Source: a virus | Lineage: Duplodnaviria > Heunggongvirae > Uroviricota > Caudoviricetes | Reading direction: 5' to 3' (one strand) | Virus record (IMG/VR): IMGVR_UViG_3300033076_000838 | Span: 175,836-239,835 of that record | Length of the DNA stretch: 64,000 bases | In this document: positions 1 through 64,000 of the stretch, in pieces | How the letters are laid out: each line of letters starts with the position of its first letter | Numbering within the stretch: the first letter of the stretch is position 1 | Position numbers and translations under genes: made by a program | The notes under the pieces: generated by a model | The model's input: only the letters and a program-made list of their open reading frames with translations | What the model was told of the DNA's origin: nothing | Database searches by the model: none

Positions 1-1212
1 AAATCCTTTGATAATTAAATCTAATAATGAATTATCATTATTAACACTATTCATTATTTTAGAATGAACCAAATCAGACCACTCTTTACATAATACATAA
101 TTTGTATCAAATTCATTCATAAATGATTCCACAAATTGTGCAAATAATTTACTATTTGCTCTACATCTTTTAGAGTCTTCATAAAATGGATGGGGTGGAA
201 TATCAAACATCAACTCTAACATTTTAAGTGGATAATCATGTGTAGATATAAATGGTATTCCTGCTAAAATAAGTGCAAATGTTTTTTCTGAAAGATATTG
301 TGATAGATATTCTTTTTTACTCCATGACCAACTTTCACAAAGTATTTGCATTTTGGCTTTTGATAAAACTCTAAAAAACATATCCATATATCCTTGATGA
401 TTCATAATCCAAGTAACATCCTCAAAATCATTTTTACCATATACGGAATTTATAGGTATGTGTTTTATTTTTGGTGAATTCAAATTATAATCTGGATTTT
501 GTAATGAATCGCTTCGTTGTAACAATAACCTATCGTTTTTAATTTTACTCAATTCGTTTATTATCAAAACTCTATTTAGTTTATGATTTTTTATACTATA
601 CATTAAATCATAATCAAAATTAAGTTTATCATAAATTTGTTTGAATTCGTAAAACCATCTAATACCAATTATCTCATTCCACTGGAATATGGTATTTGTT
701 AATGCGTAATGAAAATTTGGATATTTTGATTCTACTGCTGAATTTAAAAATAAATTATCCACAATAATATGATGATTATTTAATTCAGATAATAATTTTT
801 CTACCTCAACCCATTTATCATTTTGTTCTATCGTATCATGAGTTTGAAGTATTTTTTCAGTTCTAAAATAAGTTATTATCCATTTTTGGTGAGGTGGTGC
901 ATCTTTAATTAATTTTTTATATATGGATAGAATTTGTTGTGATTCTTGTTCCATATAATGTTCATCTCTTTCTATGTATCCAATTTTAGAATCACCACTT
1001 CCGTAAAATAAAGCTGTGAAATAATCTAATATATGATGACCATCTTCTTCAAAACTAATTTGATTTTTAAATATAAATTGAAAATCAACACCTTTATACT
1101 GACAATCAATTATATCAACACCATCTGATGAAGAATATTTACGATTAATAGTATTGTGTGCTACTTTATAAAATATTGATTTTTGATATGAGTGATGTAT
1201 GTATATTTTCAT
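1..1212 (-). CDS. Hypothetical protein, partial (runs off window start); possible glycosyltransferase-like C-terminal half
   Basis: Manual translation: ATG at 1212, open to base 1 (404 codons, MKIYIHHSYQKSIF...). Contains CESWSW...YLSEKTFALILAGIPFI, loosely like the GT10 'TEK' motif. Absent from the ORF track because it has no stop in the window. Confidence 0.7.
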   Translation of the reverse strand, partial: MKIYIHHSYQKSIFYKVAHNTINRKYSSSDGVDIIDCQYKGVDFQFIFKNQISFEEDGHHILDYFTALFYGSGDSKIGYIERDEHYMEQESQQILSIYKKLIKDAPPHQKWIITYFRTEKILQTHDTIEQNDKWVEVEKLLSELNNHHIIVDNLFLNSAVESKYPNFHYALTNTIFQWNEIIGIRWFYEFKQIYDKLNFDYDLMYSIKNHKLNRVLIINELSKIKNDRLLLQRSDSLQNPDYNLNSPKIKHIPINSVYGKNDFEDVTWIMNHQGYMDMFFRVLSKAKMQILCESWSWSKKEYLSQYLSEKTFALILAGIPFISTHDYPLKMLELMFDIPPHPFYEDSKRCRANSKLFAQFVESFMNEFDTNYVLCKEWSDLVHSKIMNSVNNDNSLLDLIIKGF

Positions 1213-1214
1213 AA

Positions 1215-1739
1215 CTAAATTATTTTTGTATCAAAATCAATTCGATTTCCTTTTCGTAATTTTCCCGGTTCGTTTATATCATATATATCCTCATAAAACG
1301 TTATTGGAATATTAAGTGTATTTGATATGTAAACTAATTCATCATTACATTTTTGAATGTATTCATATTCTTTATCGTAATTAGGAGTTCGTTCCCACAA
1401 ATATGGTTGGTTGGATTTAAAACTTTTTTCCTTTTCTTTATACATCAAATACGCCCAACTTTCTGCACAATTGGTTAGATTCTTTCTTGACAATAATATA
1501 ACTTCATCAAATTCTTTGGTTAAATTTAACAACCATTCAATTCTATCTTCACTTTTAATTGTAGTTGGTAAATGAAAAATTATTGTCTTAACAACTGCAT
1601 TTTTAAATTTACTTATATCTGGTATAGTTGTTGATGAATTAAATGGTTCAAACTCATATTTTAAATTATGTTTTATAGATAATCTTTTACCTAATTCACT
1701 AGAACCCGTTCTCGGTAACGCAATTATTAAAATATTCAT
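1215..1739 (-). CDS. Sulfotransferase-like P-loop protein (Stf0-like)
   Basis: N-terminal IIALPRTGSS resembles the 5'-PSB loop; LLSRKNLTNCAESW resembles the 3'-PB motif. Confidence 0.6.
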   Translation of the reverse strand: MNILIIALPRTGSSELGKRLSIKHNLKYEFEPFNSSTTIPDISKFKNAVVKTIIFHLPTTIKSEDRIEWLLNLTKEFDEVILLSRKNLTNCAESWAYLMYKEKEKSFKSNQPYLWERTPNYDKEYEYIQKCNDELVYISNTLNIPITFYEDIYDINEPGKLRKGNRIDFDTKII

Positions 1740-2302
1740 ATCAACGAATTATTATTTTTTACCTTTGGATAATTAAAATCAGTTTCAGTCATCCAAACAT
1801 TTAACGCATATCGAATCCCCTCCGTTACCGGTAAAACTCCATGATATGTTTTAGTTCCAATAAAAGATATAGAATCTCCTAATTTCAAATCAAATATTTC
1901 AATTCCATCTAAATTTTTAAAATTAAGTGATGGATTCTTACTTTCTGATAATGCAAATTGTCCACCATTAAATCCATCCGATAATACTATGACAGTAGTT
2001 AGTTCACTTGTTTTATCTTTATGTAAATTTAAATACCTCCCATCGTAATATGATGTTAAACTGATATTGAAGTTTTTTAAATCAAATGTATTATAATCAA
2101 ACCACAAACTAAATTCATTCGATTTATATTTTTGGATTAATAAATTGATAATTTTAGTTTTGAATTCTTCATCATATATTCGTCTACAATCCCACTTTTC
2201 AGATGGATTATACGAAAAGCGTTCACCATTACTCAAACAAAAATCAATAATATTATTTGCTTCAGTCCTATCACAAAAATTATTATTTATAGAATAATTC
2301 AT
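1736..2302 (-). CDS. 2OG-Fe(II) oxygenase
   Basis: YLNLHKD (HxD), LSDGFNGGQF, TYHGVLPVTEGIRYALNVW (distal His and Arg). Confidence 0.85.
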   Translation of the reverse strand: MNYSINNNFCDRTEANNIIDFCLSNGERFSYNPSEKWDCRRIYDEEFKTKIINLLIQKYKSNEFSLWFDYNTFDLKNFNISLTSYYDGRYLNLHKDKTSELTTVIVLSDGFNGGQFALSESKNPSLNFKNLDGIEIFDLKLGDSISFIGTKTYHGVLPVTEGIRYALNVWMTETDFNYPKVKNNNSLI

Positions 2303-3117
2303 TATAAAATTTTTATTTGTTTAGACGATGTAGATTTGATAATATTGGTTTCAGTAATAAATCTAAATAACTCTTCACCTATTAGTTTGTATCCTAATTT
2401 CGAAGGATGCATACCAGGAACATTTAATATATTATATTGTGGAGATTCCCATACATTTCTATCGTTAGTATTTGTTAAGAATTGTTTAAATGTCGTATTA
2501 CCAAATTTCCAATAGTTTGATTTATTGATTAAATTAGTTTTATCATCCTCCAATCGTATATTATCAATCATCATATCAAATGCATCACAAAAAATGTAAT
2601 TTATACCATAATATTCAAATAATGATTGTAGGAATAATATATAATTCTGATTGATTATATTGTAATAATTTTGTGTATATAATTCTCTTACAAAGAATTC
2701 TTTGAAATTGATAAGAAATTCGTTATACGTTGGATTTTTACTAAACTTATTGTGGGTAAACCATTTGGTTTTATGCTGCTCTTCTAAATACTTCACACCC
2801 CACACATGCCATTCATCGGTAGGAAAAAATGGAACACTATCTCTAAGAGTAGAACTCCACATAATAACCACTAAATCATTTTGTGATATTTTATAAGATT
2901 TTACTAAATCAATTATTCTATCGAATATTTGTTTATTTGAACTACCGGCTTCTCCATAATTTATATGAGGAATATCTAATAAATCACTCAATACCTTTGG
3001 CCATGCATGTTGGTTTCTATATTGTGTTTTTTCCAAATCGTTTGTGATTTTAGATTCAACATCTATATTACCACCAACACCTTCGGTCCAACTATCGCCA
3101 AATGCACATAACCTCAT
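2302..3117 (-). CDS. SGNH/GDSL hydrolase-fold protein
   Basis: AFGDSWTEG (block I), NYGEAGSSN (block II), MHPSKLGY (block V). Confidence 0.8.
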   Translation of the reverse strand: MRLCAFGDSWTEGVGGNIDVESKITNDLEKTQYRNQHAWPKVLSDLLDIPHINYGEAGSSNKQIFDRIIDLVKSYKISQNDLVVIMWSSTLRDSVPFFPTDEWHVWGVKYLEEQHKTKWFTHNKFSKNPTYNEFLINFKEFFVRELYTQNYYNIINQNYILFLQSLFEYYGINYIFCDAFDMMIDNIRLEDDKTNLINKSNYWKFGNTTFKQFLTNTNDRNVWESPQYNILNVPGMHPSKLGYKLIGEELFRFITETNIIKSTSSKQIKIL

Positions 3118-3129
3118 ATTATCAAATCA

Positions 3130-3267
3130 TTATGATAAATGCTTATCCTTTATTCTATTTACAAACTCTTGAACTGCAGCTGCAATTTTTACTTTTGTAT
3201 TAGATGGTATTGGTGCTATTAAAGCCTTAATGACCGTAGTAGGTCTTTCTATTCTTGTACTTGCCAT
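3130..3267 (-). CDS. Small hypothetical protein (45 aa)
   Basis: Manual translation MASTRIERPTTVIKALIAPIPSNTKVKIAAAVQEFVNRIKDKHLS; fills the gap between co-oriented genes. Confidence 0.65.
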   Translation of the reverse strand: MASTRIERPTTVIKALIAPIPSNTKVKIAAAVQEFVNRIKDKHLS

Positions 3268-3290
3268 AGTATAATATTTTTTTTAATTAT

Positions 3291-4769
3291 TTAAAGTTTA
3301 CCTCCACTACATGTTGGGCACCACCCAGAGTGGCAATAATATCCACACCAATTCCACGGACACCAACACGAGTTGTGCATCACACTAAAATCACCATCAC
3401 CTATATCAACAAGGAATAAATCGGATGGTTCAAAATCCATACTATAAATTACTTTTTGAGCATGTTCCATCTCTAATCCTGTAATTTCAATAGTTGTTAA
3501 TTGGTTGGTAGTAGAATCAGTTACAATTAATTTATCACCCACATACATTTTGTTTAATTTTTCAAAACGAGTTGCTAATGACCCAGATTCTTCAATATAA
3601 TATGTACATGAAGGCGAATCTACCCAAGTCTTACCATCGGCTAAAGTAACTCTTACATATATTGTATCGATGGATGCTGAAACAATTGATTGTAAACTAG
3701 ATGATGTAGATGTTAGAGTATCATTTGAATATTGTAATGAACCCGACCATCCATAAGTTTCGATTTGTGTTTCTTCAAATTTTGCTGCATGATTGTTATT
3801 AAAATCAAGAAAATCAATAGAACGAACGTAATCACCCAATTTTATAGTATCCACATCTATTAATGAACCAGTGTAATCTAAAATAACACTTTCATCATCG
3901 GTGTGATATTCGACTCCTCTATTTTTACCCAACTCTTTTGTAAGATATTTGTATCTACTTTTTTGATTTAACGTAGTTGTAGTAGAAAGTAATTCAGTAG
4001 ATGCGAATGTAAGTGGAATAATCGCAGATTGTCTATATCCACCCATATTAATTACATCTAAATTACCACCATATATAATATCTATACTTCTGATAATTGC
4101 ATATCTACCTTCTACTAAATTCGTTTCATCATAAATAAATTCTTGTAATAAATGATTTGTAGGAGTTGTAGATTTTAATGAACCCAATTCAGCATCAGAT
4201 GTTAATATATGTAATTCTGGATATAATTCACTATTATAATTTGGGTATCTTGCTTTAATTAATACATTTGGATTATTACCATTATCGGTTATTGTAGTAA
4301 TACCATCAAATCCCAATACACTATCATCTTGATATGTGTTTGGAATATAAGTAGAACCACTCATTAATGAGAAAAATTCAAATTTATCTGCACAATATGT
4401 TTCATCTACCAATGCAGTAGTATCAAATGCTTGTCTTAAAATAAATTTATTAGAAGTATCTTCAATATAAGGAACTGTCACCGAACCGAATGGAACAACA
4501 TAATCAGTAAACGTTATATTGTTTTCAGAACATTTTTGTTGTAATAATACCTTAAATTTATATGGTTGATTTACTGGTTTGTGTGAATCAACTTCAGTCC
4601 ATATATAATGGAATTCAGTTATTGAATTCGCTACCAACATAGTAAATAACGCATCGTAATCTAATAGGTCTGCACCATCGTTGTATATTGTGGTATTTGT
4701 GTTCGTTTCTAATATCTTAACATCACCATTATATTCTAATAGGTCAGTTCCAATAATTGTTGCTTTCAT
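3291..4769 (-). CDS. Fusion: circularly permuted ATP-grasp-like domain + Hint domain + 26-aa Cys/Trp-rich C-terminal peptide
   Basis: N-terminal GTDLLEYNGDVKILETN (D...ExN) precedes VLIKARYP and LLQEFI, the permuted ATP-grasp order. Hint blocks: SVILDYTGSLIDVDTIKLGDYVRS ... VGDKL ... IYSMDFEPSDLFLV ... VMHN, followed by SCWCPWNWCGYYCHSGWCPTCSGGKL. Confidence 0.7.
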   Translation of the reverse strand: MKATIIGTDLLEYNGDVKILETNTNTTIYNDGADLLDYDALFTMLVANSITEFHYIWTEVDSHKPVNQPYKFKVLLQQKCSENNITFTDYVVPFGSVTVPYIEDTSNKFILRQAFDTTALVDETYCADKFEFFSLMSGSTYIPNTYQDDSVLGFDGITTITDNGNNPNVLIKARYPNYNSELYPELHILTSDAELGSLKSTTPTNHLLQEFIYDETNLVEGRYAIIRSIDIIYGGNLDVINMGGYRQSAIIPLTFASTELLSTTTTLNQKSRYKYLTKELGKNRGVEYHTDDESVILDYTGSLIDVDTIKLGDYVRSIDFLDFNNNHAAKFEETQIETYGWSGSLQYSNDTLTSTSSSLQSIVSASIDTIYVRVTLADGKTWVDSPSCTYYIEESGSLATRFEKLNKMYVGDKLIVTDSTTNQLTTIEITGLEMEHAQKVIYSMDFEPSDLFLVDIGDGDFSVMHNSCWCPWNWCGYYCHSGWCPTCSGGKL

Positions 4770-4790
4770 ATTTTTCCTTTATATTTCATC

Positions 4791-4798
4791 TATAAATA
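4791..4798 (-). promoter_or_regulatory. Putative late promoter TATTTATA
   Basis: Octamer lies 22 nt upstream of the 4769 start; the same motif recurs before many structural genes. Confidence 0.65.
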
Positions 4799-4807
4799 TA
4801 TAATTCA

Positions 4808-5095
4808 TTAAATTAAGGAATTTTCATCCTTATCTGGTATAGGTTCTAAATATCCTAAATCAGTCTCTCCCCATTTTTTCTTTGTGCATGCATTAAATGT
4901 ATTCGAAAATACCTTTTTATTTAAAGGACACCCGCAGTGATTACATAATGCAGACCATTTTACACCTGATAATATTTCTTTTCTATATTCGCATCCCATA
5001 CACACATTTAATCTTTTCTCTGCTAATTCTTCTTGTAAAGGTGTTGGATTAAACGATGATTTCCATGCATCAAATATTTCTTTATAATCAATCAT
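4808..5095 (-). CDS. Small Cys-rich putative metal-binding protein
   Basis: CMGC ... CNHCGC ... CTKKKW. Confidence 0.7.
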   Translation of the reverse strand: MIDYKEIFDAWKSSFNPTPLQEELAEKRLNVCMGCEYRKEILSGVKWSALCNHCGCPLNKKVFSNTFNACTKKKWGETDLGYLEPIPDKDENSLI

Positions 5096-5857
5096 TTATA
5101 TTAGAGTTTTAACTGATTTTGGTAAATCGTAATAATCATAAATACTATTGTATTTTTTAATAAATTCGGAATTTAATTTTAAATTAGTTTCCATATGTTT
5201 ACTAGAATTTACTTCTTTTAATTGAAATGGTTTTTGAGTAATATTTGAAATCCACATTTCCATCTCTTTTAAATTTTTAATATCAAACCATATAATAGTT
5301 GGGTCGTTATTATGCCAATAAATTCCCGGTGTTATTAAAATATCAAGTATATTAACAATATATTCTTCGGAATGCAATTTTAATTCGATTGGTATGCCAT
5401 AACGTTGTGATAATAAATTTTTATCTATTAAATAATCGCATATAATATCCCATCGATTTTTCTTTGTAAGCAATTGTTCCGTTTTGTAAAAAAATAATTC
5501 ATCTAATGTAATGTTTTTAAAATATTCATATACATCATTTGCACCTGCTCGTTTTAAATCAAAAAGTATGTGTTTATATAATGAATAAAATGTTTCATGT
5601 CTATCTCTTTTTACTGCTATTATAGGATACTCAAATCCAAATTTTTTACCTAAATCAATTAGTGGTTCGTGTCCATGCTGAATATAATCCATTATAGTCG
5701 ATTCATCTATATTAGTAAAATCTATTTTCGAATTAAAAGAATTCCAACTTTCTTTAATAGTTTCAACTGATAATCCATTCAGTATACAAGAATAATGAAA
5801 CGACGTTGAACCTCTTCTTGGTAAACTCAAATATATAAACTTATTATCTATTAACAT
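5096..5857 (-). CDS. Sulfotransferase-like protein
   Basis: YLSLPRRGSTSF (5'-PSB-like); IAVKRDRHETFYSLY (3'-PB-like). Confidence 0.6.
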   Translation of the reverse strand: MLIDNKFIYLSLPRRGSTSFHYSCILNGLSVETIKESWNSFNSKIDFTNIDESTIMDYIQHGHEPLIDLGKKFGFEYPIIAVKRDRHETFYSLYKHILFDLKRAGANDVYEYFKNITLDELFFYKTEQLLTKKNRWDIICDYLIDKNLLSQRYGIPIELKLHSEEYIVNILDILITPGIYWHNNDPTIIWFDIKNLKEMEMWISNITQKPFQLKEVNSSKHMETNLKLNSEFIKKYNSIYDYYDLPKSVKTLI

Positions 5858-6507
5858 TATATCAAAGATTTTTCTTTTTTAATAAATTCAAATCCAACAT
5901 TACCAGCCATTACAATTCTATCTATTGTAGATTTCGGTGCATTGTTTGGAGTATGTGGCATATCACCTGGCATTATAATTAAATCATCTTCTTCCGGTCT
6001 TATCCAATATTCTTTTTTATTTTGGCCTCTAAAGTATAATACACCATCTTCGCCTTCCATTACATCTGGCATTTGAATATAATAAACGTAAGTATAAGTT
6101 GGAACAAATGATTCCATTTGTTTATTGATTTCAGTATGAACATGAAATTTATCTACACCTTTTAGTTCATTGTGTTTAAATTGTATTTGAACTGGGTCAA
6201 TTGAACGAACTACATTTACCCAAGAATCTGTATTAATTCTATTAAAAATTTTACCTTCTTCTACATAAATTTGTTTACATAAATTAATTCCATTTTGAAG
6301 TATTTCATCTAATTTATTTTCAATTTTAACATCACCTATAAAATTTAAATTATTTTTTTCTTTCTTATACCCAAACCCATCAGTTTTAACATCTGGCAAT
6401 GATTCAATCACATCTTTTGCTTCAGATATAATTTGGTTTTTGAATGATGATAAATTTAATTTTGTTTTCCAAATGAAAGTGGATTCATCAAAATATATTT
6501 TTTCCAT
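5857..6507 (-). CDS. 2OG-Fe(II) oxygenase-like (cupin/DSBH) protein
   Basis: FHVHTE, TYVYYIQMP, DLIIMPGDMPHTP, RIVMAGNV. Confidence 0.7.
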   Translation of the reverse strand: MEKIYFDESTFIWKTKLNLSSFKNQIISEAKDVIESLPDVKTDGFGYKKEKNNLNFIGDVKIENKLDEILQNGINLCKQIYVEEGKIFNRINTDSWVNVVRSIDPVQIQFKHNELKGVDKFHVHTEINKQMESFVPTYTYVYYIQMPDVMEGEDGVLYFRGQNKKEYWIRPEEDDLIIMPGDMPHTPNNAPKSTIDRIVMAGNVGFEFIKKEKSLI

Positions 6508-6508
6508 A

Positions 6509-7759
6509 TTATAACAATTCTTTTTTTATAATTTTTTTATTTTTTCTAAAAATGGTTGTATAGTTTGATACTGCAAATGGTAATTCATTCGTTGATGATT
6601 CTTTCAATTCAAACGAATTTAATAATTCTACATCATTTTTTGAGTTAATACTTTTATTCTCATTTAATATTAATTTTAATTTAGTTGGTATTGGTGTAGA
6701 TTGAGCATCCTTCCAAAATTGTGTATCATCTCGTTCCGTTAAATAATGATAACGAATAAATAACATATTTTGTTCATTTATTTCCGAACTCCATTGGTTG
6801 AATCTATCTCTATAATTTTCATTAAATTCAACATCTAATAAACGTTTTAATTGCATTATAGTTGTCATTAATGAGGTTGCTTCTAATGGTTCTATAAAAC
6901 TAAATGATAATCCAATTGATATAGAATTACCAATCCAACTTCGTTTGAACGTACCTGGATTAAAATCAAACACTTTTTGAATACTAATTTGATGACCTAA
7001 TTTAGTTTCAACTTCTACTTTAGCATCCTCAACTGATGTATATTTATCACTAAATACATATCCACATCCTAATCTATGTTGCAATGGTATTTGAAACATC
7101 CAACCATATTTCAGTGCTTCTAATTTAGTTTGTGTTCTATCTTTTATAGTAATTTTATTTTCTTGTGGTAAGAAAAACCCAAATGCTTTATTTACTAATA
7201 AATATTCTGAATAATCAATCCAATCTTCTTTATGTATTTTACCAGTTATTAATCTAGCAAATCCACTGCAATCAAATATAAAATCTAAATTGATTTTTCC
7301 ATTGTTTAATAAATCTAAACTATTAATAATTTCATTTCTATTATTTATTTTTACAATGTCATCATCAATCCATTTAACACCCCTACTAATAGCAATTTCT
7401 CTAAGATATTTAGAAACCATTTTAGCATCAAAATGATATGCATACGAAATAGATTGCAATAATTCGGATGGTTGTTTACCCATAAGTGGATGTTTAGCAA
7501 TTCTACCATCACCATTCCAATTTATAAATTCTAATCCATTTTTTATAGATGAACCGGTTTTATTAAAAAAATCAGTTTGGTCTATTTCTAATAATGAAAG
7601 CATTTTACCAAAATTAGATGTTCCACCTTCACCCGCACCTAATATTCCAATTTTAGAACTTTCGATTAGTGTTACATCTACGTTTTTCCAAAATTTATTT
7701 ACAACTAATGCAGTCAACCAACCAGCAGTACCTCCACCAATAATCACAACTTTTTTCAT
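6509..7759 (-). CDS. Flavin-dependent tryptophan halogenase-like protein
   Basis: IGGGTAGW, GAGEG, SIKNGLEFINW (Lys at the catalytic position), FDCSGF, GWMFQIP, FIEPLEATS. Confidence 0.85.
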   Translation of the reverse strand: MKKVVIIGGGTAGWLTALVVNKFWKNVDVTLIESSKIGILGAGEGGTSNFGKMLSLLEIDQTDFFNKTGSSIKNGLEFINWNGDGRIAKHPLMGKQPSELLQSISYAYHFDAKMVSKYLREIAISRGVKWIDDDIVKINNRNEIINSLDLLNNGKINLDFIFDCSGFARLITGKIHKEDWIDYSEYLLVNKAFGFFLPQENKITIKDRTQTKLEALKYGWMFQIPLQHRLGCGYVFSDKYTSVEDAKVEVETKLGHQISIQKVFDFNPGTFKRSWIGNSISIGLSFSFIEPLEATSLMTTIMQLKRLLDVEFNENYRDRFNQWSSEINEQNMLFIRYHYLTERDDTQFWKDAQSTPIPTKLKLILNENKSINSKNDVELLNSFELKESSTNELPFAVSNYTTIFRKNKKIIKKELL

Positions 7760-8325
7760 ATAACTGATTTTTTTATTTCTTTACTTGGCCAAACATTTAA
7801 AGAATATCTAATCCCACTATTTAATTTATCTACACAATGCAATATATTTGAATCGAATATAAAAATACTACCTTGTTTTTTAGGAACATTATATTCAATA
7901 CCATCAATCATATAAATTACATCACCACCATCGTAATCATCATTTAATTGAAATATGATAGTTGATGATGCCCCATACATAATTTCGTGTGAATCGGAAT
8001 GCCAATCTAAAAAATCATCCTTTGAATATTCATTAAAAGAATATTTTGGAATTCCATTATATTTGATTCCATTAAAAGGTTTTAACTCATTTAAAATGGT
8101 TATTGTTTTATCTGATATAGATTTTATTTCTGATAATTCTAATGTATTATCTACAAAATAACAACCCATTCTTTTGTTTGTATTTTCATTTAAACCACTT
8201 TCAGTATAAACACCATTTACAAATTTAGATGATGTCATTTTATTTAATCCGAGTGATTTACCCAAATCAATAATAAAATTACATTCTTCTGGTGTTAAAA
8301 AATTTTCAATATATTTTACAAACAT
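7756..8325 (-). CDS. 2OG-Fe(II) oxygenase (P4H/PKHD-like)
   Basis: DWHSD, QLNDDYDGGD, ILHCV...GIRYSLNVW. Start moved to MFVKY at 8325 because the track start (8433) runs through the promoter region. Confidence 0.85.
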   Translation of the reverse strand: MFVKYIENFLTPEECNFIIDLGKSLGLNKMTSSKFVNGVYTESGLNENTNKRMGCYFVDNTLELSEIKSISDKTITILNELKPFNGIKYNGIPKYSFNEYSKDDFLDWHSDSHEIMYGASSTIIFQLNDDYDGGDVIYMIDGIEYNVPKKQGSIFIFDSNILHCVDKLNSGIRYSLNVWPSKEIKKSVI

Positions 8326-8344
8326 AATGTATCTATTTTGTATA

Positions 8345-8389
8345 TATAAATATATAAAAACTACTTTTTTTGATATTATAATATTTATA
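8345..8389. promoter_or_regulatory. Back-to-back putative late promoters (TATTTATA on minus at 8345-8352 and on plus at 8382-8389)
   Basis: Each copy lies 20-24 nt upstream of its divergent start codon (8325 and 8413). Confidence 0.7.
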
Positions 8390-8412
8390 AGCAATAAACA
8401 AAATATATAATT

Positions 8413-8592
8413 ATGAAAGACGTGTATAAGCAAAAGATTGTAGATTTGATTAATTCAATTAACGGAAGAGTAGTATTGATTGATAAAATGATTGATGGCC
8501 AGAAACAACCTAACCCACAAGAAGCAAAACAATACATCAGAGAAATTCAAAAAGGTTTAGAACAAATAGACGAGTTTATCTCAATATCGTAA
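8413..8592 (+). CDS. Small hypothetical protein (59 aa)
   Basis: Manual translation MKDVYKQKIVDLINSINGRVVLIDKMIDGQKQPNPQEAKQYIREIQKGLEQIDEFISIS; lies between the promoter and the 8594 gene. Confidence 0.7.
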   Translation: MKDVYKQKIVDLINSINGRVVLIDKMIDGQKQPNPQEAKQYIREIQKGLEQIDEFISIS

Positions 8593-8593
8593 A

Positions 8594-9667
8594 ATGAACT
8601 GGCTGAAATATTTGGTAGGATTATCAGCGATAATTGTTGCCGGATGTGCTGCTTATTTTTCGGTTACAGGTTTGGGCGTTTTATTCGCCGGAGCATCTAC
8701 ATCGGTAATGATAATGGCAGGTTCATTAGAACTTGCTAAGTTAGTTGCTGCAACTTATCTAAAACAAACGTGGGATGATATTAAAGGATTCAACAAATGG
8801 TATTTAACCCTTTCAGTTGGTATTCTTATGATGATTACATCTGCAGGTATTTTTGGTTATTTATCTAATGCATTCCAACAACAAAATTTAGCATTACAAC
8901 AAGTTGATAGAGAGATTTTAGTGCATTCAACAAAAATAGAACAAAACACCAATCAAATTACACAACTCTCTACGCAAATTACCGAATTCAATTCTAATCA
9001 AGGTAAAATCATAGATGGTGGTAAAGTAAATTCACGTCTATTACGTTCAATCGATAATAGAGATAAACAAATTGCAAAGTTAAATGATAAGATTGCAAAA
9101 TTACAAGAAGATAATGCTACTGAAAACGATGCAATCAATAAAATCAAAACTGATAATTTAGGTTTAGAAAAAGAAGTTGGTGGATTTAGATTTGTTGCTG
9201 AAGCCTTTGGATTGGAATTGAATACTGTCGTTAAGTTCTTCATCTTTATTATTGTAATAGTATTTGACCCTCTTGCAGTTGCACTAATCATTGCGTTTAA
9301 CGGATTGATTGGTAAGAAAAATATGTATGGTGAATCCGAACCCTTAGTGGAAAAAAATTATCAAATTTACGAAGATAGTGGAAAAAATTCTACAATTGAT
9401 GAAGAAATTCCAATTATGGTAGAAAATACTCCACAATTTGATGAAGCAGATTTGAACAAAGATGGAGTTGTAAGTGAAGAAGAACTTAGAGAGTGGTATG
9501 AAAAAGATGGATGGAAAGACCCATATCAGGGTAAATCTTATTTTACTCACCCGTGGTTTGATTGGAAAAAGAAAGAACGTTGGGTAAACGATAGAGAGGC
9601 TATCAATTACTGGTTAAATCACGAAGGTGGTAATCATAATGCATTAAAAGAATTACAAAAAAAATAA
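8594..9667 (+). CDS. Multi-pass membrane protein with coiled coil and EF-hand-like loop
   Basis: Three N-terminal hydrophobic helices, a heptad coil, one more TM helix, then DLNKDGVVSEEE. Confidence 0.7.
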   Translation: MNWLKYLVGLSAIIVAGCAAYFSVTGLGVLFAGASTSVMIMAGSLELAKLVAATYLKQTWDDIKGFNKWYLTLSVGILMMITSAGIFGYLSNAFQQQNLALQQVDREILVHSTKIEQNTNQITQLSTQITEFNSNQGKIIDGGKVNSRLLRSIDNRDKQIAKLNDKIAKLQEDNATENDAINKIKTDNLGLEKEVGGFRFVAEAFGLELNTVVKFFIFIIVIVFDPLAVALIIAFNGLIGKKNMYGESEPLVEKNYQIYEDSGKNSTIDEEIPIMVENTPQFDEADLNKDGVVSEEELREWYEKDGWKDPYQGKSYFTHPWFDWKKKERWVNDREAINYWLNHEGGNHNALKELQKK

Positions 9668-9669
9668 AT

Positions 9670-9993
9670 ATGGTGACAGTTTCAGAATCTGCGGCTAAAA
9701 AACTTAATAATCTTATAGAAGAAAGTGGGTTTACTACTCCTTATGTAAGAGTGGCAGTTAAAGGTGGTGGGTGTAGTGGTTTATCATATGACCTTTCATT
9801 TGATACCAACCAACAACCGAATGATACACTTGCTGAAGATAAAGGTATAAAAATCTTAGTAGATAATAAATCTCTATTATACCTATTTGGGACAGAATTG
9901 GAGTTTTCCGATGGATTAAATGGTAAAGGATTCCAATTTATTAACCCAAATGCCAGTAGAACCTGTGGTTGTGGGGAAAGTTTTTCCCTATAA
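9670..9993 (+). CDS. iscA: A-type Fe-S cluster carrier (IscA/HesB family)
   Basis: RVAVKGGGCSGLSY and the C-terminal CGCGESF motif. Confidence 0.92.
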   Translation: MVTVSESAAKKLNNLIEESGFTTPYVRVAVKGGGCSGLSYDLSFDTNQQPNDTLAEDKGIKILVDNKSLLYLFGTELEFSDGLNGKGFQFINPNASRTCGCGESFSL

Positions 9994-9995
9994 AA

Positions 9996-10027
9996 TTTGG
10001 TAATATCAGATATTTTTCGTATATTTG
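9996..10027 (+). promoter_or_regulatory. Bacteroidota-type primary sigma promoter
   Basis: TTTG-N20-TATATTTG, matching the Bacteroidota -33/-7 consensus. Confidence 0.8.
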
Positions 10028-10045
10028 TTATATAAAAAATACGAT

Positions 10046-10945
10046 ATGAATTTAGGTTACGCATGTATCAATATGACATTAGGAGAACAAACTCCTAAGA
10101 TTACTACCAATCGTAGTATGGTCAAAAAAACCTTTGCACAAAAAGGTACATCTTACGCATCAGAGTTAGCGTTACAAAATGTACGTGATTTGTTTGAAAT
10201 CATCAAATGGAACGTAAAATCTAACATCAAAGTATTTCGTGTATCATCCGATATATTCCCGTGGGGTAGTGAATACAACTTAGAAGATTTACCTGATTAT
10301 GGTAAGATTTCAAATATTCTAAAAGGTTGTGGAACTTACGCAAAAGAAAACGGATTACGAATTACATCACATCCCGGTCCTTTTAACGTATTAGTTTCAC
10401 CAAACGAAAACGTAGTTCAAAATACTATTAAAGATTTAGAATTACATGGTAAATTATTTGATATGATGGGATTATCTCTCACTCCTTACAATAAGATTAA
10501 TATCCATTGTAATGGTGTTTACGGAGATAAAATCTCTGCGTTGGATAGATTTATCACTAACTATAAAAGACTCTCTCAATCGGTTCAAAAACGTTTAACA
10601 ATTGAGAATGATGATAAGGCATCGATGTATTCGGTAGATGATTTAGTTTATGTCCATAATAAGATTGGTATTCCGATTGTATTTGATTATCATCATCACC
10701 AATTTTGTACTGGTGGTCTTACCGAAGAAGAGGCGTTAACCAAAGCAGTATCAACTTGGCCAAAGGATATTAAACCTATCGTTCATTATTCAGAATCCAA
10801 AGCGTTACATGAAAATGATACAAAACAAAAACCACAAGCCCATTCAGATTATATCAACTCACTCCCTAACACATATGGATTAGATGTAGATATTATGGTT
10901 GAGGCAAAGGCGAAAGAATTAGCAATATTACCTTTTATTAAATAA
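10046..10945 (+). CDS. uvsE: UV-damage endonuclease (UvdE/UvsE)
   Basis: MNLGYACIN, FRVSSDIFP, RITSHPGPF, KINIH, LTIENDD, PIVFDYHHH, AHSDY, MVEAKAKE. Start moved to 10046, downstream of the promoter. Confidence 0.93.
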   Translation: MNLGYACINMTLGEQTPKITTNRSMVKKTFAQKGTSYASELALQNVRDLFEIIKWNVKSNIKVFRVSSDIFPWGSEYNLEDLPDYGKISNILKGCGTYAKENGLRITSHPGPFNVLVSPNENVVQNTIKDLELHGKLFDMMGLSLTPYNKINIHCNGVYGDKISALDRFITNYKRLSQSVQKRLTIENDDKASMYSVDDLVYVHNKIGIPIVFDYHHHQFCTGGLTEEEALTKAVSTWPKDIKPIVHYSESKALHENDTKQKPQAHSDYINSLPNTYGLDVDIMVEAKAKELAILPFIK

Positions 10946-10946
10946 T

Positions 10947-11066
10947 ATGGAAAATCAAGGAAAAACAAAACAACAAATGGAGGATTCAGAAAATTTTGTA
11001 TCCATCGGTGTAGTAGGTGCAATTATTACATTAGTGGCTGTAATTTTGGTTGAATTATTTTTTTAA
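10947..11066 (+). CDS. Small single-pass membrane protein (39 aa)
   Basis: Manual translation MENQGKTKQQMEDSENFVSIGVVGAIITLVAVILVELFF; abuts both neighbours. Confidence 0.6.
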   Translation: MENQGKTKQQMEDSENFVSIGVVGAIITLVAVILVELFF

Positions 11067-12452
11067 ATGAAATTAAGAGATTATCAGATAGAACCAGTTG
11101 CCATTGGTATTGAATTTTTTAAAACACCAAAAATGGCACCTTCGATTATCGTTGCACCTACTGCATTCGGTAAATCAATTGTTATTGCCCATATCGCAAA
11201 AGGTATCGGTGAAAAGGTATTAGTAATTCAACCTTCAAAAGAATTATTGGAACAAAACTACAACAAACTTATTACATTAGGAGGTACTGCATCAATCTAT
11301 TCTGCATCTATGGGTGAGAAAGAGATTGGTGATATTACTTATGCAACAATAGGTTCAATCATAAACATTGCTTGGAAATTTAAAGAATTAGGAATTACTA
11401 AGGTTATTATAGATGAGTGTGATAGATACCCTCGTGATAAAAGTGGTCAATTACGAAAGTTTATTGATTCACTCAAAGCAACTCACGTTTTAGGTTTAAC
11501 TGCAACTCCCTTAAAATTACAAACCAATATGGGAGAAACTGGTCCTTACTCTAAGTTAGTAATGTTGACCAATCGTTCTAAACATGGAACATTCTTCAAA
11601 CACATTATTCACGTTTCCCAAATTCAAGATATTGTTGATATGGGATTTTGGACTCCGTTAGAATATCAATCATATGATTTCGATACCGGAGCATTGGTGT
11701 ATAATTCAACTGGTGCTGAATATACCAACGATTCTATTGCACGTGCATATGAGAATCAAAATTTACAAGATAAGATTGTTAAAAAGGTTCACGAACTTTA
11801 CGATAGAAAATCTATATTAGTTGCAGTACCTACTATTGAACAAGCAACAATACTTGCGGGTAAAATTCCATCTGCAGCAGTAGTACATGGAGAAACTCCA
11901 ACTGCAGAACGTAATCGTATTATTGAAGAGTTTCGTTCACAAAAGATTAGAGTTATAGTTCAGGTGAATGTATTGACGGTTGGATTTGACTATCCAGAAT
12001 TAGATTGTTTGATTACCGCAAGACCAACTGCATCTATCTCATGGTGGTATCAGTTTGTTGGTAGAGGAACTCGTATTCATCAAAACAAAAAAGATTGTTT
12101 AGTTGTTGATTTTGTAGGTTCATTAGAAAAGTTTGGTAAAGTTGAAGCACTTTATTACAAAGAAGATAATGAAGGTATTTGGGAATTGTATGGTGAGAAT
12201 AAAAAGAAAATCACAGGTATTCCAATGCATGAAATTGGTATTCACTTAGAAGGTGGAATCAATCTTGCAGAACAACGAAATGCAGAAGGTGAAATCGAAA
12301 AGGTGTATATGACGTTTGGTAAATATAAAAACAAACCAGTTGCATCCATTCCACCATATTATCGAAAGTGGTTATTGGATAATATAACATGGAATCCATA
12401 TAACGTAAAAATTAAAAATGAAATTATCCGTTTAGAACAATTAAAAAAATAA
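11067..12452 (+). CDS. SF2 DExH helicase (RadD/YejH/UvsW-like) with small C-terminal FGKY domain
   Basis: LRDYQ, APTAFGKS, IIDECD, GLTATP, LTVGFDYP, YQFVGRGTR; C-terminal TFGKYKNKPVASIPPYYRKWL. Confidence 0.9.
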   Translation: MKLRDYQIEPVAIGIEFFKTPKMAPSIIVAPTAFGKSIVIAHIAKGIGEKVLVIQPSKELLEQNYNKLITLGGTASIYSASMGEKEIGDITYATIGSIINIAWKFKELGITKVIIDECDRYPRDKSGQLRKFIDSLKATHVLGLTATPLKLQTNMGETGPYSKLVMLTNRSKHGTFFKHIIHVSQIQDIVDMGFWTPLEYQSYDFDTGALVYNSTGAEYTNDSIARAYENQNLQDKIVKKVHELYDRKSILVAVPTIEQATILAGKIPSAAVVHGETPTAERNRIIEEFRSQKIRVIVQVNVLTVGFDYPELDCLITARPTASISWWYQFVGRGTRIHQNKKDCLVVDFVGSLEKFGKVEALYYKEDNEGIWELYGENKKKITGIPMHEIGIHLEGGINLAEQRNAEGEIEKVYMTFGKYKNKPVASIPPYYRKWLLDNITWNPYNVKIKNEIIRLEQLKK

Positions 12453-12484
12453 TTTGGAAATACAATAATTTTTTCGTATCTTTA
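12453..12484 (+). promoter_or_regulatory. Bacteroidota-type promoter
   Basis: TTTG-N20-TATCTTTA. Confidence 0.7.
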
Positions 12485-12489
12485 ATTTA

Positions 12490-12774
12490 ATGAAAAAAAT
12501 GCTATTAGTGCTAATGTTATTGGGAGTGATGACATTAGAGGGGAAACCCAAATATAGAATTGAGACTTGGATTGATAATGGAACTCGTTATTATCTACCA
12601 CAAAAAAAAGTGTGGTATAAAACAAATTATTTTACTTTACCAATTAAGGTGTGGCAAAGTGGAGCATTTCCATTTCAAAATCAATCACAAGCAGAAGAGA
12701 TTATTCAAAATTGGAAAATGGATTATCAAGCAAAATTAGATTATAGACGTTCGGAATATATAGAAATAAAATAA
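12490..12774 (+). CDS. Hypothetical protein with N-terminal signal/hydrophobic segment
   Basis: MKKMLLVLMLLGVMTL. Confidence 0.65.
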   Translation: MKKMLLVLMLLGVMTLEGKPKYRIETWIDNGTRYYLPQKKVWYKTNYFTLPIKVWQSGAFPFQNQSQAEEIIQNWKMDYQAKLDYRRSEYIEIK

Positions 12775-12775
12775 T

Positions 12776-13150
12776 ATGGATAATTTTTTAAGATATTGGC
12801 CAGTAATATTACTATTTTCAATATTGATACTTGCAATTGGATTAAGTGTGAATCATAGTAAAGTTAATATAACAAAAGCTGAAGAAAGTTATTTGATTAA
12901 ATTGGAACAAATTGATTCTCTACAAAATGTAATTGATTCATTACAAACTGAATTAAAATTTCAAGATGATGGATTTGATAGTAAAGAAAATAGATATGAA
13001 GATATTATAAGTGAATATGAAATTGGATTATCTTATTTAAAAGATTACCATCCAAAAGCATATAAAGATTTTCATAGAATAATTGGGATGAGAGAACGAT
13101 ATAGCAGAGAATTAGATAGAGAAAATAAACAAAGATTAAAAATAGAATAA
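12776..13150 (+). CDS. Membrane-anchored coiled-coil hypothetical protein
   Basis: N-terminal TM helix followed by a heptad pattern. Confidence 0.65.
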   Translation: MDNFLRYWPVILLFSILILAIGLSVNHSKVNITKAEESYLIKLEQIDSLQNVIDSLQTELKFQDDGFDSKENRYEDIISEYEIGLSYLKDYHPKAYKDFHRIIGMRERYSRELDRENKQRLKIE

Positions 13151-13151
13151 T

Positions 13152-13421
13152 ATGTTACAAATTACAAAAGAAGAATTGGTAGAAAAATTATTAGTAGAAG
13201 AAATTTCCGTAACTTTTACAAAGGCAGATGGTACTGATAGAACTATGTTATGTACCAAACAATTTAGTAAAATACCGCAAGAGTTTCACCCAAAAACTGA
13301 TAAGGTTGTTAAATTAGATGAAAACGGAAACGTAATCGAAACGGATTTGATTTCAGTTTGGGATTTAGAAAAACAAGGATGGAGAAGTTTTAATTTTAGT
13401 AAAGTAAAAGAAATTGTTTAA
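13152..13421 (+). CDS. Small SH3/WYL_2-like beta-barrel phage protein
   Basis: VTFTKADGTDRTMLCT ... VWDLEKQGWRSF pattern. Confidence 0.65.
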   Translation: MLQITKEELVEKLLVEEISVTFTKADGTDRTMLCTKQFSKIPQEFHPKTDKVVKLDENGNVIETDLISVWDLEKQGWRSFNFSKVKEIV

Positions 13422-14527
13422 TGAATACGATAGATAAAAAGTATCAAGACCTGTTACAAGATATTTTAGATAATGGAGTAAAGAAAAAAGATAGAACCGG
13501 AACTGGTACTATATCCGTATTTGGTAGACAAATCCGTCACAAAATGTCACAAGGGTTTCCATTACTAACCACAAAAAAAATGGCGTGGAATGTAATGGTT
13601 ACGGAACTCCTATGGTTTTTAAGAGGAGATACTAACATTAAATTTCTATTGGATTATAATTGTCATATTTGGGATGGTGATGCTTACAAAGTACATTTAC
13701 ATAATGCTCCCATAGGAAATGAAAATTATTTAACAAAAGAAGAATTCATTGCCAAAATTAAAACCGATAAAGAGTTTGCAAAGGTATGGGGTGATTTAGG
13801 ACCAATCTATGGTAAACAATGGCGAAGTTGGAAACGAAACGCAACTCGTGATGAAAAAATAGTTGAACCGGGTGTTTATACAAAATATATAGACCAAATA
13901 GATAATCTGATTAATGAACTCAAAACAAACCCAGATAGTAGAAGATTGATGGTTAATGCTTGGAATGTTGGTGAATTAGACCAAATGGTTTTACCACCTT
14001 GTCATTATGGATTTCAAGTTTATACAAGAGAATTAAGTAATAAAGAACGATATAGAATTTGGTTTAATAAAAACTATGAGAGTGGTATGGAGTTTAACGA
14101 TGAACTGATACCTGATTTTGATGACAAGTATTATGAATCCACTCCAAAGAGAGCAATTTCTTTAATGTGGAATCAACGTTCGGTAGATACATTTTTAGGA
14201 TTACCATTTAACATTGCTTCTTACGGATTACTATTAGAGATTATAGCAAAGGAGGTTGGGATGTATGCAGATGAACTGATTGGTAACTTAGGAGATGTAC
14301 ATTTGTATTCTAATCACATAGAACAAGCAAAAGAACAAATCAGTAGAGAACCATTTGATTTACCAAAGATTAACATCACCGAACGAAATTGGTATCTACA
14401 TGAAAAAGTAAAAGAACATTTAGGTCCTAAAACATTTAGTGAAAAGATTTTAAGTTATAGACCAGATTGTTTTGAATTACAAAATTATATATCACATCCA
14501 AAATTAAGAGCACCTTTAAGTAATTAG
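13421..14527 (+). CDS. thyA: Thymidylate synthase
   Basis: DRTGTGT, FPLLTTKK, GDLGPIYGKQWR, LPPCH, QRSVDTFLGLPFN, GDVHLY. Confidence 0.96.
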   Translation: MNTIDKKYQDLLQDILDNGVKKKDRTGTGTISVFGRQIRHKMSQGFPLLTTKKMAWNVMVTELLWFLRGDTNIKFLLDYNCHIWDGDAYKVHLHNAPIGNENYLTKEEFIAKIKTDKEFAKVWGDLGPIYGKQWRSWKRNATRDEKIVEPGVYTKYIDQIDNLINELKTNPDSRRLMVNAWNVGELDQMVLPPCHYGFQVYTRELSNKERYRIWFNKNYESGMEFNDELIPDFDDKYYESTPKRAISLMWNQRSVDTFLGLPFNIASYGLLLEIIAKEVGMYADELIGNLGDVHLYSNHIEQAKEQISREPFDLPKINITERNWYLHEKVKEHLGPKTFSEKILSYRPDCFELQNYISHPKLRAPLSN

Positions 14528-14529
14528 TT

Positions 14530-14775
14530 ATGGCTAAGAAACCAGAACCATCAATTAAAGATAAACCATTAAAGTTTGAATACACTTACGAAGATGATGA
14601 ATCTATTTCTATTTGGAAATATGATAAAACAAAATTCCTTAATGGTCCAATATCAGTAGAATATAAATGGAAACCTGCATATACGAATAGGATGAAATTA
14701 TTACAAAAGCAGGAAAAAGAATCAAAGAAAAAGAAAACTAAAACTAACGAAAAAACGTTAAATAAGTTTAAGTAA
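14530..14775 (+). CDS. Hypothetical protein
   Basis: ORF track; packed tightly between neighbours. Confidence 0.6.
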   Translation: MAKKPEPSIKDKPLKFEYTYEDDESISIWKYDKTKFLNGPISVEYKWKPAYTNRMKLLQKQEKESKKKKTKTNEKTLNKFK

Positions 14776-14776
14776 A

Positions 14777-14808
14777 TTTGGAATTATCAAAATATTTTCG
14801 TATCTTTA
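14777..14808 (+). promoter_or_regulatory. Bacteroidota-type promoter
   Basis: TTTG-N20-TATCTTTA. Confidence 0.7.
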
Positions 14809-14839
14809 CATAATATTAACCAAATACTAAATAAATTTT

Positions 14840-15037
14840 ATGAGTAATACTACAATTACTATTCCTATTTCACTAATAAAAGAAACACCAAACAATTTTG
14901 AATTGGGTGAAAAAATTAGAAAAATATTCAACGAAACTATTAAAGAAGGACATTCTATATTTCCAGATAATGTAGAATATACCGATGAGTATTTCAAACC
15001 AAATTATGTAAATCCTTACAAATCAAATAAAAAATAA
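14840..15037 (+). CDS. Hypothetical protein
   Basis: ORF directly after a promoter. Confidence 0.6.
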   Translation: MSNTTITIPISLIKETPNNFELGEKIRKIFNETIKEGHSIFPDNVEYTDEYFKPNYVNPYKSNKK

Positions 15038-15041
15038 TAAC

Positions 15042-15659
15042 ATGCAAATTGTAAAAGACAAACTTAAACTATCTAAACCGATTAAACCTTCAAAATTATC
15101 TGCAGAAGAAATTCAAAAGATTACGGATACTCTTACTACCGAATTAGAAAAACATGGTGGTATTGGATTATCTGCTAATCAGTTAGGTTTGGATGTTCGT
15201 GCATGTATAATTAAGGTAATCGACCCGTTAGTTTTAATCAATCCAACTATTATTGAACGCTCAGAAGATGCTGTTGCGTATGTAGAACAATGTCTATCTA
15301 TTGATAAGACGTTAAAAAGTCCAGTTAAGACAGTTCGTTCAAAACGAATTTTAGTAGAAACTGATAATTTAGGTGTAGTGGAATTTAAAGCAGATAATCA
15401 ATTTAACGATTGGAAAGATGCAGATGAATTCTTTGGTGATGCTGGTTTAATGGAATGTGTTTGTGCACAACATGAAATCGACCACTTAGATGGTATTCTT
15501 ATTACAAACCCAGAACGTAGATACACAACTACTTACATTGCACCAAAATCTTATGGTAGAAATGAAATGGTTATGGTTAAATTACCAGATGGGAAAACTG
15601 AATTTATGAAATATAAAAAAGCACAGAAATTTTTAGAAGTGGGTGCGGAGATTGTATAA
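15042..15659 (+). CDS. def: Peptide deformylase with C-terminal extension
   Basis: GIGLSANQ, EQCLS (variant of EGCLS), QHEIDHLDG. Confidence 0.9.
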   Translation: MQIVKDKLKLSKPIKPSKLSAEEIQKITDTLTTELEKHGGIGLSANQLGLDVRACIIKVIDPLVLINPTIIERSEDAVAYVEQCLSIDKTLKSPVKTVRSKRILVETDNLGVVEFKADNQFNDWKDADEFFGDAGLMECVCAQHEIDHLDGILITNPERRYTTTYIAPKSYGRNEMVMVKLPDGKTEFMKYKKAQKFLEVGAEIV

Positions 15660-15660
15660 T

Positions 15661-15888
15661 ATGGCAAAAATGACATTTAATATAAGTGGTGATGATTATA
15701 GAGAAGCATCTAACATAGAACTGACAGTGCCGGATGATATGAACATATTTGAATATAAAACAATATGTATTAGAATGGCATCGGCATTAGGTTATCATCA
15801 CACAACGATTGAAAAAGCTTTTGTAGAAACCGAAGAAGAGCGTAAAACTTTTAATGATTTAATAAATGAGCTCAAAAAAACTATCTAA
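15661..15888 (+). CDS. Hypothetical protein
   Basis: ATG at 15661 (MAKMTF) preferred over the overlapping GTG at 15643. Confidence 0.6.
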   Translation: MAKMTFNISGDDYREASNIELTVPDDMNIFEYKTICIRMASALGYHHTTIEKAFVETEEERKTFNDLINELKKTI

Positions 15889-16114
15889 GACAGAACATAT
15901 CAAATTATTAGAACAACATATAATCAATCATAGTTTTATAATTGATGCGTTGATTCATACGATAATTGAAAACAATATTTGCACATTTGATGAATTACAA
16001 CAAAAGATTCAGAAAAATGTTAAGATAGTTGAAAACGAATTAAATAACACCCCCACCCAATCCGATGAGGAAACTCCAATAATGAATTACTTTGGACCAA
16101 TGGGTGAAGCATAA
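15866..16114 (+). CDS. Hypothetical protein
   Basis: ORF track; operon-like packing. Confidence 0.6.
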   Translation: MSSKKLSKTEHIKLLEQHIINHSFIIDALIHTIIENNICTFDELQQKIQKNVKIVENELNNTPTQSDEETPIMNYFGPMGEA

Positions 16115-16123
16115 AAAATACCT

Positions 16124-16387
16124 ATGGAAATAATTTATATAATATTAGGTGCATCATTAGTTTTAAATGTTGCACTTTTTATAGGAGTAAGAAATTTACT
16201 TAAACAAAATGAGGAGTTGGAAGACACCGTTTTGGACACAATATCCGATGTGAAAACAAAAGTATCAACTGCATTGGATGCATTGAAAGATGCAGATTTA
16301 AAAGGTTCGTTTGAATCCGATGATGAAGTTGGAGTGGTTTTCAAAGAAATGAAAGAAATTGTTGAAAATCTAAACGAAATAATTTAA
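16124..16387 (+). CDS. Membrane-anchored coiled-coil hypothetical protein
   Basis: MEIIYIILGASLVLNVALFIGV followed by an acidic coil. Confidence 0.65.
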   Translation: MEIIYIILGASLVLNVALFIGVRNLLKQNEELEDTVLDTISDVKTKVSTALDALKDADLKGSFESDDEVGVVFKEMKEIVENLNEII

Positions 16388-16388
16388 A

Positions 16389-17147
16389 ATGGCAAAACAA
16401 AGAAAACCAAAAGATAAAATTTATTTTGGAACTCCTGCACAAGATGCAATAGTAGAATATAATAAATGTAAAGACCCAGTTAAAAGGTCAAAGATTTATG
16501 AAGAAAGAATTAAATATCCTTTTGAAAAATTAGCAGAAAATGTTTTAAACACATTCAAATTTTCATATTTTGATGTATCTAAAAAAGATATACAAATGGA
16601 AGTAGTTTCTACTATGGTAGAAAAAATGCATATGTTTAAAGAAGGTAAAGGTAGAGCATTCTCTTACTTTACAATTATAGCAAAGAATCATTTGATTTTA
16701 AAAAACAACGGAAACTATAAACGTTGGAAGCAAAATGCTCTTATATCTGAAATGCCAGAAAGTTGGAATCCTGAAAATGATTTCTATGAGGTTGAAGAAG
16801 GAACTGAATTTAGAGAATTTAAAGATATAATGTTAGCATATTGGGATAAACATCTTACTACCATCTTTAATAAGAAGAGAGATATTCAGATTGCAGATGC
16901 AGTATTAGAATTATTCCGTAGAAGTGATTATATAGAAAATTTTAACAAAAAACATTTATATCTACTTATTAGAGAAATGACTGATTGTAAGACTCATTAC
17001 ATCACAAAGGTAGTGAATATAATGAAACAACATCAGAAAAAAATGTTAAACGATTATTTAGAAGAAGGGGATTTTTCAGTAAGAGATGAACCTTTTTGGG
17101 TCTCACCGGATTTAATAAGTGGTGAGGAAGATTATGATGACGAATAA
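16389..17147 (+). CDS. Phage sigma factor, T4 gp55-like (late transcription)
   Basis: GKGRAFSYFTIIAKNHLI resembles the gp55/sigma region-2 'AFxYFTxIAxN' motif. Confidence 0.7.
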   Translation: MAKQRKPKDKIYFGTPAQDAIVEYNKCKDPVKRSKIYEERIKYPFEKLAENVLNTFKFSYFDVSKKDIQMEVVSTMVEKMHMFKEGKGRAFSYFTIIAKNHLILKNNGNYKRWKQNALISEMPESWNPENDFYEVEEGTEFREFKDIMLAYWDKHLTTIFNKKRDIQIADAVLELFRRSDYIENFNKKHLYLLIREMTDCKTHYITKVVNIMKQHQKKMLNDYLEEGDFSVRDEPFWVSPDLISGEEDYDDE

Positions 17148-18849
17148 ATATATTTTAGGAATAGCATGTGGGTATCATGATTCAGCTGCATGTTTAGTAA
17201 AAGATGGAAAAGTTTTAGGAGCAGTAGAAGAGGAAAGATTTACAGGAATTAAACATGATTCTTCGTTTCCTACTAATGCAATTCAATGGCTTTATAACGA
17301 AATGAAAATTACCGGTGCAGATGTATCGGTAGTTTCGTTTTATGAAAATCCTACTTTAAAGTTAGAACGTATTGAAGAAACTACTAAAAGAGGTGGTATA
17401 TTACAATACTTTAAACGTAATGCTATTCTAAAAGAAAATAAACAAAATTATAGGGAAACCGAACGTAAGATTTATGAAATCACAAATGATAAAATAATTC
17501 TTTCATATGGAGACCATCACCTTTCCCATCTTGCATATTCATATTATACATCACCATTTGATAGAACTGCAATACTTTCGGTAGATGGTGTGGGTGAGTG
17601 GGAAACGACAGTTTTAGCATTTGCTGAAAATAACAAAATCACAAAAATTCAAAATATTAAATTCCCACATTCGTTGGGTATGATATATTCTGCATTCACT
17701 GCATTCTTAGGATTTAAACCAAACGAAGGTGAATATAAGGTAATGGGACTTGCACCTTATGGTAATCCAAATACTTACACAAAACACTTTAAGGAAATTA
17801 TTAAGGAAATCGAAAATGGTGGGTTTGAAATCAATATGGATTATTTTACATATGATTACTCAAACAATTCCATGTTCAACGAAAAGTTGGGATTATTATT
17901 AGGTATTCCAAATAGATTACCAGAAGATGAATTATTACAATGCCATAAAGATTTAGCAGCAACAATTCAATCACAATATGAATATTATTTTTTCCGTTTG
18001 TTAAATAAAATGTTTGCAACAAACCCATCTAACAATATTTGTTTAAGTGGTGGGTGTGCATATAATGGAACTGCAAATGGAAAAATAACAAATGAAACCC
18101 CTTACAAACAATTATGGATTCCACCTGCTCCATCTGATGCAGGTTCTGCAATTGGATGTGCGTTGGAATATTATTATACTCATAGTGAAATAAAAGTAAG
18201 AGTTGATAATACAAATCCTTATTTAGGTCCACATCATTCTAACGATGAAATCAAAGAAGAATTAGATAAACATCAAATTGATATATGGTATGAATACAAA
18301 AATCACTCCGAACTTATTCCAATCATTTCTAAACAAATTACGGATGGAAATGTTATTGGCTGGTATGAGGGTAGAATGGAATTTGGTTCTCGAGCACTCG
18401 GTAATCGTTCTATACTTGCTAACCCAAGAGACCCACAAATGAAAAGTAGGGTAAATAGAGTAATCAAAAAAAGAGAAGGTTTTAGACCTTTTGCTCCAAT
18501 TGTAAAAGAAGAAGAGAGATTAAAATATTTTGATTACAAACTATTAGTTCCATATATGAATCAGGTTGTTAAGGTAAAAGAAGAACATAGAAATAATTTA
18601 CCTGCAATCACACATATAGATGGTTCTGCTAGAATTCAAACTCTAAATAATAGACAACATAGAAGAATGTATTCTTTACTTAATCAATTAGAGATTGATA
18701 ATGGATACCCAATCGTTTTAAATACATCATTCAATTTAAAGGATAAAACTATTGTAAATTCACCAAAAGATGCAATAGAAACATTTTTAGATTGTGAGAT
18801 GGATACATTAGTGTTGGGAAATTATATAGTTAAGAAAAAAATAAAATAG
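17134..18849 (+). CDS. Carbamoyltransferase (NodU/CmcH/TobZ family)
   Basis: ILGIACGYHDSAA, EEERF, HHLSH, VDGVGE, SLGMIYS, EGEYKVMGLAPYG, LSGGCAYN, DAGSAIG, EFGSRALGNRSILA, REGFRPFAP, LNTSFN. Confidence 0.95.
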   Translation: MMTNKYILGIACGYHDSAACLVKDGKVLGAVEEERFTGIKHDSSFPTNAIQWLYNEMKITGADVSVVSFYENPTLKLERIEETTKRGGILQYFKRNAILKENKQNYRETERKIYEITNDKIILSYGDHHLSHLAYSYYTSPFDRTAILSVDGVGEWETTVLAFAENNKITKIQNIKFPHSLGMIYSAFTAFLGFKPNEGEYKVMGLAPYGNPNTYTKHFKEIIKEIENGGFEINMDYFTYDYSNNSMFNEKLGLLLGIPNRLPEDELLQCHKDLAATIQSQYEYYFFRLLNKMFATNPSNNICLSGGCAYNGTANGKITNETPYKQLWIPPAPSDAGSAIGCALEYYYTHSEIKVRVDNTNPYLGPHHSNDEIKEELDKHQIDIWYEYKNHSELIPIISKQITDGNVIGWYEGRMEFGSRALGNRSILANPRDPQMKSRVNRVIKKREGFRPFAPIVKEEERLKYFDYKLLVPYMNQVVKVKEEHRNNLPAITHIDGSARIQTLNNRQHRRMYSLLNQLEIDNGYPIVLNTSFNLKDKTIVNSPKDAIETFLDCEMDTLVLGNYIVKKKIK

Positions 18850-18851
18850 TA

Positions 18852-18859
18852 TATTTATA
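18852..18859 (+). promoter_or_regulatory. Putative late promoter TATTTATA
   Basis: Exact motif at the start of a structured 100-nt leader. Confidence 0.65.
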
Positions 18860-18862
18860 TTC

Positions 18863-18927
18863 GAAACCTTGTGGTTAAACATTCAGTGTCCTTTGTGGCA
18901 TTTGAGTTGGAGAAACACCAACGAATG
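18863..18927 (+). promoter_or_regulatory. Structured 5' leader RNA (long-range pairing arm plus three-way junction)
   Basis: 18866-18877 is complementary to 19753-19764. Local stems: CATTC/GAATG, AGTGTC/GGCATT, GTTGG/CCAAC. Confidence 0.55.
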
Positions 18928-18959
18928 AATTTTTAAATACAAATAAAATAAGGAAAAAT

Positions 18960-19745
18960 ATGAAACAATCAGTATGGACTAACGGGAGTCCTGGAAACCC
19001 GCAGGCTTTTATTACAAAAAGCAAACAAAGAATCAAACAATTCGAAGGTCAGGTCTATCTTAATGATGGAGATGAATATCAAATCGAATTATTCAACCCA
19101 ACATCAAATCACATTCTTGCTAAAATCAAAATCGATGCGGATTACCTATCGGGTGGCGGTATTGTATTAAGACCAGGTGAAAGAGTGTTTTTAGAACGTT
19201 TTTTGGATTCAAATAACAAATTTGTATTCAGAACATATGAGGTAGGAAAAGAAGCAGTTAATACTGGTGCTTTAGCAAATAATGGATATGTTAAAATTGA
19301 GTTTTATCAAGAACAACCGAAATTCAATTCGTACCCATCTTATCCAAATAGAACAATTTATACAGGAAATAGTGGTACATATACTCTAAATAATGGTATA
19401 ACATATACTACAAATACTTTGGGTAATACATCCTTTACTACATCAGGAACAAATCTTACTACATCAACTGCGTATTATAATAATATTACTCCAACATCTA
19501 TGGTAAGTAATAATAAAGTAGAAACGGGATTAACTGAAAAAGGTGGAAGTTCTAATCAAACATTTACAAATTCAGATAGAGAATTTTATTCATACTCATT
19601 TCATAATGTAGCATGGAGAATTCTACCAACATCACAAAAACAATATCGTAAAGAAGAACTTTCAATTGCGTATTGTGGTGAATGTGGTGCCAAAAGAAAA
19701 AAAGATTCACACAAGTTCTGTCCACATTGCGGAACTAAATTCTAA
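18960..19745 (+). CDS. Hypothetical protein: beta-rich N-terminal domain, Thr/Asn-rich linker, C-terminal double zinc ribbon
   Basis: C-terminal CGECG...FCPHCG. Confidence 0.75.
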   Translation: MKQSVWTNGSPGNPQAFITKSKQRIKQFEGQVYLNDGDEYQIELFNPTSNHILAKIKIDADYLSGGGIVLRPGERVFLERFLDSNNKFVFRTYEVGKEAVNTGALANNGYVKIEFYQEQPKFNSYPSYPNRTIYTGNSGTYTLNNGITYTTNTLGNTSFTTSGTNLTTSTAYYNNITPTSMVSNNKVETGLTEKGGSSNQTFTNSDREFYSYSFHNVAWRILPTSQKQYRKEELSIAYCGECGAKRKKDSHKFCPHCGTKF

Positions 19746-19771
19746 ACAAATATAATCACAAGGTATTCACT

Positions 19772-19799
19772 AAGGAGAGCAGAAATGTTCTCCTTTTTT
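19772..19799 (+). terminator. Intrinsic terminator
   Basis: AAGGAGAGCA-GAAA-TGTTCTCCTT followed by a T-run. Confidence 0.85.
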
Positions 19800-19832
19800 A
19801 TTTAAAAAAAATGAAAAATATTTTACAAAATA

Positions 19833-19864
19833 TTTGGAAATATGAAATATTCTTCGTATGTTAG
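19833..19864 (+). promoter_or_regulatory. Degenerate Bacteroidota-type promoter
   Basis: TTTG-N20-TATGTTAG, with the same GAAATAT...TTCG spacer as the other copies. Confidence 0.5.
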
Positions 19865-19901
19865 CTTTGTAATAAGAGATGAACATAAAACAAATAAAGA
19901 T

Positions 19902-20099
19902 ATGGAATTAATTGATGTAAGAGGTATGAGTGTTGTTGAGTATTGTAACTTCATAGAGAGTAGAGCTCTCCATTTGGGAATTAGTGCGTGGGAGCTGAAT
20001 ATTCAGATGTGGGAGAAGGATTTGATTAGTATGGTGAAGTACGACCTGGCAAAGGCAGAGTTGTTTCAACGTCAGTTAGATATGGAGTATGATTATTAA
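19902..20099 (+). CDS. Hypothetical protein
   Basis: Start moved to MELIDVRG at 19902 because the track start lies inside the promoter. Confidence 0.6.
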   Translation: MELIDVRGMSVVEYCNFIESRALHLGISAWELNIQMWEKDLISMVKYDLAKAELFQRQLDMEYDY

Positions 20100-20124
20100 A
20101 ATTTAAAACTTAAAATATAAAAAC

Positions 20125-20349
20125 ATGAGAATAGATATTGCAACTTTAAAAGAAATTGAGAATGTGTTTGGTGAGTTTGATATTTCCCAAGTGTGGGGTG
20201 GTTCAAACGATGTGTATTTACGATTTGGTTATTGGAATAGTGTAGATATAAATAAACTCCAAGAGATTGTTGGTAGTGGAGTGAAGGTAATTGAAGATGA
20301 AGATTGGGATGATGATTGTGGTTATCAGTTTATGTATCGGTTAAAGTAG
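20125..20349 (+). CDS. Hypothetical acidic protein
   Basis: ORF track; followed by a terminator. Confidence 0.65.
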   Translation: MRIDIATLKEIENVFGEFDISQVWGGSNDVYLRFGYWNSVDINKLQEIVGSGVKVIEDEDWDDDCGYQFMYRLK

Positions 20350-20373
20350 TGGATTTACCCACTACTTTTTTTT
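20344..20373 (+). terminator. Intrinsic terminator
   Basis: AAGTAGTGG-ATTTAC-CCACTACTT followed by a T-run. Confidence 0.8.
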
Positions 20374-20438
20374 ATATCATTTTGAAATAAAAATATATTT
20401 ATTAGCGTGAGAATTTAACCAATCTCCTTACGCCATAA

Positions 20439-21248
20439 ATGGATACTAAATTGAATGAGTGTATTATTGTTAGAAAAAAAATGGGAGATACTGTCGTTAT
20501 GGCTAAGAACCGCGATAGAATGTATAAACCCGAATTGGAAATAGTACATGAATTGATTAATGGAGTTGAGGTAGTTTATTTACATGATATAACTACGGAT
20601 TGGAGTGAGGGTATAAATGAATATGGTATTGGTGTTCTTAATACTGCATTGATGGTTGGGTATGATGAAAAAGAAAAGCAGTTGGTTAAGAAGACCGGTA
20701 AGAAATCAAAAGATGGTATTAAGATTAGAGAAGCATTGGGACAAAAATCCTTAAAGAATACCATAACAATAGCAGCCAAATTTATGGGTGGTATTAAAGG
20801 TCATACTTTCATATCTACACCTGATAAAGTAGTATCAATCGAAACTACATCAAAACATAATCCACGTTTTACAATTCACCAATCAGATGCACATGTGGTT
20901 AGAACTAATCATGGACACGACCATTGGGATGCAGGATATACCGAAGGGCCCGATTACCTATCATCGAAAGTAAGAAAAGCATCAGCAGAAAAATTAACAG
21001 CAAAATCAGAAGACCCAGCAAGTGTATTAGATGCATTAAGAAAAGATTTGTTTAGTACAAAATCAAATCTTAATATGGCTCGTAAAACTGATAAAATGAA
21101 TACATCATCACAAGTTTTGTTAAATCTAAGTGACCTTATTTTTGAGTTAAACTATTTTGATGACAAAGTAGAAAAGTTTCACGGAATTAAAACAAATTTA
21201 CCAAAAGGTTACGAATCAAAAATTAAAATCGAAATCAAAAAATTGTAA
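20439..21248 (+). CDS. Ntn-hydrolase fold protein (NRDE/C45-like)
   Basis: Cys8-led CIIV...MAKNRDR, WSEGINEYGIGVLNT, VRTNH. Confidence 0.7.
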   Translation: MDTKLNECIIVRKKMGDTVVMAKNRDRMYKPELEIVHELINGVEVVYLHDITTDWSEGINEYGIGVLNTALMVGYDEKEKQLVKKTGKKSKDGIKIREALGQKSLKNTITIAAKFMGGIKGHTFISTPDKVVSIETTSKHNPRFTIHQSDAHVVRTNHGHDHWDAGYTEGPDYLSSKVRKASAEKLTAKSEDPASVLDALRKDLFSTKSNLNMARKTDKMNTSSQVLLNLSDLIFELNYFDDKVEKFHGIKTNLPKGYESKIKIEIKKL

Positions 21249-21257
21249 GGGGTTACT

Positions 21258-21356
21258 ATGACACGAAGAGAACAAAAAGAAAAAAATCGTAAGAAAATTG
21301 CTAAGAAGACCGTAAAGGAACAACAAAAACGTGGCAATTATAAAAAACACACTTAA
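21258..21356 (+). CDS. Small basic peptide (32 aa)
   Basis: Manual translation MTRREQKEKNRKKIAKKTVKEQQKRGNYKKHT; SD-like AAGGGG upstream and a terminator directly after. Confidence 0.5.
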   Translation: MTRREQKEKNRKKIAKKTVKEQQKRGNYKKHT

Positions 21357-21360
21357 ATGA

Positions 21361-21388
21361 AAAACCTCACTAAAAATGAGGTTTTTTT
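21361..21388 (+). terminator. Intrinsic terminator
   Basis: AAAACCTCA-CTAAAAA-TGAGGTTTT followed by a T-run. Confidence 0.8.
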
Positions 21389-21396
21389 ATTTGATA

Positions 21397-21404
21397 TATT
21401 TATA
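21397..21404 (+). promoter_or_regulatory. Putative late promoter TATTTATA
   Basis: Exact motif 21 nt before 21426. Confidence 0.65.
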
Positions 21405-21425
21405 GATTGAATCAATTTAATAAAT

Positions 21426-21836
21426 ATGAGCACAGAATTTGAAATATTCCCTGGCAAAAGTTTAAGTGGATTATTTAAAGATATTTACGATAATCAACAA
21501 AATAAGAAGGCAAGAATCTCTGAATTGATTGCCGAAATGAGAAAACTAATCCGTCACGCAGGTGATATGGCTGTTATTGGTCCTATCTTAAAAGATTTGG
21601 TAGATGTATCCGTTCGTAACGATGATGCCCTAATCAAACTTGCAACAATCGCACAACGTATCGTTACTGCAAACACAAAAACCGAAGGTGAGACTGGATT
21701 CTTAACCGATGCGGAAAAAGAACAATTATTAAAAGAAATTGAAATAACTGTCAATGATGTGAAAGATGAACAAGATGCAAAGGTAGATGAATTGACAAAT
21801 GAAGTTGAAGAACTAAAACAAAAGATTGGTAAATAA
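21426..21836 (+). CDS. Helical hypothetical protein heading the baseplate operon
   Basis: ORF track; coiled-coil character; follows a late promoter. Confidence 0.7.
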   Translation: MSTEFEIFPGKSLSGLFKDIYDNQQNKKARISELIAEMRKLIRHAGDMAVIGPILKDLVDVSVRNDDALIKLATIAQRIVTANTKTEGETGFLTDAEKEQLLKEIEITVNDVKDEQDAKVDELTNEVEELKQKIGK

Positions 21837-23062
21837 TGAGTCAAAGAACCCAAATATCAAACGCAACTTACGCTACTAATCCAAACACAAGTGGTGCATC
21901 TGGTGTAATGACTGGTATTGTTTTGGATGTCATTTTAGATGATAAACACAAAAGAGTTGAGACGTATGATTTTAGTGAGGTGGAAACCAAAGATACAAGT
22001 ATTATTGGTTGTGCGGTTGTTAGAAAGTTAAATGACCCATCTGCATCTACAACTGGTGTAAAAGCATACAAACCATTCAATAGTGATGAAGGTGTCCCTT
22101 TAATTGGTGAAACTGTCGAATTAATTTCATTAGGTGGTAAATTACACTTTAAAAGAATAGCATCAACTAATATTAATGCAGGAAATGCAATCGAAGATGT
22201 TGATATTAAAAATTTCCAACCAACCCAAAAACCAGGACAACCTGCAACTGAATATTCTACAATATCCGCAACAGGTACTCCAAGTGGTGGTAGTGGTACG
22301 GAAGATAGAAAAACAAAATTAGGTGAGTATTTTGAAACAACACAAATAAATCCTCTAAAATTATATGAGGGTGATAGAATTATACAATCTCGTTTTGGTC
22401 AAAGTATTCGTTTTAGTGGATATAATAATCAAGATAAAAAATACGCACCTACTATTATTCTTCGTAATAGACAAAACGATGAATCTTTAAGTAAATTAAA
22501 GAAAGGTGCATTAACCGAAGAAGATGTAAATAAAGATGGAACTACCATTGCAATTACATCTGGTGTGTATAAATTAGATTACCAATCACCATTAGAAACT
22601 AAACCAACTAAATTTACAAATTATCCATCAGAATTAAAAGGATATGACCAGGTTCTATTAAATACTGAACGAATTATACTTTCGGCAAGAACACAAGAAA
22701 TGATTTTCTTTTCAAAAGGAAATTGGGGTTTTATATCAGATGGTAAGATGTCAATTGATAATGGTAAAGCCGGTGCTGATTTAGATTTTCACGGCGATGT
22801 TAGAATTACAACAAATGATAATAGCACTTATATTTTAGGTGGTAAAGGAAACATTTTCTTAAATACTGAAAGTGATAAAGAACCTTTGGTGAGAGGTGAA
22901 ACTTTAAAAGGATTGTTAGAGGAATTGATTGATGCAATAAATAATCAAGTGTATAAAACTCCAGCAGGACCAACTGCAATAGGACCTGAAAACAAAAACA
23001 CATTTAACGATATTAAAGGTAGATTGAATAAATTCTTATCAACTTTAAATTATACCGAATAA
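21836..23062 (+). CDS. Putative baseplate hub/spike protein (gp5/VgrG-like)
   Basis: N-terminal OB-like region (PLIGETVELI), EGDRIIQSRFGQSIRFS, beta-repeat-like C-terminus; position before the gp25-like gene. Confidence 0.55.
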   Translation: MSQRTQISNATYATNPNTSGASGVMTGIVLDVILDDKHKRVETYDFSEVETKDTSIIGCAVVRKLNDPSASTTGVKAYKPFNSDEGVPLIGETVELISLGGKLHFKRIASTNINAGNAIEDVDIKNFQPTQKPGQPATEYSTISATGTPSGGSGTEDRKTKLGEYFETTQINPLKLYEGDRIIQSRFGQSIRFSGYNNQDKKYAPTIILRNRQNDESLSKLKKGALTEEDVNKDGTTIAITSGVYKLDYQSPLETKPTKFTNYPSELKGYDQVLLNTERIILSARTQEMIFFSKGNWGFISDGKMSIDNGKAGADLDFHGDVRITTNDNSTYILGGKGNIFLNTESDKEPLVRGETLKGLLEELIDAINNQVYKTPAGPTAIGPENKNTFNDIKGRLNKFLSTLNYTE

Positions 23063-23063
23063 A

Positions 23064-24212
23064 ATGTCATTAGAAATATTCAAACAAAATATGTTAAGTT
23101 TTATGCAAAACCAAAAAGGAATTGGTTCTTATGGAGATTTTGCAAAAAAACTTACTATGGAATATGATATGGCAGTTAAGAGAGGGTTTGATACTACAAA
23201 TAGTATTCCAATTGCAAAGGGAAATACTGAATTGATGGAAGCAACCCTAAATGGTATTTTAAACACAGCATTACAACAATCATCAGGCGAACATCCTATT
23301 ATCACAAATATGGGACCTGCGTTTATTGCGTATTGGACTGGTGCAACTATGAGTTCCGTACCACCTCCAATAATCCCATCACCTGGCTCTGTTATGAATA
23401 TTGCAACTGTCAATAGTTTTATTACCGACCCTGGTATCTGGCAACCAACTGATATACAATCACTAACTCCACCGGATACATTAGCATCGGAAGGAGATGG
23501 AGAACCAACTACGGAAGAATTACTTGCAACAATACCTGATGATAATAATACATTAGAAGGTGCACAAGAAATAATGGATGAGACCGGAGTGGAAGTTTTA
23601 ACTGATGGTGGTGAAGATGGTGGTTCTCAAATAGAATCCATACAAGAAGCATATGGTGAAGATAATTCTCCATACGATGAGAATCCATCTGCAGAAGAAG
23701 TTGCAATCACAACATCATCAGCATCTGCTAAACCAATATCATGTGGAGGAACATTAGATTACAACACACAATTATCACCAAACTTTAAGTTAAAACATTT
23801 ATCGATTGCAACAACGTTTCCACATAAAATTAAATCACAAGTTGGGTTAAGTGCAGAAGATATTGTATGTAATTTAAAAAATGTAGCTGTGAATATATTA
23901 GAACCAATAAAAGCAAAATATCCAAATATGAAAATAAATTCTGCTTTTAGAGGTGCTCCTTCTATTCCTGGTGGAGTATCACAACATCAAAAAGGTGAAG
24001 CTGTTGATTTACAATTTGTAGGAGTTTCACCAAAAGATTACTTACCAATTGCAAAATGGATTGCAGGAACATTACCTTTTGACCAAATGATTTTTGAGCA
24101 TGGTAATTCAATTTGGTTACACATAAGTTGTAAACGAAGTGGAGGACAACGAAAACAATTATTGACAATGTTAAAGGGTAAATATTCTCCCGGTATAAAG
24201 TGTTATTACTAA
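23064..24212 (+). CDS. Virion-associated protein with C-terminal M15-type Zn peptidase (peptidoglycan hydrolase)
   Basis: INSAFR ... SQHQKGEAVD ... DQMIFE ... WLHIS, after an acidic linker. Confidence 0.8.
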   Translation: MSLEIFKQNMLSFMQNQKGIGSYGDFAKKLTMEYDMAVKRGFDTTNSIPIAKGNTELMEATLNGILNTALQQSSGEHPIITNMGPAFIAYWTGATMSSVPPPIIPSPGSVMNIATVNSFITDPGIWQPTDIQSLTPPDTLASEGDGEPTTEELLATIPDDNNTLEGAQEIMDETGVEVLTDGGEDGGSQIESIQEAYGEDNSPYDENPSAEEVAITTSSASAKPISCGGTLDYNTQLSPNFKLKHLSIATTFPHKIKSQVGLSAEDIVCNLKNVAVNILEPIKAKYPNMKINSAFRGAPSIPGGVSQHQKGEAVDLQFVGVSPKDYLPIAKWIAGTLPFDQMIFEHGNSIWLHISCKRSGGQRKQLLTMLKGKYSPGIKCYY

Positions 24213-24215
24213 TAT

Positions 24216-25196
24216 ATGGCAAAACCAACGGATAATAGCGAAGTATTTTTAGACCAATTGATTGCATCAATTCAATCCCACTTGCCCACTATTAAAGGAA
24301 CATACCTTACAACATCATTATACCCACCTTTAATGACACCTGGTCCTGGTGCAGTACCTTTTGTTGGTTATACAATTCCGCCTGCAGGAAGAGGTGTAGG
24401 AGGGGGTGGAAATGATACTTTAACTACCGAACCAACCGAAGTGAGTGATGAAGAAAAAATGGTAGAAGAAGCTATAACTTTATCACCCGAACAAGAAGCA
24501 ATGGCCGATAGTGCAACAGAGGCTGGATATGATATAAACGATTCCACATCTGCAGGATTGAGTGGTGAAACATCCGATTTTCCTGCTGAATCACTTGATG
24601 AGGGTGGTGGATATTCAGATAATCAATCAGATTCCGAAGTTGAAAACCAATCACCATCAGAAAAAATTGAAGAATGTGGTAATGTAAGAATCAAAGAACC
24701 ACCACAAGTTGTAATTGATGCTATGAGAAAATGGGGAATTAAAACTCCATTGCAAAAAGCACATTTCTTAGCTCAATGTGCACATGAAAGTGGTAATTTT
24801 ATTTTTACAAAAGAAATATGGGGGCCAACACCTACACAGCAAAGATACGAAGGTAGACGAGATTTAGGTAATACACAACCTGGCGATGGTTTCCGTTTCG
24901 CAGGAAGAGGATACATTCAAGTTACAGGTAGAGCAAATTATTCACAATTCAGAAAAGGTGTATCTGATGATGTTGTTGCTAATTCTACGTTAGTTGAAAA
25001 GAAGTATGTTGCCGAAACTGCTTGTTGGTTTTGGAGAACTCGTAAATTAAATGAAGCAGCAGTAGATGATACGATTGGAACTTTAAAATATATTACCAAA
25101 CGTATAAATGGTGGATATAATGGATTGGATGATAGAAAGAAGAAATTCTGTGCATATTGGAAAAAACTAAAAGAAAACCCTAATTTATACTCATAA
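24216..25196 (+). CDS. Virion-associated protein with C-terminal GH19 lysozyme/chitinase domain
   Basis: AHFLAQCAHESG, GNTQPGDGFRFAGRGYIQVTGRANY, ITKRINGGYNGLDDR. Confidence 0.88.
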   Translation: MAKPTDNSEVFLDQLIASIQSHLPTIKGTYLTTSLYPPLMTPGPGAVPFVGYTIPPAGRGVGGGGNDTLTTEPTEVSDEEKMVEEAITLSPEQEAMADSATEAGYDINDSTSAGLSGETSDFPAESLDEGGGYSDNQSDSEVENQSPSEKIEECGNVRIKEPPQVVIDAMRKWGIKTPLQKAHFLAQCAHESGNFIFTKEIWGPTPTQQRYEGRRDLGNTQPGDGFRFAGRGYIQVTGRANYSQFRKGVSDDVVANSTLVEKKYVAETACWFWRTRKLNEAAVDDTIGTLKYITKRINGGYNGLDDRKKKFCAYWKKLKENPNLYS

Positions 25197-25219
25197 GAAT
25201 TCAAAATCCATCGAAGATA

Positions 25220-25227
25220 TATTTATA
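25220..25227 (+). promoter_or_regulatory. Putative late promoter TATTTATA
   Basis: Exact motif 23 nt before 25251. Confidence 0.65.
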
Positions 25228-25250
25228 TGAAGTAAACAAATATTTTCAAA

Positions 25251-25877
25251 ATGGATTCTAAAAAATTAGCACAACTAATTAAATTAGTAGTAGAACAAGA
25301 AATTAAAAAACAACTTCCTAAAATGATTAAAGAGGAGGTTGGTAAGTTATTAAATGAAACTACAAAACCAACTCCTAAGAAAAAGGATATATTGGAAGAT
25401 GTAGACCCATTTGAACTTGCAAATCAATTGTTAGATAAGGAAAGAGTGCAAACTCCTAAGATTCAAAAAGAATCAGTTCAACCTAAAAGACAATTTTCAA
25501 AAAATCAAACAATAAACGATATTTTAAATCAAACACAACCATTCACTTCTGCACAACGTTCGGAAGGTGGAATTGGAGGTGGTACATCGGTTTTAGATAA
25601 TTTCCAAACACAACAACCATTAGAAGAAGGTTATTCAAATTCACACATTCCAAACTATATGGATGCAGAACCTGATATAGATGAAACTATGTCATTTGGC
25701 GGTGGAGCATTAGGTGGTGTAGAATCTATGAGAGCACAAATGGCTGCTAAGATGGGATATGGTGATATGAATGTTGGTGGAAATAGAGGTGGATTGGGAG
25801 TTCAAACTGGTTTGGCCGGATTAGATAGAATTTTAAATAGAGATAATTCAGAATTAGTTAAGAGGTTTAAAAAATAA
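25251..25877 (+). CDS. Hypothetical late protein
   Basis: ORF track; follows a late promoter. Confidence 0.7.
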   Translation: MDSKKLAQLIKLVVEQEIKKQLPKMIKEEVGKLLNETTKPTPKKKDILEDVDPFELANQLLDKERVQTPKIQKESVQPKRQFSKNQTINDILNQTQPFTSAQRSEGGIGGGTSVLDNFQTQQPLEEGYSNSHIPNYMDAEPDIDETMSFGGGALGGVESMRAQMAAKMGYGDMNVGGNRGGLGVQTGLAGLDRILNRDNSELVKRFKK

Positions 25878-26308
25878 TGGCATACGTTTTAGGAAATAAA
25901 ATTGTAAAAGATACAAAAGAGTTCGATACATATGCGTATGGAATTACTCTACCTTTAAAAAGAGGTGGAAATGGTTATTTTGAACAGGCTTTTACTTCCT
26001 TCGAACAAGCTAAATCAAACTTAAAAAATTTACTCCTAACTAAAAAAGGTGAGAGAGTAATGCAACCAGAATTTGGAACAGGTTTAGAAGCATTATTATT
26101 TGAACCGATGGATGGTGAATTCGAAAGTAAATTGACGGATACAATTACGCAGACCGTAAATTACTGGTTACCTTACATCAACGTTGAAGAAATCGATATA
26201 GAAATGACAGATGAGATGAAAGATAGACATATTGCACATATGAAAATACAATTCACTGTCGGTAATCAAATTGAATTACAAGAAATAACATTCACAGTCA
26301 GGGGATAA
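25877..26308 (+). CDS. Baseplate wedge protein, gp25-like
   Basis: NLKNLLLTKKGERVMQPEFGTGLEALLFEP. Confidence 0.9.
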   Translation: MAYVLGNKIVKDTKEFDTYAYGITLPLKRGGNGYFEQAFTSFEQAKSNLKNLLLTKKGERVMQPEFGTGLEALLFEPMDGEFESKLTDTITQTVNYWLPYINVEEIDIEMTDEMKDRHIAHMKIQFTVGNQIELQEITFTVRG

Positions 26309-26314
26309 TAACAA

Positions 26315-28330
26315 ATGGCATTAAATAGTATAACAAAAAAGAGTAATCAAGGTAGAGATATAAAGTATCTTAATAAAGATTTTGCTGGATTCAGACAAAA
26401 CTTAATTGAGTATGCAAAAACTTATTTCCCAAAAACATATTCAGATTTTAACGAATCATCACCGGGTATGATGTTTATCGAAATGGCATCATATATTGGT
26501 GATGTTATGGGATATTATATCGATGATACATTAAAAGAATCTTTAATGTTATATGCAGAGGATAAAGAAAACGTTCTTGCCCTTGCACAATATTTAGGAT
26601 ATAAACCAAAAGTTACATCACCTGCATTAGTTAGTTTGACAGTTTATCAATTAGTTCCTGCAATCGGAACTGGTGTAAACAATAGACCCGATTCAAAATA
26701 CTATTTAAGAATTAAAGAGGGTATGATAGTTCAAGCAAATTCAACAGGTACGATGTTTAGAACTACTGAATTATTAGATTTTAACGTTAGTGATGATAGA
26801 GAAATAACAATATATTCTAAAAGTGGGGATGAACCAAATTTTTATCTGATTAAAAAGCATGTAAATGCAATTTCTGCAGAATTAAGAACAATAGAAAAAA
26901 CATTTGGTTCTCCAGAAGAATTTTCAAAGATTGATATTGCAGATGATAATGTAATTGAAATATATGATGTAAGAGATAGTAACGGAAACAAATGGTATGA
27001 AGTTCCATATCTTGCACAAGAGACAGTTTTTGTAGATTATCCTAATAATGAATATAACGATAAAGATTTAGTTCAATTCAAAGATTCGGTTTCAAATATA
27101 TTAAAGGTATTAAAAACATCTCGTAGATTTGTAACTAAAGTAAACGCAGATAATACTACAACAATCGTATTTGGTGGTGGTAATTCTACATCATCAGATG
27201 AAACTCTTATACCTAACTTTAAAAATGTAGGATTGGGGTTAAATTCATCAATTTCTAAATTAGGTGAATCATTTGACCCTGCTAATTTCTTAAAAACAAA
27301 AAGTTATGGTCAAGCACCATCACAAACAACTATAACCGTCTCTTATTTAGTAGGAGGTGGAATATCTGCAAATACACCAATTGGTGATTTGACAAGAATC
27401 GAAAACATTTCATTCGATGAAGACACAAATATATTTTCAGAAAGTGAATTAGGAGTATATAGAGTAACTAAAGGTTCAATTGCAGTAGAAAATGAAGTAA
27501 CTGCAGTGGGTGGTAGAGGAGCAGAAACAATTGAAGAAATTAGAGAAAATGCATTAGCAAACTTCTCTTCTCAAAATCGTGCAGTAACTCGTAAAGATTA
27601 CCAAGTAAGAGCATTATCATTACCAGCAAAATATGGTGGAATTGCTAAAGCATATTGTGCACCGGATGGTGAGTTAGATAACAATTCACCTGCATCAATA
27701 CTTGCAAACCCAGATACATTAAGTGAATTTACACAATTAGTTCAATCCATGCAAGGTAAATCTGAAATGGAAATTAAAGATAGTGTGAATAAATTTTTAG
27801 TTGGTAAGAAAAATAATTTAAATGAAAAGAATAATCCATTCGCAATAAACTTATATGTGTTGGGTTATAATCAAAATAAAAATTTACAACAAATTGGAAC
27901 TAACCAAGCCTTAAAACAAAATTTAAAAACATATCTAAATGAATTTAGAATGTTGACCGATGGTGTAAATCTATTAGATGGATTTATTATCAATATCGGT
28001 GTAGATTTTGAAATTATGGTATATGGTGGATATAATAAAAGAGAAGTATTGGTAAGATGTATCGATGAGATTACAAATTATTTTAATATAGATAATTGGA
28101 CATTTAATATGGCAATCAACCTAAGTGAATTAGAATTATTGATTGCAGGTATTGAGGGAGTTCAATCCGTTCCAAAATGTGAAATAGTAAATAAATGTTT
28201 AGGACAATATTCGCAATATTCATACAACATTGCTGAAGCAACAAAAGGTAAAATGGTTTATCCATCATTAGACCCATCAGTATTTGAATTGAAATATCCA
28301 GCGAAAGACATAAAAGGAAGGGTAGTTTAA
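26315..28330 (+). CDS. Baseplate wedge protein (gp6/baseplate J-like)
   Basis: YLNKDFAGFRQNLIEYAKTYFP...DFNESSPGMMFIEM; GGRGAETIEEIR...QNRAVTRKDY. Confidence 0.85.
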   Translation: MALNSITKKSNQGRDIKYLNKDFAGFRQNLIEYAKTYFPKTYSDFNESSPGMMFIEMASYIGDVMGYYIDDTLKESLMLYAEDKENVLALAQYLGYKPKVTSPALVSLTVYQLVPAIGTGVNNRPDSKYYLRIKEGMIVQANSTGTMFRTTELLDFNVSDDREITIYSKSGDEPNFYLIKKHVNAISAELRTIEKTFGSPEEFSKIDIADDNVIEIYDVRDSNGNKWYEVPYLAQETVFVDYPNNEYNDKDLVQFKDSVSNILKVLKTSRRFVTKVNADNTTTIVFGGGNSTSSDETLIPNFKNVGLGLNSSISKLGESFDPANFLKTKSYGQAPSQTTITVSYLVGGGISANTPIGDLTRIENISFDEDTNIFSESELGVYRVTKGSIAVENEVTAVGGRGAETIEEIRENALANFSSQNRAVTRKDYQVRALSLPAKYGGIAKAYCAPDGELDNNSPASILANPDTLSEFTQLVQSMQGKSEMEIKDSVNKFLVGKKNNLNEKNNPFAINLYVLGYNQNKNLQQIGTNQALKQNLKTYLNEFRMLTDGVNLLDGFIINIGVDFEIMVYGGYNKREVLVRCIDEITNYFNIDNWTFNMAINLSELELLIAGIEGVQSVPKCEIVNKCLGQYSQYSYNIAEATKGKMVYPSLDPSVFELKYPAKDIKGRVV

Positions 28331-29394
28331 TGTATCAATTTATAACAGCATCAAAAGATGCAACAATCTATTTACAACAACCTAAACAAAACACAGGGTT
28401 GGATGAAATATTAGAAATTTCCAAAGTTTATTATGGAAATCTAAAAGATACTGCCCGAACTTTAATTAAGTTTGATACATCTGCGTTATCTGCATCTTTA
28501 TTATCCGGTGATGTAACTATGAGTTCTTGTGATTTAATTCTTAAAGAATGTGAATCAAATGAAATACCAATAGATTACACAATTTATGCATATGCGATTT
28601 CTCAAAGTTGGGATATGGGTATTGGAACTCGTTTTGATGATATATCAATTGATGGTGTTACTTGGAATTATAGAACATCAGATAATGATTGGTTACAAAA
28701 TTCAGGTAGTTTAAATCCACAAACTACTGGTTCACTAACTGGTAAAGGTGGGGTGTGGTACACTGGTTCATATGCTTCACAATCTTTCAATTATCAAAGT
28801 TCTGATATTGATATGAATATATTACCACTTGTTTCCGCATGGTTAAGTGGTAGTTTTGTAAATGAAGGTATTATATTAAAACATTCATCTTCATTAGAAA
28901 ACGATACGCTAGATTACGGACAATTAAAATTCTTTTCAAAAGAAACAAATACGATATATCAACCAAAAATAAGAATTGGTTGGGATGATTCATCATTTAC
29001 AACAGGTTCTTTAACGGAATTGACAAGTGATGATATTCATGTAACATTTAAGAAACTAAAAGCAAGATACAAAGTAAATAGTAAACCAGAAATTAGAGTG
29101 TTTGCTAGAGAAAAATATCCTCTTAAAACATACACAAATCTTTACTCATATAATGATGTAAAGTATTTACCTGCAACAACTTATTATCAAATTAAAGATG
29201 TAGTTACTGATGAGATAGTTGTTCCATTTGGTGATTACACAAAAGTAAGTTGTGATAGTAATGGTAATTATTTTAAAGTAAACTTAACAAATTGGGAAAC
29301 TAATAGAGAATATTATATTGAAATTAAGATAGATAGAGATGGTGCAATTGAATATTTCTCTGATAAAGATTTAACCTTTTTAGTGGAAAAATAA
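28330..29394 (+). CDS. Putative baseplate/tail structural protein (beta-sandwich)
   Basis: DATIY...NTGLDEILE...RTLIKFD; position in the baseplate operon. Confidence 0.55.
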   Translation: MYQFITASKDATIYLQQPKQNTGLDEILEISKVYYGNLKDTARTLIKFDTSALSASLLSGDVTMSSCDLILKECESNEIPIDYTIYAYAISQSWDMGIGTRFDDISIDGVTWNYRTSDNDWLQNSGSLNPQTTGSLTGKGGVWYTGSYASQSFNYQSSDIDMNILPLVSAWLSGSFVNEGIILKHSSSLENDTLDYGQLKFFSKETNTIYQPKIRIGWDDSSFTTGSLTELTSDDIHVTFKKLKARYKVNSKPEIRVFAREKYPLKTYTNLYSYNDVKYLPATTYYQIKDVVTDEIVVPFGDYTKVSCDSNGNYFKVNLTNWETNREYYIEIKIDRDGAIEYFSDKDLTFLVEK

Positions 29395-29395
29395 T

Positions 29396-30487
29396 ATGTC
29401 ATTACAAAATGAATTTAGAGTATCGGAACTAATATCAAGTGGTTCTGCAGTTATTACCTCACAAAATAGTTTGGGTAATCATACATTCTATGCAAAACCA
29501 ATAAATGAAGATTTTGATGGTGAAACAAGTGGATATGTAGAGAGACCAAAATATAACGAAGAGGAACTTAAAAAAGCAGTAGATGTTGTGGTTGATGAAC
29601 TTATACCACAAACTCCAAAAGAACAACCAAAAGTAGTTCCTCAAAAAACTTACGATAGATTAGAGGGACTATATAGTGGTAGTTTATCAAATGTAAAAAA
29701 TTTAGATAAAGAATTAAGTAATGCTATTGCACAAATACAAACTCTTACTACTGAAAATGAAAATCTAATAACACAAATTGATGTTGAACGTTTATTAAGA
29801 GCATCAGCAGAAAATGAATTAGATATTACAAATGATAAATATGTAACGTTAGTACAAGATTTTCAAAACGCATTGAGTAAAGGTATTAGAGAAGGTATTG
29901 AAAGAGTTTCATTAGAAGCACAACTTAGAGGTTTACAAGCTGAAAAACAAACTTTTAACGAATTACAAACCCAATTAGAAACACAATTACAAAGTGCATT
30001 GGCAAGAACGATTGATTTACAAAACCAAGTAACTAATGCACAACAATTATTAGCATCAGCACAAATTGAAGCATCACAGGCTCAAGCAGCTGCAGCAGCA
30101 GCACAGGCAGCAAAAACACAAGCAGAGTTGGCTAATACTAAGAAGAAGAAAATTATTTGTAACGAATTATATAATCAAGGATACTTACCTCAAAACATAT
30201 GGGATGCGGATGAAAGATATGGTAATATGATGTGGGAAAAAGACCCTCAATTAGTATTAGGTTATATGATGTGGGCTAGAAATGTGGTTAAATTTATGAA
30301 AGAAAAACCTAAATATACCAAATGGATTTACAAAGTGGTTAGACCGTGGACAGAACATATGGCATATGAAATGGGTGAATTATCAAATGATAATTGGGTA
30401 GGTAAAATAATTCACAATATTGGTAAACAATATTGTTATTATGTATATAATAAAACGATGAGTAAAAGAAACGTAGTATGGCAATAA
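29396..30487 (+). CDS. Coiled-coil structural protein with distinct C-terminal module
   Basis: Long Q/E/A-rich coil followed by KIICNELY...GYMMWA...HMAY. Confidence 0.65.
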   Translation: MSLQNEFRVSELISSGSAVITSQNSLGNHTFYAKPINEDFDGETSGYVERPKYNEEELKKAVDVVVDELIPQTPKEQPKVVPQKTYDRLEGLYSGSLSNVKNLDKELSNAIAQIQTLTTENENLITQIDVERLLRASAENELDITNDKYVTLVQDFQNALSKGIREGIERVSLEAQLRGLQAEKQTFNELQTQLETQLQSALARTIDLQNQVTNAQQLLASAQIEASQAQAAAAAAQAAKTQAELANTKKKKIICNELYNQGYLPQNIWDADERYGNMMWEKDPQLVLGYMMWARNVVKFMKEKPKYTKWIYKVVRPWTEHMAYEMGELSNDNWVGKIIHNIGKQYCYYVYNKTMSKRNVVWQ

Positions 30488-32220
30488 CTCAATTTAAAGA
30501 AGTAGTTGATAAGAAAGGCTATAAAGTTGATAGTAAAGATAGAGCAATTTTTGAACAAGAAGTTGCAAAATCATACTTTGGACTTGGAACAGCCGATACT
30601 ATTGAATTTGTATTATATGATGCAAGTGATAATGTATTGCCACAAGGTGAAAGTGGAGATAAAGTTAGATACATTTTTTTAGATGATGTAAACATCTCTA
30701 AATATTTTATTTTTAGTGAAAATAAATCTAACAAAAAAACAAATGGTGCAAAAGAATACATCATCGATACTGAAAAATTAGTTAGAGATGCAGGATATTC
30801 AAATGGTATATTTAAAACTCAAACTACACTTTTAAATAGAAGAGCAGGTTCTGCAGATATAGATAAAGATAAATTATGGATACATGAAATATCACCATCT
30901 CGTACCGAAATTCGTATTTTACCACTTAAAGATAAAGATGGTAAAATTATCAAAGATTTAGATACTCGTGTAGATATTTTCTTAAAAGAAGGTGAGTTTA
31001 GAGATGATACTATATACTTTATACAACCATTTATTGAAAGTCTTAAAGTAGAAAATATTTTACAAAAATTTGTTTCACAAAAAGGAACAATTCAACAAGG
31101 TGAAACATATGTAAAACTTATCCAAAAAGAATTTAATATTTTAAATTGGGAAGAGTTTATAAATGTAATAAAAACAAAATTGATTGAAAGCACAAAATAT
31201 TTTATTGAAAATAGAGATTGGTCTATAAAATCAGTAACTTATGGTAAACCACTTTCAAGTCCAATACCAGTAGAATTATCAATTGATAGAATTAAACAAA
31301 CTATATTACAATCGTTGGTAGAAATTATTGAATATTATTTACCAAAAAGAAATATACAAGAAGATAATATTCTCTCAAAAGATGAGCAAATTACTTTTGA
31401 TGAAACTAAACAAATTTTAAAATCTATTCTTAGCAATAATCAAAATACTTCAACTGAAATTGGTAACAAACAAGGAGTAGTTAGAGGTTGCACAGACCCT
31501 AATGCGTTGAACTATAATCCTCTTGCAGTAGAAAACGATGGTAGTTGTGTTTATAGACCTATACAAGATGCAACTCCAATTCAAAAGATTAGAGGTTGTA
31601 TGGACCCGAACTCATTAAATTACAATCCAGCAGCAACGGAAGATGATGGTTCATGTAGATATGCAGATAAACCCCAAACTACAACTAAAACATTCTATGT
31701 TTGGTCTAGCGAAGGTGGTATTATTTTTACCGATAAAGATGGTAATAAAAACACAAACGTATTTGGTAGAGAATATCAATCATTTACAATCACATATCAA
31801 TCAATTGACCATTTTCAAGGGGATGTAAGAGAAATACCAAAACAAAAAGTAGAATTAAAATTATTCTCATATACAATCTATAATGGTTCACATGAAGCTA
31901 ATCAAAGTGGAAATTATGGTAGTTATGGAAGTGGGTTTACAAACTCATTCCAATACAAAAACTCAGCAGGTGAACCACAAACTGGTCCATCATTAGAACC
32001 GGGAAAATCGGTTACATTATGTGCGGCTGAAGGCACTATCACTGTCGGTGGGCCTAATTGGACGGTTACTAAAGTTGGTGATTGTGGAGTTCCTACAAAT
32101 TATCAACCGACAGTTTCCTATGGTGGCGGCGGTGGTGGTGGAATAACCGGTGGAACTAATGCTAGATATGAAACTGGATTTAATACTGATGTAAATATGG
32201 GTGTGAATAATATACAATAA
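30478..32220 (+). CDS. Putative structural protein with two GCxDPxxxNYNPxAxxxDGSC repeats
   Basis: ORF track; repeats visible in the translation. Confidence 0.65.
   Translation: MAITQFKEVVDKKGYKVDSKDRAIFEQEVAKSYFGLGTADTIEFVLYDASDNVLPQGESGDKVRYIFLDDVNISKYFIFSENKSNKKTNGAKEYIIDTEKLVRDAGYSNGIFKTQTTLLNRRAGSADIDKDKLWIHEISPSRTEIRILPLKDKDGKIIKDLDTRVDIFLKEGEFRDDTIYFIQPFIESLKVENILQKFVSQKGTIQQGETYVKLIQKEFNILNWEEFINVIKTKLIESTKYFIENRDWSIKSVTYGKPLSSPIPVELSIDRIKQTILQSLVEIIEYYLPKRNIQEDNILSKDEQITFDETKQILKSILSNNQNTSTEIGNKQGVVRGCTDPNALNYNPLAVENDGSCVYRPIQDATPIQKIRGCMDPNSLNYNPAATEDDGSCRYADKPQTTTKTFYVWSSEGGIIFTDKDGNKNTNVFGREYQSFTITYQSIDHFQGDVREIPKQKVELKLFSYTIYNGSHEANQSGNYGSYGSGFTNSFQYKNSAGEPQTGPSLEPGKSVTLCAAEGTITVGGPNWTVTKVGDCGVPTNYQPTVSYGGGGGGGITGGTNARYETGFNTDVNMGVNNIQ
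31486..31656 (+). repeat. Two coding Cys-flanked DGSC repeats
   Basis: GCTDPNALNYNPLAVENDGSC and GCMDPNSLNYNPAATEDDGSC. Confidence 0.85.
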
Positions 32221-32224
32221 GTTA

Positions 32225-32232
32225 TATTTATA
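32225..32232 (+). promoter_or_regulatory. Putative late promoter TATTTATA
   Basis: Exact motif 18 nt before 32251. Confidence 0.65.
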
Positions 32233-32250
32233 GACGAGGAATACAAATAA

Positions 32251-35200
32251 ATGGCAATAGAAAGAGTAGAAGATATAAATGATGACCGTAGCGGAGTAGG
32301 TGTAAATCCCGGTGGTATTGATAATGCTATTTTAGCTACAAGTGGTGGTGGCGGTGGTGGAACTTACGTTCCTCCAACTACAACTTTGAATGCACCACAA
32401 AATGTATATGAAACTCAAAATTTATTTGTAAATATTGCAATTAGTTCTACTCCAAATGATAGTATGATTGTAGTTGATGGAAACGAAACTAATCAATTAG
32501 CACCATCTACTATTCGTTTTACGGAAAAAGAATTACTTTCACCAAAGACAATATCGGTAAAAAAATCAGGTCAACAATCTACGGATATATACAAAGTTTA
32601 TACTATCCAAAAAGAAAGTAGAAAAGATACGGAAGTAATAATTCCACCTGCTGATAGAATCGATTACACTTATAGACAAGACCCGAACAATCCCGGTGCA
32701 ATAATTAGAGAACAAGTAGACCCACCAAAGGTATATACAAACGTAACTTATTTCCCATATTTTGAATTAATTGTAGAAAAGTTGATTGATGGAAACTACA
32801 TTCAACAAAATAAATTAGAATCTACAATTGGTGATAGACAAGCAACATTAAATTTAAATCTTTCGTTTAATGTAACTACTGCTGCAGTTTATACCGAACC
32901 AATTCCAACAGCAAAAGGTAAAATTACAATTAATGGTGATGTATATCAAAACGATTTAATTGAATATAGAACTACCGATGGTAAGGTTGGATTAGTAACT
33001 CGTGGAACTACTGAATTAGATTTTTCACCAAATTCAAATGGTGCAAATAACGTTCAATTTACTTCTAAGGGGTTAGATTCACAAACACATTCGGTTACTT
33101 ATAGAATTAATAAAAATGGTAATATAATCACAAACAATACCTTAAATCAAACAATTGATTTGGTAAATGATAATGTGATTGTTGATATTATCGTAACTAA
33201 AAATAACAATCAAGCAGTTCCACTACCATCAACTCCAACATTAAAAACGGAAGGTAATACTTTCGAATTTAATATTTCAGGTAATGATGATTTAAAAATA
33301 CCATACAATTCATTTAATGCAGATGAGGTTGTATTTTCATTAGGAAACACACAACGTGTTATTTCTAATAGTGGTTCTATTGTATTAGGTAAAAATGATT
33401 TTTATAACGGAGTTGGTAATTATGTTTTATATTTACAACCTCGTAGTAATAGAGCAGGAAGTGGTGAAACTATTAAAGTTACAATTAATGTTGTAAATAA
33501 ATATTATTTACCAGGACCAGATATTACAAATATCTACTATCCTCAAAATATTAAAGGTGCAGATTTTAAAGAATTTGAAGTTGATTTTGATATTAGTTGG
33601 CAATCAATCAATACTAACTACGTTGAAATTTACGTTTCAAAATATGATAAAGAATATGCATTAGGTAAATTTTCACCATCTGGTTTAGCAACATTCAAAG
33701 TTAGTGATGTGTTGCGTAAAGCAAAATTACAATTTAATGAAGATACTGATAAGATTCAATTTGAATTCTTATTAATTCCATTTAATGCAGAAGGTGATGA
33801 ATTAACGGAAGGAAAAGTAGAACGTATTTCTATGTTGTTTGATAAGGGTGACCTTAAATTACAACGTGGTAATGTTGTTGCAGATATTCGTAAAGCTTTC
33901 GAACAAAGTTGGGATGAAACTATTTTAAGAGAAGAAGTTTCTAAATTCTTAACTCACTACATCCATATGGGTGATGGTGATAATAAACTTATTGCAACAT
34001 GGGGAATCGATAGAGAAACATTCTCTACATATGAAGAAGACCCAACTACTGGTAATAGAAGTAAAACAAAAGAAGAAAGAGCGTTGGTTCTTAAATTATA
34101 TGAACCATTACCTCGTGAAGTAGAACCAAACCAACAATTATGGATTTCTAAAATTCAGTCTATTCCTATAATAGAACAAATTACTATTATTGATGAATTG
34201 AAGAGTGAATGTGTTCCATTACGTCCTAACTTTAATGTTAGTGTAACGGATGATATTGGATACCAAATTTTAGATGATTTAATTGCAAGTGGTTCATCTA
34301 CATCAACTGATTTAGTAAATACATTTGTAAGTTCAAGTGGATTCTCATTAGAAAACCTAAACATTCAGTATGAAAGTGGTTCTGAAATTTATTGGGAAAA
34401 CTTTGTAAAATATTCATCTGCTGAAGAACGAATTAGAAACTTCTATTATAAAGTTCAATTAATAGAGGGATATAACAATAAAATTAATTTTGTTAGTGCA
34501 TCTACTGCATTTATAAATGGTGGTATTGCAGCATCAAACGAAATTAAATCATACGAATCACAAATCCAAACTTTAAAAAATGGATTCGATGGATTTGAAA
34601 AATATTTATTTACATCATCATCAAATGGTTTAACATATCCATTTATTGATTCAGCATCATATTACAATCCAACGAGTTCACAAGCAATTAGTTGGTATAA
34701 TGGAACTCTTAGTGAAGCAGAAACATATGATGTAAATAACAAAAATTTATTAACAAATAATATTCCTGCACATATTACTAATGATGCCGATAATGAAGAG
34801 TTTACCTTATTCTTAACGATGATGGGTCAACACTTTGATATTCTATGGGCACACATTAGAGGTATTTCACAAACTAAGAAATTAGAACACAAATACGAAG
34901 ATGGAATTGGAAATGAAATGATATACCATATGTTAGAATCTCTTGGATGGGATGCTGATATGGGGGTTCAATCACAATTCTTATGGGAATATGCATTTGG
35001 CAAAGATACTGATGGAACTACTCGTTCTACGATGAGTGGTAAATCAAGACAACATCAAATATGGAGAAGAATTTTAAATAACTTACCATATTTGTTAAAA
35101 CATAAAGGAACGAAACGAGCATTACATGCAGCAATGGCGTGTTATGGAGTTCCAGCTTCATTATTAACAATTATGGAGTATGGTGGGCCACAAGACCCAT

Positions 35201-37242
35201 CATCAGATGCTACAACAACATTCACATTTGATGATAGAACATGTGCACTTGCATTTGATTCATCATCTTATTTAAAAGTTCCATTTACAACATATAATGG
35301 ATATTATCCAAACGCGGTTGAATTCCGTTTAACTGCAATAGATAATCATGCAACACAATCATTAATTAGTGGTAGTGGTTGGGAATTAAACTTAATACCA
35401 GGAACTACCGGTTCTCTTGCTAAAGTAGAATTTAAAATTAGTAATGGTGGATATGTAACTGCATCATCTACGGATTATATGCCGTTCTATAAAGATGATT
35501 ATGCAAACATAGTTGTAAATAGAAGAACAGGTTCTACTACCGAAACTTATGAAGTTTATTTCAAAGAAGGATTTGATGGTAGAATTAGAAATCAAGTAAG
35601 TTCATCTATTTCATATGTGACGGGAAGTACGAGTTGGGGAAGTGGTTCTACATTATATGTGGGACAAACTTTAACAGGTTCTATCGATGAATTCCGTTTA
35701 TGGAGAACACCACTTTCAGAATCTCGTATTAATAATCACACTTTATTACCAGATGCAATTGATGGTTCACATATTTCTGCATCATCAGTTGATTTATTAT
35801 TCCGTTTAGATTTTGAATATCCAAAAGATTTAAGTTTAACCGGTAGTATTAACAACGTTGCAATTTTACAAGATTACACATCATCTGCCCAAGCAGTTGG
35901 ATTTAGTGATACATCATATCCATACAACTACATACCATATGAAAGAAGTGTAACTGCAAATGTTCCATCTTCTGGTTTAACTTATGGAAATAAATTCCGT
36001 TTTGAATCTCAAACACTAACAGGTGATTTGAATTACAAAACTCGTGCAACTAAAAAATCGTTTGACCAAGCTGCAATAGATTCTGATAAATTAGGATTAT
36101 TCTTTTCACCGATGAAAGAAATCAATATGGATATTCTTCGTTCATTAGGTGAATTTAATATTGATGATTATATCGGAAATCCTGCAGATGAATATAGTGA
36201 TTCATATAGTGATTTAACACAATTAAGAAATTATTATTTCCAACGTTACAATTTGAATACACATGAGTATATTCAATTAGTAAGATATATTGATAAATCT
36301 CTTTTTGAAACACTAGAATCATTAGTTCCTGCAAGAGCAAAAGTTTCTTCGGGTCTTTTGATTGAACCTCATATTTTAGAAAGAAGTAAAGTTAAATGGA
36401 ATAAACCAACTGGTTCGTTAAATCATTTTGAAACACAAATTAATACAACGGATACTACTTTAACTACTGCAACTTACACTAATTATCAAACAATACTTTC
36501 AACTACGGAATCAGTTTCGTTAAGTGGTGTAAATACACAATATTCTGCAGAGATTATTACTGAAAATTTAACAACTGCTTCTGCAACATATACAACATAT
36601 GAGGGTGAAGTAGATACTACAACGGAAATTGTAATTGAATCAACATATGATACAATTACATCTACGATTGATGCTCAAATTACTGGTTCAGTAAAGGGTG
36701 CATATGATAATGTAGAATTTGTTCAGGTAGGATTAGATAGAAACTCATTAGGTGTTGCTGGATTCGGATTGTATGGTGAAAACGGAAATAGTATAAGAAA
36801 TTATATAGATTCGTTTGGAAATCGTATCAAAGAAAGAAGTAAAGTATATTTAATAAAAGAAAGTTATACTGAAAAAGTTCCTATAAACGTAAATTCACAA
36901 GATAAGAGTTTGGGAACTGAATTACAAAGTGTAACTAAATACAAATATAATGTAAACATTTTACCATTCACAGGTTCAGATGGAAACGAAACTAATGCAC
37001 CAAGTATAGGTGGTAAAATTGTAGAAGTTACTCCATTAAATGGATATTTCCCAACACATTATAGAAATACAGGTGATTTAACAACTGGTTTACAAAATAG
37101 TTACTTTAATGGTTCAAAACAAACTGCAACTACTAATATTTTAGGTGGTTCGCCAGTACAAACATTTACAACTAACCCTAACGTATTAAAAGTTTCTGAT
37201 ACTGGTAGAGGAAGTGGGGAGCCAATCCTAGAGGTTAATTAA
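32251..37242 (+). CDS. Large baseplate/tail structural protein with Ig-like and LamG-like domains
   Basis: NNLPYLLKHKGTKRAL (baseplate wedge-like); GSIDEFRLWRTPLS (LamG-like); position. Confidence 0.65.
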   Translation: MAIERVEDINDDRSGVGVNPGGIDNAILATSGGGGGGTYVPPTTTLNAPQNVYETQNLFVNIAISSTPNDSMIVVDGNETNQLAPSTIRFTEKELLSPKTISVKKSGQQSTDIYKVYTIQKESRKDTEVIIPPADRIDYTYRQDPNNPGAIIREQVDPPKVYTNVTYFPYFELIVEKLIDGNYIQQNKLESTIGDRQATLNLNLSFNVTTAAVYTEPIPTAKGKITINGDVYQNDLIEYRTTDGKVGLVTRGTTELDFSPNSNGANNVQFTSKGLDSQTHSVTYRINKNGNIITNNTLNQTIDLVNDNVIVDIIVTKNNNQAVPLPSTPTLKTEGNTFEFNISGNDDLKIPYNSFNADEVVFSLGNTQRVISNSGSIVLGKNDFYNGVGNYVLYLQPRSNRAGSGETIKVTINVVNKYYLPGPDITNIYYPQNIKGADFKEFEVDFDISWQSINTNYVEIYVSKYDKEYALGKFSPSGLATFKVSDVLRKAKLQFNEDTDKIQFEFLLIPFNAEGDELTEGKVERISMLFDKGDLKLQRGNVVADIRKAFEQSWDETILREEVSKFLTHYIHMGDGDNKLIATWGIDRETFSTYEEDPTTGNRSKTKEERALVLKLYEPLPREVEPNQQLWISKIQSIPIIEQITIIDELKSECVPLRPNFNVSVTDDIGYQILDDLIASGSSTSTDLVNTFVSSSGFSLENLNIQYESGSEIYWENFVKYSSAEERIRNFYYKVQLIEGYNNKINFVSASTAFINGGIAASNEIKSYESQIQTLKNGFDGFEKYLFTSSSNGLTYPFIDSASYYNPTSSQAISWYNGTLSEAETYDVNNKNLLTNNIPAHITNDADNEEFTLFLTMMGQHFDILWAHIRGISQTKKLEHKYEDGIGNEMIYHMLESLGWDADMGVQSQFLWEYAFGKDTDGTTRSTMSGKSRQHQIWRRILNNLPYLLKHKGTKRALHAAMACYGVPASLLTIMEYGGPQDPSSDATTTFTFDDRTCALAFDSSSYLKVPFTTYNGYYPNAVEFRLTAIDNHATQSLISGSGWELNLIPGTTGSLAKVEFKISNGGYVTASSTDYMPFYKDDYANIVVNRRTGSTTETYEVYFKEGFDGRIRNQVSSSISYVTGSTSWGSGSTLYVGQTLTGSIDEFRLWRTPLSESRINNHTLLPDAIDGSHISASSVDLLFRLDFEYPKDLSLTGSINNVAILQDYTSSAQAVGFSDTSYPYNYIPYERSVTANVPSSGLTYGNKFRFESQTLTGDLNYKTRATKKSFDQAAIDSDKLGLFFSPMKEINMDILRSLGEFNIDDYIGNPADEYSDSYSDLTQLRNYYFQRYNLNTHEYIQLVRYIDKSLFETLESLVPARAKVSSGLLIEPHILERSKVKWNKPTGSLNHFETQINTTDTTLTTATYTNYQTILSTTESVSLSGVNTQYSAEIITENLTTASATYTTYEGEVDTTTEIVIESTYDTITSTIDAQITGSVKGAYDNVEFVQVGLDRNSLGVAGFGLYGENGNSIRNYIDSFGNRIKERSKVYLIKESYTEKVPINVNSQDKSLGTELQSVTKYKYNVNILPFTGSDGNETNAPSIGGKIVEVTPLNGYFPTHYRNTGDLTTGLQNSYFNGSKQTATTNILGGSPVQTFTTNPNVLKVSDTGRGSGEPILEVN

Positions 37243-37262
37243 TTAAAATTATAGAATACTTA

Positions 37263-37270
37263 TATTTATA
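37263..37270 (+). promoter_or_regulatory. Putative late promoter TATTTATA
   Basis: Exact motif 24 nt before 37295. Confidence 0.65.
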
Positions 37271-37294
37271 TAGGAAATAAAAGGAAATTAAATT

Positions 37295-37918
37295 ATGGCA
37301 TATTTAGATAATACCGAAATTACGGTCGATGCGATTCTTACAAAAAAAGGAAGAGAGAAGTTAGCATCAGGTGAAGGATTAAACATCACAAAGTTTGCTT
37401 TGGGTGATGATGAAATCGATTACACACTTTATGAACCTGCACATCCAAAAGGTTCTGCATATTATGATGCAGCAATCAGAGCTATTCCGGTAACGGAAGC
37501 ATCTCCAGATGAAACACAGGTTTTAAAATACAAATTGGTGACATTACCAAAGGGTACAACTAAAATACCAAAAGTAGAATTTGGTGTTCCTTCTATTTCA
37601 GTAAATCAAAGAAGTGGTCAGGTTTCTTTAACTCCAACTACTTCACCAAGTGGTAATACACAAAGTGGTTACACAATCGTATTAGCAAACAAAAACGCTG
37701 GTTCAATTGTTGGTAGTGGTTTAGCAGCAGGTACTGGTACAATTCCGGTATTCTTAGGTGATGAAATCACAACAACTGCAGCAGTAGAAAGAGGATTAAC
37801 ATTCTCATTCATCCCTAACCCAAATATTACTCAAACTATTAAGACAACAATTACTGTCTACGGAAACGAAACGGGTGGTTCACAAACTATTCCAGTGACC
37901 GTAACATATGTAGCATAA
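37295..37918 (+). CDS. Putative tail/baseplate structural protein
   Basis: MAYLDNTEITVDAILTKKGREKLA...ITKFALGDDEIDY, a tail-collar-like N-terminus. Confidence 0.55.
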   Translation: MAYLDNTEITVDAILTKKGREKLASGEGLNITKFALGDDEIDYTLYEPAHPKGSAYYDAAIRAIPVTEASPDETQVLKYKLVTLPKGTTKIPKVEFGVPSISVNQRSGQVSLTPTTSPSGNTQSGYTIVLANKNAGSIVGSGLAAGTGTIPVFLGDEITTTAAVERGLTFSFIPNPNITQTIKTTITVYGNETGGSQTIPVTVTYVA

Positions 37919-37936
37919 AACGGAGAATAAAATAAT

Positions 37937-39154
37937 ATGGCACAAATTACAGGACAAGCCGGTGTAAACTTAACATCAGAATTAGCAGCGTATTTACAAG
38001 CTAGTAATGGTAATGTTACTACCGAGCAATTGACAAACCTTATTAACCAATACTTAACTGGTGGTGATAAATTAGCCGCACAAGGTGGTTCTATCACAAC
38101 CGGAATTTACAAAAGATTTGGTGAATTTGACCAAATTACTGGTAAAGTAGAAGTAGTAACAACTGGTCTTTGGAGTGGTGATACGGGAAGTTTAACATCT
38201 TTCTACACATCATCTACACAAGCTGTTGCTGATAGTTCAAACTACTACTTAAATGTATATGATACTGCTGCTTCTGCATCAATTCAATTTGCATTAGCAT
38301 ATGGACACAAATATGCAAGTGGTTCAATCAGTTTAGGAAATAGTGATTCATCTACTTTAGCAACAAAAGCAACATATGCACAATATCGTTCTTTATTGTT
38401 AGAACAAGATGACCAATTCTTTACATTTGATTCTGCTTCAGGTGAAAATCTTTTAGATTCATCAGACATCTATATCATCAACGTATCACGTGCCAGATAC
38501 AAAGAAACTATGGATGCAGGAAACTGGCAATTAACTTTGAGTGGTTCTAATGGTGTATCTACATTCATCGATGATAGTGGTAAGAAATTCTCTGACACAG
38601 TCGGTAAAGCAGGTAGAGTATTCTATGTTGCAAGTGGTTCATTAAACTTAGGACAAGATGCTGAAGCAAGTGTTTCTAGTAACTATTCATCAAACGGACA
38701 AGGTTTTGGTTTGTTCTACCCAGATAGAGGTATAATCATTCTTAACCCAACTGCAATTCACAATACAATCGGAACATCAAAAGATAGTGGTTCAAACGCA
38801 GGTAAATCTATTTACTCTGGTGTTGCATATGAAGGTAAAAACCAATTCTTATTGTATAATGCAATCAAAGGTGGTGCGGATTTTGAAGCAAGAAGAACTG
38901 AAAACGTTTCTACATCACATTATTTTGTAAGAGCAACAAATAGAGAATTTAACTTCTCAAACAATCCAACATTTGTAACTGGTTCTGATGGAACTTTTGC
39001 TGAATCTTCATTTGAAAGAGACCCTAAGACATTCATTACGACAGTTGGTTTATACAACGATGCTAATGAATTATTGGCAGTTGCAAAAACATCACAACCA
39101 ATCGCTAAATCATACGATAAGGAAGTGTTAATTGCAGTTAAGTTAGATTTCTAA
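37937..39154 (+). CDS. Putative tail/baseplate structural protein
   Basis: C-terminal ITTVGLYNDANELLAVAK, tail-collar-like and shared with the next gene. Confidence 0.55.
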   Translation: MAQITGQAGVNLTSELAAYLQASNGNVTTEQLTNLINQYLTGGDKLAAQGGSITTGIYKRFGEFDQITGKVEVVTTGLWSGDTGSLTSFYTSSTQAVADSSNYYLNVYDTAASASIQFALAYGHKYASGSISLGNSDSSTLATKATYAQYRSLLLEQDDQFFTFDSASGENLLDSSDIYIINVSRARYKETMDAGNWQLTLSGSNGVSTFIDDSGKKFSDTVGKAGRVFYVASGSLNLGQDAEASVSSNYSSNGQGFGLFYPDRGIIILNPTAIHNTIGTSKDSGSNAGKSIYSGVAYEGKNQFLLYNAIKGGADFEARRTENVSTSHYFVRATNREFNFSNNPTFVTGSDGTFAESSFERDPKTFITTVGLYNDANELLAVAKTSQPIAKSYDKEVLIAVKLDF

Positions 39155-39181
39155 TAAACTCAATATAAATTTATAAAACCG

Positions 39182-39209
39182 AAACCCAACCTTAAAAAGT
39201 TGGGTTTTT
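39182..39209 (+). terminator. Intrinsic terminator
   Basis: AAACCCAAC-CTTAAAAA-GTTGGGTTT followed by TT. Confidence 0.8.
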
Positions 39210-39245
39210 GTTTATTAAAATACTTATATAGGTAAGGACTTTACT

Positions 39246-40409
39246 ATGTTTAAATCAATACCAAAATCAAATATATCCAAACGTTCATTCAAAGCTTATA
39301 AACTTTGGTCTGATGAAACGGAAGCAGATGCACCGATAATTAAATTATATAATGTATCTGGTTCTCATTTTGAAGGAAGTTCTCCAACATCACAAGGATA
39401 TTATATTAAATCACTTTACAATTCCGTAAAGAAAAAATATTATTCATCGGAAGGAAATGCATTTACAACATTTGGCAGTGTAGAAAATTTGGCAGATTGG
39501 GAAAATGAACGTATATTACCAACAAATTCTGATATTTATGTATTTTCAATACAACGTTCAAAATTTGGTGAACAAATAAAACCAAACTCCGTTGAATTAT
39601 CGATAAATGGTGAAACATATTCAGATGATGGATATGGACAATTAATCCCACCATCTCCAATATTTGAACTTATTTCATTAGATTTACAATCCGGCAGTGT
39701 TGGTGAATTATTAATTTCAAATGGTGCAACTACATTTTCATTAGAGGTATTGGATTCATCGATGGGAGTAGGAATTGATATGGATTCTGGTGAAAGTAAT
39801 TTTATTTATTTAAGTTTATCAGATACTATTACTTTAGCAGAAATTGATTTTTTAAATGCTACTGTCGAATTCTTAGAAGATTTTCAATTTGATGGAACTG
39901 AATTATCTCGTCAAATACATGGTAATGTGTTTTACGATGAAGGATTGGTGGTATTAACAACACAAGATACCGAACCATCCTCATATTCTTTAAATTTCCG
40001 TTCAACACATACGATATATGAAACTGAAATATTAGTATCCGCTGATACGGGTGAATTTAATTATTCACAAAACCCATCGGCAGTAGATGTTATATTGAGT
40101 GGTTCATATGATTTCGAAACAACTGCTATTCCAAACGTTCAATCTGCTAAAAATGTAAAGATTAAAGAAATTTTGGATATTAAACAAAGACAATTTTTCT
40201 CAGGTAGTATTGGTTCATCATCTGGTTCATGGGATGATTATTATAATAATGCACTAAATGACCCAACTGGTTCTTATTTAACACCTTATATTACAACAAT
40301 TGGATTATACGATGATGATGATAATTTGTTAGTTGTTGCAAAATTACCAAAACCAATAAAAAACTTACCTGATTATAATGTTAATTTTTTGGTTCGTTTT
40401 GATACTTAA
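39246..40409 (+). CDS. Putative tail/baseplate structural protein, paralogue of 37937-39154
   Basis: Both share an LSxNG...DDG segment, GxxFYDxGxxxL, and ITTxGLYxDxxxLLxVAK. Confidence 0.55.
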   Translation: MFKSIPKSNISKRSFKAYKLWSDETEADAPIIKLYNVSGSHFEGSSPTSQGYYIKSLYNSVKKKYYSSEGNAFTTFGSVENLADWENERILPTNSDIYVFSIQRSKFGEQIKPNSVELSINGETYSDDGYGQLIPPSPIFELISLDLQSGSVGELLISNGATTFSLEVLDSSMGVGIDMDSGESNFIYLSLSDTITLAEIDFLNATVEFLEDFQFDGTELSRQIHGNVFYDEGLVVLTTQDTEPSSYSLNFRSTHTIYETEILVSADTGEFNYSQNPSAVDVILSGSYDFETTAIPNVQSAKNVKIKEILDIKQRQFFSGSIGSSSGSWDDYYNNALNDPTGSYLTPYITTIGLYDDDDNLLVVAKLPKPIKNLPDYNVNFLVRFDT

Positions 40410-40412
40410 TCA

Positions 40413-40420
40413 TATTTATA
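40413..40420 (+). promoter_or_regulatory. Putative late promoter TATTTATA
   Basis: Exact motif 21 nt before 40442. Confidence 0.65.
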
Positions 40421-40441
40421 TAATATAAAAGGAATAATATT

Positions 40442-40624
40442 ATGGCAACAATTTTAGATTTATACAAAGGTTCTGAATTTGCAAAAGTAGGTGTATCTTC
40501 AAAAGATAAAACTCCTATTTCTGCAGATGAGAAAAATAAATTACACACCGATGATGCAAAATTGAATTCTGCTAGACACGGTCAATTGCAAGAAAAAAAA
40601 TATTCGGATACAATTAAAAAATAA
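40442..40624 (+). CDS. Small late hypothetical protein
   Basis: ORF after a late promoter, with AAGGA upstream. Confidence 0.7.
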   Translation: MATILDLYKGSEFAKVGVSSKDKTPISADEKNKLHTDDAKLNSARHGQLQEKKYSDTIKK

Positions 40625-40630
40625 TAAGTT

Positions 40631-41203
40631 TTGTCTTTAATAATAAACCATTCTAAAAAATGGGGTTATTTACATATTCCAAAAACAGGTGGAACATCTT
40701 TAACTAAATTACTTTTAAATGAAGAAGGAAGTGAAGATGTTGCAACACATGGTGATTTGGGAAATTTCGGTAATATTTCAAATTATTTTATTTTTACAAT
40801 TGTAAGAAATCCATTTACAAGAACCGCATCTGCATATCAACATAATGTTAGAAGTGGAACTGCATCTAATTTCAAACATTTCTTAGAAACAATTTCACCA
40901 ATTAATTTTTGGTATTTTCCACAAACATATTTTTTAAATCACAACAGCAAAGAAGATAGGGTTGTAAATTACATCGGTAGATATGAAACTTACGAAACCG
41001 ATGTCAAATACATACTAAATAAAATTGGTATATCTTCTACTGAAATTCCTAACGAAAATCGAAATCCTATTTTCAATAGACACCCACAATTAAACGATAA
41101 AGACTATTATAAAATGCTTTATAAAGATGAGTGGTGTAAGAATTGGGTATTGGAGAGATATAAAAATGATTTCAAATTTTTTAACTATGAGTTGGACATA
41201 TAG
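40631..41203 (+). CDS. Sulfotransferase family (Sulfotransfer_2-like) protein
   Basis: LHIPKTGGTS and FTIVRNPFTRTASAY; TTG start. Confidence 0.85.
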   Translation: MSLIINHSKKWGYLHIPKTGGTSLTKLLLNEEGSEDVATHGDLGNFGNISNYFIFTIVRNPFTRTASAYQHNVRSGTASNFKHFLETISPINFWYFPQTYFLNHNSKEDRVVNYIGRYETYETDVKYILNKIGISSTEIPNENRNPIFNRHPQLNDKDYYKMLYKDEWCKNWVLERYKNDFKFFNYELDI

Positions 41204-41630
41204 AGGACACTTTATAACCGAACTTTCAGATATGCCTGAAAACACAATCGGTTTTATTTACAAAATTAGTAATGGTGAAACCGGTGAATATTATATCGGT
41301 AAGAAAAATGTATTATCAATTACAAAACGTAAATTTGGTAAAAAAGAAATTGCAGCTCTAACTGATAAACGTAGTAAGCATTGGGAATGGGTTACTAAGG
41401 AATCAGATTGGAAAACCTATCGTTCATCTAATGGGACAGTAAAAAAATGGGAAGGTGATAGAATTAAATTAGAAATTCTTCGTTTTTGTAAATCAAAGAA
41501 ATCCTTAACATATTACGAATTACAAGAACAATTTTCTCATAACGTATTAGCAGATGAAAAAGCCCTAAATGATAACCTACTTGGTAAGTTTTTCCGTAGA
41601 GATTTAGATGAAATAGATTTGGAAAATTAA
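41187..41630 (+). CDS. GIY-YIG family nuclease (T4 endonuclease II-like)
   Basis: GFIYKI...YYIGKK, ESDWKTY, EILRFC. Start moved to MSWTY at 41187. Confidence 0.75.
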   Translation: MSWTYRGHFITELSDMPENTIGFIYKISNGETGEYYIGKKNVLSITKRKFGKKEIAALTDKRSKHWEWVTKESDWKTYRSSNGTVKKWEGDRIKLEILRFCKSKKSLTYYELQEQFSHNVLADEKALNDNLLGKFFRRDLDEIDLEN

Positions 41631-41709
41631 GATATTTTTCGTATCTTTGGATAGTATAATAGCAAATGTAAAATAAATTTGGAAATATCAGATTTATTTC
41701 GTATATTTG
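41618..41709 (+). promoter_or_regulatory. Two tandem Bacteroidota-type promoters, 60 bp apart
   Basis: TTTG(41618)-N20-TATCTTTG and TTTG(41678)-N20-TATATTTG. Confidence 0.8.
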
Positions 41710-41731
41710 TATATCACAAATTGTAGTATAA

Positions 41732-42670
41732 ATGCTATCAACACCTGATAAACTAACAATTATTAGTATCTTAGATGATACATTAGGACATGGTTCATCC
41801 CTAAAAGGAAGTGAACAAGCACATTATTGTCCTTTCTGTCATCATCATAAAAAGAAACTCCAAGTAAATTTAGATACACAACAATGGCATTGTTGGGTGT
41901 GTGATTCTAAGGGAAAGCGTATTTATTCTCTTTTACGAAAACTACAGGTTGATTCCCATAAATTAAAAAAGGTATTAGAAATATATGGTGATGATTATGT
42001 TGTCACTAATGGAAATGATGATGAGCAAATCGATTTACGATTACCATCAGAATTTGTTTCACTTACCGAAACTCCAAAAGGATTAAATCCACTTTATAAA
42101 AAGGTAAAACATTATCTAAAAGTTAGAGGTATTACTGAAAGTGATGTAATACGATATAATATGGGGTATTGTCAAAAAGGATTATATGCTGGAAGAGTTA
42201 TTATACCATCATATGATTCCAATAATAAATTAAATTATTTTATTGCACGTTCGGTTTATGATGATGAACCTTACAAATATAAAAATCCACCAGTTTCAAA
42301 GAATGTAATTATGTTTGAAAACCAAATCAATTGGGATGAACCTATTACACTTTGCGAGGGTGCATTTGATGCTCTTTCTATTAAACGAAACGCAATTCCA
42401 ATCTTAGGTAAATTTATTCCAAAAAAATTAATGGATAGTATATATCAAAGAGGGGTTAAAAAAATCAATATTGTATTAGATAGCGATGCACAAGACCAAG
42501 CTTTATATTATACAATTTATTTTCAAAAACAAGGTATAGACACAAAAAATATAATCCCCTCTGAAAAAGATGCATCGGAAATGGGATTTCAAAATATCAA
42601 TAAAATATTAAAAAATACTAAACAAACTGATTTTGGTGATATTATATCCCAAAAGTTACAAATTCTATGA
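41732..42670 (+). CDS. DNA primase (Zn finger + TOPRIM; gp61/DnaG-like)
   Basis: CPFC...CWVC, RVIIP, YKNP, LCEGAFDA, VLDSD. Confidence 0.9.
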   Translation: MLSTPDKLTIISILDDTLGHGSSLKGSEQAHYCPFCHHHKKKLQVNLDTQQWHCWVCDSKGKRIYSLLRKLQVDSHKLKKVLEIYGDDYVVTNGNDDEQIDLRLPSEFVSLTETPKGLNPLYKKVKHYLKVRGITESDVIRYNMGYCQKGLYAGRVIIPSYDSNNKLNYFIARSVYDDEPYKYKNPPVSKNVIMFENQINWDEPITLCEGAFDALSIKRNAIPILGKFIPKKLMDSIYQRGVKKINIVLDSDAQDQALYYTIYFQKQGIDTKNIIPSEKDASEMGFQNINKILKNTKQTDFGDIISQKLQIL

Positions 42671-45600
42671 TAGTAAACAAAATATACCATTTAGCAGATT
42701 TACACATCAGAAATTTACAAAGACATAAAGAATATCGTGAGGTATTCAAAAAGTTTTTGAAACAAGTAGAAGATGATAAAATTGAAGATTCTATTATTTA
42801 TTTAGCAGGGGACATTGCTCATGCTAAAACTGAAATGTCTCCTGAATTGATTCAAGAGATAAGTTGGTTTCTAACGGAATGTTCTAAGTTAAGAGAAACT
42901 TTCTTAATCACAGGTAATCACGATTGTAACTTAAACAACCAACATAGATTAGATGTTCTTACGCCCATTATTGACAATCTTAATAATTCTCGCATACACT
43001 ATCTTCGCGACACTGGTGTTTATAAGCAGCATAATCTTACTTTTGTCGTTTATTCCATATTGGATAAAAAAGAAAATTGGCCAGAGGCTAAAACGATAGA
43101 AGGTGAGAATAAAATTTGTTTATTTCACGGCCCTGTAAATAAAGCACAAACCGATATTGGTTATGTGGTATCATCCAACTCATTCACTGTCGATATGTTC
43201 GATGGGTTTGATATGGTTATGATGGGTGATATTCACAAACGTCAAACTTTTGGTGAAGGGTATGAACACGTTGCATATGCAGGTTCTATGATTCAACAAA
43301 ATCACGGCGAAATGTTGGAGAATCATGGTTACTTAATATGGGATGTCCCAACTCGTACTTTTACCGAACATCACATTCATAATGATTATGGATTCTTAAC
43401 AATTGATGTGGTTGGTGGTGTAATTCCACAATGGGTCTATGATGAAATTGGAACTAAATTACCAAAAAATCCTCGTTTAAGATTACGTTTTACAAACACC
43501 GAACCATCGGATATGAAACTCCGTATTGCAGAGTTAAAACAAATGTTTAACGTTGCAGAGGTGACAGTAACAAGAACCGATACGATTGGTCAATTAAAAC
43601 GTAATTCTAAATTAAATAAAAATATCGTTGGTAATGTAAAGGATGAAACATTCCAAAACCAATTGATTAGAGATTATTTAGAAAGACAATTTTTATTAGA
43701 AGATTCAGAATTAGATAAAATTTCAGAAATAAATAAAGAAATAAATCACCGAATAGATGATTCCACTCTTACTGAAAATATTCTTTGGACTCCTAAGACA
43801 TTGGAGTTTTCAAATATGTTTTCATATGGTGAAGGTAACAAAGTTAGATTTGAAGATGCAAATGGTGTGATTGGTATTTTTGCACCAAACGCTAGTGGTA
43901 AATCATCGTTATTTGATGCACTTTCATTTTGTATATTTGATAAGACATCTCGTACCTCTTCATCAAAAAACATCTTAAATAACCAAAAAGATAATTTCTA
44001 TTGTAAGTTTAATTTTGAAATCGATGGTGTTGATTATTTCATCGAACGAAGTGCAAAGTGGACTAGAAAAGGAACAAACCTTTCAGTAAACGTAAACTTT
44101 TGGAAAGAAGATGCAGGTGTAATTACATCTCTAAATGGAGAACAACGTAGAGATACTAACAAAAATATTGAAAGATATTTGGGTAAGTTTGAAGATTTTG
44201 TTTTAACATCATTATCTCTACAAGGAAACAACGCACTCTTCATAGATAAATCCCAAGCGGAAAGAAAGGAAATCCTTTCACAATTTATTGGAGTAGATAT
44301 TTTCGATAAATTATATCAATTAGCATCAGATGAGAATAGAGAAAATGCAACTTTGATTAAGAAATTTAAATCGGATGATTTCACATCTAAACTTGCTCAG
44401 ATTGAAACTGATTTAAAGGAAAACAAAAATGAATACAAATTAGTTGAAATTGAATTGAATGGTATTAGAGATGAAGAAGATGGTTTAAATAAGGATTTAA
44501 TCAGATTAAATGGTAAAATTGTAAAATTAAATTCTGATTTAGTTGGTATAGACGAATTAGAAAAAAGAAAGAAAATTCTTACCGAAAAGGAAACTGAAAT
44601 CCTAAATACTAAAACTGCAATACAAGAAAGAATTACCAAATTAGAGGATTTACAACTACAATTAGAGGAAATTATTGATGGATACGATGAAGAAGATTTA
44701 GAAGAAAAAATGGGAGTGTTAAAGATTTGTAGAAATGATTTTAACACATCCAAACATGAATTAGAAAAATTAGATATTAAAATCAATTCCTTAAACGATA
44801 AGAAAGCACATTTAGATTTACACAAATACAATCCAAATTGTGAAATTTGTATGGAGAATTCGGAAACGATTTTGGAATCTAAAAAAGATGTAGAAGAGGT
44901 TCTTGCTAATCTAATGGATGAATGGGGAGATGCTATTCGTATTAATGAACTTGCAGAAGAAAAAATAAATCAATATTCATTATATGAATCAGATTGGAAA
45001 AACTTAGTGGAAACTAAGGAAAAGGAAGATAAGGTTGATAGAGAATTATCAACTTTAATGAATAAACTTTCTGCATCCGAAACCGAAGAGGTTAGAATAC
45101 AAACTCAAATTTCAGAACAAATCAAACTTATTGAAGAGTACCATCAAAATGAAGAACAAATCAAAAAGAATGGTGAAATTAGAGAAGAAATTAAAGGTAA
45201 GAGAGATTTATTAGATGATGTAAAAAGACGATTTACAAAAACAAACAAATCACTTTTAGAACTAAATGGTAAAGTTTCATCTCTAAAAAACCAAAAAGAA
45301 ACCTTAGAGGATAAAATCAAAGAGGTTAAAAAATTAGAGGAACAATCCAAATTATATGAGTATTATCTGAATTCTTTGAGTAAGGATGGTGTATCATATG
45401 AATTGATTGAAAAGGCATTACCTATGATTGAAGGTGAGGTAAATAATATCCTTGCACAGATTGTAGAGTTTGGAATGCAATTAGAGATGGATGGTAAGAA
45501 TATCAATGCTTACCTTGTTTATGGTGATAATAAGTGGTCTTTGGAGATGTGTAGTGGTATGGAGAGATTTATATCAGGACTTGCAATTAGAGTTGCTCTA

Positions 45601-45822
45601 ATTAATGTATGTAACTTACCTCGTCCAAATTTCTTAGTAATCGATGAAGGGTTTGGTACATTAGATAGTGAGAATTTACAATCTCTATTTATGTTATTTA
45701 CCTATTTGAAAACACAATTTGATTTTGTAATGATTATTTCACACATCGACTCAATGAGAGATGTAGTTGATGGTCTAATCGAAATTAAAAAGATAGAAGG
45801 ATTTAGTCACGTGAAGTACTAA
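42667..45822 (+). CDS. Fused SbcD/Mre11-type nuclease and SbcC/Rad50-type ATPase (gp47-gp46 fusion)
   Basis: ADLHIR, AGDIAH, GNHD, FHGPV, MGDIHK, YAGS; then FAPNASGKSS, coiled coil with CEIC hook, CSGME, IDEGFGTLD, IISH. Confidence 0.92.
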   Translation: MIVNKIYHLADLHIRNLQRHKEYREVFKKFLKQVEDDKIEDSIIYLAGDIAHAKTEMSPELIQEISWFLTECSKLRETFLITGNHDCNLNNQHRLDVLTPIIDNLNNSRIHYLRDTGVYKQHNLTFVVYSILDKKENWPEAKTIEGENKICLFHGPVNKAQTDIGYVVSSNSFTVDMFDGFDMVMMGDIHKRQTFGEGYEHVAYAGSMIQQNHGEMLENHGYLIWDVPTRTFTEHHIHNDYGFLTIDVVGGVIPQWVYDEIGTKLPKNPRLRLRFTNTEPSDMKLRIAELKQMFNVAEVTVTRTDTIGQLKRNSKLNKNIVGNVKDETFQNQLIRDYLERQFLLEDSELDKISEINKEINHRIDDSTLTENILWTPKTLEFSNMFSYGEGNKVRFEDANGVIGIFAPNASGKSSLFDALSFCIFDKTSRTSSSKNILNNQKDNFYCKFNFEIDGVDYFIERSAKWTRKGTNLSVNVNFWKEDAGVITSLNGEQRRDTNKNIERYLGKFEDFVLTSLSLQGNNALFIDKSQAERKEILSQFIGVDIFDKLYQLASDENRENATLIKKFKSDDFTSKLAQIETDLKENKNEYKLVEIELNGIRDEEDGLNKDLIRLNGKIVKLNSDLVGIDELEKRKKILTEKETEILNTKTAIQERITKLEDLQLQLEEIIDGYDEEDLEEKMGVLKICRNDFNTSKHELEKLDIKINSLNDKKAHLDLHKYNPNCEICMENSETILESKKDVEEVLANLMDEWGDAIRINELAEEKINQYSLYESDWKNLVETKEKEDKVDRELSTLMNKLSASETEEVRIQTQISEQIKLIEEYHQNEEQIKKNGEIREEIKGKRDLLDDVKRRFTKTNKSLLELNGKVSSLKNQKETLEDKIKEVKKLEEQSKLYEYYLNSLSKDGVSYELIEKALPMIEGEVNNILAQIVEFGMQLEMDGKNINAYLVYGDNKWSLEMCSGMERFISGLAIRVALINVCNLPRPNFLVIDEGFGTLDSENLQSLFMLFTYLKTQFDFVMIISHIDSMRDVVDGLIEIKKIEGFSHVKY

Positions 45823-45967
45823 CCTTCAAAACATTCTTAGGAAGGGTTATTCTTTGCATAATTAAAGATTCAACTAACCCACTTAATTTATACCCACGTT
45901 CCTTGCAATATTGTTGTAAGAGTTCGTGGGTTTCTTTTTTTATTTGTATCGTAGTGTATTTATTCAT
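45803..45967 (-). CDS. Ribbon-helix-helix DNA-binding protein (54 aa)
   Basis: Manual translation MNKYTTIQIKKETHELLQQYCKERGYKLSGLVESLIMQR...: alternating beta ribbon, helix A, G turn, helix B. Confidence 0.75.
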   Translation of the reverse strand: MNKYTTIQIKKETHELLQQYCKERGYKLSGLVESLIMQRITLPKNVLKVSTSRD

Positions 45968-45986
45968 TTCTATGGAATTCTATGGA
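45968..45986. promoter_or_regulatory. Direct repeat TTCTATGGA x2, putative RHH operator
   Basis: 10-bp period, immediately upstream of the RHH start codon. Confidence 0.5.
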
Positions 45987-46013
45987 TTTTACAATAAGTA
46001 TTAAAAAGAATTA

Positions 46014-46021
46014 TATTTATA
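46014..46021 (+). promoter_or_regulatory. Putative late promoter TATTTATA
   Basis: Exact motif 19 nt before the tail fibre start; AGGAG follows. Confidence 0.65.
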
Positions 46022-46040
46022 CCTGCATAGGAGAAATATA

Positions 46041-49000
46041 ATGGCAATAATCAAATCATATTCACCACTACAAAATTTATCAAATTACGGAACGTTCATA
46101 ACGGATACAAATCCTAATTCAGATTACTTTCGTATAACTGAATTTAACGAAACGTTTACAGGTGGTAAAAATGGATTCTTAATAGAGGGTTCAGAGCATT
46201 TAAAGGAAACAACTGAAATTAAAATTGAAATTTTAGATGTTGATGGAAATCCTGTCTATTACGAACCAGGTAATGGAGTGCCTGAATATTATGAGGGTAT
46301 CTCTAAATTGGTTTCTGTCCACGTTTATGAGGACACACCTATTGGGATAGGTAAGATTACCATTTTGGGAGAATTGAAGACTTATGAGGATGCTAGCGGG
46401 GTTATTCGTGATATTCCAACCGAATGGAGAGGTGCATATAATGTTAAGTGGGAAAAATCATTCCAAATCAATAAAAACCTTACAAATGAAACTCGTGTAA
46501 GATTTTATAGAAGACCATCAATTTCCATAGATGAAATTACCAAACCAATATACAACGTAACAACTCCTTACATAACAAGAAGTGGTTCGGTAGAAGGTAT
46601 TTCTGAAATTCCTATTGCAGGAACTAATTTAAGTAGATGGACTGCAGGAACTCTTTATAAATTAAAAAGAGTGAGTGGTGATGGTTGGACTGCATCAATT
46701 GATGAAAATACAATTACGTTATCAGATTTAGGATATACGGCAACTGTCAAAGAGGTATTAAATACCGATGAAATTTTAGTTGATATTCCATATACAATCA
46801 ATAATATTGTAACAAATTTTACACAAAGTAGTTGGACATCTTCATTTGAATATTTAGATGGCCAAACTTTTACGGAATCTGCATTGACTGGTTCTTTTGC
46901 TAAAATAAACATTTCAAATCTTAAAACATTTGTGGGTGATGTAGCAAGGGTAAAGATATTCCGTAAATCTCGTAACGATGTTGGTGATTATGTTTTAGTA
47001 CAAGAATCAAAATTAGAATCTACTGAATTATTGAGAGATTTGGGTGCAAGTGGTACTACCGATATTTCGTATGGCAATTTTACACAAACAAATTTAGAAA
47101 CATATTGGACAGGTTCATCTAATTTGCATCCAACAATCAATTTGGATAAGTTATATGCATCGGTAAAACCTGCAGATGGGTATAGTGGAGTGCAAACTCT
47201 ATATACAACACAATCAGTTTCCGTTTCTAAGGATGTTGAATACACTCTTACGTTTAAAACTCTTTATAGTGGTTCGGTTGATAATACAAAATCGTTACGT
47301 GCATATTTGAGTTCATCAACTTACACTCAAGATTTTTTAACTCTATCGGGTTCTGCAATATATCAAACAAAACAAGATATAACTAAAAATATTATTGCAA
47401 ATCCAATAAGTGGGTCGGTAGATACTAAATTAGTATTTGAATTTAGTGGAAGTGGATGGCATGTATCAAATGTGAGTTTGAAAAACGCACAAGAAACATC
47501 ATTTTCACCTGATGAATTTACAATTGTACAAGATGTGTCAAAAAATGTATCAACTGAAACTTTTGATTTCCGTTTTGAATTTTACGATATAAACAACAAT
47601 TATATTCCGGTTGATGTATTTGCTACAAAACAATTTACTGGCGGTAATAATTTCCCAACTAGTGCAAAAATTCTTTTACTACAATCGGATAAATCGGCTT
47701 TCCGATTTACAACAGGTTCGGTAGCAAATCCACCCTTTCAACAAATTGGGTTTACAACTACTCGTCAAAACATTGCAGGTGGTATTACATATGGTCGTTC
47801 GGTATTTGATATAACGGGTAGTTATATTGAACCAACACACTATTCACAATCGAATGGTACAATTATGGATTATCCTGGTGCTTTACATTCATCAAACGAT
47901 GCTGGATTTATTGTGCAAATTGATGAATTTAGTGGTTCATTAGATGTGCCAGGAAGTACAAATCTTATTAGAGTTGGATTTATTACTTACACTGCATCGG
48001 GCGATGGACTGGAAGAATATGAAACCATTTATAGATTAGAAGATGGTGATAACGCACCTGGTCTATTTGCTTCTTCAACTGCTAATCAATTCATATATAA
48101 AGCAACGAATTTATCTTTAAATCCATCAACTCAAGTTATTACGTTTGATGTAAGAAGAAAAAATTTAGGAGTTAGTGGTACTACAATCACTGTCAATTCA
48201 GGTAGTCAATTTGGAACAGCATCAGCAATTACACTTTTATCCGATGACCCATCAACCGCAGTAGCAACTTATTATTTATCTGGTTCTACTTTTAACTATA
48301 CATCGGGTTCAGCAACTTATTTTTTCAGTGCATCTGATGGTTATGGTATTGATTATCATGACACAATTAAGATTACACCTATTAAAATATTAGATGGATT
48401 ATCAGTAACACTTACAAATGAAAATGCTACTTTACCTGCTAAATCAACTGGATTTGTGGAAAGTGGTTCATTCAGTTTGACAAGTGGTTCGGTAAGTGTA
48501 AAAGTTGGTAATGAAACAATTACATTTGATGATGAAGGAGATGGACAAGGAAATAACACATTTGCTATAACATCAGTAAGTGGTAGTACCGGTATATCCG
48601 TAAATTCATCAAACCCAACTACAAATGAATATGGAATCACTACACTTAATGGTGTAGATAGTGGTTCTATAAATGTAGTGGTTAGATACAAAGATGGTAG
48701 TGGAGATACAACTGACGTAACAAAGATTGTAACTTATACAAAAGCAAAAAGAGCAACTCCGGTAGTTATTTCATTATTATCAAATGATGCACAATCAGTA
48801 ACCAAATCAAAAACAGGTGTATATGGAACTCCATCAAATTTTACAATTTCAGTAAATGAAGGTGGTTCGAACTATTCATATTCAAATAGTGGAGCAATAA
48901 ATACGTTTTATGTTTCAGCAATAACAGGTGCACCCACACCAACCAATGCAACAATAACACCAACTACACCATCTGCAGATACTGGTACGACAGTAAATTT

Positions 49001-51284
49001 AACCATTGCTTATGTAAATTCAGAAGGTATATCCGGTACGATTTCAAAAACTCATAGAGTAAGTGTTACAATAGATGGTAGTGATGGTACAAACGGAACA
49101 AATGGTACTGATGGTAATGATGGTGCACCGGGAGCAGATGGACCGGGTGTAGTATTCAGAGGGCCGTGGAGTTCTACTACAACTTATTATGATACTGATG
49201 ATTATCCGACTCGTAGAGATGCAGTTCTATACAACGGAACTTATTACGCAACAAAAACAAATGCAACTACAAACTTAAATAAACAACCAGATACTCAAAC
49301 TGCTTTTTGGGAATCATTAGGTACTGATTCGTATTTTGTAGCAGCTGAAATTGCAATATTTAGAGAATCATATGTAAAAGAAACTATAAACGTTGGTACA
49401 AATAGTAGTGGTAATGCAAATATTACTATTGCAGGTGGTACAACATCACCATATATTTCAATCGGTCAATCAACAAAAGGATATAATCAAACTGGTGCAT
49501 GGATTGGTAGTGATGGTACAAATGGTAAATTATCGTTAAAAAGTGCATCAAATTCTCTTTTATGGGATGGTACAAATTTAACTATAACAGGTGGTGGTAC
49601 ATTTAGTGGAGCGTTATCTGCAGCAAGTGGAACATTTACCGGTGCCTTAAGTGGTGGTACAATTTCTATCGGTAGTGGTAATAGTATTTTTAAAGCAGAT
49701 TCAGACGGAATTTATTTAGGAAACGCAACATTTGCTTCTGCACCATTTAGAGTAACTCCTGCAGGTGTTTTAACTACAACATCAGGAACTATTGGTGGAT
49801 GGACAATTGGGTCATCTACTTTGACAGGAGGTGCAGCAACATTAAATAGTAGTGGAGCGATTTCAATCGGTAGTGGTAATAATATTTTCAAAGCAGATAG
49901 TAATGGTATATATGTAGGTAACGCTACATTTGCAGATGCACCATTTAGAGTATCACAAGCAGGTGCAGTAACTGCTACAAATTTAACTTTGACCGGTGGT
50001 AGTTTAACTATTGGTAGTGGTGGAACGTATGCAAATATAAATTCCGCTGGTAAATTAACTGCAGCGAATGTTGATGTTTCTGGTCGTATTACTGCTACCG
50101 AAGGATTTATTGGAGATTGGGTATTAACTGGTCCTAACTTATATGCATCGGTAGGTACGAAAAAATTACAATTAGCAGCAGGAAGACCTGCTATGGAATT
50201 ATATGATGGAGCATCAGTAGTAGTGGATGTCAATGCAAATACTGCTTTATCAGATAGGTCTGCGGGTTCGATAACACCATCACCCGGCACACTCAATTCT
50301 TACAACGAACCTGTATATTATGCATTCTACGATAATCATTCGGGTCCAACATATTCTTATACAAATACTCCTGATAATTTAGGGCCGAATCAATCTACCT
50401 TTACAATTTCAAGTGGAAATGCATTAATAGGTCAGACCTGTACAATTTCAGCTACGGTCTCAGGTGGTTCAAATTCATTTATTGCATCCGGTGATGATTC
50501 ACATGGTAAATATTTAGAATATATGGAATGGAGATTTTCATATGGATTTAAATTAGTAACACCATCCCAAACTATCTATGTAACAACTCCAACTTTATAT
50601 GGTGAGGTATTACATCAAATCGGTGATTATACAATGAATGCATCATATGGTACATTTACTTTGAGTACATCGGTTACATTAGAAGCAGGAACATATTATA
50701 TAACACCCGTATTAAATAATGTTTATGCAGCTGCAATATTATCTGCACCAAATTTACCTGGTCCTTCAACGTTCCAAGTATATATGAGAACACCACTATT
50801 AAGTTCAATAAGTGCAGCAGTACCTGTATCAAAAACTGAATTATGTGCAGGTGGTTTCCAAGTTGTATATGATACATCAAAATATTTAGAGGTAAAACGT
50901 GCTAATGAAACGGATTTTGTAAAAATTGGTGGTGGATTGACGGTTACAGGCGATGTTACTGCAAATACATCTTCGGATATAAAATTAAAAGAAAACTTAG
51001 TAAAAATTAAAAATCCGCTTGAAAAAGTATCTTTAATAAATGGATATACTTATGATTGGAAAGAGGGTTTTGAAGATATTCATACTAACAAAGGAAATGA
51101 TATTGGAGTTATAGCACAAGAAATAGAATTAGTATTACCACAATTAGTAGCAACTCGTGATAATGGATTTAAGGCCGTGAGATATGATAAAATTGTTGCA
51201 CTATTAATCGAAGGTATAAAAGAATTGGTAAATAAAACCGAAGAGTTGGAAACTGAAATAAAAAAATTAAAAGAAGATAAATAA
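46041..51284 (+). CDS. Tail fibre protein with C-terminal intramolecular chaperone (peptidase S74)
   Basis: Short GXY collagen run, duplicated 'SIGSGNxIFKADS...APFRV' unit, C-terminal SSDIKLKEN...GYTYDWK...GVIAQEIE...VRYDKIVALLIEGIKEL. Confidence 0.9.
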   Translation: MAIIKSYSPLQNLSNYGTFITDTNPNSDYFRITEFNETFTGGKNGFLIEGSEHLKETTEIKIEILDVDGNPVYYEPGNGVPEYYEGISKLVSVHVYEDTPIGIGKITILGELKTYEDASGVIRDIPTEWRGAYNVKWEKSFQINKNLTNETRVRFYRRPSISIDEITKPIYNVTTPYITRSGSVEGISEIPIAGTNLSRWTAGTLYKLKRVSGDGWTASIDENTITLSDLGYTATVKEVLNTDEILVDIPYTINNIVTNFTQSSWTSSFEYLDGQTFTESALTGSFAKINISNLKTFVGDVARVKIFRKSRNDVGDYVLVQESKLESTELLRDLGASGTTDISYGNFTQTNLETYWTGSSNLHPTINLDKLYASVKPADGYSGVQTLYTTQSVSVSKDVEYTLTFKTLYSGSVDNTKSLRAYLSSSTYTQDFLTLSGSAIYQTKQDITKNIIANPISGSVDTKLVFEFSGSGWHVSNVSLKNAQETSFSPDEFTIVQDVSKNVSTETFDFRFEFYDINNNYIPVDVFATKQFTGGNNFPTSAKILLLQSDKSAFRFTTGSVANPPFQQIGFTTTRQNIAGGITYGRSVFDITGSYIEPTHYSQSNGTIMDYPGALHSSNDAGFIVQIDEFSGSLDVPGSTNLIRVGFITYTASGDGLEEYETIYRLEDGDNAPGLFASSTANQFIYKATNLSLNPSTQVITFDVRRKNLGVSGTTITVNSGSQFGTASAITLLSDDPSTAVATYYLSGSTFNYTSGSATYFFSASDGYGIDYHDTIKITPIKILDGLSVTLTNENATLPAKSTGFVESGSFSLTSGSVSVKVGNETITFDDEGDGQGNNTFAITSVSGSTGISVNSSNPTTNEYGITTLNGVDSGSINVVVRYKDGSGDTTDVTKIVTYTKAKRATPVVISLLSNDAQSVTKSKTGVYGTPSNFTISVNEGGSNYSYSNSGAINTFYVSAITGAPTPTNATITPTTPSADTGTTVNLTIAYVNSEGISGTISKTHRVSVTIDGSDGTNGTNGTDGNDGAPGADGPGVVFRGPWSSTTTYYDTDDYPTRRDAVLYNGTYYATKTNATTNLNKQPDTQTAFWESLGTDSYFVAAEIAIFRESYVKETINVGTNSSGNANITIAGGTTSPYISIGQSTKGYNQTGAWIGSDGTNGKLSLKSASNSLLWDGTNLTITGGGTFSGALSAASGTFTGALSGGTISIGSGNSIFKADSDGIYLGNATFASAPFRVTPAGVLTTTSGTIGGWTIGSSTLTGGAATLNSSGAISIGSGNNIFKADSNGIYVGNATFADAPFRVSQAGAVTATNLTLTGGSLTIGSGGTYANINSAGKLTAANVDVSGRITATEGFIGDWVLTGPNLYASVGTKKLQLAAGRPAMELYDGASVVVDVNANTALSDRSAGSITPSPGTLNSYNEPVYYAFYDNHSGPTYSYTNTPDNLGPNQSTFTISSGNALIGQTCTISATVSGGSNSFIASGDDSHGKYLEYMEWRFSYGFKLVTPSQTIYVTTPTLYGEVLHQIGDYTMNASYGTFTLSTSVTLEAGTYYITPVLNNVYAAAILSAPNLPGPSTFQVYMRTPLLSSISAAVPVSKTELCAGGFQVVYDTSKYLEVKRANETDFVKIGGGLTVTGDVTANTSSDIKLKENLVKIKNPLEKVSLINGYTYDWKEGFEDIHTNKGNDIGVIAQEIELVLPQLVATRDNGFKAVRYDKIVALLIEGIKELVNKTEELETEIKKLKEDK

Positions 51285-52552
51285 TGCCTTTACCTAATAG
51301 TGGTCCTATAAAAATGTCCGATATTAAAGCTGCATTAAGCACTGCTTCAAATTCATTAAGACAATATAATGTTATTGCTAAAGCAGCAACAGGTCTTAGT
51401 AAGTTTGATATACCAGATGTTATGTCTGAATTTTATGGATATAGTAGTACTCCAACTCCGACAGTTCCAACACCTACTCCAATAGTACCAACACCAACAC
51501 CGGAAGTACCTTCACCAACCCCAAATTATACTCCACCAACACCAACACCTACTACACCGGAAACTGGATTAAGTGTTTATTTAGGAACGGATTCAGAGGT
51601 AACATGTGGTGGTGGTGATTATGATTATGTAGATATTACTGTCTATGGAACTACCATTTGTGATGCAACGTCAATAAAAACATTACCACAATATGTGTTA
51701 AACGATTTACCATCAAGTGCATATTTTTATGTTTCTGACATAGTTGGTGGTACACGATATTATAGAAGATTTAGAGTTTATGGTAGTGGTGCAACTACAG
51801 CCGGAACTTGTACTGAATGTGCAGTAACCCCAACACCTACACCAAGTGTTCCAACTCCAACACCAATAGTACCAACACCGGATTATTATGCACCTACGCC
51901 GGATTATACCCCACCAACACCAACCTATGTTCCACCAACACCTACATTATCAATTGATTCGGGTTGTGTAAGTTATGAAGGAACTGGTTATATAAATTTA
52001 TCAGCATCGGGTGGTTCGGGTAATTATAAATACCATATTGGTCCATCGGTTATCGATTTCAACAATCCTTCTGCATATAACGGAGTTCAGAATGCTTCTA
52101 ATTTAGCAGATAATGCAGGATATTATGTTGCGGTTTATGATTTAACTTATGGAACTAAAAGTGCAACAACTCGTGGTATAGATTGTCTTCCTGCTCCAAC
52201 TCCAAGTGTTCCTACACCTACACCAGAAGTACCAACACCTACACCAGAAGTACCAACACCTACACCAAGTGTTCCAACACCTACACCGGCTATTACTGGT
52301 TGGAATTATTCAATAGGTATTGGTACAGGTGACCCAGGTAGTAGTGGAACTGCATGTGTAAACGCCCAATATGGTTCATATTATGGAACTGTCTATTCAA
52401 ATCAATGGTCTGAATTAATTGGTGGTAGAATTTATTATAATTACGATGGTTCGCCATTTAATGATAGTGGTATATTCTCTGATGGATTATCATATGGATA
52501 TTTTAGTGCAGGTGGACAATATCAAGCAGGTGGAGTTTGTGAAATATTATAA
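51284..52552 (+). CDS. Pro-Thr-repeat (mucin/extensin-like) tail-fibre-associated protein
   Basis: Three PTPT-rich blocks separate Cys-bounded globular domains. N-terminus MPLPNSGPIKMSDI...MSEFYG is a type often found after phage fibres. Confidence 0.75.
   Translation: MPLPNSGPIKMSDIKAALSTASNSLRQYNVIAKAATGLSKFDIPDVMSEFYGYSSTPTPTVPTPTPIVPTPTPEVPSPTPNYTPPTPTPTTPETGLSVYLGTDSEVTCGGGDYDYVDITVYGTTICDATSIKTLPQYVLNDLPSSAYFYVSDIVGGTRYYRRFRVYGSGATTAGTCTECAVTPTPTPSVPTPTPIVPTPDYYAPTPDYTPPTPTYVPPTPTLSIDSGCVSYEGTGYINLSASGGSGNYKYHIGPSVIDFNNPSAYNGVQNASNLADNAGYYVAVYDLTYGTKSATTRGIDCLPAPTPSVPTPTPEVPTPTPEVPTPTPSVPTPTPAITGWNYSIGIGTGDPGSSGTACVNAQYGSYYGTVYSNQWSELIGGRIYYNYDGSPFNDSGIFSDGLSYGYFSAGGQYQAGGVCEIL
52195..52290 (+). 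repeat. Coding 21-nt tandem repeat (PTPTPEV / PTPTPSV)
   Basis: CCAACACCTACACCAGAAGTA-like units; related blocks near 51449-51560 and 51827-51944. Confidence 0.85.
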
Positions 52553-52558
52553 TAAAAT

Positions 52559-54013
52559 ATGAAAAGATTAGTTACATTTGGTGATAGTTGGACTGCAGGA
52601 CATGGTGTAGAAACTGATATACAATATAAAGAAATTATTTCTCCAAATTTGTTTATTGATTATTTACGTTTGATGAACGGATGGCCAAGATTTTTAGCTA
52701 ATAAATTCGATATTCCATTTGTTAATTTAGCATTTTGCAATAAATCAAATAATGAGATTTATGAAGATATTGTAAAGTGGAAACCACTATTAGATAAAGA
52801 TGATTTAATAATTGTGATGCTCTCATATCCATATAGAAAATATGGTAATCCAATTATAGATGTTGGTAATATTATTAATGAATTAAATGGATATAACTAT
52901 TTTATTATTAATTCATTTTTTCCAACATTTTCAAATGTAGAACCTTCTGATATTTCTGATTTAAATCTTAGTAGATTTTTAAATATAGATGGGTGTGTTA
53001 GTGATGGGTTAGTTAAATGGGAATATGAAAATAAACAAAGTTGTTGGGAATATGGATTTAGAAAAGTTAATAATTCTGATACATTTTTAGGTGGTGATTA
53101 TCACCCAAATACAATTGGATATAAATTAATAGCAGATGAAATATATCTTAGATTAAAAAATTATAATTCATATAAATTATTAACTATACCTATTGCAGCA
53201 CCTACGGAATTATTTAGATTTCAAACATCATTATTTGAATTTTTTCAAAAAAGAGTTTATGGTGATGATGCTAATATGAACGCAATTATTATTATGTTAG
53301 ATAGAAATCAACATAATAGTTCACATAAATCTCTCCCGTGGACTATCGATTTAAGAAATAAATTATTACCAGGAATACATAAAGAGTTAGACCAATCTAA
53401 AAAACATCCACATTATAATTCTATAAATGTGTTTTATCCATTAAAATATATGGTAGATACATTACCAGATGAAAAAGTTTTATGTATTATAGATTGTGAT
53501 GTAGTACCTTTAAAGGTATATGATGGTATAATCCCAAATGATGATGAGGTTATTACATGTGATATTTACGAAAATTGGCATATGCATATTAAAAATCCAT
53601 CACAAGAAAATTTTTATAAAATAGAACCATTTTTAGAACATACTGATTATGAATATATGGATGGTGGTTTTGTTCCGATTATTATAAATGTAAAAACTCT
53701 TAAAAAAATATTAAATGATGTAATTAGTATTTCTGAAAGATTAATCGATAGTTTAGATGATGATGATATGTTTGGTTGGTGGGGTACAATGGCCGGATTT
53801 CAAATTGCATGTCATAATCATAAAATAAAATGTATTTCACAAGATAATACATATGTTCCAAATATAAATGATTTATCTGATAATCATTATTTTTGTCATT
53901 ATTCATGTGACCCATTGTTTGCAAAAAAAGATTATCCAAATTGGGATATAACTCAATTCAAATCTAACAAATTTTATAATCATATTAGAATGTGGTTGAA
54001 AAATTTTAAATAA
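52559..54013 (+). CDS. SGNH domain fused to a GT-A glycosyltransferase resembling plant HPAT/SGT1 (GT95/GT96)
   Basis: TFGDSW...HPNTIGY, followed by FRFQT...YNSIN...IIDCD...GWWGTMAGF...CHYS. Confidence 0.6.
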   Translation: MKRLVTFGDSWTAGHGVETDIQYKEIISPNLFIDYLRLMNGWPRFLANKFDIPFVNLAFCNKSNNEIYEDIVKWKPLLDKDDLIIVMLSYPYRKYGNPIIDVGNIINELNGYNYFIINSFFPTFSNVEPSDISDLNLSRFLNIDGCVSDGLVKWEYENKQSCWEYGFRKVNNSDTFLGGDYHPNTIGYKLIADEIYLRLKNYNSYKLLTIPIAAPTELFRFQTSLFEFFQKRVYGDDANMNAIIIMLDRNQHNSSHKSLPWTIDLRNKLLPGIHKELDQSKKHPHYNSINVFYPLKYMVDTLPDEKVLCIIDCDVVPLKVYDGIIPNDDEVITCDIYENWHMHIKNPSQENFYKIEPFLEHTDYEYMDGGFVPIIINVKTLKKILNDVISISERLIDSLDDDDMFGWWGTMAGFQIACHNHKIKCISQDNTYVPNINDLSDNHYFCHYSCDPLFAKKDYPNWDITQFKSNKFYNHIRMWLKNFK

Positions 54014-54025
54014 ACAATAAATATA

Positions 54026-54033
54026 TATTTATA
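54026..54033 (+). promoter_or_regulatory. Putative late promoter TATTTATA
   Basis: Exact motif 17 nt before 54051. Confidence 0.6.
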
Positions 54034-54050
54034 TACATAATCAAATAATT

Positions 54051-54605
54051 ATGGTCACAATTATAGATAATGTTTTAACTAAAGATGAATGTAAAATATT
54101 AATAGAACTTGGTTCTAAAAATATGATTAAAGCCGGAACTTTGGGTAAACAAATTGATGGATATAGAACCGCCGATGGTAGTTGGTTATTAGAACCAAAC
54201 GAATTAGTTGATAAGGTAAAAAATATGATTTCCGTAATGACAGGAAATCCAATAGAAAACCAAGAAGAAATTCACATAGTTAAATATGATATTGGTGGTG
54301 AATTTAAAGTTCATACTGATTATTTTCATAGTAATGAAGAATATTATTCAGAACATATAAAACGAGGTGGACAACGAATAATGAGTTGTTTGTTTTATTT
54401 GAATGATGATTTCGAAGGCGGTGAAACTGAATTTCCATTAAAAAAATTAAAAATAACGCCAAGACTTGGTAGATTATTAATGTGGAGTAATGTTACACCA
54501 GATGATGCTTTAGATTATGAAAGTTTACATGCAGGATTACCCGTTATAAGTGGAACTAAATATATAGCAGTTATATGGATTAGAGAATCTAAATTTAAAA
54601 AATAA
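54051..54605 (+). CDS. Prolyl 4-hydroxylase-like 2OG-Fe(II) oxygenase
   Basis: HIVKYDIGGEFKVHTDYF, GGQRIMSCLFYLND, GGETEFP, SLHAGLPVISGTKY...WIR: the plant/algal P4H pattern. Confidence 0.85.
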   Translation: MVTIIDNVLTKDECKILIELGSKNMIKAGTLGKQIDGYRTADGSWLLEPNELVDKVKNMISVMTGNPIENQEEIHIVKYDIGGEFKVHTDYFHSNEEYYSEHIKRGGQRIMSCLFYLNDDFEGGETEFPLKKLKITPRLGRLLMWSNVTPDDALDYESLHAGLPVISGTKYIAVIWIRESKFKK

Positions 54606-54609
54606 ATAT

Positions 54610-55113
54610 ATGCATTGTGATTTAGGTAAAATATTAAATGAATATGAATGTGAATATATAAAAAAAGAATTTTTACATTTTATGGAAATTGGTAAAATCA
54701 ATTTAGAAAATGATAATAATTTTTACAAAAATTCATATGGGGGTAATACTCCAGTTACTTGGTATTTATTGGGTAGATTTTTACCATTAGTAGAAGAAAA
54801 AAGTGGAAAAAAATTAAAAACAGCCAATCCATATATTAGAATTTATAAAAATGGGTCTACTCTACCAAATCATATAGATAGACCTGGATTAGATTGGACT
54901 ATATCAGTTTGTATATTTACAAATTTAGATAATGATTGGCCATTATATGTAGAAGATATTACCCATAAGGATGGTAAAGTTCCATATGTTACACAACAAG
55001 GATATGCTGGATTAGTTGATGGTAGAATTACAAATCATTGGCGTGATGAATTAATTTGTAATGATTCTGAATATGTAATTCAATTATTTTTACATTATAC
55101 TGAAATAGAATGA
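54610..55113 (+). CDS. 2OG-Fe(II) oxygenase
   Basis: YIRIYKNGSTLPNHIDRP (HxD), HWRDEL, QLFLHY. Confidence 0.8.
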   Translation: MHCDLGKILNEYECEYIKKEFLHFMEIGKINLENDNNFYKNSYGGNTPVTWYLLGRFLPLVEEKSGKKLKTANPYIRIYKNGSTLPNHIDRPGLDWTISVCIFTNLDNDWPLYVEDITHKDGKVPYVTQQGYAGLVDGRITNHWRDELICNDSEYVIQLFLHYTEIE

Positions 55114-56147
55114 GTTATAAATTATTAGTTACAACCGGAGCAGGAAATACCATACAAGGTGGTTCTGATATTTGGACTAATTATTTTTTAGAATTAGTAT
55201 GGTCTACTTTACCTACAAAAAAAGAATGGAGGTTATTAATAGATTCTAAACGACCAATAACATTTGAAGAAAAATCATTACCGAAGGGATTACAATACCA
55301 CTTTCATTATGATGATGTTGAAAAAACAAATAAATGGTTAGAAGAAAGTGAAATAATTCATGTCCTACATCCACATTATCACAAACGTCCACATCTTTGG
55401 CATTGGGAAGATAAATTTGGAACTGTCTTTGTTCATGCATATGCAAGAGAAATGACGGAAGTGATTGATAATAATCCAGAAATAAATCGATTACAATTCG
55501 GAACAAACGTAGATGTTGAATTTTATGATGAATATCTTGCAACATTCAAACGAAGAATATGGGTAGGTAATAATCCAACTCAAATGATTGATGAATTTCC
55601 AAATTACACTTACAACGTTCCAAATTTTTATGAATTTAAAAATAATTTACCACTTACAACTCATATAGATAATGGTAAAATAGGATTTGCTTCTCGTGCT
55701 GAATCTCGTAAGTGTTTGCATTGGATGAATAATCATACAGGGTTTGTATTGACAAATCAATTTGATGTGAAAAATTTAAGAGATACTACAACATATTCTC
55801 TAAATGGTATTGATTTATTCCAGTGGGACCCATCTATACATCATTTTTTTATGTTAAAAAATTGGGGTATATTTCATGGTGCATATTTTAAAGAACCATT
55901 TGGATATTCAATATTTCAAGCAGTTGATTATGGTAAATTACCAATAATAAATAAAGATTGGGCATCAGAAGTTGATTACAAATATAGAGTTTCAACTAAA
56001 AATGAATTTGATGAATGTGTGAAAGAAATACTAAATGATTCGTATGAAGAAAGAGAACAAAATTGGTTAAATCTCAAAAATTATATGAAAAAATTTGATA
56101 ATAAAGACGAATGGGTTGATAAAATCCGTACCGCAATTTTAGCATAA
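55110..56147 (+). CDS. GT-B glycosyltransferase (GT4-like)
   Basis: KEPFGYSIFQAVDYGKLPII resembles the EPFG...EA..G.P motif. Confidence 0.7.
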   Translation: MSYKLLVTTGAGNTIQGGSDIWTNYFLELVWSTLPTKKEWRLLIDSKRPITFEEKSLPKGLQYHFHYDDVEKTNKWLEESEIIHVLHPHYHKRPHLWHWEDKFGTVFVHAYAREMTEVIDNNPEINRLQFGTNVDVEFYDEYLATFKRRIWVGNNPTQMIDEFPNYTYNVPNFYEFKNNLPLTTHIDNGKIGFASRAESRKCLHWMNNHTGFVLTNQFDVKNLRDTTTYSLNGIDLFQWDPSIHHFFMLKNWGIFHGAYFKEPFGYSIFQAVDYGKLPIINKDWASEVDYKYRVSTKNEFDECVKEILNDSYEEREQNWLNLKNYMKKFDNKDEWVDKIRTAILA

Positions 56148-56196
56148 TTCCAAATATTTATTTTTCAGATTTTTTTACGTTTTGTATATTTTTATA

Positions 56197-56329
56197 TATT
56201 TATATACAAAGGGGGTAGGGGGTTAGCTACAAAGCTAATAACTACTACACTATAACTTATACTATTTTATTAATACTATATTTTATATAAAGCTTAATAA
56301 AGCCTATCTCCGTAATCTCGGAAATATAT
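56197..56329 (+). other. Non-coding element: late-promoter motif, G5-TA-G5, small hairpin, AT-rich tract
   Basis: TATTTATA at 56197, GGGGGTAGGGGG at 56211-56222, TTAGC/GCTAA hairpin, ACTAT-like repeats. Confidence 0.45.
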
Positions 56330-56335
56330 TTGGTT

Positions 56336-57106
56336 ATGACATCATTACAAGATTTAGAATATCTAAAAAACAATCTTACAAACAATCAGGAATTTAACGA
56401 ATCACATGAAGTGGAGGATAAACCAGTTCCATATCGTTGGTCACATGGTGCTACTGATTTACACTTAGGAGATGGTTTAATTGTTTACTCAATTATTCAA
56501 TATATGCGAGCAAAAGTTTGTGTATGTTTGGGTAGTGGTGGTGGATTCATACCTCGTATAATGACTCAAGCTAGATACGATTTACATCAACAAAAAATAT
56601 TTGAAGGTGATAATAATTTAAGTTGGGGTGATATTGGAGTTACATACGTTGTTGATGCAATGAACGGAATTGGTGGAAATGTTGATTGGTTTAGAGAAGA
56701 ATCATTTTTCAGAAGAACATTTCACCCACGTATCATCAGTAATACTACCGAAAACGCATTTCATAATTTTTTTGTGTTAAACGATATTCAAATTGATTAT
56801 TTACATATCGATGCAGGACATTCATATGAAAATGTAAAGGAAGATTTTGATTTATACACTCAATTATTATCACCAAATGGTATTGTATCAATTCACGATA
56901 CTGACCCAAATTATGCAGATAGTTATATCGTTACAAATGAAGTGAAAGATAGAGGTGATTTTGATGATTGGCACGGACCGATTACTTTTGCAAAAGAATT
57001 AAAAAATAATTCAGAGTGGGAAACATTTGACCTATTTAATTTTGGAATTCAAAAAAATAAACCAGCATCCACAGGAATAACATTAGTTAGAAGATGTCAA
57101 AAATAA
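56336..57106 (+). CDS. Class I SAM-dependent methyltransferase (Methyltransf_24-like)
   Basis: VCLGSGGG, LHIDAGHSYE, LSPNGIVSIHD. ATG at 56336 (the track starts at TTG 56330). Confidence 0.85.
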   Translation: MTSLQDLEYLKNNLTNNQEFNESHEVEDKPVPYRWSHGATDLHLGDGLIVYSIIQYMRAKVCVCLGSGGGFIPRIMTQARYDLHQQKIFEGDNNLSWGDIGVTYVVDAMNGIGGNVDWFREESFFRRTFHPRIISNTTENAFHNFFVLNDIQIDYLHIDAGHSYENVKEDFDLYTQLLSPNGIVSIHDTDPNYADSYIVTNEVKDRGDFDDWHGPITFAKELKNNSEWETFDLFNFGIQKNKPASTGITLVRRCQK

Positions 57107-57942
57107 ATTTAGTTACTGTCGTTGGCCATAACACAACTATGTTAGGACATATGATTCAACATTATAAAAATATAGTTGATGAAATTCATGTGGTTGTTTA
57201 TAGACAAAACGTAAATGATGGTATATTGGATGAAGTTAAAAAATTAGGCATAATACCAATCAAAGTAGTTACTGAACCAAAATTTAATTGGGAACGGGTA
57301 ACTGAATTATATAATGAAATTAAACAAACCAAACCAAACGAATGGTGGGTAGTTTCAGACGATGATGAATTCCACATTTATCCAAAACCAATTAAAGAAC
57401 TGATTTCAGAATGCGAAGAAAATGGTTGGGATTTTATAACAGGTGGATTCATAGATAGGATAGGAGAAAATGGAGAATTTCCAATCGTTGAGAAAGACTC
57501 TAATATTTGGGAAAAGTTTCCACTTGCTGGATTTTTTAGGCATCCGATGAGTGGGGCTTGTCCTAATAAAGTTTGTGTAATGAAAGGATATGTTGATGTA
57601 ACCCCTGGTCAACATTATGCTAAAATTGGTGATAGTGATACTTGGAGAGAAAGGGGTTGGAATCACCCAAAACGATACCCATATGGTAATGGTGAAGGAT
57701 TTATACAAGTTCATCATTTTAAATGGGATTCGACCGTTTTAGAAAGATTAAAAGAAGTTTCTGAAACAAAAGAAGATTATACATTTTGGAAAGAATATAA
57801 AAAAATGTATAGAGGCATACAAATAAATGATTGGAAAATTGATATTAATAATCCTACATTTATGATAGAAAAAATGACAGATAATACTCATTCTGATTAT
57901 TCAAAATGGGATAAACTAACAAGAATTATACTTCATATATGA
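57094..57942 (+). CDS. GT-A glycosyltransferase (GT2-like)
   Basis: HMIQHY...; WWVVSDDDEF (DxD); HHFKW. Confidence 0.75.
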   Translation: MSKINLVTVVGHNTTMLGHMIQHYKNIVDEIHVVVYRQNVNDGILDEVKKLGIIPIKVVTEPKFNWERVTELYNEIKQTKPNEWWVVSDDDEFHIYPKPIKELISECEENGWDFITGGFIDRIGENGEFPIVEKDSNIWEKFPLAGFFRHPMSGACPNKVCVMKGYVDVTPGQHYAKIGDSDTWRERGWNHPKRYPYGNGEGFIQVHHFKWDSTVLERLKEVSETKEDYTFWKEYKKMYRGIQINDWKIDINNPTFMIEKMTDNTHSDYSKWDKLTRIILHI

Positions 57943-59414
57943 AAGATAAATTAGCATTAATAGTTCCATATCGCGATAGACAAGACCACTTAAATGTGTT
58001 TATACCACATATGACTAAATTCCTCCAAAACAAAGGAATTGATTATACTATTTTTGTAGCAGAACAAGCAGATGAAAGACCATTTAATTATGGTAAGTTG
58101 TGTAATGCGGTTATAAATGAAATATCCGATGAATACACTTATTTTTGTTTTCACGATGTTGATATGTTGCCATTAACGGATGATTGTGATTATGGATATC
58201 CAGAAACACCAATTCATTTAGCAACAAATGTAGAGGCACATAATAATGAATTACCATATCCACAATATTTTGGTGGGGTTATATTGATTAATAGAGAAGA
58301 TTTTGAAAACTCAAACGGATATTCAAATGAATATTGGGGGTATGGGTTTGAAGATTTAGATTTATTACGAAGATTAGAAAAATCAGGTGCATATTTAGAA
58401 AAATACTATGATTTAAATCAAACATATTCTTATTATGATAAGGATGATACTTTACCATATAGAATAGAAAATGTAAATATTTCAAATAGTAATAAAACAC
58501 ATATATTAAAAGCAATAAATTTACCAAAAGGTAATAGAATTTATGGAATACAAAATCCTATAATGAAAACCTTTACTAATTCATCATTTACAATTTCATT
58601 ATGGTTTAAAGACGATTCCGATAACACCGATAAAAAGAATTTATTTTCATTTGAAGGGTGCGATACCGGATTATTTTTATCGGCAGATGGAAATTCAAAC
58701 ACTTATGTGATTGGTCAAATTTGGAATAAAAATCAAGAACACTTTGAAGTATCCGTTGAATATTATAAAAATCGTTGGAATAATGTAGTGTTTGAATACA
58801 ATAAAGAACAAAATTTAATTAGAATTGTTCTAAATAATAAAAAAATTGTAGAAAGAAAATTATACAATTTTGAAATGTTTGATTATAGTGATAAATGTAT
58901 TAAAATATCAGATTTAGAAACTGACATTAAGTTAGCAAATATAATAACCTTTAATAATATTATTTCAGATTTACATATTAAAAAATTGTATTACGAAGGA
59001 AACGAATATTTGGAAATTTTATCATCAATTGATGGATGTACTCCAACTAATATTTTTACATTTGATTCATTATATAATGGTAGATTTATATTAGATAAAG
59101 GTAAAAATTCTAATCATATTAAGTTAGAAGGAACATATTCACCCTATACCGAAATGATAACATTATCAGATGTAGTTTATTTACCAACTAGAATTGAAGG
59201 ATTATATAAATCATTAGTTCATAAAGAAGATACACATATTATAAACAAATATTATAATTTTGACCCAGATATTGAGGAAAATGCTGATATATTCTTTAAT
59301 GAAGTTTTACGTGATAAAATAGATTTTACTAAATTAGGATTATCTAATGTAAAATATACTTTATTAAATAATGAAGAAAAAGAAAACTATGTTTTAATAA
59401 AAATAGTAACTTAA
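57939..59414 (+). CDS. GT7-like galactosyltransferase with inserted LamG-like domain
   Basis: IVPYRDR, FNYGKLCN, FHDVD, YFGGV, GYSNEYWGYGFEDLD; LamG-like insert; GLSNVKY end. Confidence 0.8.
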   Translation: MKDKLALIVPYRDRQDHLNVFIPHMTKFLQNKGIDYTIFVAEQADERPFNYGKLCNAVINEISDEYTYFCFHDVDMLPLTDDCDYGYPETPIHLATNVEAHNNELPYPQYFGGVILINREDFENSNGYSNEYWGYGFEDLDLLRRLEKSGAYLEKYYDLNQTYSYYDKDDTLPYRIENVNISNSNKTHILKAINLPKGNRIYGIQNPIMKTFTNSSFTISLWFKDDSDNTDKKNLFSFEGCDTGLFLSADGNSNTYVIGQIWNKNQEHFEVSVEYYKNRWNNVVFEYNKEQNLIRIVLNNKKIVERKLYNFEMFDYSDKCIKISDLETDIKLANIITFNNIISDLHIKKLYYEGNEYLEILSSIDGCTPTNIFTFDSLYNGRFILDKGKNSNHIKLEGTYSPYTEMITLSDVVYLPTRIEGLYKSLVHKEDTHIINKYYNFDPDIEENADIFFNEVLRDKIDFTKLGLSNVKYTLLNNEEKENYVLIKIVT

Positions 59415-59418
59415 AAAT

Positions 59419-59643
59419 ATGATAAATACTATAATTAAAAATGAAAAGGCTGTAAAAACGTTAGAACGATTAGCAGATGAATTAGAAAATTTAAAAACAA
59501 AAGAAACCGATTTATCATTCGTTCCGGCAATGATTTTTCTGATATTAGAAAGATTCAGAACATCTAATACTCCGTTTCCTATAACATTTTTCACCAAACA
59601 ACCAAATAAAAAAAATAAAAAAAATGGCAAAACAATTAAATGA
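59419..59643 (+). CDS. Small hypothetical protein
   Basis: ORF track; shares VKxLERxADxLE with the next gene. Confidence 0.45.
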   Translation: MINTIIKNEKAVKTLERLADELENLKTKETDLSFVPAMIFLILERFRTSNTPFPITFFTKQPNKKNKKNGKTIK

Positions 59644-59863
59644 TTCTTCGATAGAAGAAAGAGGTGTTAAGGCATTAGAAAGAATAGCCGATACATTAGA
59701 AGACATGAACGATTGGGTTTATGCATTAGAAACCGATGCCTGGTCTGAAAGATTAGAGTGGTATTTGAATGAATTTTATATGATTGCAAAAGCTAAAACA
59801 ATTGGTTCAGTAAATAGACCAGTAAGAGATGCCGAAAGACAAGAAACCGATAGTGAAAAGTAA
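59624..59863 (+). CDS. Small hypothetical protein
   Basis: ORF track; A-rich start context. Confidence 0.65.
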   Translation: MAKQLNDSSIEERGVKALERIADTLEDMNDWVYALETDAWSERLEWYLNEFYMIAKAKTIGSVNRPVRDAERQETDSEK

Positions 59864-61271
59864 GCATAAATTAGGAGTTATTGTTCCATATCGTAATAGA
59901 GAAACCCAACTTAGTAGGTTTTTAAAACATATGGATAAATATCTAACTAATTATGATTATCAAATCTTCATAGTAGAACAAAACGGAAGTGCTCCGTTTA
60001 ATCGTGGTAAACTATTAAATATAGGTTATAAAATTGCGTGCGATTATAATTGTGATTATTTTGTATTTCATGATGTTGATATGTTACCAGAAAAAGTAGA
60101 TTATTCATATACGGATAAACCACTACATTTGGCTACTCATTTACAAGAAAATGATTATGAAACATCATTTTTTGATTATTTTGGTGGTGTTACTCTTTTT
60201 AACAAAGAAGATTTTGCTAAAATAAATGGGTATTCTAATGAATATGTTGGATGGGGGTTTGAAGATGATGATTTATTAATTCGTTGTATTCAATCAGATT
60301 TAGAAATTGATTTTGAAAATTCTAATGATGATGATATTAAAGAAATTGAAACATTTAAATTTGATGGAGATTTTTCATATATTGAATTACAAAAAATAAA
60401 AAACGCATCTTTTTTATCTGATGATTTTTCCATTTCAGTAATGGTTAAACCATCCGATGTTCAAATTAACCCAAACAAACAATATGATGAATATCCAATA
60501 GTTTCTATACCAGGTTATAACATAGGAATATTTTATAATTCATTTCGTAGATTCTTTTGTCAAATTTTTGATAAAAATAAAAATCCATATTCAATAACAA
60601 CTGATATTTTGGGTGAGCGTTGGGTTCATTTAACTATGGTGTTTAAAAACAACACCGAAGTTTATTTTTATTTAGATGGTCAATTAATAGATACTATAAA
60701 AATGAATGAAGAAATATTAGAATTATCTACTGATAAAATATACATAGGTTCTGCTAGTGGTAAAAAGGATAATAAAGATTTCTTCTATGGTAATATTGCA
60801 AATGTAGAAATGTATGATATTGGATTAGAGGCTAATGAAGTTTTAGAAATATACAAAAATAGTTTAAAACCTAAAATTAGAAATTTTGGAAATTTTAAAT
60901 CATCCGAATACCTATATTTCCAACTACTACCAGAATTATCAAATGATACAACCTGTGTAGAATTAGCAAATGAATATAAACCAAAATTAAATAATGTTAA
61001 ATTAGAAAAATTAAAACAATCATTTAATACTTTTTTACCTAAACCATATAGAAGAGATGGTAAGTTTAAATCATTAAAACATCAATCTAATTCATCAGTA
61101 GGAAATCGTTGGGTTCAAACTGAAACTAGAAAAAATCAATTAAGATATTATAACGAAGTTAGAACAAATATTATAGATTATCATATTGATGGGTTGAATA
61201 CATTACGTTATACGGAATCTGAAAAAATAGTAATATCACCAAACACATTACATATAAAAGTAAATTTATAA
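59829..61271 (+). CDS. GT7-like galactosyltransferase with inserted LamG-like domain
   Basis: IVPYRNR, FNRGKLLN, FHDVD, GWGFEDDD; LamG-like FYGNIANVEMY; DGLNTLRY. Confidence 0.85.
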   Translation: MPKDKKPIVKSKHKLGVIVPYRNRETQLSRFLKHMDKYLTNYDYQIFIVEQNGSAPFNRGKLLNIGYKIACDYNCDYFVFHDVDMLPEKVDYSYTDKPLHLATHLQENDYETSFFDYFGGVTLFNKEDFAKINGYSNEYVGWGFEDDDLLIRCIQSDLEIDFENSNDDDIKEIETFKFDGDFSYIELQKIKNASFLSDDFSISVMVKPSDVQINPNKQYDEYPIVSIPGYNIGIFYNSFRRFFCQIFDKNKNPYSITTDILGERWVHLTMVFKNNTEVYFYLDGQLIDTIKMNEEILELSTDKIYIGSASGKKDNKDFFYGNIANVEMYDIGLEANEVLEIYKNSLKPKIRNFGNFKSSEYLYFQLLPELSNDTTCVELANEYKPKLNNVKLEKLKQSFNTFLPKPYRRDGKFKSLKHQSNSSVGNRWVQTETRKNQLRYYNEVRTNIIDYHIDGLNTLRYTESEKIVISPNTLHIKVNL

Positions 61272-62710
61272 TGAAATTAGGAGTTTGTGTTCCATATAGA
61301 AATAGAGAAGAACATTTAAAACAATTTATACCGGCGGTTAGTAAATATTTAACCGAACAAGGTATAGATTTTTGTATTTATTTTGGTCATCAAACTGATG
61401 ATAAATTATTTAATAGAGGTGCAATGAAAAATATTGCAGCTAAACACGCATTTGAGGATGGGTGTGATTATATAGTTTGGCATGATATTGATATGATACC
61501 AGAAGAAGGATGTGATTATTCTTTTCCAACAGAAACTCCAATTCATATTGCAACTAATATCTCACAAATGGATTATAAATTAAAGTATGAAGAATACTTT
61601 GGTGGTGCTGTAATTTTTTCAAAAGAACAAGTCGAAAAAACCAACGGATATTCTAATGATTATTGGGATTGGGGTATGGAAGATGATGACCTATTTTGGA
61701 GGTGTGTATTGGAGGGGTATGTAGATGATTCTTATATGAAATTTCCAAATGAACCAAAAAATTTTTTATCATTTAATGGTAAGGATTCATACGTTCACAT
61801 ACCGGCCACTCGTAGTTTACGAAATTTAACATCACGTTCTCACACAATTTCGGTTTTAGTTCGTGCACATCAACAAGAAGAAAAAGTTCCAATTTGGTTA
61901 GTTGGTGATGAACAACGGAGATTTTGTGAATATCCAATATTAAGAAGACCGGGGTATGATTATGGACTTAGTTATAATAATAGTAGAGCATATACTGCAC
62001 AATTATGGAATAACCAACGAGAACATCTATATCAGTGGATGAAACGATATGAAAATCGTTGGACAATCGTAACGTTAGTTGTTGATGAAAATAATATTCA
62101 TTTTTATATGAATGGTAAAGAATCGGATGCAAGGCATGGAACTGGTACTCATTCTCCACAATATTTTGAAGGAATGTTGAAACGTTATGGTATGGTTGAT
62201 TATTATTTAGGAACAACTACATCAGTTGGAAAAGATGATGTAAATAAATGGTTCAAAGGAGATATTGCAGAAGTTAAAATGTGGGATAGAGCTTTATCAA
62301 AAAATGAAGTAGAAAATATTGCAAATACTACTTCAACCGATGGTTTAATTTTACACTATGATTTCAAAGATGGTGGTGTTGATGATAAAAGTGGTAATGG
62401 TAATGATGGTATTGCATATAATTGTGAAAATAAATTAGAACCGATTCAAATTCCATATACTATTATTCCACATAGAAGACCGGGAAGATTACGTTGTTTA
62501 CCTCATAAAGATGAAGGTTTGGTAAAAATAGGTGGTGTTGATAAATGGGCAAAGGGTGAAACTACTGCAAGAAACGAAAGAAGATATGTTTTACAAATGC
62601 AACAAGGAAAATGGGATTATAAATCAGATGGAATTACACAATTAAAATATGAATTAGTTTCAATTGATGAAATAACTCCTAAAGCAAAATTGATAAATGT
62701 AAAACTTTAA
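61271..62710 (+). CDS. GT7-like galactosyltransferase with inserted LamG-like domain
   Basis: VPYRNR, FNRGAMKN, WHDID, WGMEDDD; LamG-like FKGDIAEVKMWDRAL; DGITQLKY. Confidence 0.85.
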   Translation: MKLGVCVPYRNREEHLKQFIPAVSKYLTEQGIDFCIYFGHQTDDKLFNRGAMKNIAAKHAFEDGCDYIVWHDIDMIPEEGCDYSFPTETPIHIATNISQMDYKLKYEEYFGGAVIFSKEQVEKTNGYSNDYWDWGMEDDDLFWRCVLEGYVDDSYMKFPNEPKNFLSFNGKDSYVHIPATRSLRNLTSRSHTISVLVRAHQQEEKVPIWLVGDEQRRFCEYPILRRPGYDYGLSYNNSRAYTAQLWNNQREHLYQWMKRYENRWTIVTLVVDENNIHFYMNGKESDARHGTGTHSPQYFEGMLKRYGMVDYYLGTTTSVGKDDVNKWFKGDIAEVKMWDRALSKNEVENIANTTSTDGLILHYDFKDGGVDDKSGNGNDGIAYNCENKLEPIQIPYTIIPHRRPGRLRCLPHKDEGLVKIGGVDKWAKGETTARNERRYVLQMQQGKWDYKSDGITQLKYELVSIDEITPKAKLINVKL

Positions 62711-62736
62711 TATATATAGATATATAAAATTAAGTT

Positions 62737-64000
62737 ATGGAAAATAAATTTTACGAGCACTCTTTGAAGGTAAAAGAAGAGTTAAATAAGACCGGATGTG
62801 GATTTTGTTTAGCAAAATGGACACAAGTTACAATGCACTTACAAATAGGTCATACACACTCATGTCACCATCCAGGTACACATCCGATACCTGAAAGAGA
62901 AATTAGACGTAACCCATCTGCATTACATAATACACGTTTTAAGAAAATTCGTAGAAAAGAAATGTTGGAAGGTAAACGACCAACTGAATGTGATTATTGT
63001 TGGAATGTGGAAGATAATTCTAATGAATTTTCAGATAGAATTTTTAAATCAGGTGAACCTTGGTCTCATCCACATATGAAAGAAATTAAAGCATTAGATT
63101 GGAAAGCAGATTTCAACCCAAAATATGTAGAAGTTTCTTTTTCAAATGCTTGTAATTTTAAATGTTCGTATTGTTCTCCACAATTTTCAACTCGTTGGAT
63201 GGAAGAAATAGAACAATATGGTGGGTATCCTACAACTGATAATTTCAACGATTTATCATATCTTAGACAAGAGGATAAAATGCCAATACCAATTTCACAA
63301 GAAAATCCATATGTTGAAGCATTTTGGAAATGGTGGCCAGAATTATATCGTGATTTATATACATTCCGTATAACAGGTGGTGAACCACTTATGAGTAAAG
63401 ATACTTGGGAAGTATTAGATTATATTATAGAACAAGAAAATCCCAATAAGAATTTATCATTAGCTATTAACTCAAACTTAGGAGTACCTGATAAATTGAT
63501 TGATAAATTTATTGATAAAATAAATAGAATTACACAAGAGGATAGAGTTAAGGATTTTGTAATTTTTACATCATGTGACACCAAAGGACCTCAAGCAGAA
63601 TACATTAGAAATGGTATGGTTTATAACCAATTTATGGATAATGTAAATAAAATCTTAGAAAAATGTCCAAGAGTAAATATTACTTTTATGACAACATACA
63701 ATGCGTTATCCGTTCCAAATTTTGGTGGTATGATTGCAGATGTATATGATTTAAAATATGCACATAAGAGCACTGATAGATATTGGCCAAATGCTGTGTT
63801 ATTAGATAGTTCATATTTAAGACATCCACAACATCAAGCAGTAAAAACTTTAATGGCAGATGATTCACATGATTGGGGAGTTGATATATTAAACCAAGCA
63901 AAACTTATGGATTTCTTAGCAACCCCATATGCAGCTAAAACCGAAGCAGGTTATGGTGATATGGAAATTGCAAAAGTAAAAAGAATTTACGATTGGTATA
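62737..64000 (+). CDS. Radical SAM protein with N-terminal twitch/SPASM-like Cys cluster, partial (runs off window end)
   Basis: Manual translation MENKFYEH...FCLAKW...SCHH...CDYCW...CNFKCSYC...GGEP; no stop before 64000. Confidence 0.85.
   Translation, partial: MENKFYEHSLKVKEELNKTGCGFCLAKWTQVTMHLQIGHTHSCHHPGTHPIPEREIRRNPSALHNTRFKKIRRKEMLEGKRPTECDYCWNVEDNSNEFSDRIFKSGEPWSHPHMKEIKALDWKADFNPKYVEVSFSNACNFKCSYCSPQFSTRWMEEIEQYGGYPTTDNFNDLSYLRQEDKMPIPISQENPYVEAFWKWWPELYRDLYTFRITGGEPLMSKDTWEVLDYIIEQENPNKNLSLAINSNLGVPDKLIDKFIDKINRITQEDRVKDFVIFTSCDTKGPQAEYIRNGMVYNQFMDNVNKILEKCPRVNITFMTTYNALSVPNFGGMIADVYDLKYAHKSTDRYWPNAVLLDSSYLRHPQHQAVKTLMADDSHDWGVDILNQAKLMDFLATPYAAKTEAGYGDMEIAKVKRIYDWY

Follow-up and report, generated by a model that had tools for sequence, protein, structure and literature searches.

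The window analysed here is a stretch of 64,000 nucleotides (positions 175,836 to 239,835 of the virus record IMGVR_UViG_3300033076_000838). Near its start lies a gene that fuses an ATP-grasp domain to a Hint domain and a short Cys-rich tail, surrounded by genes for a halogenase, oxygenases and sulfotransferase-like proteins. Is the tail released as a peptide, and is it the substrate of the neighboring enzymes?

Gene organization of the locus

The features of the region are listed below.

8345-8352, minus strand: promoter-like motif TATTTATA, 20 nt upstream of the ATG at 8325
7756-8325, minus strand: P4H-like 2OG-Fe(II) oxygenase, 189 aa (PF13640, E 1.1e-8, above cut-off; phrog_61, E 1.5e-22)
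6509-7759, minus strand: short flavin-dependent Trp-halogenase homologue, 416 aa (PF04820, E 2.5e-87)
5857-6507, minus strand: divergent 2OG-Fe(II) oxygenase, 216 aa (PF13640, E 0.0068, below cut-off; phrog_81, a 2OG oxygenase family, E 3e-10)
5096-5857, minus strand: sulfotransferase-fold protein (ST253), 253 aa (AF2 model, VIA matches)
4808-5095, minus strand: Cys-rich protein cys95, 95 aa (weak DUF6171 match)
4791-4798, minus strand: promoter-like motif TATTTATA of the fusion gene, 22 nt before the ATG at 4769
3291-4769, minus strand: fusion gene, 492 aa (ATP-grasp, Hint, tail)
3930-4769, minus strand: ATP-grasp domain of the GspS/YgiC/glutathione-synthetase type, aa 1-280 (structural matches, VIA)
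3372-3914, minus strand: Hint domain, aa 286-466, with a terminal His-Asn and without the N-terminal nucleophile
3294-3371, minus strand: putative released peptide, 26 aa, Cys/Trp/Tyr-rich (the reading frame ends ...MHN-SCWCPWNWCGYYCHSGWCPTCSGGKL)
3130-3267, minus strand: small conserved ORF, 45 aa, directly downstream of the fusion gene
2302-3117, minus strand: SGNH/GDSL hydrolase-like protein, 271 aa (PF00657, E 1.1e-7, above cut-off; DUF6071, E 9e-8)
1736-2302, minus strand: 2OG-Fe(II) oxygenase, 188 aa (PF13640, 2OG-FeII_Oxy_3, E 9.9e-7, above cut-off)
1215-1739, minus strand: small sulfotransferase-like P-loop protein, 174 aa (Atlas neighbors)
1-1212, minus strand: protein of unknown family, 416 aa, cut by the window start (35 of 150 loci)

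All genes of the operon are co-oriented on the minus strand, and their stop and start codons abut or overlap. The start codon of the first gene is the ATG at 8325 rather than a TTG at 8433. The last gene in the window, whose product gave no family match in a profile search, extends 36 nt past the window start. It is followed by five further genes, namely a DUF6734-like gene, an FkbM methyltransferase, an unknown gene, a SAM methyltransferase and a SET-domain gene, making 16 in all. The TATTTATA motif also stands ahead of structural genes within the window. We tentatively regard the region as most of a 16-gene phage operon that is expressed late.

The gene content agrees with the original prediction. 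Family matches identify the co-oriented Trp-halogenase homologue, the three 2OG-Fe(II) oxygenases and the SGNH protein. The two sulfotransferase-like proteins are present as well, as judged from the language-model neighbors of both and the structural matches of the ST253 model. The tail encoded by the end of the fusion gene has the predicted composition of 6 Cys, 4 Trp, 2 Tyr and 2 Pro.

Structure of the fusion protein

The AF2 model of the fusion protein has a pLDDT of 90. Structural matches (VIA) of its ATP-grasp domain are YgiC-ADP (Z 10.0, 202 residues aligned), GspS (Z 9.1) and homoglutathione synthetase (Z 8.7). Residues D9, E21, N23, D104, R112, D116, D122, K172 and R227 of this domain occur in at least 90% of 136 sequences.

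Sequence and structure comparisons both confirm the Hint fold. The fusion-family profile matches the KlbA intein (E 1.4e-9), and the domain aligns with 1at0 in Foldseek (TMt 0.78) and with BIL2 (Z 16.0) and NpuDnaB (Z 15.7) in VIA. The N-terminal nucleophile and the block-B His have been lost, and position 289 is H, K, G, L, I or S in the 136 sequences. The terminal pair, however, is nearly invariant among the 136 relatives, which span 21-98% identity: H465 is present in 129 and N466 in 134, and nothing else around the pair is conserved. Because the N-terminal nucleophile and the block-B His are gone and the His-Asn is kept, a cut would be possible only at the C terminus of the Hint domain itself.

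The tail and its probable release

The framework of the tail, xCxCx4Cx3Cx4CxxC, is retained in 116 of 120 close homologs, and its aromatic positions are likewise strongly conserved inside the close subfamily. Tails are hypervariable among distant relatives and across at least 270 clusters. Between subfamilies the sequences that follow the His-Asn are unrelated, their length ranges from 5 to more than 150 aa and their Cys number from 0 to 11; some family members have only 5-7 residues beyond the HN. In the AF2 model the tail has a pLDDT below 50 and does not pack against the body. In some relatives it is followed by a Peptidase_S74-like domain that starts at K|SD. In others it is followed by a second, canonical Cys1...HN Hint domain (PT-HINT 9.8e-13; such second domains score 1e-12 to 1e-15). 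Judged from sequence, the tail of such relatives is bracketed by two putative self-cleaving modules. Taken together, the Hint fold, the near-invariant His-Asn, the hypervariable tails and the bracketing second domain of some relatives make it likely that self-cleavage frees the tail as a peptide.

The tail might instead stay in place as a disulfide or metal-binding knot on a late, possibly virion-associated ATP-grasp protein, in which the Hint domain is a relic and the neighboring enzymes are unrelated. The late-type promoter motif of the fusion gene, which resembles those ahead of structural genes, is in keeping with this, as are the usual location of S74 domains at the ends of trimeric fibers and spikes, the conservation of Cys and aromatic positions in the close subfamily, and the loss of the N-terminal catalytic residues of the Hint domain. 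However, a relic would hardly keep its His-Asn while nothing nearby is conserved, and a structural knot is difficult to reconcile with tails that change completely between subfamilies, with the shortest tails or with the unpacked tail of the model. We therefore consider an unreleased tail unlikely.

Conservation of the module

The comparison covered 150 dereplicated viral loci representing 26 subfamilies of the fusion, all from related T4-like aquatic phages. The neighbors of the fusion gene are on the same strand in every case. Its tightest partner is cys95, present in 127 loci across 22 subfamilies and at most three genes away, on either side, in 124 of 130 occurrences. The protein has six invariant Cys, arranged as CxxC, then CxxCxC, then one C. 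Among the enzymes, ST253 (118 loci) has the most constant link to the fusion, and the cluster of the P4H-like oxygenase encoded at 7756-8325 occurs in 119. The divergent oxygenase is found in 84 loci, the 174-aa sulfotransferase-like protein in 83 and the SGNH/GDSL (Lipase_GDSL/DUF6071) protein in 68. In all 52 of its occurrences the 45-aa ORF directly follows the fusion gene, and a 49-aa counterpart holds this position in 19 loci of other subfamilies. Of 148 dereplicated loci, 104 carry the TATTTATA motif no more than 60 nt ahead of the fusion gene; among other same-strand genes the count is 130 of 3103 (4%).

Clustering of this kind could simply be inherited synteny of a variable island in one phage lineage, with no functional meaning. 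The shared T4-like ancestry of the loci, and trait correlations that vanish under phylogenetic control (see below), speak for this. However, the loci have 84 local gene orders, through which cys95, the 2OG oxygenase and ST253 remain adjacent to the fusion, on either side of it, no more than three genes apart and on the same strand. Their adjacency persists down to about 25% identity. Furthermore, relatives seldom share genes in the outer flanks. The arrangement itself is found again in 80 of 80 close relatives, as far as their flanks extend. The overlapping stop and start codons also argue against mere synteny. These 8 kb hold three of the roughly five 2OG genes of this jumbo aquatic phage, along with the sole halogenase in its 287-kb genome, so the clustering is beyond chance. 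Synteny alone is a very improbable explanation. The module is real and apparently undescribed; a tblastn search with cys95 and three members of the fusion family as queries gave no match in 50,697 phage records.

Enzymes and their possible substrates

The nearest solved structures to the halogenase are Trp 5-halogenases, PrnA and VirX1. The matches stop near residue 360 of 416, and the top-ranked chains are 497-554 residues long; the roughly 100 C-terminal residues of free-Trp halogenases are missing. It had been proposed that the enzymes match the residues of the tail. The analysis gives no support for this: under phylogenetic control, enzyme presence does not track tail composition. The halogenase occurs in 50 of the 150 loci, 46 of which belong to the window's own subfamily. 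Its raw correlation with tail Trp (p 3e-9) reflects shared ancestry: Trp content is unchanged in four of six independent contrasts. A halogenase is absent from some loci with Trp-rich tails (subfamilies 5 and 16; loci L075 and L079) and present in others whose tails have no Trp (L096, L134). Co-occurrence with the fusion holds for cys95, the 2OG oxygenase and ST253; the halogenase is found mainly in the window's clade.

Neither sulfotransferase-like protein has a match in Pfam or NCBIfam, but the language-model neighbors of both belong to sulfotransferase families. Those of the 174-aa protein (Stf0, Sulfotransfer_3 and Sulfotransfer_1 in the Atlas) are a lead only. The AF2 model of ST253 has a pLDDT of 93.8, and its eight best full-length VIA matches are all sulfotransferases, headed by NDST1 (Z 8.2) and HS 2-O-ST (Z 7.9). 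Heparan-sulfate enzymes score Z 7.3-8.2, compared to Z 4.4-4.7 for tyrosylprotein sulfotransferases (TPSTs), so that the modelled ST253 is structurally nearer to glycan sulfotransferases. P13, H63 and R84 are invariant, S17 and S92 nearly so, and there is a P-x-x-x-S loop. A cassette of APS kinase, adenylyltransferase and DUF2061, which would supply PAPS, adjoins the module in 45-55 loci.

The resemblance of ST253 to heparan-sulfate enzymes also fits a different reading, in which the enzymes belong to a pathway that tailors small molecules or glycans, and the fusion gene is a mere neighbor in a variable island or a user of the product. The pathway would then yield an amino-acid or sugar derivative carrying halogen, hydroxyl, sulfate, carbamoyl or methyl groups, or else decorate the polysaccharide of the host envelope, as has been suggested for jumbo cyanophages. 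The fusion might ligate the product to its peptide or to a protein; enzymes of the GspS ATP-grasp type couple a carboxylate with a small amine. A NodU-like carbamoyltransferase, GNAT, FkbM methyltransferase, SGNH and dTDP-sugar epimerase recur near the fusion, a set typical of glycan or small-molecule chemistry. A halogenase adjoins 2OG genes in HTVC008M and Syn1, where there is no fusion gene. A cyanophage cluster of 8-12 genes, with a halogenase, 2OG oxygenases, carbamoyltransferases and methyltransferases and likewise no fusion, has been read as a metabolite or glycan pathway (PMC7824862). Halogenase and 2OG genes thus do occur independently of the fusion in HTVC008M, Syn1 and S-SSM6a-type cyanophages, and related enzyme clusters exist in cultured cyanophages and a pelagiphage that lack the fusion gene, which counts in part against the original proposal. 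The cyanophage halogenases, however, are only about 30% identical, and the trio of cys95, 2OG oxygenase and ST253 stays beside the fusion through many changes of gene order, which is hard to explain for an unrelated neighbor. Moreover, no glycosyltransferase or sugar-nucleotide gene was found in the operon, and PF13640 and SET are mainly protein-modifying families. The glycan or small-molecule pathway is possible, if somewhat doubtful. The P4H-like PF13640 oxygenases, the SET domain and a halogenase that lacks its C-terminal residues fit protein substrates.

Relationship to known systems

One close parallel is Pretoxin-HINT (PF07591) of bacterial polymorphic toxins, where Hint likewise directly precedes a hypervariable payload and autoproteolytic release is predicted; AFDB matches include Pretoxin HINT and RHS proteins. 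The phage-encoded version differs in its payload, a Cys-rich peptide of 20-100 aa rather than a toxin domain, and in its carrier, where an ATP-grasp enzyme takes the place of an Rhs or filamentous stalk. In addition, no immunity gene was identified.

In the BUBL loci of ciliates (BIL-ubiquitin-like-BIL), a bracket of two Hint domains frees and activates a ubiquitin-like domain. These loci are the best structural match of the phage Hint domain (PDB 6tmm, 6y75), and relatives such as P0123 and P0133 have the same bracket, in which the peptide is preceded by a Hint with a terminal HN and followed by one with an initial Cys. The bracketed element is Cys-rich, however, rather than a ubiquitin fold, and the window's protein has no downstream Hint.

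Graspetides such as microviridins, and the GspS/YgiC/YjfC amide ligases, exemplify ATP-grasp chemistry on peptide carboxylates. In graspetide systems a leader peptide guides a separate, RimK-like ligase, whereas the phage ligase is of the GspS/glutathione-synthetase branch and fused to its peptide. In borosin-type RiPP precursors (OphMA), a tailoring enzyme and its C-terminal core peptide form one polypeptide, so that the 'leader' is a whole enzyme. The phage fusion shares this arrangement, but has an ATP-grasp ligase in place of an N-methyltransferase, and its built-in Hint would do the work of a separate prolyl oligopeptidase.

Conotoxins are likewise small six-Cys frameworks rich in Trp, Tyr and Pro and hypervariable between lineages, and their bromo-Trp, sulfo-Tyr, hydroxy-Pro and disulfides are in principle within reach of the nearby enzyme classes. 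The likeness is one of composition only; the two are not homologous, and the sulfotransferase does not resemble TPSTs. The 'sugar- and amino acid-modification' cluster of jumbo cyanophage S-SSM6a has a similar set of halogenase, 2OG, carbamoyltransferase and methyltransferase genes, but no ATP-grasp-Hint-peptide gene, cys95 or sulfotransferases were reported there (Iyer et al. 2021, PMC7824862).

A possible peptide pathway

The idea of a phage pathway for a modified peptide is strengthened by the probable release of the tail and by the conserved same-strand module, and weakened by the unsupported match of enzymes to residues. That the neighboring enzymes tailor the released tail in a RiPP-like pathway is our working view, held with some reserve. 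At the center of the operon would be the GspS/YgiC-like amide ligase joined to Hint and the hypervariable tail. As its conservation suggests, Hint would cut at its own C terminus by Asn cyclization, freeing the 26-residue tail. The fusion gene's own promoter-like motif would fit a substrate made in excess of its enzymes. The dedicated partners would be cys95, ST253, the P4H-like 2OG oxygenases and, in the window's clade, the short halogenase, most likely acting on the tail or on a moiety ligated by the ATP-grasp domain, before or after release. What is freed at lysis would then be a RiPP-like peptide, modified and rich in disulfides.

The fusion protein and its operon

The operon in the window carries one representative of a module that is real, widespread and apparently undescribed as far as literature and database searches reach. 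The core of the module is a Cys-rich peptide, predicted to release itself, which is fused to an ATP-grasp ligase. The 287-kb viral record containing the window has T4-like genes, a single halogenase gene and about five 2OG-Fe(II) oxygenase genes, three of which lie inside this cluster. The operon comprises 16 genes, with stops and starts that overlap or abut, and extends past the start of the window. Its features are:

3291-4769, minus strand: ORF of 492 residues, the fusion protein (predicted ATP-grasp and Hint domains, and tail)
3294-3371, minus strand: 26-residue Cys/Trp-rich tail, following Met-His-Asn at the C-terminus of the fusion
4808-5095: cys95, a Cys-rich protein of 95 residues
5096-5857: ST253, a putative sulfotransferase-fold protein of 253 residues
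5857-6507: OG216, a divergent 2OG-Fe(II) oxygenase of 216 residues, the third and weakest PF13640 match (17.8 bits, below the cut-off of 27; phrog_81 at 3e-10)
1215-1739: 174-aa sulfotransferase-like protein
Minus strand: Trp halogenase homologue (PF04820, 294 bits, 2.5e-87)
Minus strand: two other 2OG oxygenases, P4H-like (PF13640, 36.4 and 30.1 bits, cut-off 27)
Minus strand: GDSL/SGNH protein
Beyond the window start: DUF6734-like gene, FkbM methyltransferase, unknown gene, SAM methyltransferase, SET-domain gene

The tail, halogenase, 2OG oxygenases and SGNH protein, all named in the original prediction, were recovered by ORF translation and profile matches. Residues 8-14 of the halogenase (GGGTAGW) contain the N-terminal GxGxxG motif, in keeping with its PF04820 family match. 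As for a C-terminal substrate module for free tryptophan, the enzyme has 416 residues compared to 497-554 in the top-ranked solved enzymes and the alignments end near chain residue 430, but these lengths do not reveal how large the substrate would be.

The same prediction named two sulfotransferase-like proteins, ST253 and the 174-aa protein. No match to either of them, or to the 416-aa protein of unknown family at 1-1212, was found in Pfam, PHROGs and NCBIfam. The language-model neighbours of both sulfotransferase-like proteins are sulfotransferase families, which is the sole support for the 174-aa protein. The ST253 model has a pLDDT of 93.8, and its top eight VIA rows are sulfotransferases aligned over residues 4-248 with Z of 8.2-6.3; Foldseek found nothing in the PDB at E <= 0.001, and usable scores come from the exhaustive aligner only. 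Pro13, His63 and Arg84 are invariant in the ST253 alignment, and Ser17 and Ser92 are nearly so. These residues fit PAPS-binding elements, and the model shows a sulfotransferase fold with 5'-PSB and 3'-PB elements. ST253 is nearer to heparan-sulfate sulfotransferases (Z 7.3-8.2) than to TPST1 (Z 4.7), TPST2 (Z 4.7) or tick TPST (Z 4.4), although all these relationships are distant. A complex prediction for cys95 with the Hint-plus-tail part gave a score of 0.02, which counts neither for nor against binding.

The sequence TATTTATA lies 15-30 nt upstream of the fusion gene in 104 of 148 loci, compared to 130 of 3103 other genes, and is also found ahead of structural genes in the window. Over the whole window it shows no enrichment (15 observed, 20.8 expected), and the only informative feature is where it stands with respect to genes. 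For the first operon gene, the longest ORF begins at TTG 8433, but the start is ATG 8325: together with TATTTATA at 8345-8352, this ATG indicates a product of 189 residues. The plus-strand gene at 8594 has a TATTTATA of its own, which is divergent and lies at 8382-8389.

Nearly all proteins of the 16-gene operon (window 1215-8325 and L276:8791-12439, minus strand) end in [ST]-L-I, K-I-L, T-I-L, H-L-L or similar. Most junctions in the operon are TTAATATAATG, with overlapping stop and start, and the endings could be a mere by-product of such TAATG junctions. This explanation fails for cys95, which is followed by a 38-nt gap, and for the SET protein, the last gene with nothing downstream. Because both carry the ending in the absence of an overlapping junction, it may be a protein-level tag. 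A conserved, basic ORF of 45-49 residues ending K-H-L(S) is located directly downstream of the fusion gene (window 3130-3267, minus strand; cluster 38, e.g. L099:6936-7085), at position +1 in all 52 window-type and all 19 cluster 38 occurrences.

Domain structure and predicted release of the tail

Profile searches of Pfam, PHROGs and NCBIfam gave no match for the fusion, and its domains were assigned from an alignment-based AF2 model (pLDDT 90, pTM 0.83), in which the last 24 residues are disordered. Residues 1-280 resemble YgiC-ADP (VIA Z 10.0, rmsd 4.1, 202 residues aligned), GspS (Z 9.1) and homoglutathione synthetase (Z 8.7). The three Z values are moderate; the model shows an ATP-grasp domain of the glutathionylspermidine synthetase (GspS)/YgiC/glutathione synthetase branch. 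Asp9, Glu21, Asn23, Asp104, Arg112, Asp116, Asp122, Lys172 and Arg227 of the fusion are conserved in at least 90% of 136 sequences. Among them, Glu21 and Asn23 (E-x-N), Lys172, Arg112 and Arg227 are candidate Mg-ATP residues.

The modeled fold of residues 286-468 places them in the Hint/intein superfamily. Foldseek aligned them with the Hedgehog Hint domain (1at0, TMt 0.78) and the RecA intein (2in8, TMt 0.81). The VIA matches have Z of 16.0-12, the best being the BIL2 domain of the Tetrahymena BUBL locus (Z 16.0) and the NpuDnaB intein (Z 15.7), and the family profile matched the KlbA intein (2jmz) in the PDB at 1.4e-9.

The His-Asn pair of block G is nearly universal in the family (His465 in 129 and Asn466 in 134 of 136 members). 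Intein residue 1 corresponds structurally to position 289, where the alignment of 136 sequences has no conserved Cys, Ser or Thr nucleophile (His 62, Lys 18, Gly 10, Leu 9, Ile 8, Ser 7), nor is the conserved His of the block-B Thr-x-x-His found at positions 384-390. The Hint domain of the fusion is therefore neither a splicing intein nor a Hedgehog-type N-terminal cleaver. The nucleophilic +1 residue required for splicing is likewise not conserved, either across the family (Ala 26, Ser 22, Pro 15, Val 10, Tyr 10, Gly 7) or among close homologs (Ser 63, Pro 17, Ala 13, Gly 13, Thr 12). Judged by these residues, the domain keeps exactly what C-terminal cleavage via Asn cyclization would require.

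Diversity of the tails

A word-indexed search found at least 545 homologs of the fusion, and an exhaustive search reached members with as little as 24% identity, which fall into 270 clusters at 50% identity. The close subfamily conserves the tail framework xCxCx4Cx3Cx4CxxC together with the aromatic positions. Between subfamilies, the sequence that follows His-Asn is unrelated, ranging from 5 to more than 150 residues in length and from 0 to 11 Cys.

A Peptidase_S74-like autoprocessing domain follows the tail in several lineages, beginning at K|SD. The match of one homolog, P0008, to Peptidase_S74 begins at the Ser of K|SDIS and scores 21.6 bits, just under the cut-off of 22; the motif SD...K.NI...IAQ[ED]L is seen in several subfamilies. 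Other lineages instead have a canonical Hint domain after the tail (PT-HINT 1e-12); it is complete, running from Cys1 through His-Asn, and ends with several basic residues. Among P0123, P0133, P0247, L082, L245, L246 and L269 are relatives that carry one or two such domains, each ending in V-H-N and then K-K or K-K-F, similar to the K-[LIV] terminus seen in the short forms. Other relatives have a Cys1 Hint domain directly after His-Asn, with no Cys-rich segment.

The His-Asn pair, the hypervariability of the tails and their bracketing by S74 or Hint domains in relatives lead to the prediction that the core is excised from its leader, as in a RiPP cluster. The tail is probably released, because a peptide located between two self-cleaving modules, as in the relatives, is hard to read except as an excised product. 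BIL-Ubl-BIL loci are bracketed in the same way. A structural tail that stays attached is improbable.

Tblastn of the fusion and of two distant relatives (P0187 and P0141) against 50,697 phage records found no match, and the same search with cys95 found no homolog. Megablast of the operon region gave no match. A scan of 185,579 species genomes with one set of patterns found nothing; a second set found family members on three MAG contigs (L277, L278 and L279), one labeled Pelagibacterales (3.7 kb), one Flavobacteriaceae (248 kb) and one a Methanobacteriota archaeon (5 kb). These are probably phage contigs mis-binned with cells, and the 248-kb contig may hint at the host.

Linkage of the enzymes to the fusion

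The 274 viral loci collected were dereplicated at 90% identity of the fusion protein to 150 loci in 26 subfamilies, and all neighboring ORFs were clustered. All of the most frequent neighbors share the strand of the fusion without exception (100%).

Neighbors of the fusion gene in 150 dereplicated loci
cys95: 127 loci, 22 subfamilies
PF13640 2OG oxygenase: 119 loci
ST253: 118 loci
OG216: 84 loci
174-aa sulfotransferase-like protein: 83 loci
SGNH: 68 loci
DUF2061: 55 loci
Small adenylyltransferase: 54 loci
Halogenase: 50 loci, 46 of them in the subfamily of the window
Radical SAM: 48 loci
APS kinase: 45 loci
Carbamoyltransferase: 30 loci

Synteny inherited passively would also keep these genes together, but the linkage persists through 84 different local gene orders. 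The cys95 gene is found at -1 (68 times), +1 (25), +2 (22) or +3 (7) relative to the fusion, ST253 at -2 (50 times) or at +2 to +4 (52 times), and genes outside the module are seldom common to different loci. The linkage is thus maintained through rearrangement and is not frozen synteny; inheritance alone is a very improbable explanation.

A cassette of DUF2061, APS kinase and small adenylyltransferase adjoins the module in 45-55 of the 150 loci (e.g. L170:4798-5235, L187:5071-5451, L215:6338-6553), possibly as a PAPS supply. The window's own genome has an APS kinase about 85 kb from the module (G000:C1:90776-91102). L083-L085 belong to a lineage with 33% identity, in which a 33-aa ORF comes after the fusion and then a cys95 homolog, a 2OG oxygenase, a CxxCxxCC (PF03692) protein, a radical SAM enzyme, another 2OG oxygenase and PhoH; a halogenase is missing. 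Here, a different enzyme complement surrounds a different tail.

Trp halogenases and 2OG oxygenases carried by phages have been on record since 2005 without a known substrate (PMC2984593, PMC7824862). Jumbo cyanophages such as S-SSM6a have clusters of 8-12 genes with halogenase, 2OG oxygenases, carbamoyltransferases and methyltransferases (Iyer et al. 2021, PMC7824862). The nearest cultured halogenases, from HTVC008M (36% identity) and cyanophages (about 30%), sit next to 2OG genes in neighborhoods that lack a fusion gene, so the enzymes also occur where there is no fusion. ORFs of 95 and 29 aa that flank the Syn1 halogenase are related neither to cys95 nor to a Cys-rich peptide. Such clusters favor a pathway to a metabolite or glycan, which the ligase might join to the peptide. 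However, their enzymes are distant paralogs, and the most faithful partners of the fusion, namely cys95, ST253 and the 2OG oxygenase, are not those reported from the cyanophage clusters. Independent occurrence of the enzymes, which the original prediction took as speaking against itself, is thus found, though for distant paralogs. The metabolite or glycan pathway is a real, if rather doubtful, possibility.

Enzyme content and tail composition

The original prediction also asked whether enzyme content tracks the Trp, Tyr and Pro of the tail. In raw tests on 97 loci with complete neighborhoods, tail Trp is 9.2% with a halogenase nearby versus 2.8% without (p 3e-9); OG216 is associated with Trp (5e-7) and 2OG with Pro (0.0017). 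Shared ancestry was controlled on a tree of the fusion protein bodies, on which the halogenase state changes seven times. Six independent contrasts of halogenase and Trp-richness gave 1.6 in the same direction, 0.5 opposite and 4.0 unchanged, a null result from a powerless test, and the sulfotransferase/Tyr contrasts on the same tree were null and equally powerless. Because the contrasts were null, the raw correlations were rejected as evidence of matching between enzymes and tails. There are exceptions both ways: Trp-rich tails occur with no halogenase (subfamilies 5 and 16, loci L075 and L079), and halogenases occur beside tails whose first 60 residues contain no Trp (L096 and L134). That the operon enzymes tailor the tail peptide is a tentative reading from their linkage, with a chance somewhat short of even. 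The residue-by-residue analogy to conotoxins is offered as a hypothesis only.

Biological significance

The full proposal, speculative and on the unlikely side as a whole, is that aquatic jumbo phages encode a class of peptide factories that process themselves, widespread but so far undescribed. Their hypervariable Cys-rich core would be fused to an ATP-grasp ligase and to a Hint domain capable only of cleavage, and the operon enzymes would sulfate, hydroxylate and, in the clade of the window, halogenate this core. The modified, conotoxin-like peptide would be released at lysis and could act as a toxin, signal or anti-competitor agent.

If this is true, the long-unexplained phage prnA-type halogenase gains a peptide substrate in this lineage, for which the module provides a concrete, directly testable candidate in the same operon as the halogenase and the 2OG oxygenases. 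The fusion would be a new route to a peptide natural product, with leader, tailoring ligase and releasing protease in one polypeptide. Its natural tail variants number in the hundreds, with at least 270 clusters at 50% identity, and would supply a library of disulfide-rich peptides that already exists in nature. Should the enzymes act on a metabolite instead, the module would still connect its chemistry with a self-cleaving peptide and a ligase of the GspS kind.

Follow-up and report, generated by a model that had tools for sequence, protein, structure and literature searches.

A phage gene fusing a permuted ATP-grasp ligase domain, a Hint domain and a Cys-rich tail: a candidate self-processing peptide precursor

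Results

Architecture of the locus

The gene under study lies on the minus strand of the window, by which we mean the whole 64,000-nucleotide stretch of DNA, from a large uncultured phage, that was analysed. It encodes a 492-aa protein, P0001, composed of a ligase domain (residues 1-283), a Hint domain (288-466) and a short tail (467-492). The features of the locus are the following.

3291..4769, minus strand: whole ORF of P0001, ATG start, stop codon at 3291-3293
3921..4769, minus strand: circularly permuted ATP-grasp amide-ligase domain, residues 1-283, of the GspS/YgiC/eukaryotic glutathione synthetase class (Foldseek and VIA)
4701..4745, minus strand: D-x11-E-x-N metal-binding motif at the N-terminus, residues 9-23 (D9, E21, N23)
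4134..4145, minus strand: QEFI hinge motif, residues 209-212 (family consensus LQEF)
3372..3908, minus strand: Hint domain, residues 288-466, lacking the block-B His and having neither Cys nor Ser at position 1
3372..3377, minus strand: H465-N466, Asn-cyclisation site predicted from conservation, scissile bond N466/S467
3294..3371, minus strand: 26-aa tail starting with Ser, residues 467-492
3130..3267, minus strand: conserved 45-aa micro-ORF, predicted ligase subunit (synteny and predicted complex)
4775..4780, minus strand: Shine-Dalgarno-like AAAGGA
4791..4800, minus strand: upstream element tATATTTATA, its core 8-mer starting about 30 nt before the ATG
4808..5095, minus strand: 95-aa Cys-rich protein (CxxC...CxxCGC), conserved neighbour in loci L002-L005
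9670-9993: IscA-like gene near the fusion gene

The full-length AlphaFold2 model reached a pLDDT of 89.8 and a pTM of 0.83. A first-pass annotation of this DNA had proposed the same three parts, an ATP-grasp of the permuted GspS type, a Hint domain keeping only its His-Asn and a Cys/Trp tail, and both folds and alignments uphold this structure. Its structural claims stand, while three further points that it raised, a hypervariable tail, a ligase acting on its own tail and a late promoter, fared less well.

On the plus strand, the core 8-mer of the upstream element (4791-4798) is TATAAATA, which becomes TATTTATA on the gene's own strand. Its total across the window is not above chance (15 observed versus 20.7 expected). 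In identical orientation, with a start 22-32 nt before the ATG, it precedes the fusion gene and at least six other ORFs (21426, 25251, 32251, 37295, 46041 and 54051), and this recurrence at several ORF starts marks it as a recurrent upstream element. That part of the promoter proposal holds, together with the Shine-Dalgarno-like AAAGGA. A T4-type late promoter was rejected, since the orientation of the motif on the gene strand is opposite to the T4 late consensus; any late timing would be presumed.

The fusion gene is co-transcribed with genes for a Trp halogenase, 2OG-Fe(II) oxygenases and sulfotransferase-like enzymes, forming an operon of enzymes. The halogenase and oxygenases, along with an APS kinase and a carbamoyltransferase, are conserved beside homologues of only 30-47% identity. 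The 95-aa Cys-rich neighbour gave weak matches to DUF6171 and phrog_13558.

A phage-restricted family

We collected 545 homologues of P0001, forming 270 clusters at 50% identity. They were met solely in phage and metagenome contigs, and the family carries no name. As a single protein, P0001 matched nothing in Pfam, PHROGs or the PDB sequences, and tblastn and megablast searches of 50,697 GenBank phage records, a set from which entries close to the window may have been held back, likewise left it unmatched. A pattern and tblastn search of the 185,579 species genomes of GTDB, whose reach extends to close relatives, returned no relative. Fold searches of BFVD and AFDB returned Hint proteins and one protein of the same architecture, A0A2E0BTD6, and nothing else.

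The N-terminal domain is a circularly permuted ATP-grasp

The model of residues 1-283 is confident (pLDDT 95.3), and its top structural matches are all circularly permuted ATP-grasps: YgiC, GspS, eukaryotic glutathione synthetases, 3n6x and Cp1B. Foldseek matched the domain to permuted ATP-grasps with an E-value of 2.7e-6, and VIA gave a Z of 9.6 for YgiC (203 aa aligned at an rmsd of 4.3 Å, beginning with model residue 1) and of 8.9 for GspS. Canonical ATP-grasps (RimK, LysX/ArgX and TTLL) aligned only within residues ~50-283, whereas the permuted ones aligned from residue 1, which shows the permutation directly. The N-terminal pre-ATP-grasp segment is absent, model residue 1 corresponding to residue 94 of YgiC and residue 310 of GspS.

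The motif order agrees with this assignment: D9, E21 and N23 come first, followed by K172 and then by QEFI. Among 140 homologues, E21, N23, R112 and D122 are invariant, and D9, K172 and R227 are kept in at least 90%; the catalytic residues persist in homologues with as little as about 22% identity. Judged by position only, K172, R112 and R227 may have ATP or acyl-phosphate roles. Profile comparison added a weak match between the D-ExN region and the ExN strand of biotin carboxylases (their residues ~274-301). P0001 itself was not matched by the Pfam GSP_synth and CP_ATPgrasp models, and a Pfam scan of 140 members gave one hit to GSP_synth (E 0.0026) and four to RimK (best E 0.012). The earlier ATP-grasp reading, with D...ExN ahead of K and QEFI, is thus confirmed by the modelled fold and the conserved residues, and the domain looks catalytically intact.

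A micro-protein is predicted to bind the ligase

The 45-aa partner gene directly downstream had been overlooked in the first-pass annotation. It occupies this position in 68 of 70 IMG/VR loci and also follows a stand-alone form of the ligase. Modelling of the ligase with the micro-protein gave ipSAE values of 0.79, 0.79 and 0.80, compared with 0.00 for the best control. Of 80 solved complexes, 58 reached this mark, as did 2 of 110 mismatched pairs. In these runs the partner had a pLDDT of at least 75 and the contacts agreed to at least 88%. In the predicted complex the micro-protein sits against the catalytic beta-sheet, on the side away from the active-site residues, and touches the Hint domain.

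The stand-alone ligase, found on two contigs, is complete (291 aa) with an intact catalytic motif, and is followed by the micro-ORF; it has neither Hint nor tail, and P0143 is such a Hint-free allele. This arrangement indicates a role of the ligase independent of a fused peptide. The idea that the fused ligase acts on its own tail is weakened accordingly, and the ligase need not act solely on that tail. P0145, considered as a split Hint-plus-tail gene, was set aside as a probable truncation on a contig of 1 kb.

The Hint domain keeps only its C-terminal His-Asn

Residues ~288-466 matched the Hint folds of hedgehog (1at0, E 1.6e-7, TM by target 0.77), the Mtu RecA mini-intein (2in8, TM 0.79) and the bacterial intein-like (BIL) structure 2lwy (TM 0.77). 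The best sequence-profile match of the family was the MjaKlbA intein, which starts with Ala1 (2jmz, E 2.7e-9). Pfam Hint models, including PT-HINT, left this first Hint of P0001 unmatched.

Analysis of 141 homologues revealed a sharp difference between the two ends of the domain. The terminal His-Asn is retained (H in 134/141 and N in 139/141; both in all 109 close homologues) and is near-invariant down to ~22% identity, in the 22-30% range where the +1 residue varies. Position 1 is occupied by His, Lys or Gly, Cys or Ser never being dominant, and the block-B His column by Ser, Ala, Cys or Thr. The F-block His, a helper of Asn cyclisation in inteins, is Asp in 96/141 members. After His-Asn come Ala, Ser, Pro, Val, Tyr or Gly, and Cys is common at +2. 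From the class 1 intein signature, His-Asn alone is retained, with no Cys/Ser1, block-B Thr-x-x-His or nucleophilic +1 residue. The domain shares with A-type BIL and pretoxin-Hint proteins the terminal His-Asn, the non-nucleophilic +1 residue and the variable downstream region, but not the N-terminal Cys. Fold matches and alignment columns bear out the first reading of a Hint domain deprived of its position-1 Cys/Ser and block-B His but ending in His-Asn; with those residues missing, the C-terminal reaction alone would be possible.

The tail core is conserved and its variants are flanked by second modules

The tail contains six Cys, four Trp, two Tyr, two Pro, one Lys and no Asp or Glu. Its pattern is x-C-W-C-P-W-x-[YW]-C-G-x-x-C-x-S-x-x-C-P-x-C, followed by a variable stretch and a terminal K-[LIV]. 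All six Cys are present in every one of the 109 close homologues, and 106 of these have the penultimate Lys. The hypervariability raised in the first-pass annotation was contradicted: the entropy of the tail core (0.90 bits) is like that of the two enzyme domains (0.90 and 0.79 bits), and variation is limited to the residues that separate Cys6 from the penultimate Lys. Distant tails, too, have a Lys close to their end, and one recurs after the second Hint. AlphaFold2 gave the tail no placement (pLDDT <50). Searched alone, it had a chance match only among PDB sequences (E 9.5) and none in Pfam.

Family-wide, the sequence after His-Asn is diverse, ranging from short Cys tails and Cys-rich domains of 60-150 aa to non-Cys domains of up to 540 aa and tandem Hints. 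Some homologues have no Cys-rich segment there, carrying tandem Hints alone or large Cys-poor cargo domains; the long cargo domains of P0152, P0167, P0253 and P0258 matched no Pfam family.

Two variants bear on release of the tail. In 19 homologues, the Cys-rich segment is followed by K / S-D-I-S-Y-K-E-N and a Peptidase_S74-like domain (Pfam E 2.8e-4, narrowly missing the cut-off) with an S74-type S-D-x-x-x-K site; P0001 has no such domain. In six others, a second, Cys-initial Hint (PT-HINT, E 1e-12) lies downstream of the segment. In both variants the peptide would be excised on both sides, and the flanking of the Cys-rich segment by a second self-cleaving module supports peptide excision. 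The earlier proposal of tail release by Asn cyclisation is therefore better supported than before, by these modules and by the near-invariance of His-Asn.

The halogenase gene was compared with the C-P-W motif of the tail, present in 34 of 37 halogenase loci and missing in 10 of 11 others. This covers four independent contrasts, two in the same direction and two uninformative (sign test p 0.5), so the tracking of the motif by the Trp halogenase is suggestive only.

Discussion

A candidate self-processing precursor

We lean slightly towards reading the gene as a self-processing precursor in which the Hint domain frees the tail peptide, the ligase acts together with the micro-protein and the neighbouring enzymes modify the peptide. 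Beyond the fold assignments, we infer the cleavage, the ligase chemistry and all that follows from them. First, Asn466 would form a succinimide, cutting between N466 and S467; this would free a 26-residue peptide with a new alpha-amine (calculated monoisotopic mass 2983.13 Da, reduced and linear) and leave a 52.5-kDa ligase-Hint body. Secondly, the ligase and the product of the downstream 45-aa gene would function together as a heteromer. Thirdly, in the weakest step, it would most likely make an amide at the C-terminal K-[LIV] end of the peptide, either by coupling to an amine or by head-to-tail closure. Finally, the peptide would be a likely substrate of the Trp halogenase, the 2OG-Fe(II) oxygenases and the sulfotransferase-like enzymes.

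The site suggested for the third step follows from the composition of the tail. Since it has no Asp or Glu, the sole carboxylate would be the C-terminus and the sole amines the new N-terminus and the single Lys. All the nearest structural relatives, which are of the GspS type, activate a carboxylate, usually the C-terminus of a short peptide, and join it to an amine (PMC12568646), so that an amide at the C-terminal end is the most likely product. Counting against the precursor reading, the ligase is kept in variants whose second Hint could already activate the peptide C-terminus as a thioester. The stand-alone ligase, the homologues that have no Cys-rich segment behind His-Asn, the Asp that mostly replaces the F-block His, the unplaced tail of the model and the few independent contrasts linking halogenase and C-P-W also speak against it. 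Graspetide-type chemistry was rejected because the tail has no acidic residues; the ligase also groups with the GspS class and not with the microviridin ligases.

A more specific form of the precursor reading, which we find rather doubtful, is that the phage encodes a largely autocatalytic pathway yielding a knotted peptide. In it, the Hint domain would unmask the alpha-amine and the two-subunit ATP-grasp would activate the C-terminal carboxylate, giving a cyclotide-sized six-Cys macrocycle or an attachment to another molecule; in the sister variants, the second Hint thioester or the S74 cut would replace part of this chemistry.

Alternative explanations

The alternative to which we give some credence, although we judge it unlikely, is that the Hint domain and the C-terminal segment form a polymorphic cassette, an add-on of the kind known from pretoxin-Hint or A-type BIL proteins, carried by a conserved phage ligase and releasing a variable effector (toxin, metal binder or signal), with the substrate of the ligase lying elsewhere. 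The stand-alone ligase and micro-ORF without Hint or tail would fit such a cassette, as would the high diversity after His-Asn across the family and the location of A-type BILs in hypervariable regions (PMC7765530). However, the fusion is stable, with an intact active site, across hundreds of lineages, which argues for a functional link, and among the close homologues the core of the tail matches the enzyme in conservation instead of being polymorphic. The micro-ORF, moreover, stays constant while the cargo differs, unlike an immunity gene.

It seems improbable that no cleavage takes place and that the Cys6/His tail is a permanent Zn or Fe-S knuckle regulating or anchoring the ligase, His-Asn being structural. 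The CxC and CxxC spacing and the frequent His in the tails resemble metal sites, and an IscA-like gene is nearby. The cytoplasm is a reducing environment in which disulfides are unlikely, a further point in favour of a metal site. Against this, the His-Asn pair falls precisely at the end of the Hint domain, and the residues around it are conserved far less. The S74 and second-Hint variants make sense only with excision of the segment, and the predicted tail does not pack confidently on the body.

A structural role is very improbable. Reading P0001 as a virion or fibre protein, with the S74-type chaperone of the 19 homologues marking the end of a trimeric fibre, would draw on those C-termini and on tail-fibre-sized genes elsewhere in the window; yet the body folds as an enzyme and has kept its catalytic residues, the gene belongs to an enzyme operon away from the structural genes, and S74 is missing from most members. 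Hardly credible is a class-2-like intein splicing itself out to join ligase and tail through the Cys at +2, a reading prompted by the Ala1 MjaKlbA match and the frequency of that Cys, because the +1 residue is no nucleophile, the block-B His is missing and the Hint-free P0143 also has no tail, indicating that Hint and tail travel as one module.

Comparison with known systems

With the GspS family (GspS, 2io7; YgiC/YjfC, 7uka/7uk6; eukaryotic glutathione synthetase; fungal Cp1B, 9cjn), the N-terminal domain shares the permuted fold (Z 7.8-9.6, ~200 aa aligned) and a D-x11-E-x-N motif that opens the domain. Within that family, YgiC and YjfC act as peptide-spermidine ligases (Pederick et al. 2023, cited in PMC12568646). 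The phage domain differs by having no significant sequence or Pfam match to this family, no N-terminal pre-ATP-grasp part of ~90 residues, a fusion to a Hint domain, a 45-aa partner and a distribution confined to phages.

In A-type BILs with a conserved C-terminal His-Asn, the C-terminus is cleaved by Asn cyclisation (PMC7765530). The phage Hint resembles them and the pretoxin-Hint proteins in fold, terminal His-Asn and variable downstream region, the C-terminal flank being cleaved in those systems without a +1 nucleophile (PMC7765530); its upstream partner, by contrast, is an enzyme and not a secretion or repeat region. A cargo bounded by self-processing Hints is also seen in the BUBL proteins of Tetrahymena, where ubiquitin-like domains are flanked by BILs (BIL2, 6y75) and BIL2 passes the C-terminus of the upstream cargo to a Lys epsilon-amine without ATP (PMC8616854). 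Family variants share this layout, with Hint1, the Cys-rich segment, a Cys1 Hint2 and then K or KK. P0001, however, has no second Hint, its cargo is a Cys-rich peptide and not a ubiquitin fold, and an ATP-dependent ligase is added.

Borosins (OphMA-type) and fused burpitide cyclases likewise combine an enzyme and a C-terminal core peptide in one polypeptide, and split versions also occur (PMC7878506, 10.1101/2021.12.24.474128, PMC11253845). Their core is released by a separate protease, whereas release from P0001 would be autocatalytic via the Hint domain, and the enzyme class here is an ATP-grasp instead. LysX/ArgX with LysW (structural matches 3vpb and 5k2m) offer a parallel as an ATP-grasp ligase with a partner of ~50 aa; the C-terminal Glu of LysW enters the active site, whereas the micro-protein is predicted on the opposite sheet face and has no Zn finger.

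Searches of the literature on combinations of ATP-grasp, Hint, jumbo phage, RiPP, intein-like and core-peptide terms found no description of a ligase-Hint-tail architecture, in line with the first-pass annotation, which knew of no such system.

Significance

If both cleavage and ligation are true, P0001 would be the first known precursor of a ribosomal peptide to combine an amide ligase with a Hint domain that releases the core. The compact protease-free release module would then lend itself to engineering, and the 45-aa micro-protein would be the obligate partner of a minimal ATP-grasp. The knotted-peptide route, if it operates, would define a new class of ribosomal peptide maturation, in which the ligase and a release device that needs no protease are both part of the precursor. 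For the phages, the precursor reading would mean that large aquatic phages make modified Cys-rich peptides, which may serve as toxin, metal binder, signal or virion factor, and the family is widespread, with 270 clusters at 50% identity, every one of them phage or metagenomic.

A family of phage fusion proteins

The open reading frame at 3291-4769 (minus strand) is real, and its 492-aa product, P0001, has a confirmed three-part architecture of ligase (residues 1-283), Hint domain and tail (467-492). It belongs to a 287-kb IMG/VR phage record, in a window of about 29% G+C. As a single sequence, P0001 had no match in Pfam, PHROGs or the PDB sequences. P0001 is nonetheless far from being an orphan: 545 homologues came back from a word-indexed search, of which the 120 listed are full length with 63-98% identity, and an exhaustive HMMER search gave 270 cluster representatives at 50% identity. 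Where sources name family members, the name is "hypothetical protein". ESM-Atlas neighbours were viral (Uroviricota) in 96-100% of cases. A pattern scan of IMG/VR detected 99 family loci, whereas that of the GTDB species genomes detected none, and tblastn against GenBank phage records gave no match. The first-pass annotation knew of no described system of this kind, and a literature search likewise found no published ligase-Hint-Cys-tail architecture.

A minimal permuted ATP-grasp ligase

An AlphaFold2 model of P0001, built from 141 homologues, reached a pLDDT of 89.8 and a pTM of 0.83, and is confident, pLDDT dropping below 50 only at linker residues 282-285 and tail residues 469-492; residues 1-283 modelled alone reached 95.3. 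Foldseek and a Foldseek-independent all-against-PDB alignment agreed on the fold of the ligase. All eleven top structural matches are circularly permuted ATP-grasps, including YgiC (7uka; Z 9.6, rmsd 4.3 Å, 203 residues aligned), GspS (2io7; Z 8.9), eukaryotic synthetases of glutathione and homoglutathione, 3n6x, 3k1t and, with a Z of 7.8, the E-64 ligase Cp1B (9cjn). Since the non-permuted ATP-grasps RimK, LysX/ArgX, TTLL and DdlA align only to residues ~50-283, residues 1-49 are the transposed C-terminal strand pair with D9, E21 and N23. The permuted N-terminal ATP-grasp proposed from the sequence is therefore borne out by the model of 1-283 and its structural matches.

E21, N23, R112 and D122 do not vary among 140 homologues, at least 90% of which have D9, K172 or R227 at each of those three positions. 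The GspS alignment begins at GspS residue 310 and pairs D9, E21 and N23 with residues 318, 330 and 332, which we take to be Mg ligands. Sequence models do not place the family in this clade: GSP_synth matched 1 of the 140 members and RimK 4, all weakly. YgiC carries an N-terminal segment of ~90 residues that the P0001 ligase lacks. The ligase is a new, minimal family inside the permuted ATP-grasp structural clade.

A Hint domain with a conserved His-Asn end

Residues ~288-466 form a Hint domain that resembles hedgehog Hint (1at0; TM by target 0.77), the Mtu RecA mini-intein (TM 0.79), a Clostridium BIL domain (TM 0.77) and Tetrahymena BIL2; the family profile also matched the MjaKlbA intein (E 2.7e-9). 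Across 141 homologues, His465 is kept in 134 and Asn466 in 139, while the +1 residue is unconstrained (Ala, Ser, Pro, Val, Tyr, Gly). Position 1 is His, Lys or Gly, the block-B His column is Ser, Ala, Cys or Thr, and the F-block residue is mostly Asp (96/141) or His (27/141). By these column counts, the domain is unable to make an N-terminal thioester but retains the requirements for Asn cyclisation. Fold matches and counts together uphold the earlier proposal of a Hint fold that has lost Cys/Ser1 and the block-B His and kept HN. In A-type BIL domains, His-Asn can cut off the sequence that follows it even when +1 is not a nucleophile (PMC7765530).

The tail contains 6 Cys, 4 Trp, 2 Tyr, 2 Pro, 1 His and 1 Lys, and no Asp or Glu. 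The six Cys, W469, P471, W472, G476 and S481 show little or no variation across 109 close homologues, 106 of which have the penultimate Lys. The hypervariable tail of constant Cys spacing that had been anticipated is borne out only in part: the Cys are fixed and the stretch from Cys6 to the penultimate Lys is highly variable (>2 bits), but the tail core equals the enzyme in mean entropy, at 0.90 bits for core and ligase and 0.79 for Hint.

Distant members differ widely in what follows His-Asn, with a Lys recurring among the last few residues in most. Classification of the 231 family proteins of sufficient length gave short Cys tails (163), long Cys-rich tails (18), a Cys segment with S74 (19), a Cys segment with a second Hint (6), a second Hint directly following His-Asn (7) and smaller classes (18: nine without recognisable His-Asn, five with other cargo, four tails of 12 residues or fewer). 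Two or three tandem Hints directly follow the family His-Asn in the homologues P0247, P0265, P0268 and P0246, which have no Cys-rich segment and in which every junction is HN|C.

Variants of the S74 type have a Cys core that runs directly into K|S-D-I-S-Y-K-E-N and a domain slightly below the Pfam Peptidase_S74 cut-off; the Ser...Lys spacing matches the cleavage dyad of the endosialidase chaperone. Where the Cys core is instead followed by a second Hint, it precedes C-F-[IV]-A-G-T...V-H-N-K-K, a genuine Hint with Cys1 (PT-HINT E 1e-12), always followed by a short Lys-bearing stub. Tetrahymena BUBL proteins share this layout, and their BIL2 transfers the upstream cargo C-terminus onto a Lys epsilon-amine without ATP (PMC8616854). 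Both variants would be sensible only if the Cys-rich segment were destined for excision, and we therefore take them as the strongest indirect support for His-Asn cleavage in P0001. Self-release of the peptide is likely.

Genomic neighbourhood

The P0001 gene lies within a co-oriented block (1-8433) that also encodes three 2OG-Fe(II) oxygenases, a Trp halogenase (Pfam E 2.5e-87), an SGNH protein, two proteins without assignment and a Cys-rich protein:

4808-5095, minus strand: 95-aa protein, CxxC...CxxCGC...C, weak DUF6171 and phrog_13558 matches

This protein always adjoins the fusion gene, upstream or downstream, and could act as a partner that binds peptide or handles metal. The block partners, with an APS kinase and a carbamoyltransferase, also flank homologues of only 30-47% identity. 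The APS-kinase-like gene, within the operon in relatives L002 and L005, fits PAPS supply to sulfotransferase-like proteins. Among 48 loci with sufficient flank, C-P-W occurs in the tail at 34 of 37 halogenase loci and is absent from 10 of 11 without halogenase, an association that reflects only four independent changes (p 0.5) and is a lead, not evidence.

Two aliphatic residues end 9 of the 10 gene products of 1215-8433 (minus strand), usually after Ser, Thr or Lys (SLI three times, TLI, SVI, ELL, KII, KIL; KL in the fusion protein), but only a few of 41 other window ORFs. The stand-alone ligase P0143 ends in SKLI. An S/T-x-hydrophobic ending is similar to a class I PDZ-type C-terminal ligand, and the aliphatic ending may serve as a tag for docking or targeting.

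The element tA-TATTTATA (coding strand) lies shortly before the ATG of many ORFs, large structural-looking genes included, with the 8-mer starting 22-32 nt ahead of the ATG (window 4791, 21397, 25220, 32225, 37263, 40413, 46014, 54026 and others); its total count in the window shows no excess over chance. It is likely a phage promoter or leader element. Of the late promoter annotated at 4791-4798, the recurrent element stands, but its orientation is the reverse of T4 late TATAAATA.

Other genes of the window include:

13421-14527, plus strand: 368-aa thymidylate synthase matching a 266-position Pfam model end to end, and therefore with ~100 inserted residues
42667-45822, plus strand: single 1051-aa ORF joining a calcineurin-like phosphoesterase and an SMC/AAA_23 ATPase, an Mre11/SbcD-Rad50/SbcC-type fusion
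57939-62710, plus strand: three successive paralogues, each with eukaryote-type glycosyltransferase family 7 domains and a Laminin_G_3 lectin-like domain

A predicted micro-protein partner and the role of the ligase

A small gene lies downstream of the P0001 gene:

3133-3267 (stop 3130-3132): 45-aa micro-ORF

An equivalent follows the family gene in 68 of 70 IMG/VR loci, and also in distant homologues, with R8, I13, K25, A31, K40, H43 and L44 invariant. Co-folding of P0001 with the micro-protein, using custom alignments, gave ipSAE values of 0.79, 0.79 and 0.80 against 0.00 for the best control; of 80 solved complexes, 58 attained this mark, as did 2 of 110 mismatched pairs. The partner had a pLDDT of 75 or more, and the runs shared at least 88% of contacts. 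The model supports binding as a prediction. In it, the micro-protein touches every second ligase residue, the even-numbered ones, in strands 3-13, 16-23 and 222-232, as well as 235-252, on the sheet face opposite D9, E21, N23 and R227, and also a few Hint residues. We read the micro-protein as a probable structural subunit, not a substrate.

A ligase of 291 aa that stands alone, with intact catalytic motif but without Hint or tail, occurs on two contigs (L087:1036-2050 and L088), where it precedes a 40-aa micro-ORF homologue and an SGNH-like gene. The conserved core is therefore the ligase with its micro-protein, and the reading of Hint and cargo as an add-on cassette on the ligase gains from these loci. 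They also lower our confidence that processing of its own tail is what the ligase is for. Borosins likewise occur both fused and split, a parallel to the fused and stand-alone ligases here. Action of the ligase on the released peptide is a tentative proposal, somewhat more doubtful than not.

Follow-up and report, generated by a model that had tools for sequence, protein, structure and literature searches.

Genetic organization of the locus

The window analyzed here is a 64,000-nt stretch of DNA from a very large uncultured phage with a 287-kb genome. Positions 18850-19801 of the window form a self-contained transcription unit, with a promoter, a leader of ~95 nt, one open reading frame (ORF), and a terminator. 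The features of this unit, and the kind of evidence on which each was assigned, are as follows.

18850..18859, + strand: promoter-like motif TATATTTATA, ending 3 nt before the helix (recurrence and position)
18863..18877, + strand: arm 1, predicted 5' strand of the long-range helix; core 18866-18877, outer GAA 18863-18865 (pairing, pair probability 0.98, covariation)
18875..18936, + strand: predicted three-way-junction leader (covariation and RNAalifold)
18875-18885 with 18926-18936, + strand: P1, leader stem
18886-18890 with 18897-18901, + strand: P2, leader stem
18906-18910 with 18918-18922, + strand: P3, leader stem
18938..18953, + strand: A-rich linker with two possible local partners of arm 1
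18960..19745, + strand: ORF of 261 aa for a zinc-ribbon protein (stop codon 19743-19745)
19753..19768, + strand: arm 2, predicted 3' strand of the long-range helix, with A19765 bulged (pairing, fold, covariation)
19772..19801, + strand: intrinsic terminator with a 10-bp stem, a GAAA loop, and a T run; hairpin 19772-19795 (sequence)

The promoter assignment rests on the recurrence of TATATTTATA and on its position. The motif occurs at 10 sites in the window, against 2.25 expected, and 8 of these 10 sites lie 17-24 nt 5' of an ORF start in the orientation of the gene. It heads a long leader at two places, the cassette described here and position 56195. In homologues of the cassette, the distance from the end of a TATA(T/C)TTA-like motif to arm 1 is 2-9 nt (median 5). 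Since arm 1 starts 3-6 nt past this recurrent promoter motif, it should lie at the 5' end of the transcript. Its bases are thus the predicted first bases of the message, with the start site placed by the motif.

Alignment and an AF2 model (pLDDT 67) divide the 261-aa protein into a beta-sandwich N-domain, a disordered and hypervariable linker rich in T, S, and N, and a C-terminal zinc ribbon. Pfam returned weak zinc-ribbon matches, all of them below cut-off. The protein had no match in PHROG, and the AF2 model had none in the PDB at E <= 0.001. Searches of the ESM Atlas returned viral hypothetical clusters only. The BFVD matches were uncharacterized proteins of giant viruses, nudiviruses, and iridoviruses, together with one SHOCT protein from a marine phage.

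Pairing between the ends of the transcript

A preliminary description of the locus reported that the two ends of the transcript can form a 12-bp helix with one G-U pair, extendable by GAA/TTC across a 1-nt bulge. We confirmed this pairing letter for letter. The core of arm 1 is ACCTTGTGGTTA (18866-18877) and the core of arm 2 is TAATCACAAGGT (19753-19764), as determined by direct reading and with a repeat finder (I24). Together they form 12 pairs, one of which is a G-U pair (G18874-T19756). Past the bulged A19765, the helix continues through A18865-T19766, A18864-T19767, and G18863-C19768. The duplex of arm 1 with arm 2 has a predicted energy of approximately -18 kcal/mol. The arms are ~875 nt apart, and the arm 2 strand falls within the 3' UTR, where it begins 7 nt past the stop codon and ends 3 nt before the terminator (7 nt when counted from the arm 2 core).

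The same description proposed that the transcript closes into a loop, and our folding analysis agrees. The long-range helix is present in the MFE fold of the 938-nt transcript with a pair probability of 0.98. We also folded 10 homologues with different arms at full length. The helix was included in the MFE structure of all 10, with a probability of at least 0.95.

Within the single sequence, the helix does not go beyond chance, and it is comparison that decides. The window has a G+C content of 30%, and a search of it for 12-bp helices with no more than one G-U pair and strands 300-1500 nt apart gave 159 overlapping matches. We ranked the 343 ORFs of the phage's own genome by the best uninterrupted helix between their 5' and 3' flanks, and the gene came 7th. 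Ranking by RNAduplex energy, a measure inflated by loopy duplexes, placed it 42nd of the 343. We rejected these single-sequence statistics as proof of the helix, as the 12-bp counts, the RNAduplex energies, and the uninterrupted-helix ranks are all insufficient.

A viral family of autonomous cassettes

We collected relatives of the cassette from IMG/VR. A protein scan gave 10 loci, and a DNA-pattern scan and two profile scans (A1 and A4) raised the set to ~100 distinct cassettes. The sample taken per scan was 80 of the 215-325 relatives detected (80 of 325 for the A4 scan). Identity to the window's protein falls to about 40% among the ~100 cassettes, and one 27%-identical relative turned up in a scan of cellular genomes. 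A search for hosts and prophages found the family to be essentially absent from 185,579 cellular species genomes. A DNA search of phage GenBank sequences gave no relative save one weak match in a Prevotella phage (Lak-A2), which we judged to be due to chance. The zinc-ribbon gene family is viral.

The cassettes share their internal layout and differ in their surroundings. We found 27 kinds of upstream and 29 kinds of downstream neighborhood at 65 loci. Because the flanking genes vary so widely, the whole promoter-to-terminator unit behaves like an autonomous, moron-like cassette. The window has complementary segments in its 5' UTR and 3' UTR, the latter just before the terminator, and the same layout was found in 57 cassettes. 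In these 57 cassettes, the helix is 10-16 bp long and the gap between the stop codon and arm 2 is 4-13 nt (median 7). The terminator hairpin of homologues lies 0-9 nt past arm 2, has a mean dG of -14.7 kcal/mol, and varies in sequence. We also considered a repeated element, such as a PeSL-like promoter/stem-loop cassette. This was ruled out, since the 287-kb genome has only one copy of each arm and of the leader junction.

Covariation of the two arms

The ~100 IMG/VR cassettes contain 49 distinct arm pairs. All are complementary, and many are unrelated in sequence. Among close relatives, the arms are nearly unchanged although the proteins are only 58% identical, and the single changes that occur are compatible with wobble pairing (G-U to A-U in L001, U-A to U-G in L016, and G-C to G-U in L115). 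More distant relatives show double changes, such as GAAACCUUGUUA with UAACAAGGUUUC, GAAAUCUUAUGAU with AUCAUAAGAUUUC, and GACC... with ...GGUC. Beyond these are arms that are unrelated yet complementary: GGAACCUCAC / GUGAGGUUCC, UUACGUUAACUC / GAGUUAACGUAA, GGGUGCCCACC / GGUGGGCACC, GAAAGCCUCGUGUGGC / GCCACACGAGGCUUUU, AUAGAGCCCUUCUA / UAGAAGGGCUCUAU, and CUGGGGAGCC / GGCUCCCCAG. When the partners of 30 arm classes were permuted, the score was 652 +/- 24.5. The cognate partners scored 913, a value reached in none of 100,000 permutations.

We examined individual base pairs by aligning the 5' and 3' flanks separately with MAFFT, which gave 54 distinct rows. Because the flanks were aligned separately, the alignment was made independently of the structure. 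The 12 core pairs were standard in 93.7% of cells, compared with 29-44% in slid controls, and 11 of the 12 had changed on both sides. Cells with double changes numbered 36, against 5.0 +/- 1.9 in shuffles (0 of 500 shuffles reached the observed number); these shuffle and permutation tests correct only in part for phylogenetic dependence, which is a minor concern for the helix itself because there are so many unrelated arm families. The covariation indicates that the 5'/3' helix is a real RNA pairing that is under selection and closes the message. The preliminary description had named conservation and covariation in homologues as the check on its proposal, with unconserved or independently changing arms as the outcome that would speak against it. 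We found instead that the arms are kept, covary, and survive complete turnover of their sequence.

Two sites for one protein would also change together, and this raised the alternative that the arms act in DNA. They could be half-sites for a DNA-binding protein or the recombinase-recognized ends of an invertible or mobile cassette, and the variety of neighborhoods in which the unit is found would suit such an element. Several observations argue against this reading. The length and register of the helix slide among homologues over 10-18 bp, as expected of a helix rather than of a fixed site. Where only one side of the helix has changed, the result is mostly a G-U wobble on the coding strand. 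Comparison of the helix on the plus strand with that on the minus strand gave a longer plus-strand helix in 19 classes, equal lengths in 6, and a shorter one in the 5 classes that favor the minus strand, with the caveat that the classes are not phylogenetically independent. The zinc ribbon of the sole encoded protein is kept across the family despite complete turnover of the arm sequences. The unit reaches beyond the arms, since the promoter is outside arm 1, the terminator is outside arm 2, and homology between cassettes includes both; the repeats are thus not its ends. We found no cassette with inverted orientation among about 100 and no recombinase in the unit. Finally, the arms lie exactly inside the predicted transcript, beside a covarying RNA junction. 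We consider a DNA-level role to be extremely improbable.

A three-way junction next to the helix

The leader downstream of arm 1 is predicted to fold into a three-way junction. In the alignment of this region (A3), 97.5% of cells were paired and 17 of 20 pairs had changed on both sides. None of 500 shuffles reached these values, slid controls gave 35-46%, and RNAalifold agrees with the structure. This pattern of substitutions indicates that P1, P2, and P3 are under selection as RNA pairings. The leader has no counterpart in Rfam: the window gave no match at gathering thresholds, and a search of positions 18800-19850 at E values up to 10 returned noise only. The main text of a 2023 catalogue of candidate viral structured RNAs (PMC10690425) does not describe such an element, and it mentions neither long-range elements nor zinc-ribbon-associated ones.

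P1 adjoins arm 1 without a spacer, and the two overlap by 3 nt. Since arm 1 and P1 are contiguous, the long-range helix and P1 can stack into a rod of ~23 bp. A stem of this kind might be a processing stalk. RNase III or another double-strand-specific nuclease would cut the stacked helix and either trim the message or trigger its decay, as happens at rRNA stalks. The end-to-end geometry and the contiguity of arm 1 with P1 are consistent with this idea, and the icaR mRNA of Staphylococcus aureus provides a precedent for a UTR-UTR duplex that serves as an RNase III substrate (PMC3868564). However, the helix itself is 10-16 bp, which is short for RNase III, and a length of ~23 bp requires stacking on P1. 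With a promoter and a terminator of its own, the unit needs no excision, and cutting would take away both of the protective ends. We found no internal-loop or sequence signature common to the unrelated arm families. Certain lineages, described below, replace the long-range helix with a local hairpin and have no equivalent stalk. A processing stalk therefore has a slim chance of being the correct reading.

Lineages with local 5'-terminal hairpins

Long-range arms are missing from two lineages, the CUAGAGG..UCUAG clade and the UUAGAG..CUCUAA clade, and likewise from the 27%-identical relative. All three instead carry a local 5'-terminal hairpin in the corresponding position, after the promoter and just before P1. 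The CUAGAGG..UCUAG and UUAGAG..CUCUAA hairpins differ from each other by compensatory changes. In the protein tree, the hairpin lineages fall on one side of the midpoint root, alongside clades with unrelated long-range arms. These lineages have replaced the long-range helix in situ, which indicates that a helix at the 5' end is the invariant feature of the family. A local hairpin is a cheaper form of 5'-end protection, and the persistence of the long-range form thus suggests that it has a role beyond that of a hairpin.

Hairpins at the 5' terminus are known to stabilize mRNAs in several systems, including ompA from Escherichia coli, aprE from Bacillus subtilis, and the leader of phage SP82. 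In these RNAs the helix occupies the very 5' terminus and leaves little or no overhang. The phage lineages with local hairpins look just like these stabilizers, whereas most of the family places the second strand of the helix ~875 nt downstream.

Variation at the 3' end of the cassette

In one relative (L161), arm 2 and the terminator have both been lost. More widely, the hairpin that follows arm 2 is missing in 15 of the 49 arm pairs. The sequence TTTT comes right after a G+C-rich arm 2 in 7-8 of these 15, compared with 2 of the 34 arm pairs that have a hairpin (Fisher p = 0.002, kinship ignored). A G+C-rich arm 2 with an immediate U run and no hairpin is found in the L264, L228, L266, L292, L235, and L203 types.

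The presence of a U run straight after arm 2, without a terminator hairpin, in several clades hints at a role in termination. The helix could act as a termination or insulation device in which arm 2 pairs with the 5' end of the message at the polymerase exit and aids 3'-end formation. In some relatives, the helix would itself be the terminator stem. The enrichment of TTTT among hairpin-less arm pairs argues for this possibility. The window's cassette has a strong canonical terminator 3 nt past arm 2, so the helix is not needed for termination there. The reading also requires that the helix nucleate across about 850 nt within a transcriptional pause, which is an unproven premise. As a general account of the helix, we give it a very slim chance.

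Complementarity of arm 1 to the ribosome-binding region

Arm 1 is also complementary to sequences around the start codon. We compared arm 1 with positions -16..+3 in 18 arm families and found that complementarity between the two covaries. The score was 208 for the natural combinations and 163.9 +/- 7.9 for permuted ones, with 0 of 200,000 permutations and 0 of 2000 shuffles reaching the natural value. Families whose start regions are not Shine-Dalgarno-like still match (CUCGU/ACGAG, UCUGG/CCAGA, UUAACU/AGUUAA, and GUGGUGC/GCACUAU). In L159, three elements have changed together: arm 1 has UCUUAU, arm 2 has AUAAGA, and the ribosome-binding site (RBS) has AUAAGA. In the window, the two possible partners of arm 1 in the A-rich linker are UACAA (18938-18942), which pairs with UUGUG of arm 1 (18869-18873), and AUAAGG in the Shine-Dalgarno region (18948-18953), which pairs with CCUUGU of arm 1 (18867-18872). 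A model in which the helix serves only to stabilize the message does not predict this complementarity.

These observations could be explained by a switch that licenses translation. Arm 1 of the nascent transcript would pair with the linker or the Shine-Dalgarno region and damp initiation, and arm 2, once transcribed, would capture arm 1 in the stronger long-range helix and free the RBS. If so, only complete messages would be translated. The covarying complementarity and the three-way change in L159 point toward such a switch, but structure predictions do not bear it out. In equilibrium folds, the accessibility of the RBS shows no consistent rise from the nascent to the full-length transcript. 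It goes from 0.72 to 0.79 in the window, where the Shine-Dalgarno sequence is outside the long-range helix and the RBS of the full-length fold is unpaired with this latter probability, and it is unchanged or lower in the other homologues. The MFE structure of the window's nascent leader pairs arm 1 with UACAA, next to P1, and not with the Shine-Dalgarno sequence. The local helix is only 4-8 bp, with several families at 4 bp or less, and the switch is impossible in the local-hairpin lineages. We regard the licensing of translation as unlikely, if well short of negligible.

The two lines of evidence, from the U runs and from the ribosome-binding region, can be joined in one reading, that of an active co-transcriptional device, more than a passive clamp, with clade-specific outputs. 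In the U-run clades, pairing of arm 2 with the 5' end would form the intrinsic terminator stem, and in the window's clade the competition of the linker/RBS with arm 2 for arm 1 would license translation of finished transcripts only. This combination is decidedly unlikely in our estimation. If it were true, the U-run clades would have a terminator hairpin with an 850-nt loop that holds the whole gene, and 3'-end formation would report the state of the 5' end.

Comparison with known end-paired mRNAs

We compared the phage element with bacterial mRNAs in which the two UTRs interact. In the hbs mRNA of B. subtilis, 14 nt of the leader pair (dG of -19 kcal/mol) with a sequence located immediately before the terminator (Braun, Durand, and Condon 2017; PMC5737220). 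This pairing restrains cleavage by RNase Y and stabilizes the primary transcript. Disrupting it speeds RNase Y cleavage and decay, and compensatory changes restore stability (PMC5737220). By analogy of form, the hbs 5'/3'-UTR interaction is the best-fitting known counterpart of the phage element. Both have a helix of similar length (12-15 bp in the phage, 14 bp in hbs) and energy (-18 to -19 kcal/mol) that connects the leader to the segment before the terminator. Both are also short monocistronic mRNAs with a structured leader beside the helix. The two differ in that the predicted phage transcript begins with its 5' arm, whereas the hbs arm is downstream of two hairpins. In addition, unlike hbs, the phage element is viral, is found in about 100 uncultured phages with complete turnover of its arms, and abuts a three-way junction.

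Other known systems fit less closely in specific respects. In icaR from S. aureus, expression is turned off because the 3' UTR masks the Shine-Dalgarno sequence and generates a site for RNase III (PMC3868564). In contrast, the partner of the phage 3' arm is the 5' end, and the Shine-Dalgarno sequence stays unpaired. Accounts of the type I toxin mRNAs hok and aapA1 (the latter from Helicobacter pylori; PMC5416894, PMC6733600) describe pairing of the 5' end with the 3' end of the full-length message. As far as these accounts go, the phage element shares with them the pairing of 5' and 3' ends and the possibility of alternative local pairings in the nascent RNA. The phage gene differs from both: its product is not a small hydrophobic toxin, and neither an antisense RNA nor a signal for 3' trimming is evident. 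The closed form of hok is translationally inert. The closed phage form does not sequester the Shine-Dalgarno sequence and, if anything, would have the reverse effect.

The preliminary description had viewed the pairing as a dedicated end-to-end device for RNA-level control of the zinc-ribbon gene, with circularization and fold-back inhibition among its possible purposes. The covariation upholds an RNA helix around the gene, and these two purposes gain no support. We saw no ribozyme, intron, or ligation signature that would indicate covalent circularization, Rfam was empty, and the arms are plain helices. Inhibition of the hok type is at odds with a soluble-looking product of 261 aa and with a Shine-Dalgarno region that stays open in the closed form.

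A model for protection of the transcript ends

The function we favor for the helix is an hbs-like clamp between the 5' UTR and the 3' UTR that would hide the 5' end of the mRNA and stabilize complete transcripts. We give this function a little under an even chance, with the effect on decay carried over from hbs by analogy. In this model, the first 12-15 nt of the transcript would pair with the stretch of 3' UTR that separates the stop codon from the terminator hairpin. The long-range helix would run directly into P1, and the 5' domain would probably be one stacked rod of ~23 bp with two hairpin caps. Formation of the helix would remove the single-stranded 5' end and keep it next to the 3' terminator hairpin. 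Once complete, a transcript would then offer no entry for 5'-end-dependent decay (of the RppH, RNase E/G, or RNase J/Y type) and would be stabilized, and incomplete transcripts would stay unprotected. The junction may also bind a factor, possibly the encoded zinc-ribbon protein. Autoregulation by this protein through the leader is a reasonable idea and may occur.

Significance of the end-paired phage mRNA

Our survey of the literature found hbs, icaR, and the type I toxin mRNAs, and it found no description of an end-paired phage mRNA. The general kind of element, a 5'/3'-UTR interaction, is already known. What is new is the 5'-terminal position of the helix, its junction partner, the breadth of natural covariation, and the existence of hairpin-substituted and U-tract variants. 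Very few bacterial-type mRNAs are known to close on themselves by UTR-UTR pairing, and each of these examples (hbs, icaR, and the type I toxin mRNAs) comes from one organism or a narrow group. In the phage family, nature has run the compensatory-mutation experiment dozens of times, producing 49 arm pairs around the same gene. Searches of single intergenic regions miss structures like this one, whose strands are on either side of a gene.

The family offers a natural system for asking what end-to-end closure does for an mRNA, be it stability, quality control of complete transcripts, the timing of translation, or termination. It also includes natural variants that separate these options, namely the lineages with local hairpins and the U-tract lineages that lack a terminator hairpin.

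Leader junction and arm 1 pairing

The leader of the zinc-ribbon gene folds as a three-way junction for which we found covariation, and two stretches of the A-rich linker between leader and start codon could pair with arm 1, the 5' strand of the gene-spanning helix.

Window 18875-18936: three-way-junction leader (stems P1, P2 and P3), covariation
Window 18867-18872 with 18948-18953: arm 1 with AUAAGG in the linker (Shine-Dalgarno region), possible local pairing
Window 18869-18873 with 18938-18942: arm 1 with UACAA in the linker, adjoining P1, possible local pairing

The bases of the junction are almost invariant, as in the GAGU that precedes P3, and Rfam has no entry for this leader. Lineages that lack the long-range arms still retain it. 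Across arm families, covariation extends to the complementarity of arm 1 with the start region.

Promoter-like motif and a distant relative

The promoter-like motif TATATTTATA recurs in the orientation of the genes, with 10 sites in the window against 2.25 expected, mostly 17-24 nt upstream of a start codon.

Window 4791, 8345, 18850, 21395, 25218, 32223, 37261, 46012, 54024 and 56195: TATATTTATA sites, gene-oriented

The last of these stands at the head of a 131-nt leader (motif and leader within 56195-56330) that opens with the G-rich GGGGGTAGGGGGTTAGC...GCTAA; this leader looks structured and unlike the one at 18875-18936. A relative at 27% identity (L210:1322-1482) carries a local 5' hairpin, GTTCTAA...TTAGAAC, downstream of a TATAGTATAAAT motif. 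Its contig was binned as a Thermoplasmatales MAG and is probably viral and mis-binned.

In the genome of the window's own phage (G000), further ORFs likewise have a 5' flank that is complementary to the 3' flank over 13 uninterrupted bp.

G000:C1 ~123405-123647 (reverse-complement coordinates), minus strand: GAGACTCTAATGG/CTATTAGGGTCTC
G000:C1 82766-83176, plus strand: GATGATGAAATCA/TGATTTCATTATC

The zinc-ribbon protein

For the protein encoded at 18960-19745, the predicted fold is similar to those of a marine-phage SHOCT protein (BFVD, E = 3e-16) and of giant-virus, nudivirus and iridovirus proteins that are uncharacterised (BFVD, E down to 3e-9), but to no solved structure. Its middle region is a hypervariable linker rich in T, S and N.

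UTR conservation and termination

We compared the window with the homologous loci L008/L146, L024 and L026. The 3' UTR (19753-19801), made up of arm 2, the spacer and the terminator, shows no differences among these cassettes, whose proteins are just 58-78% identical, and the leader is also more conserved than the ORF. The UTRs therefore reflect either strong constraint or recombination inside the cassette.

Several deep clades (L264:1-1956, L228, L266, L292, L235 and L220) have no local terminator hairpin, and a T run lies directly 3' of a G+C-rich arm 2. Such a run immediately follows arm 2 in 7-8 of 15 cases without the hairpin, compared with 2 of 34 with it. In these hairpin-less T-run clades, the helix spanning the gene may itself be the terminator stem.
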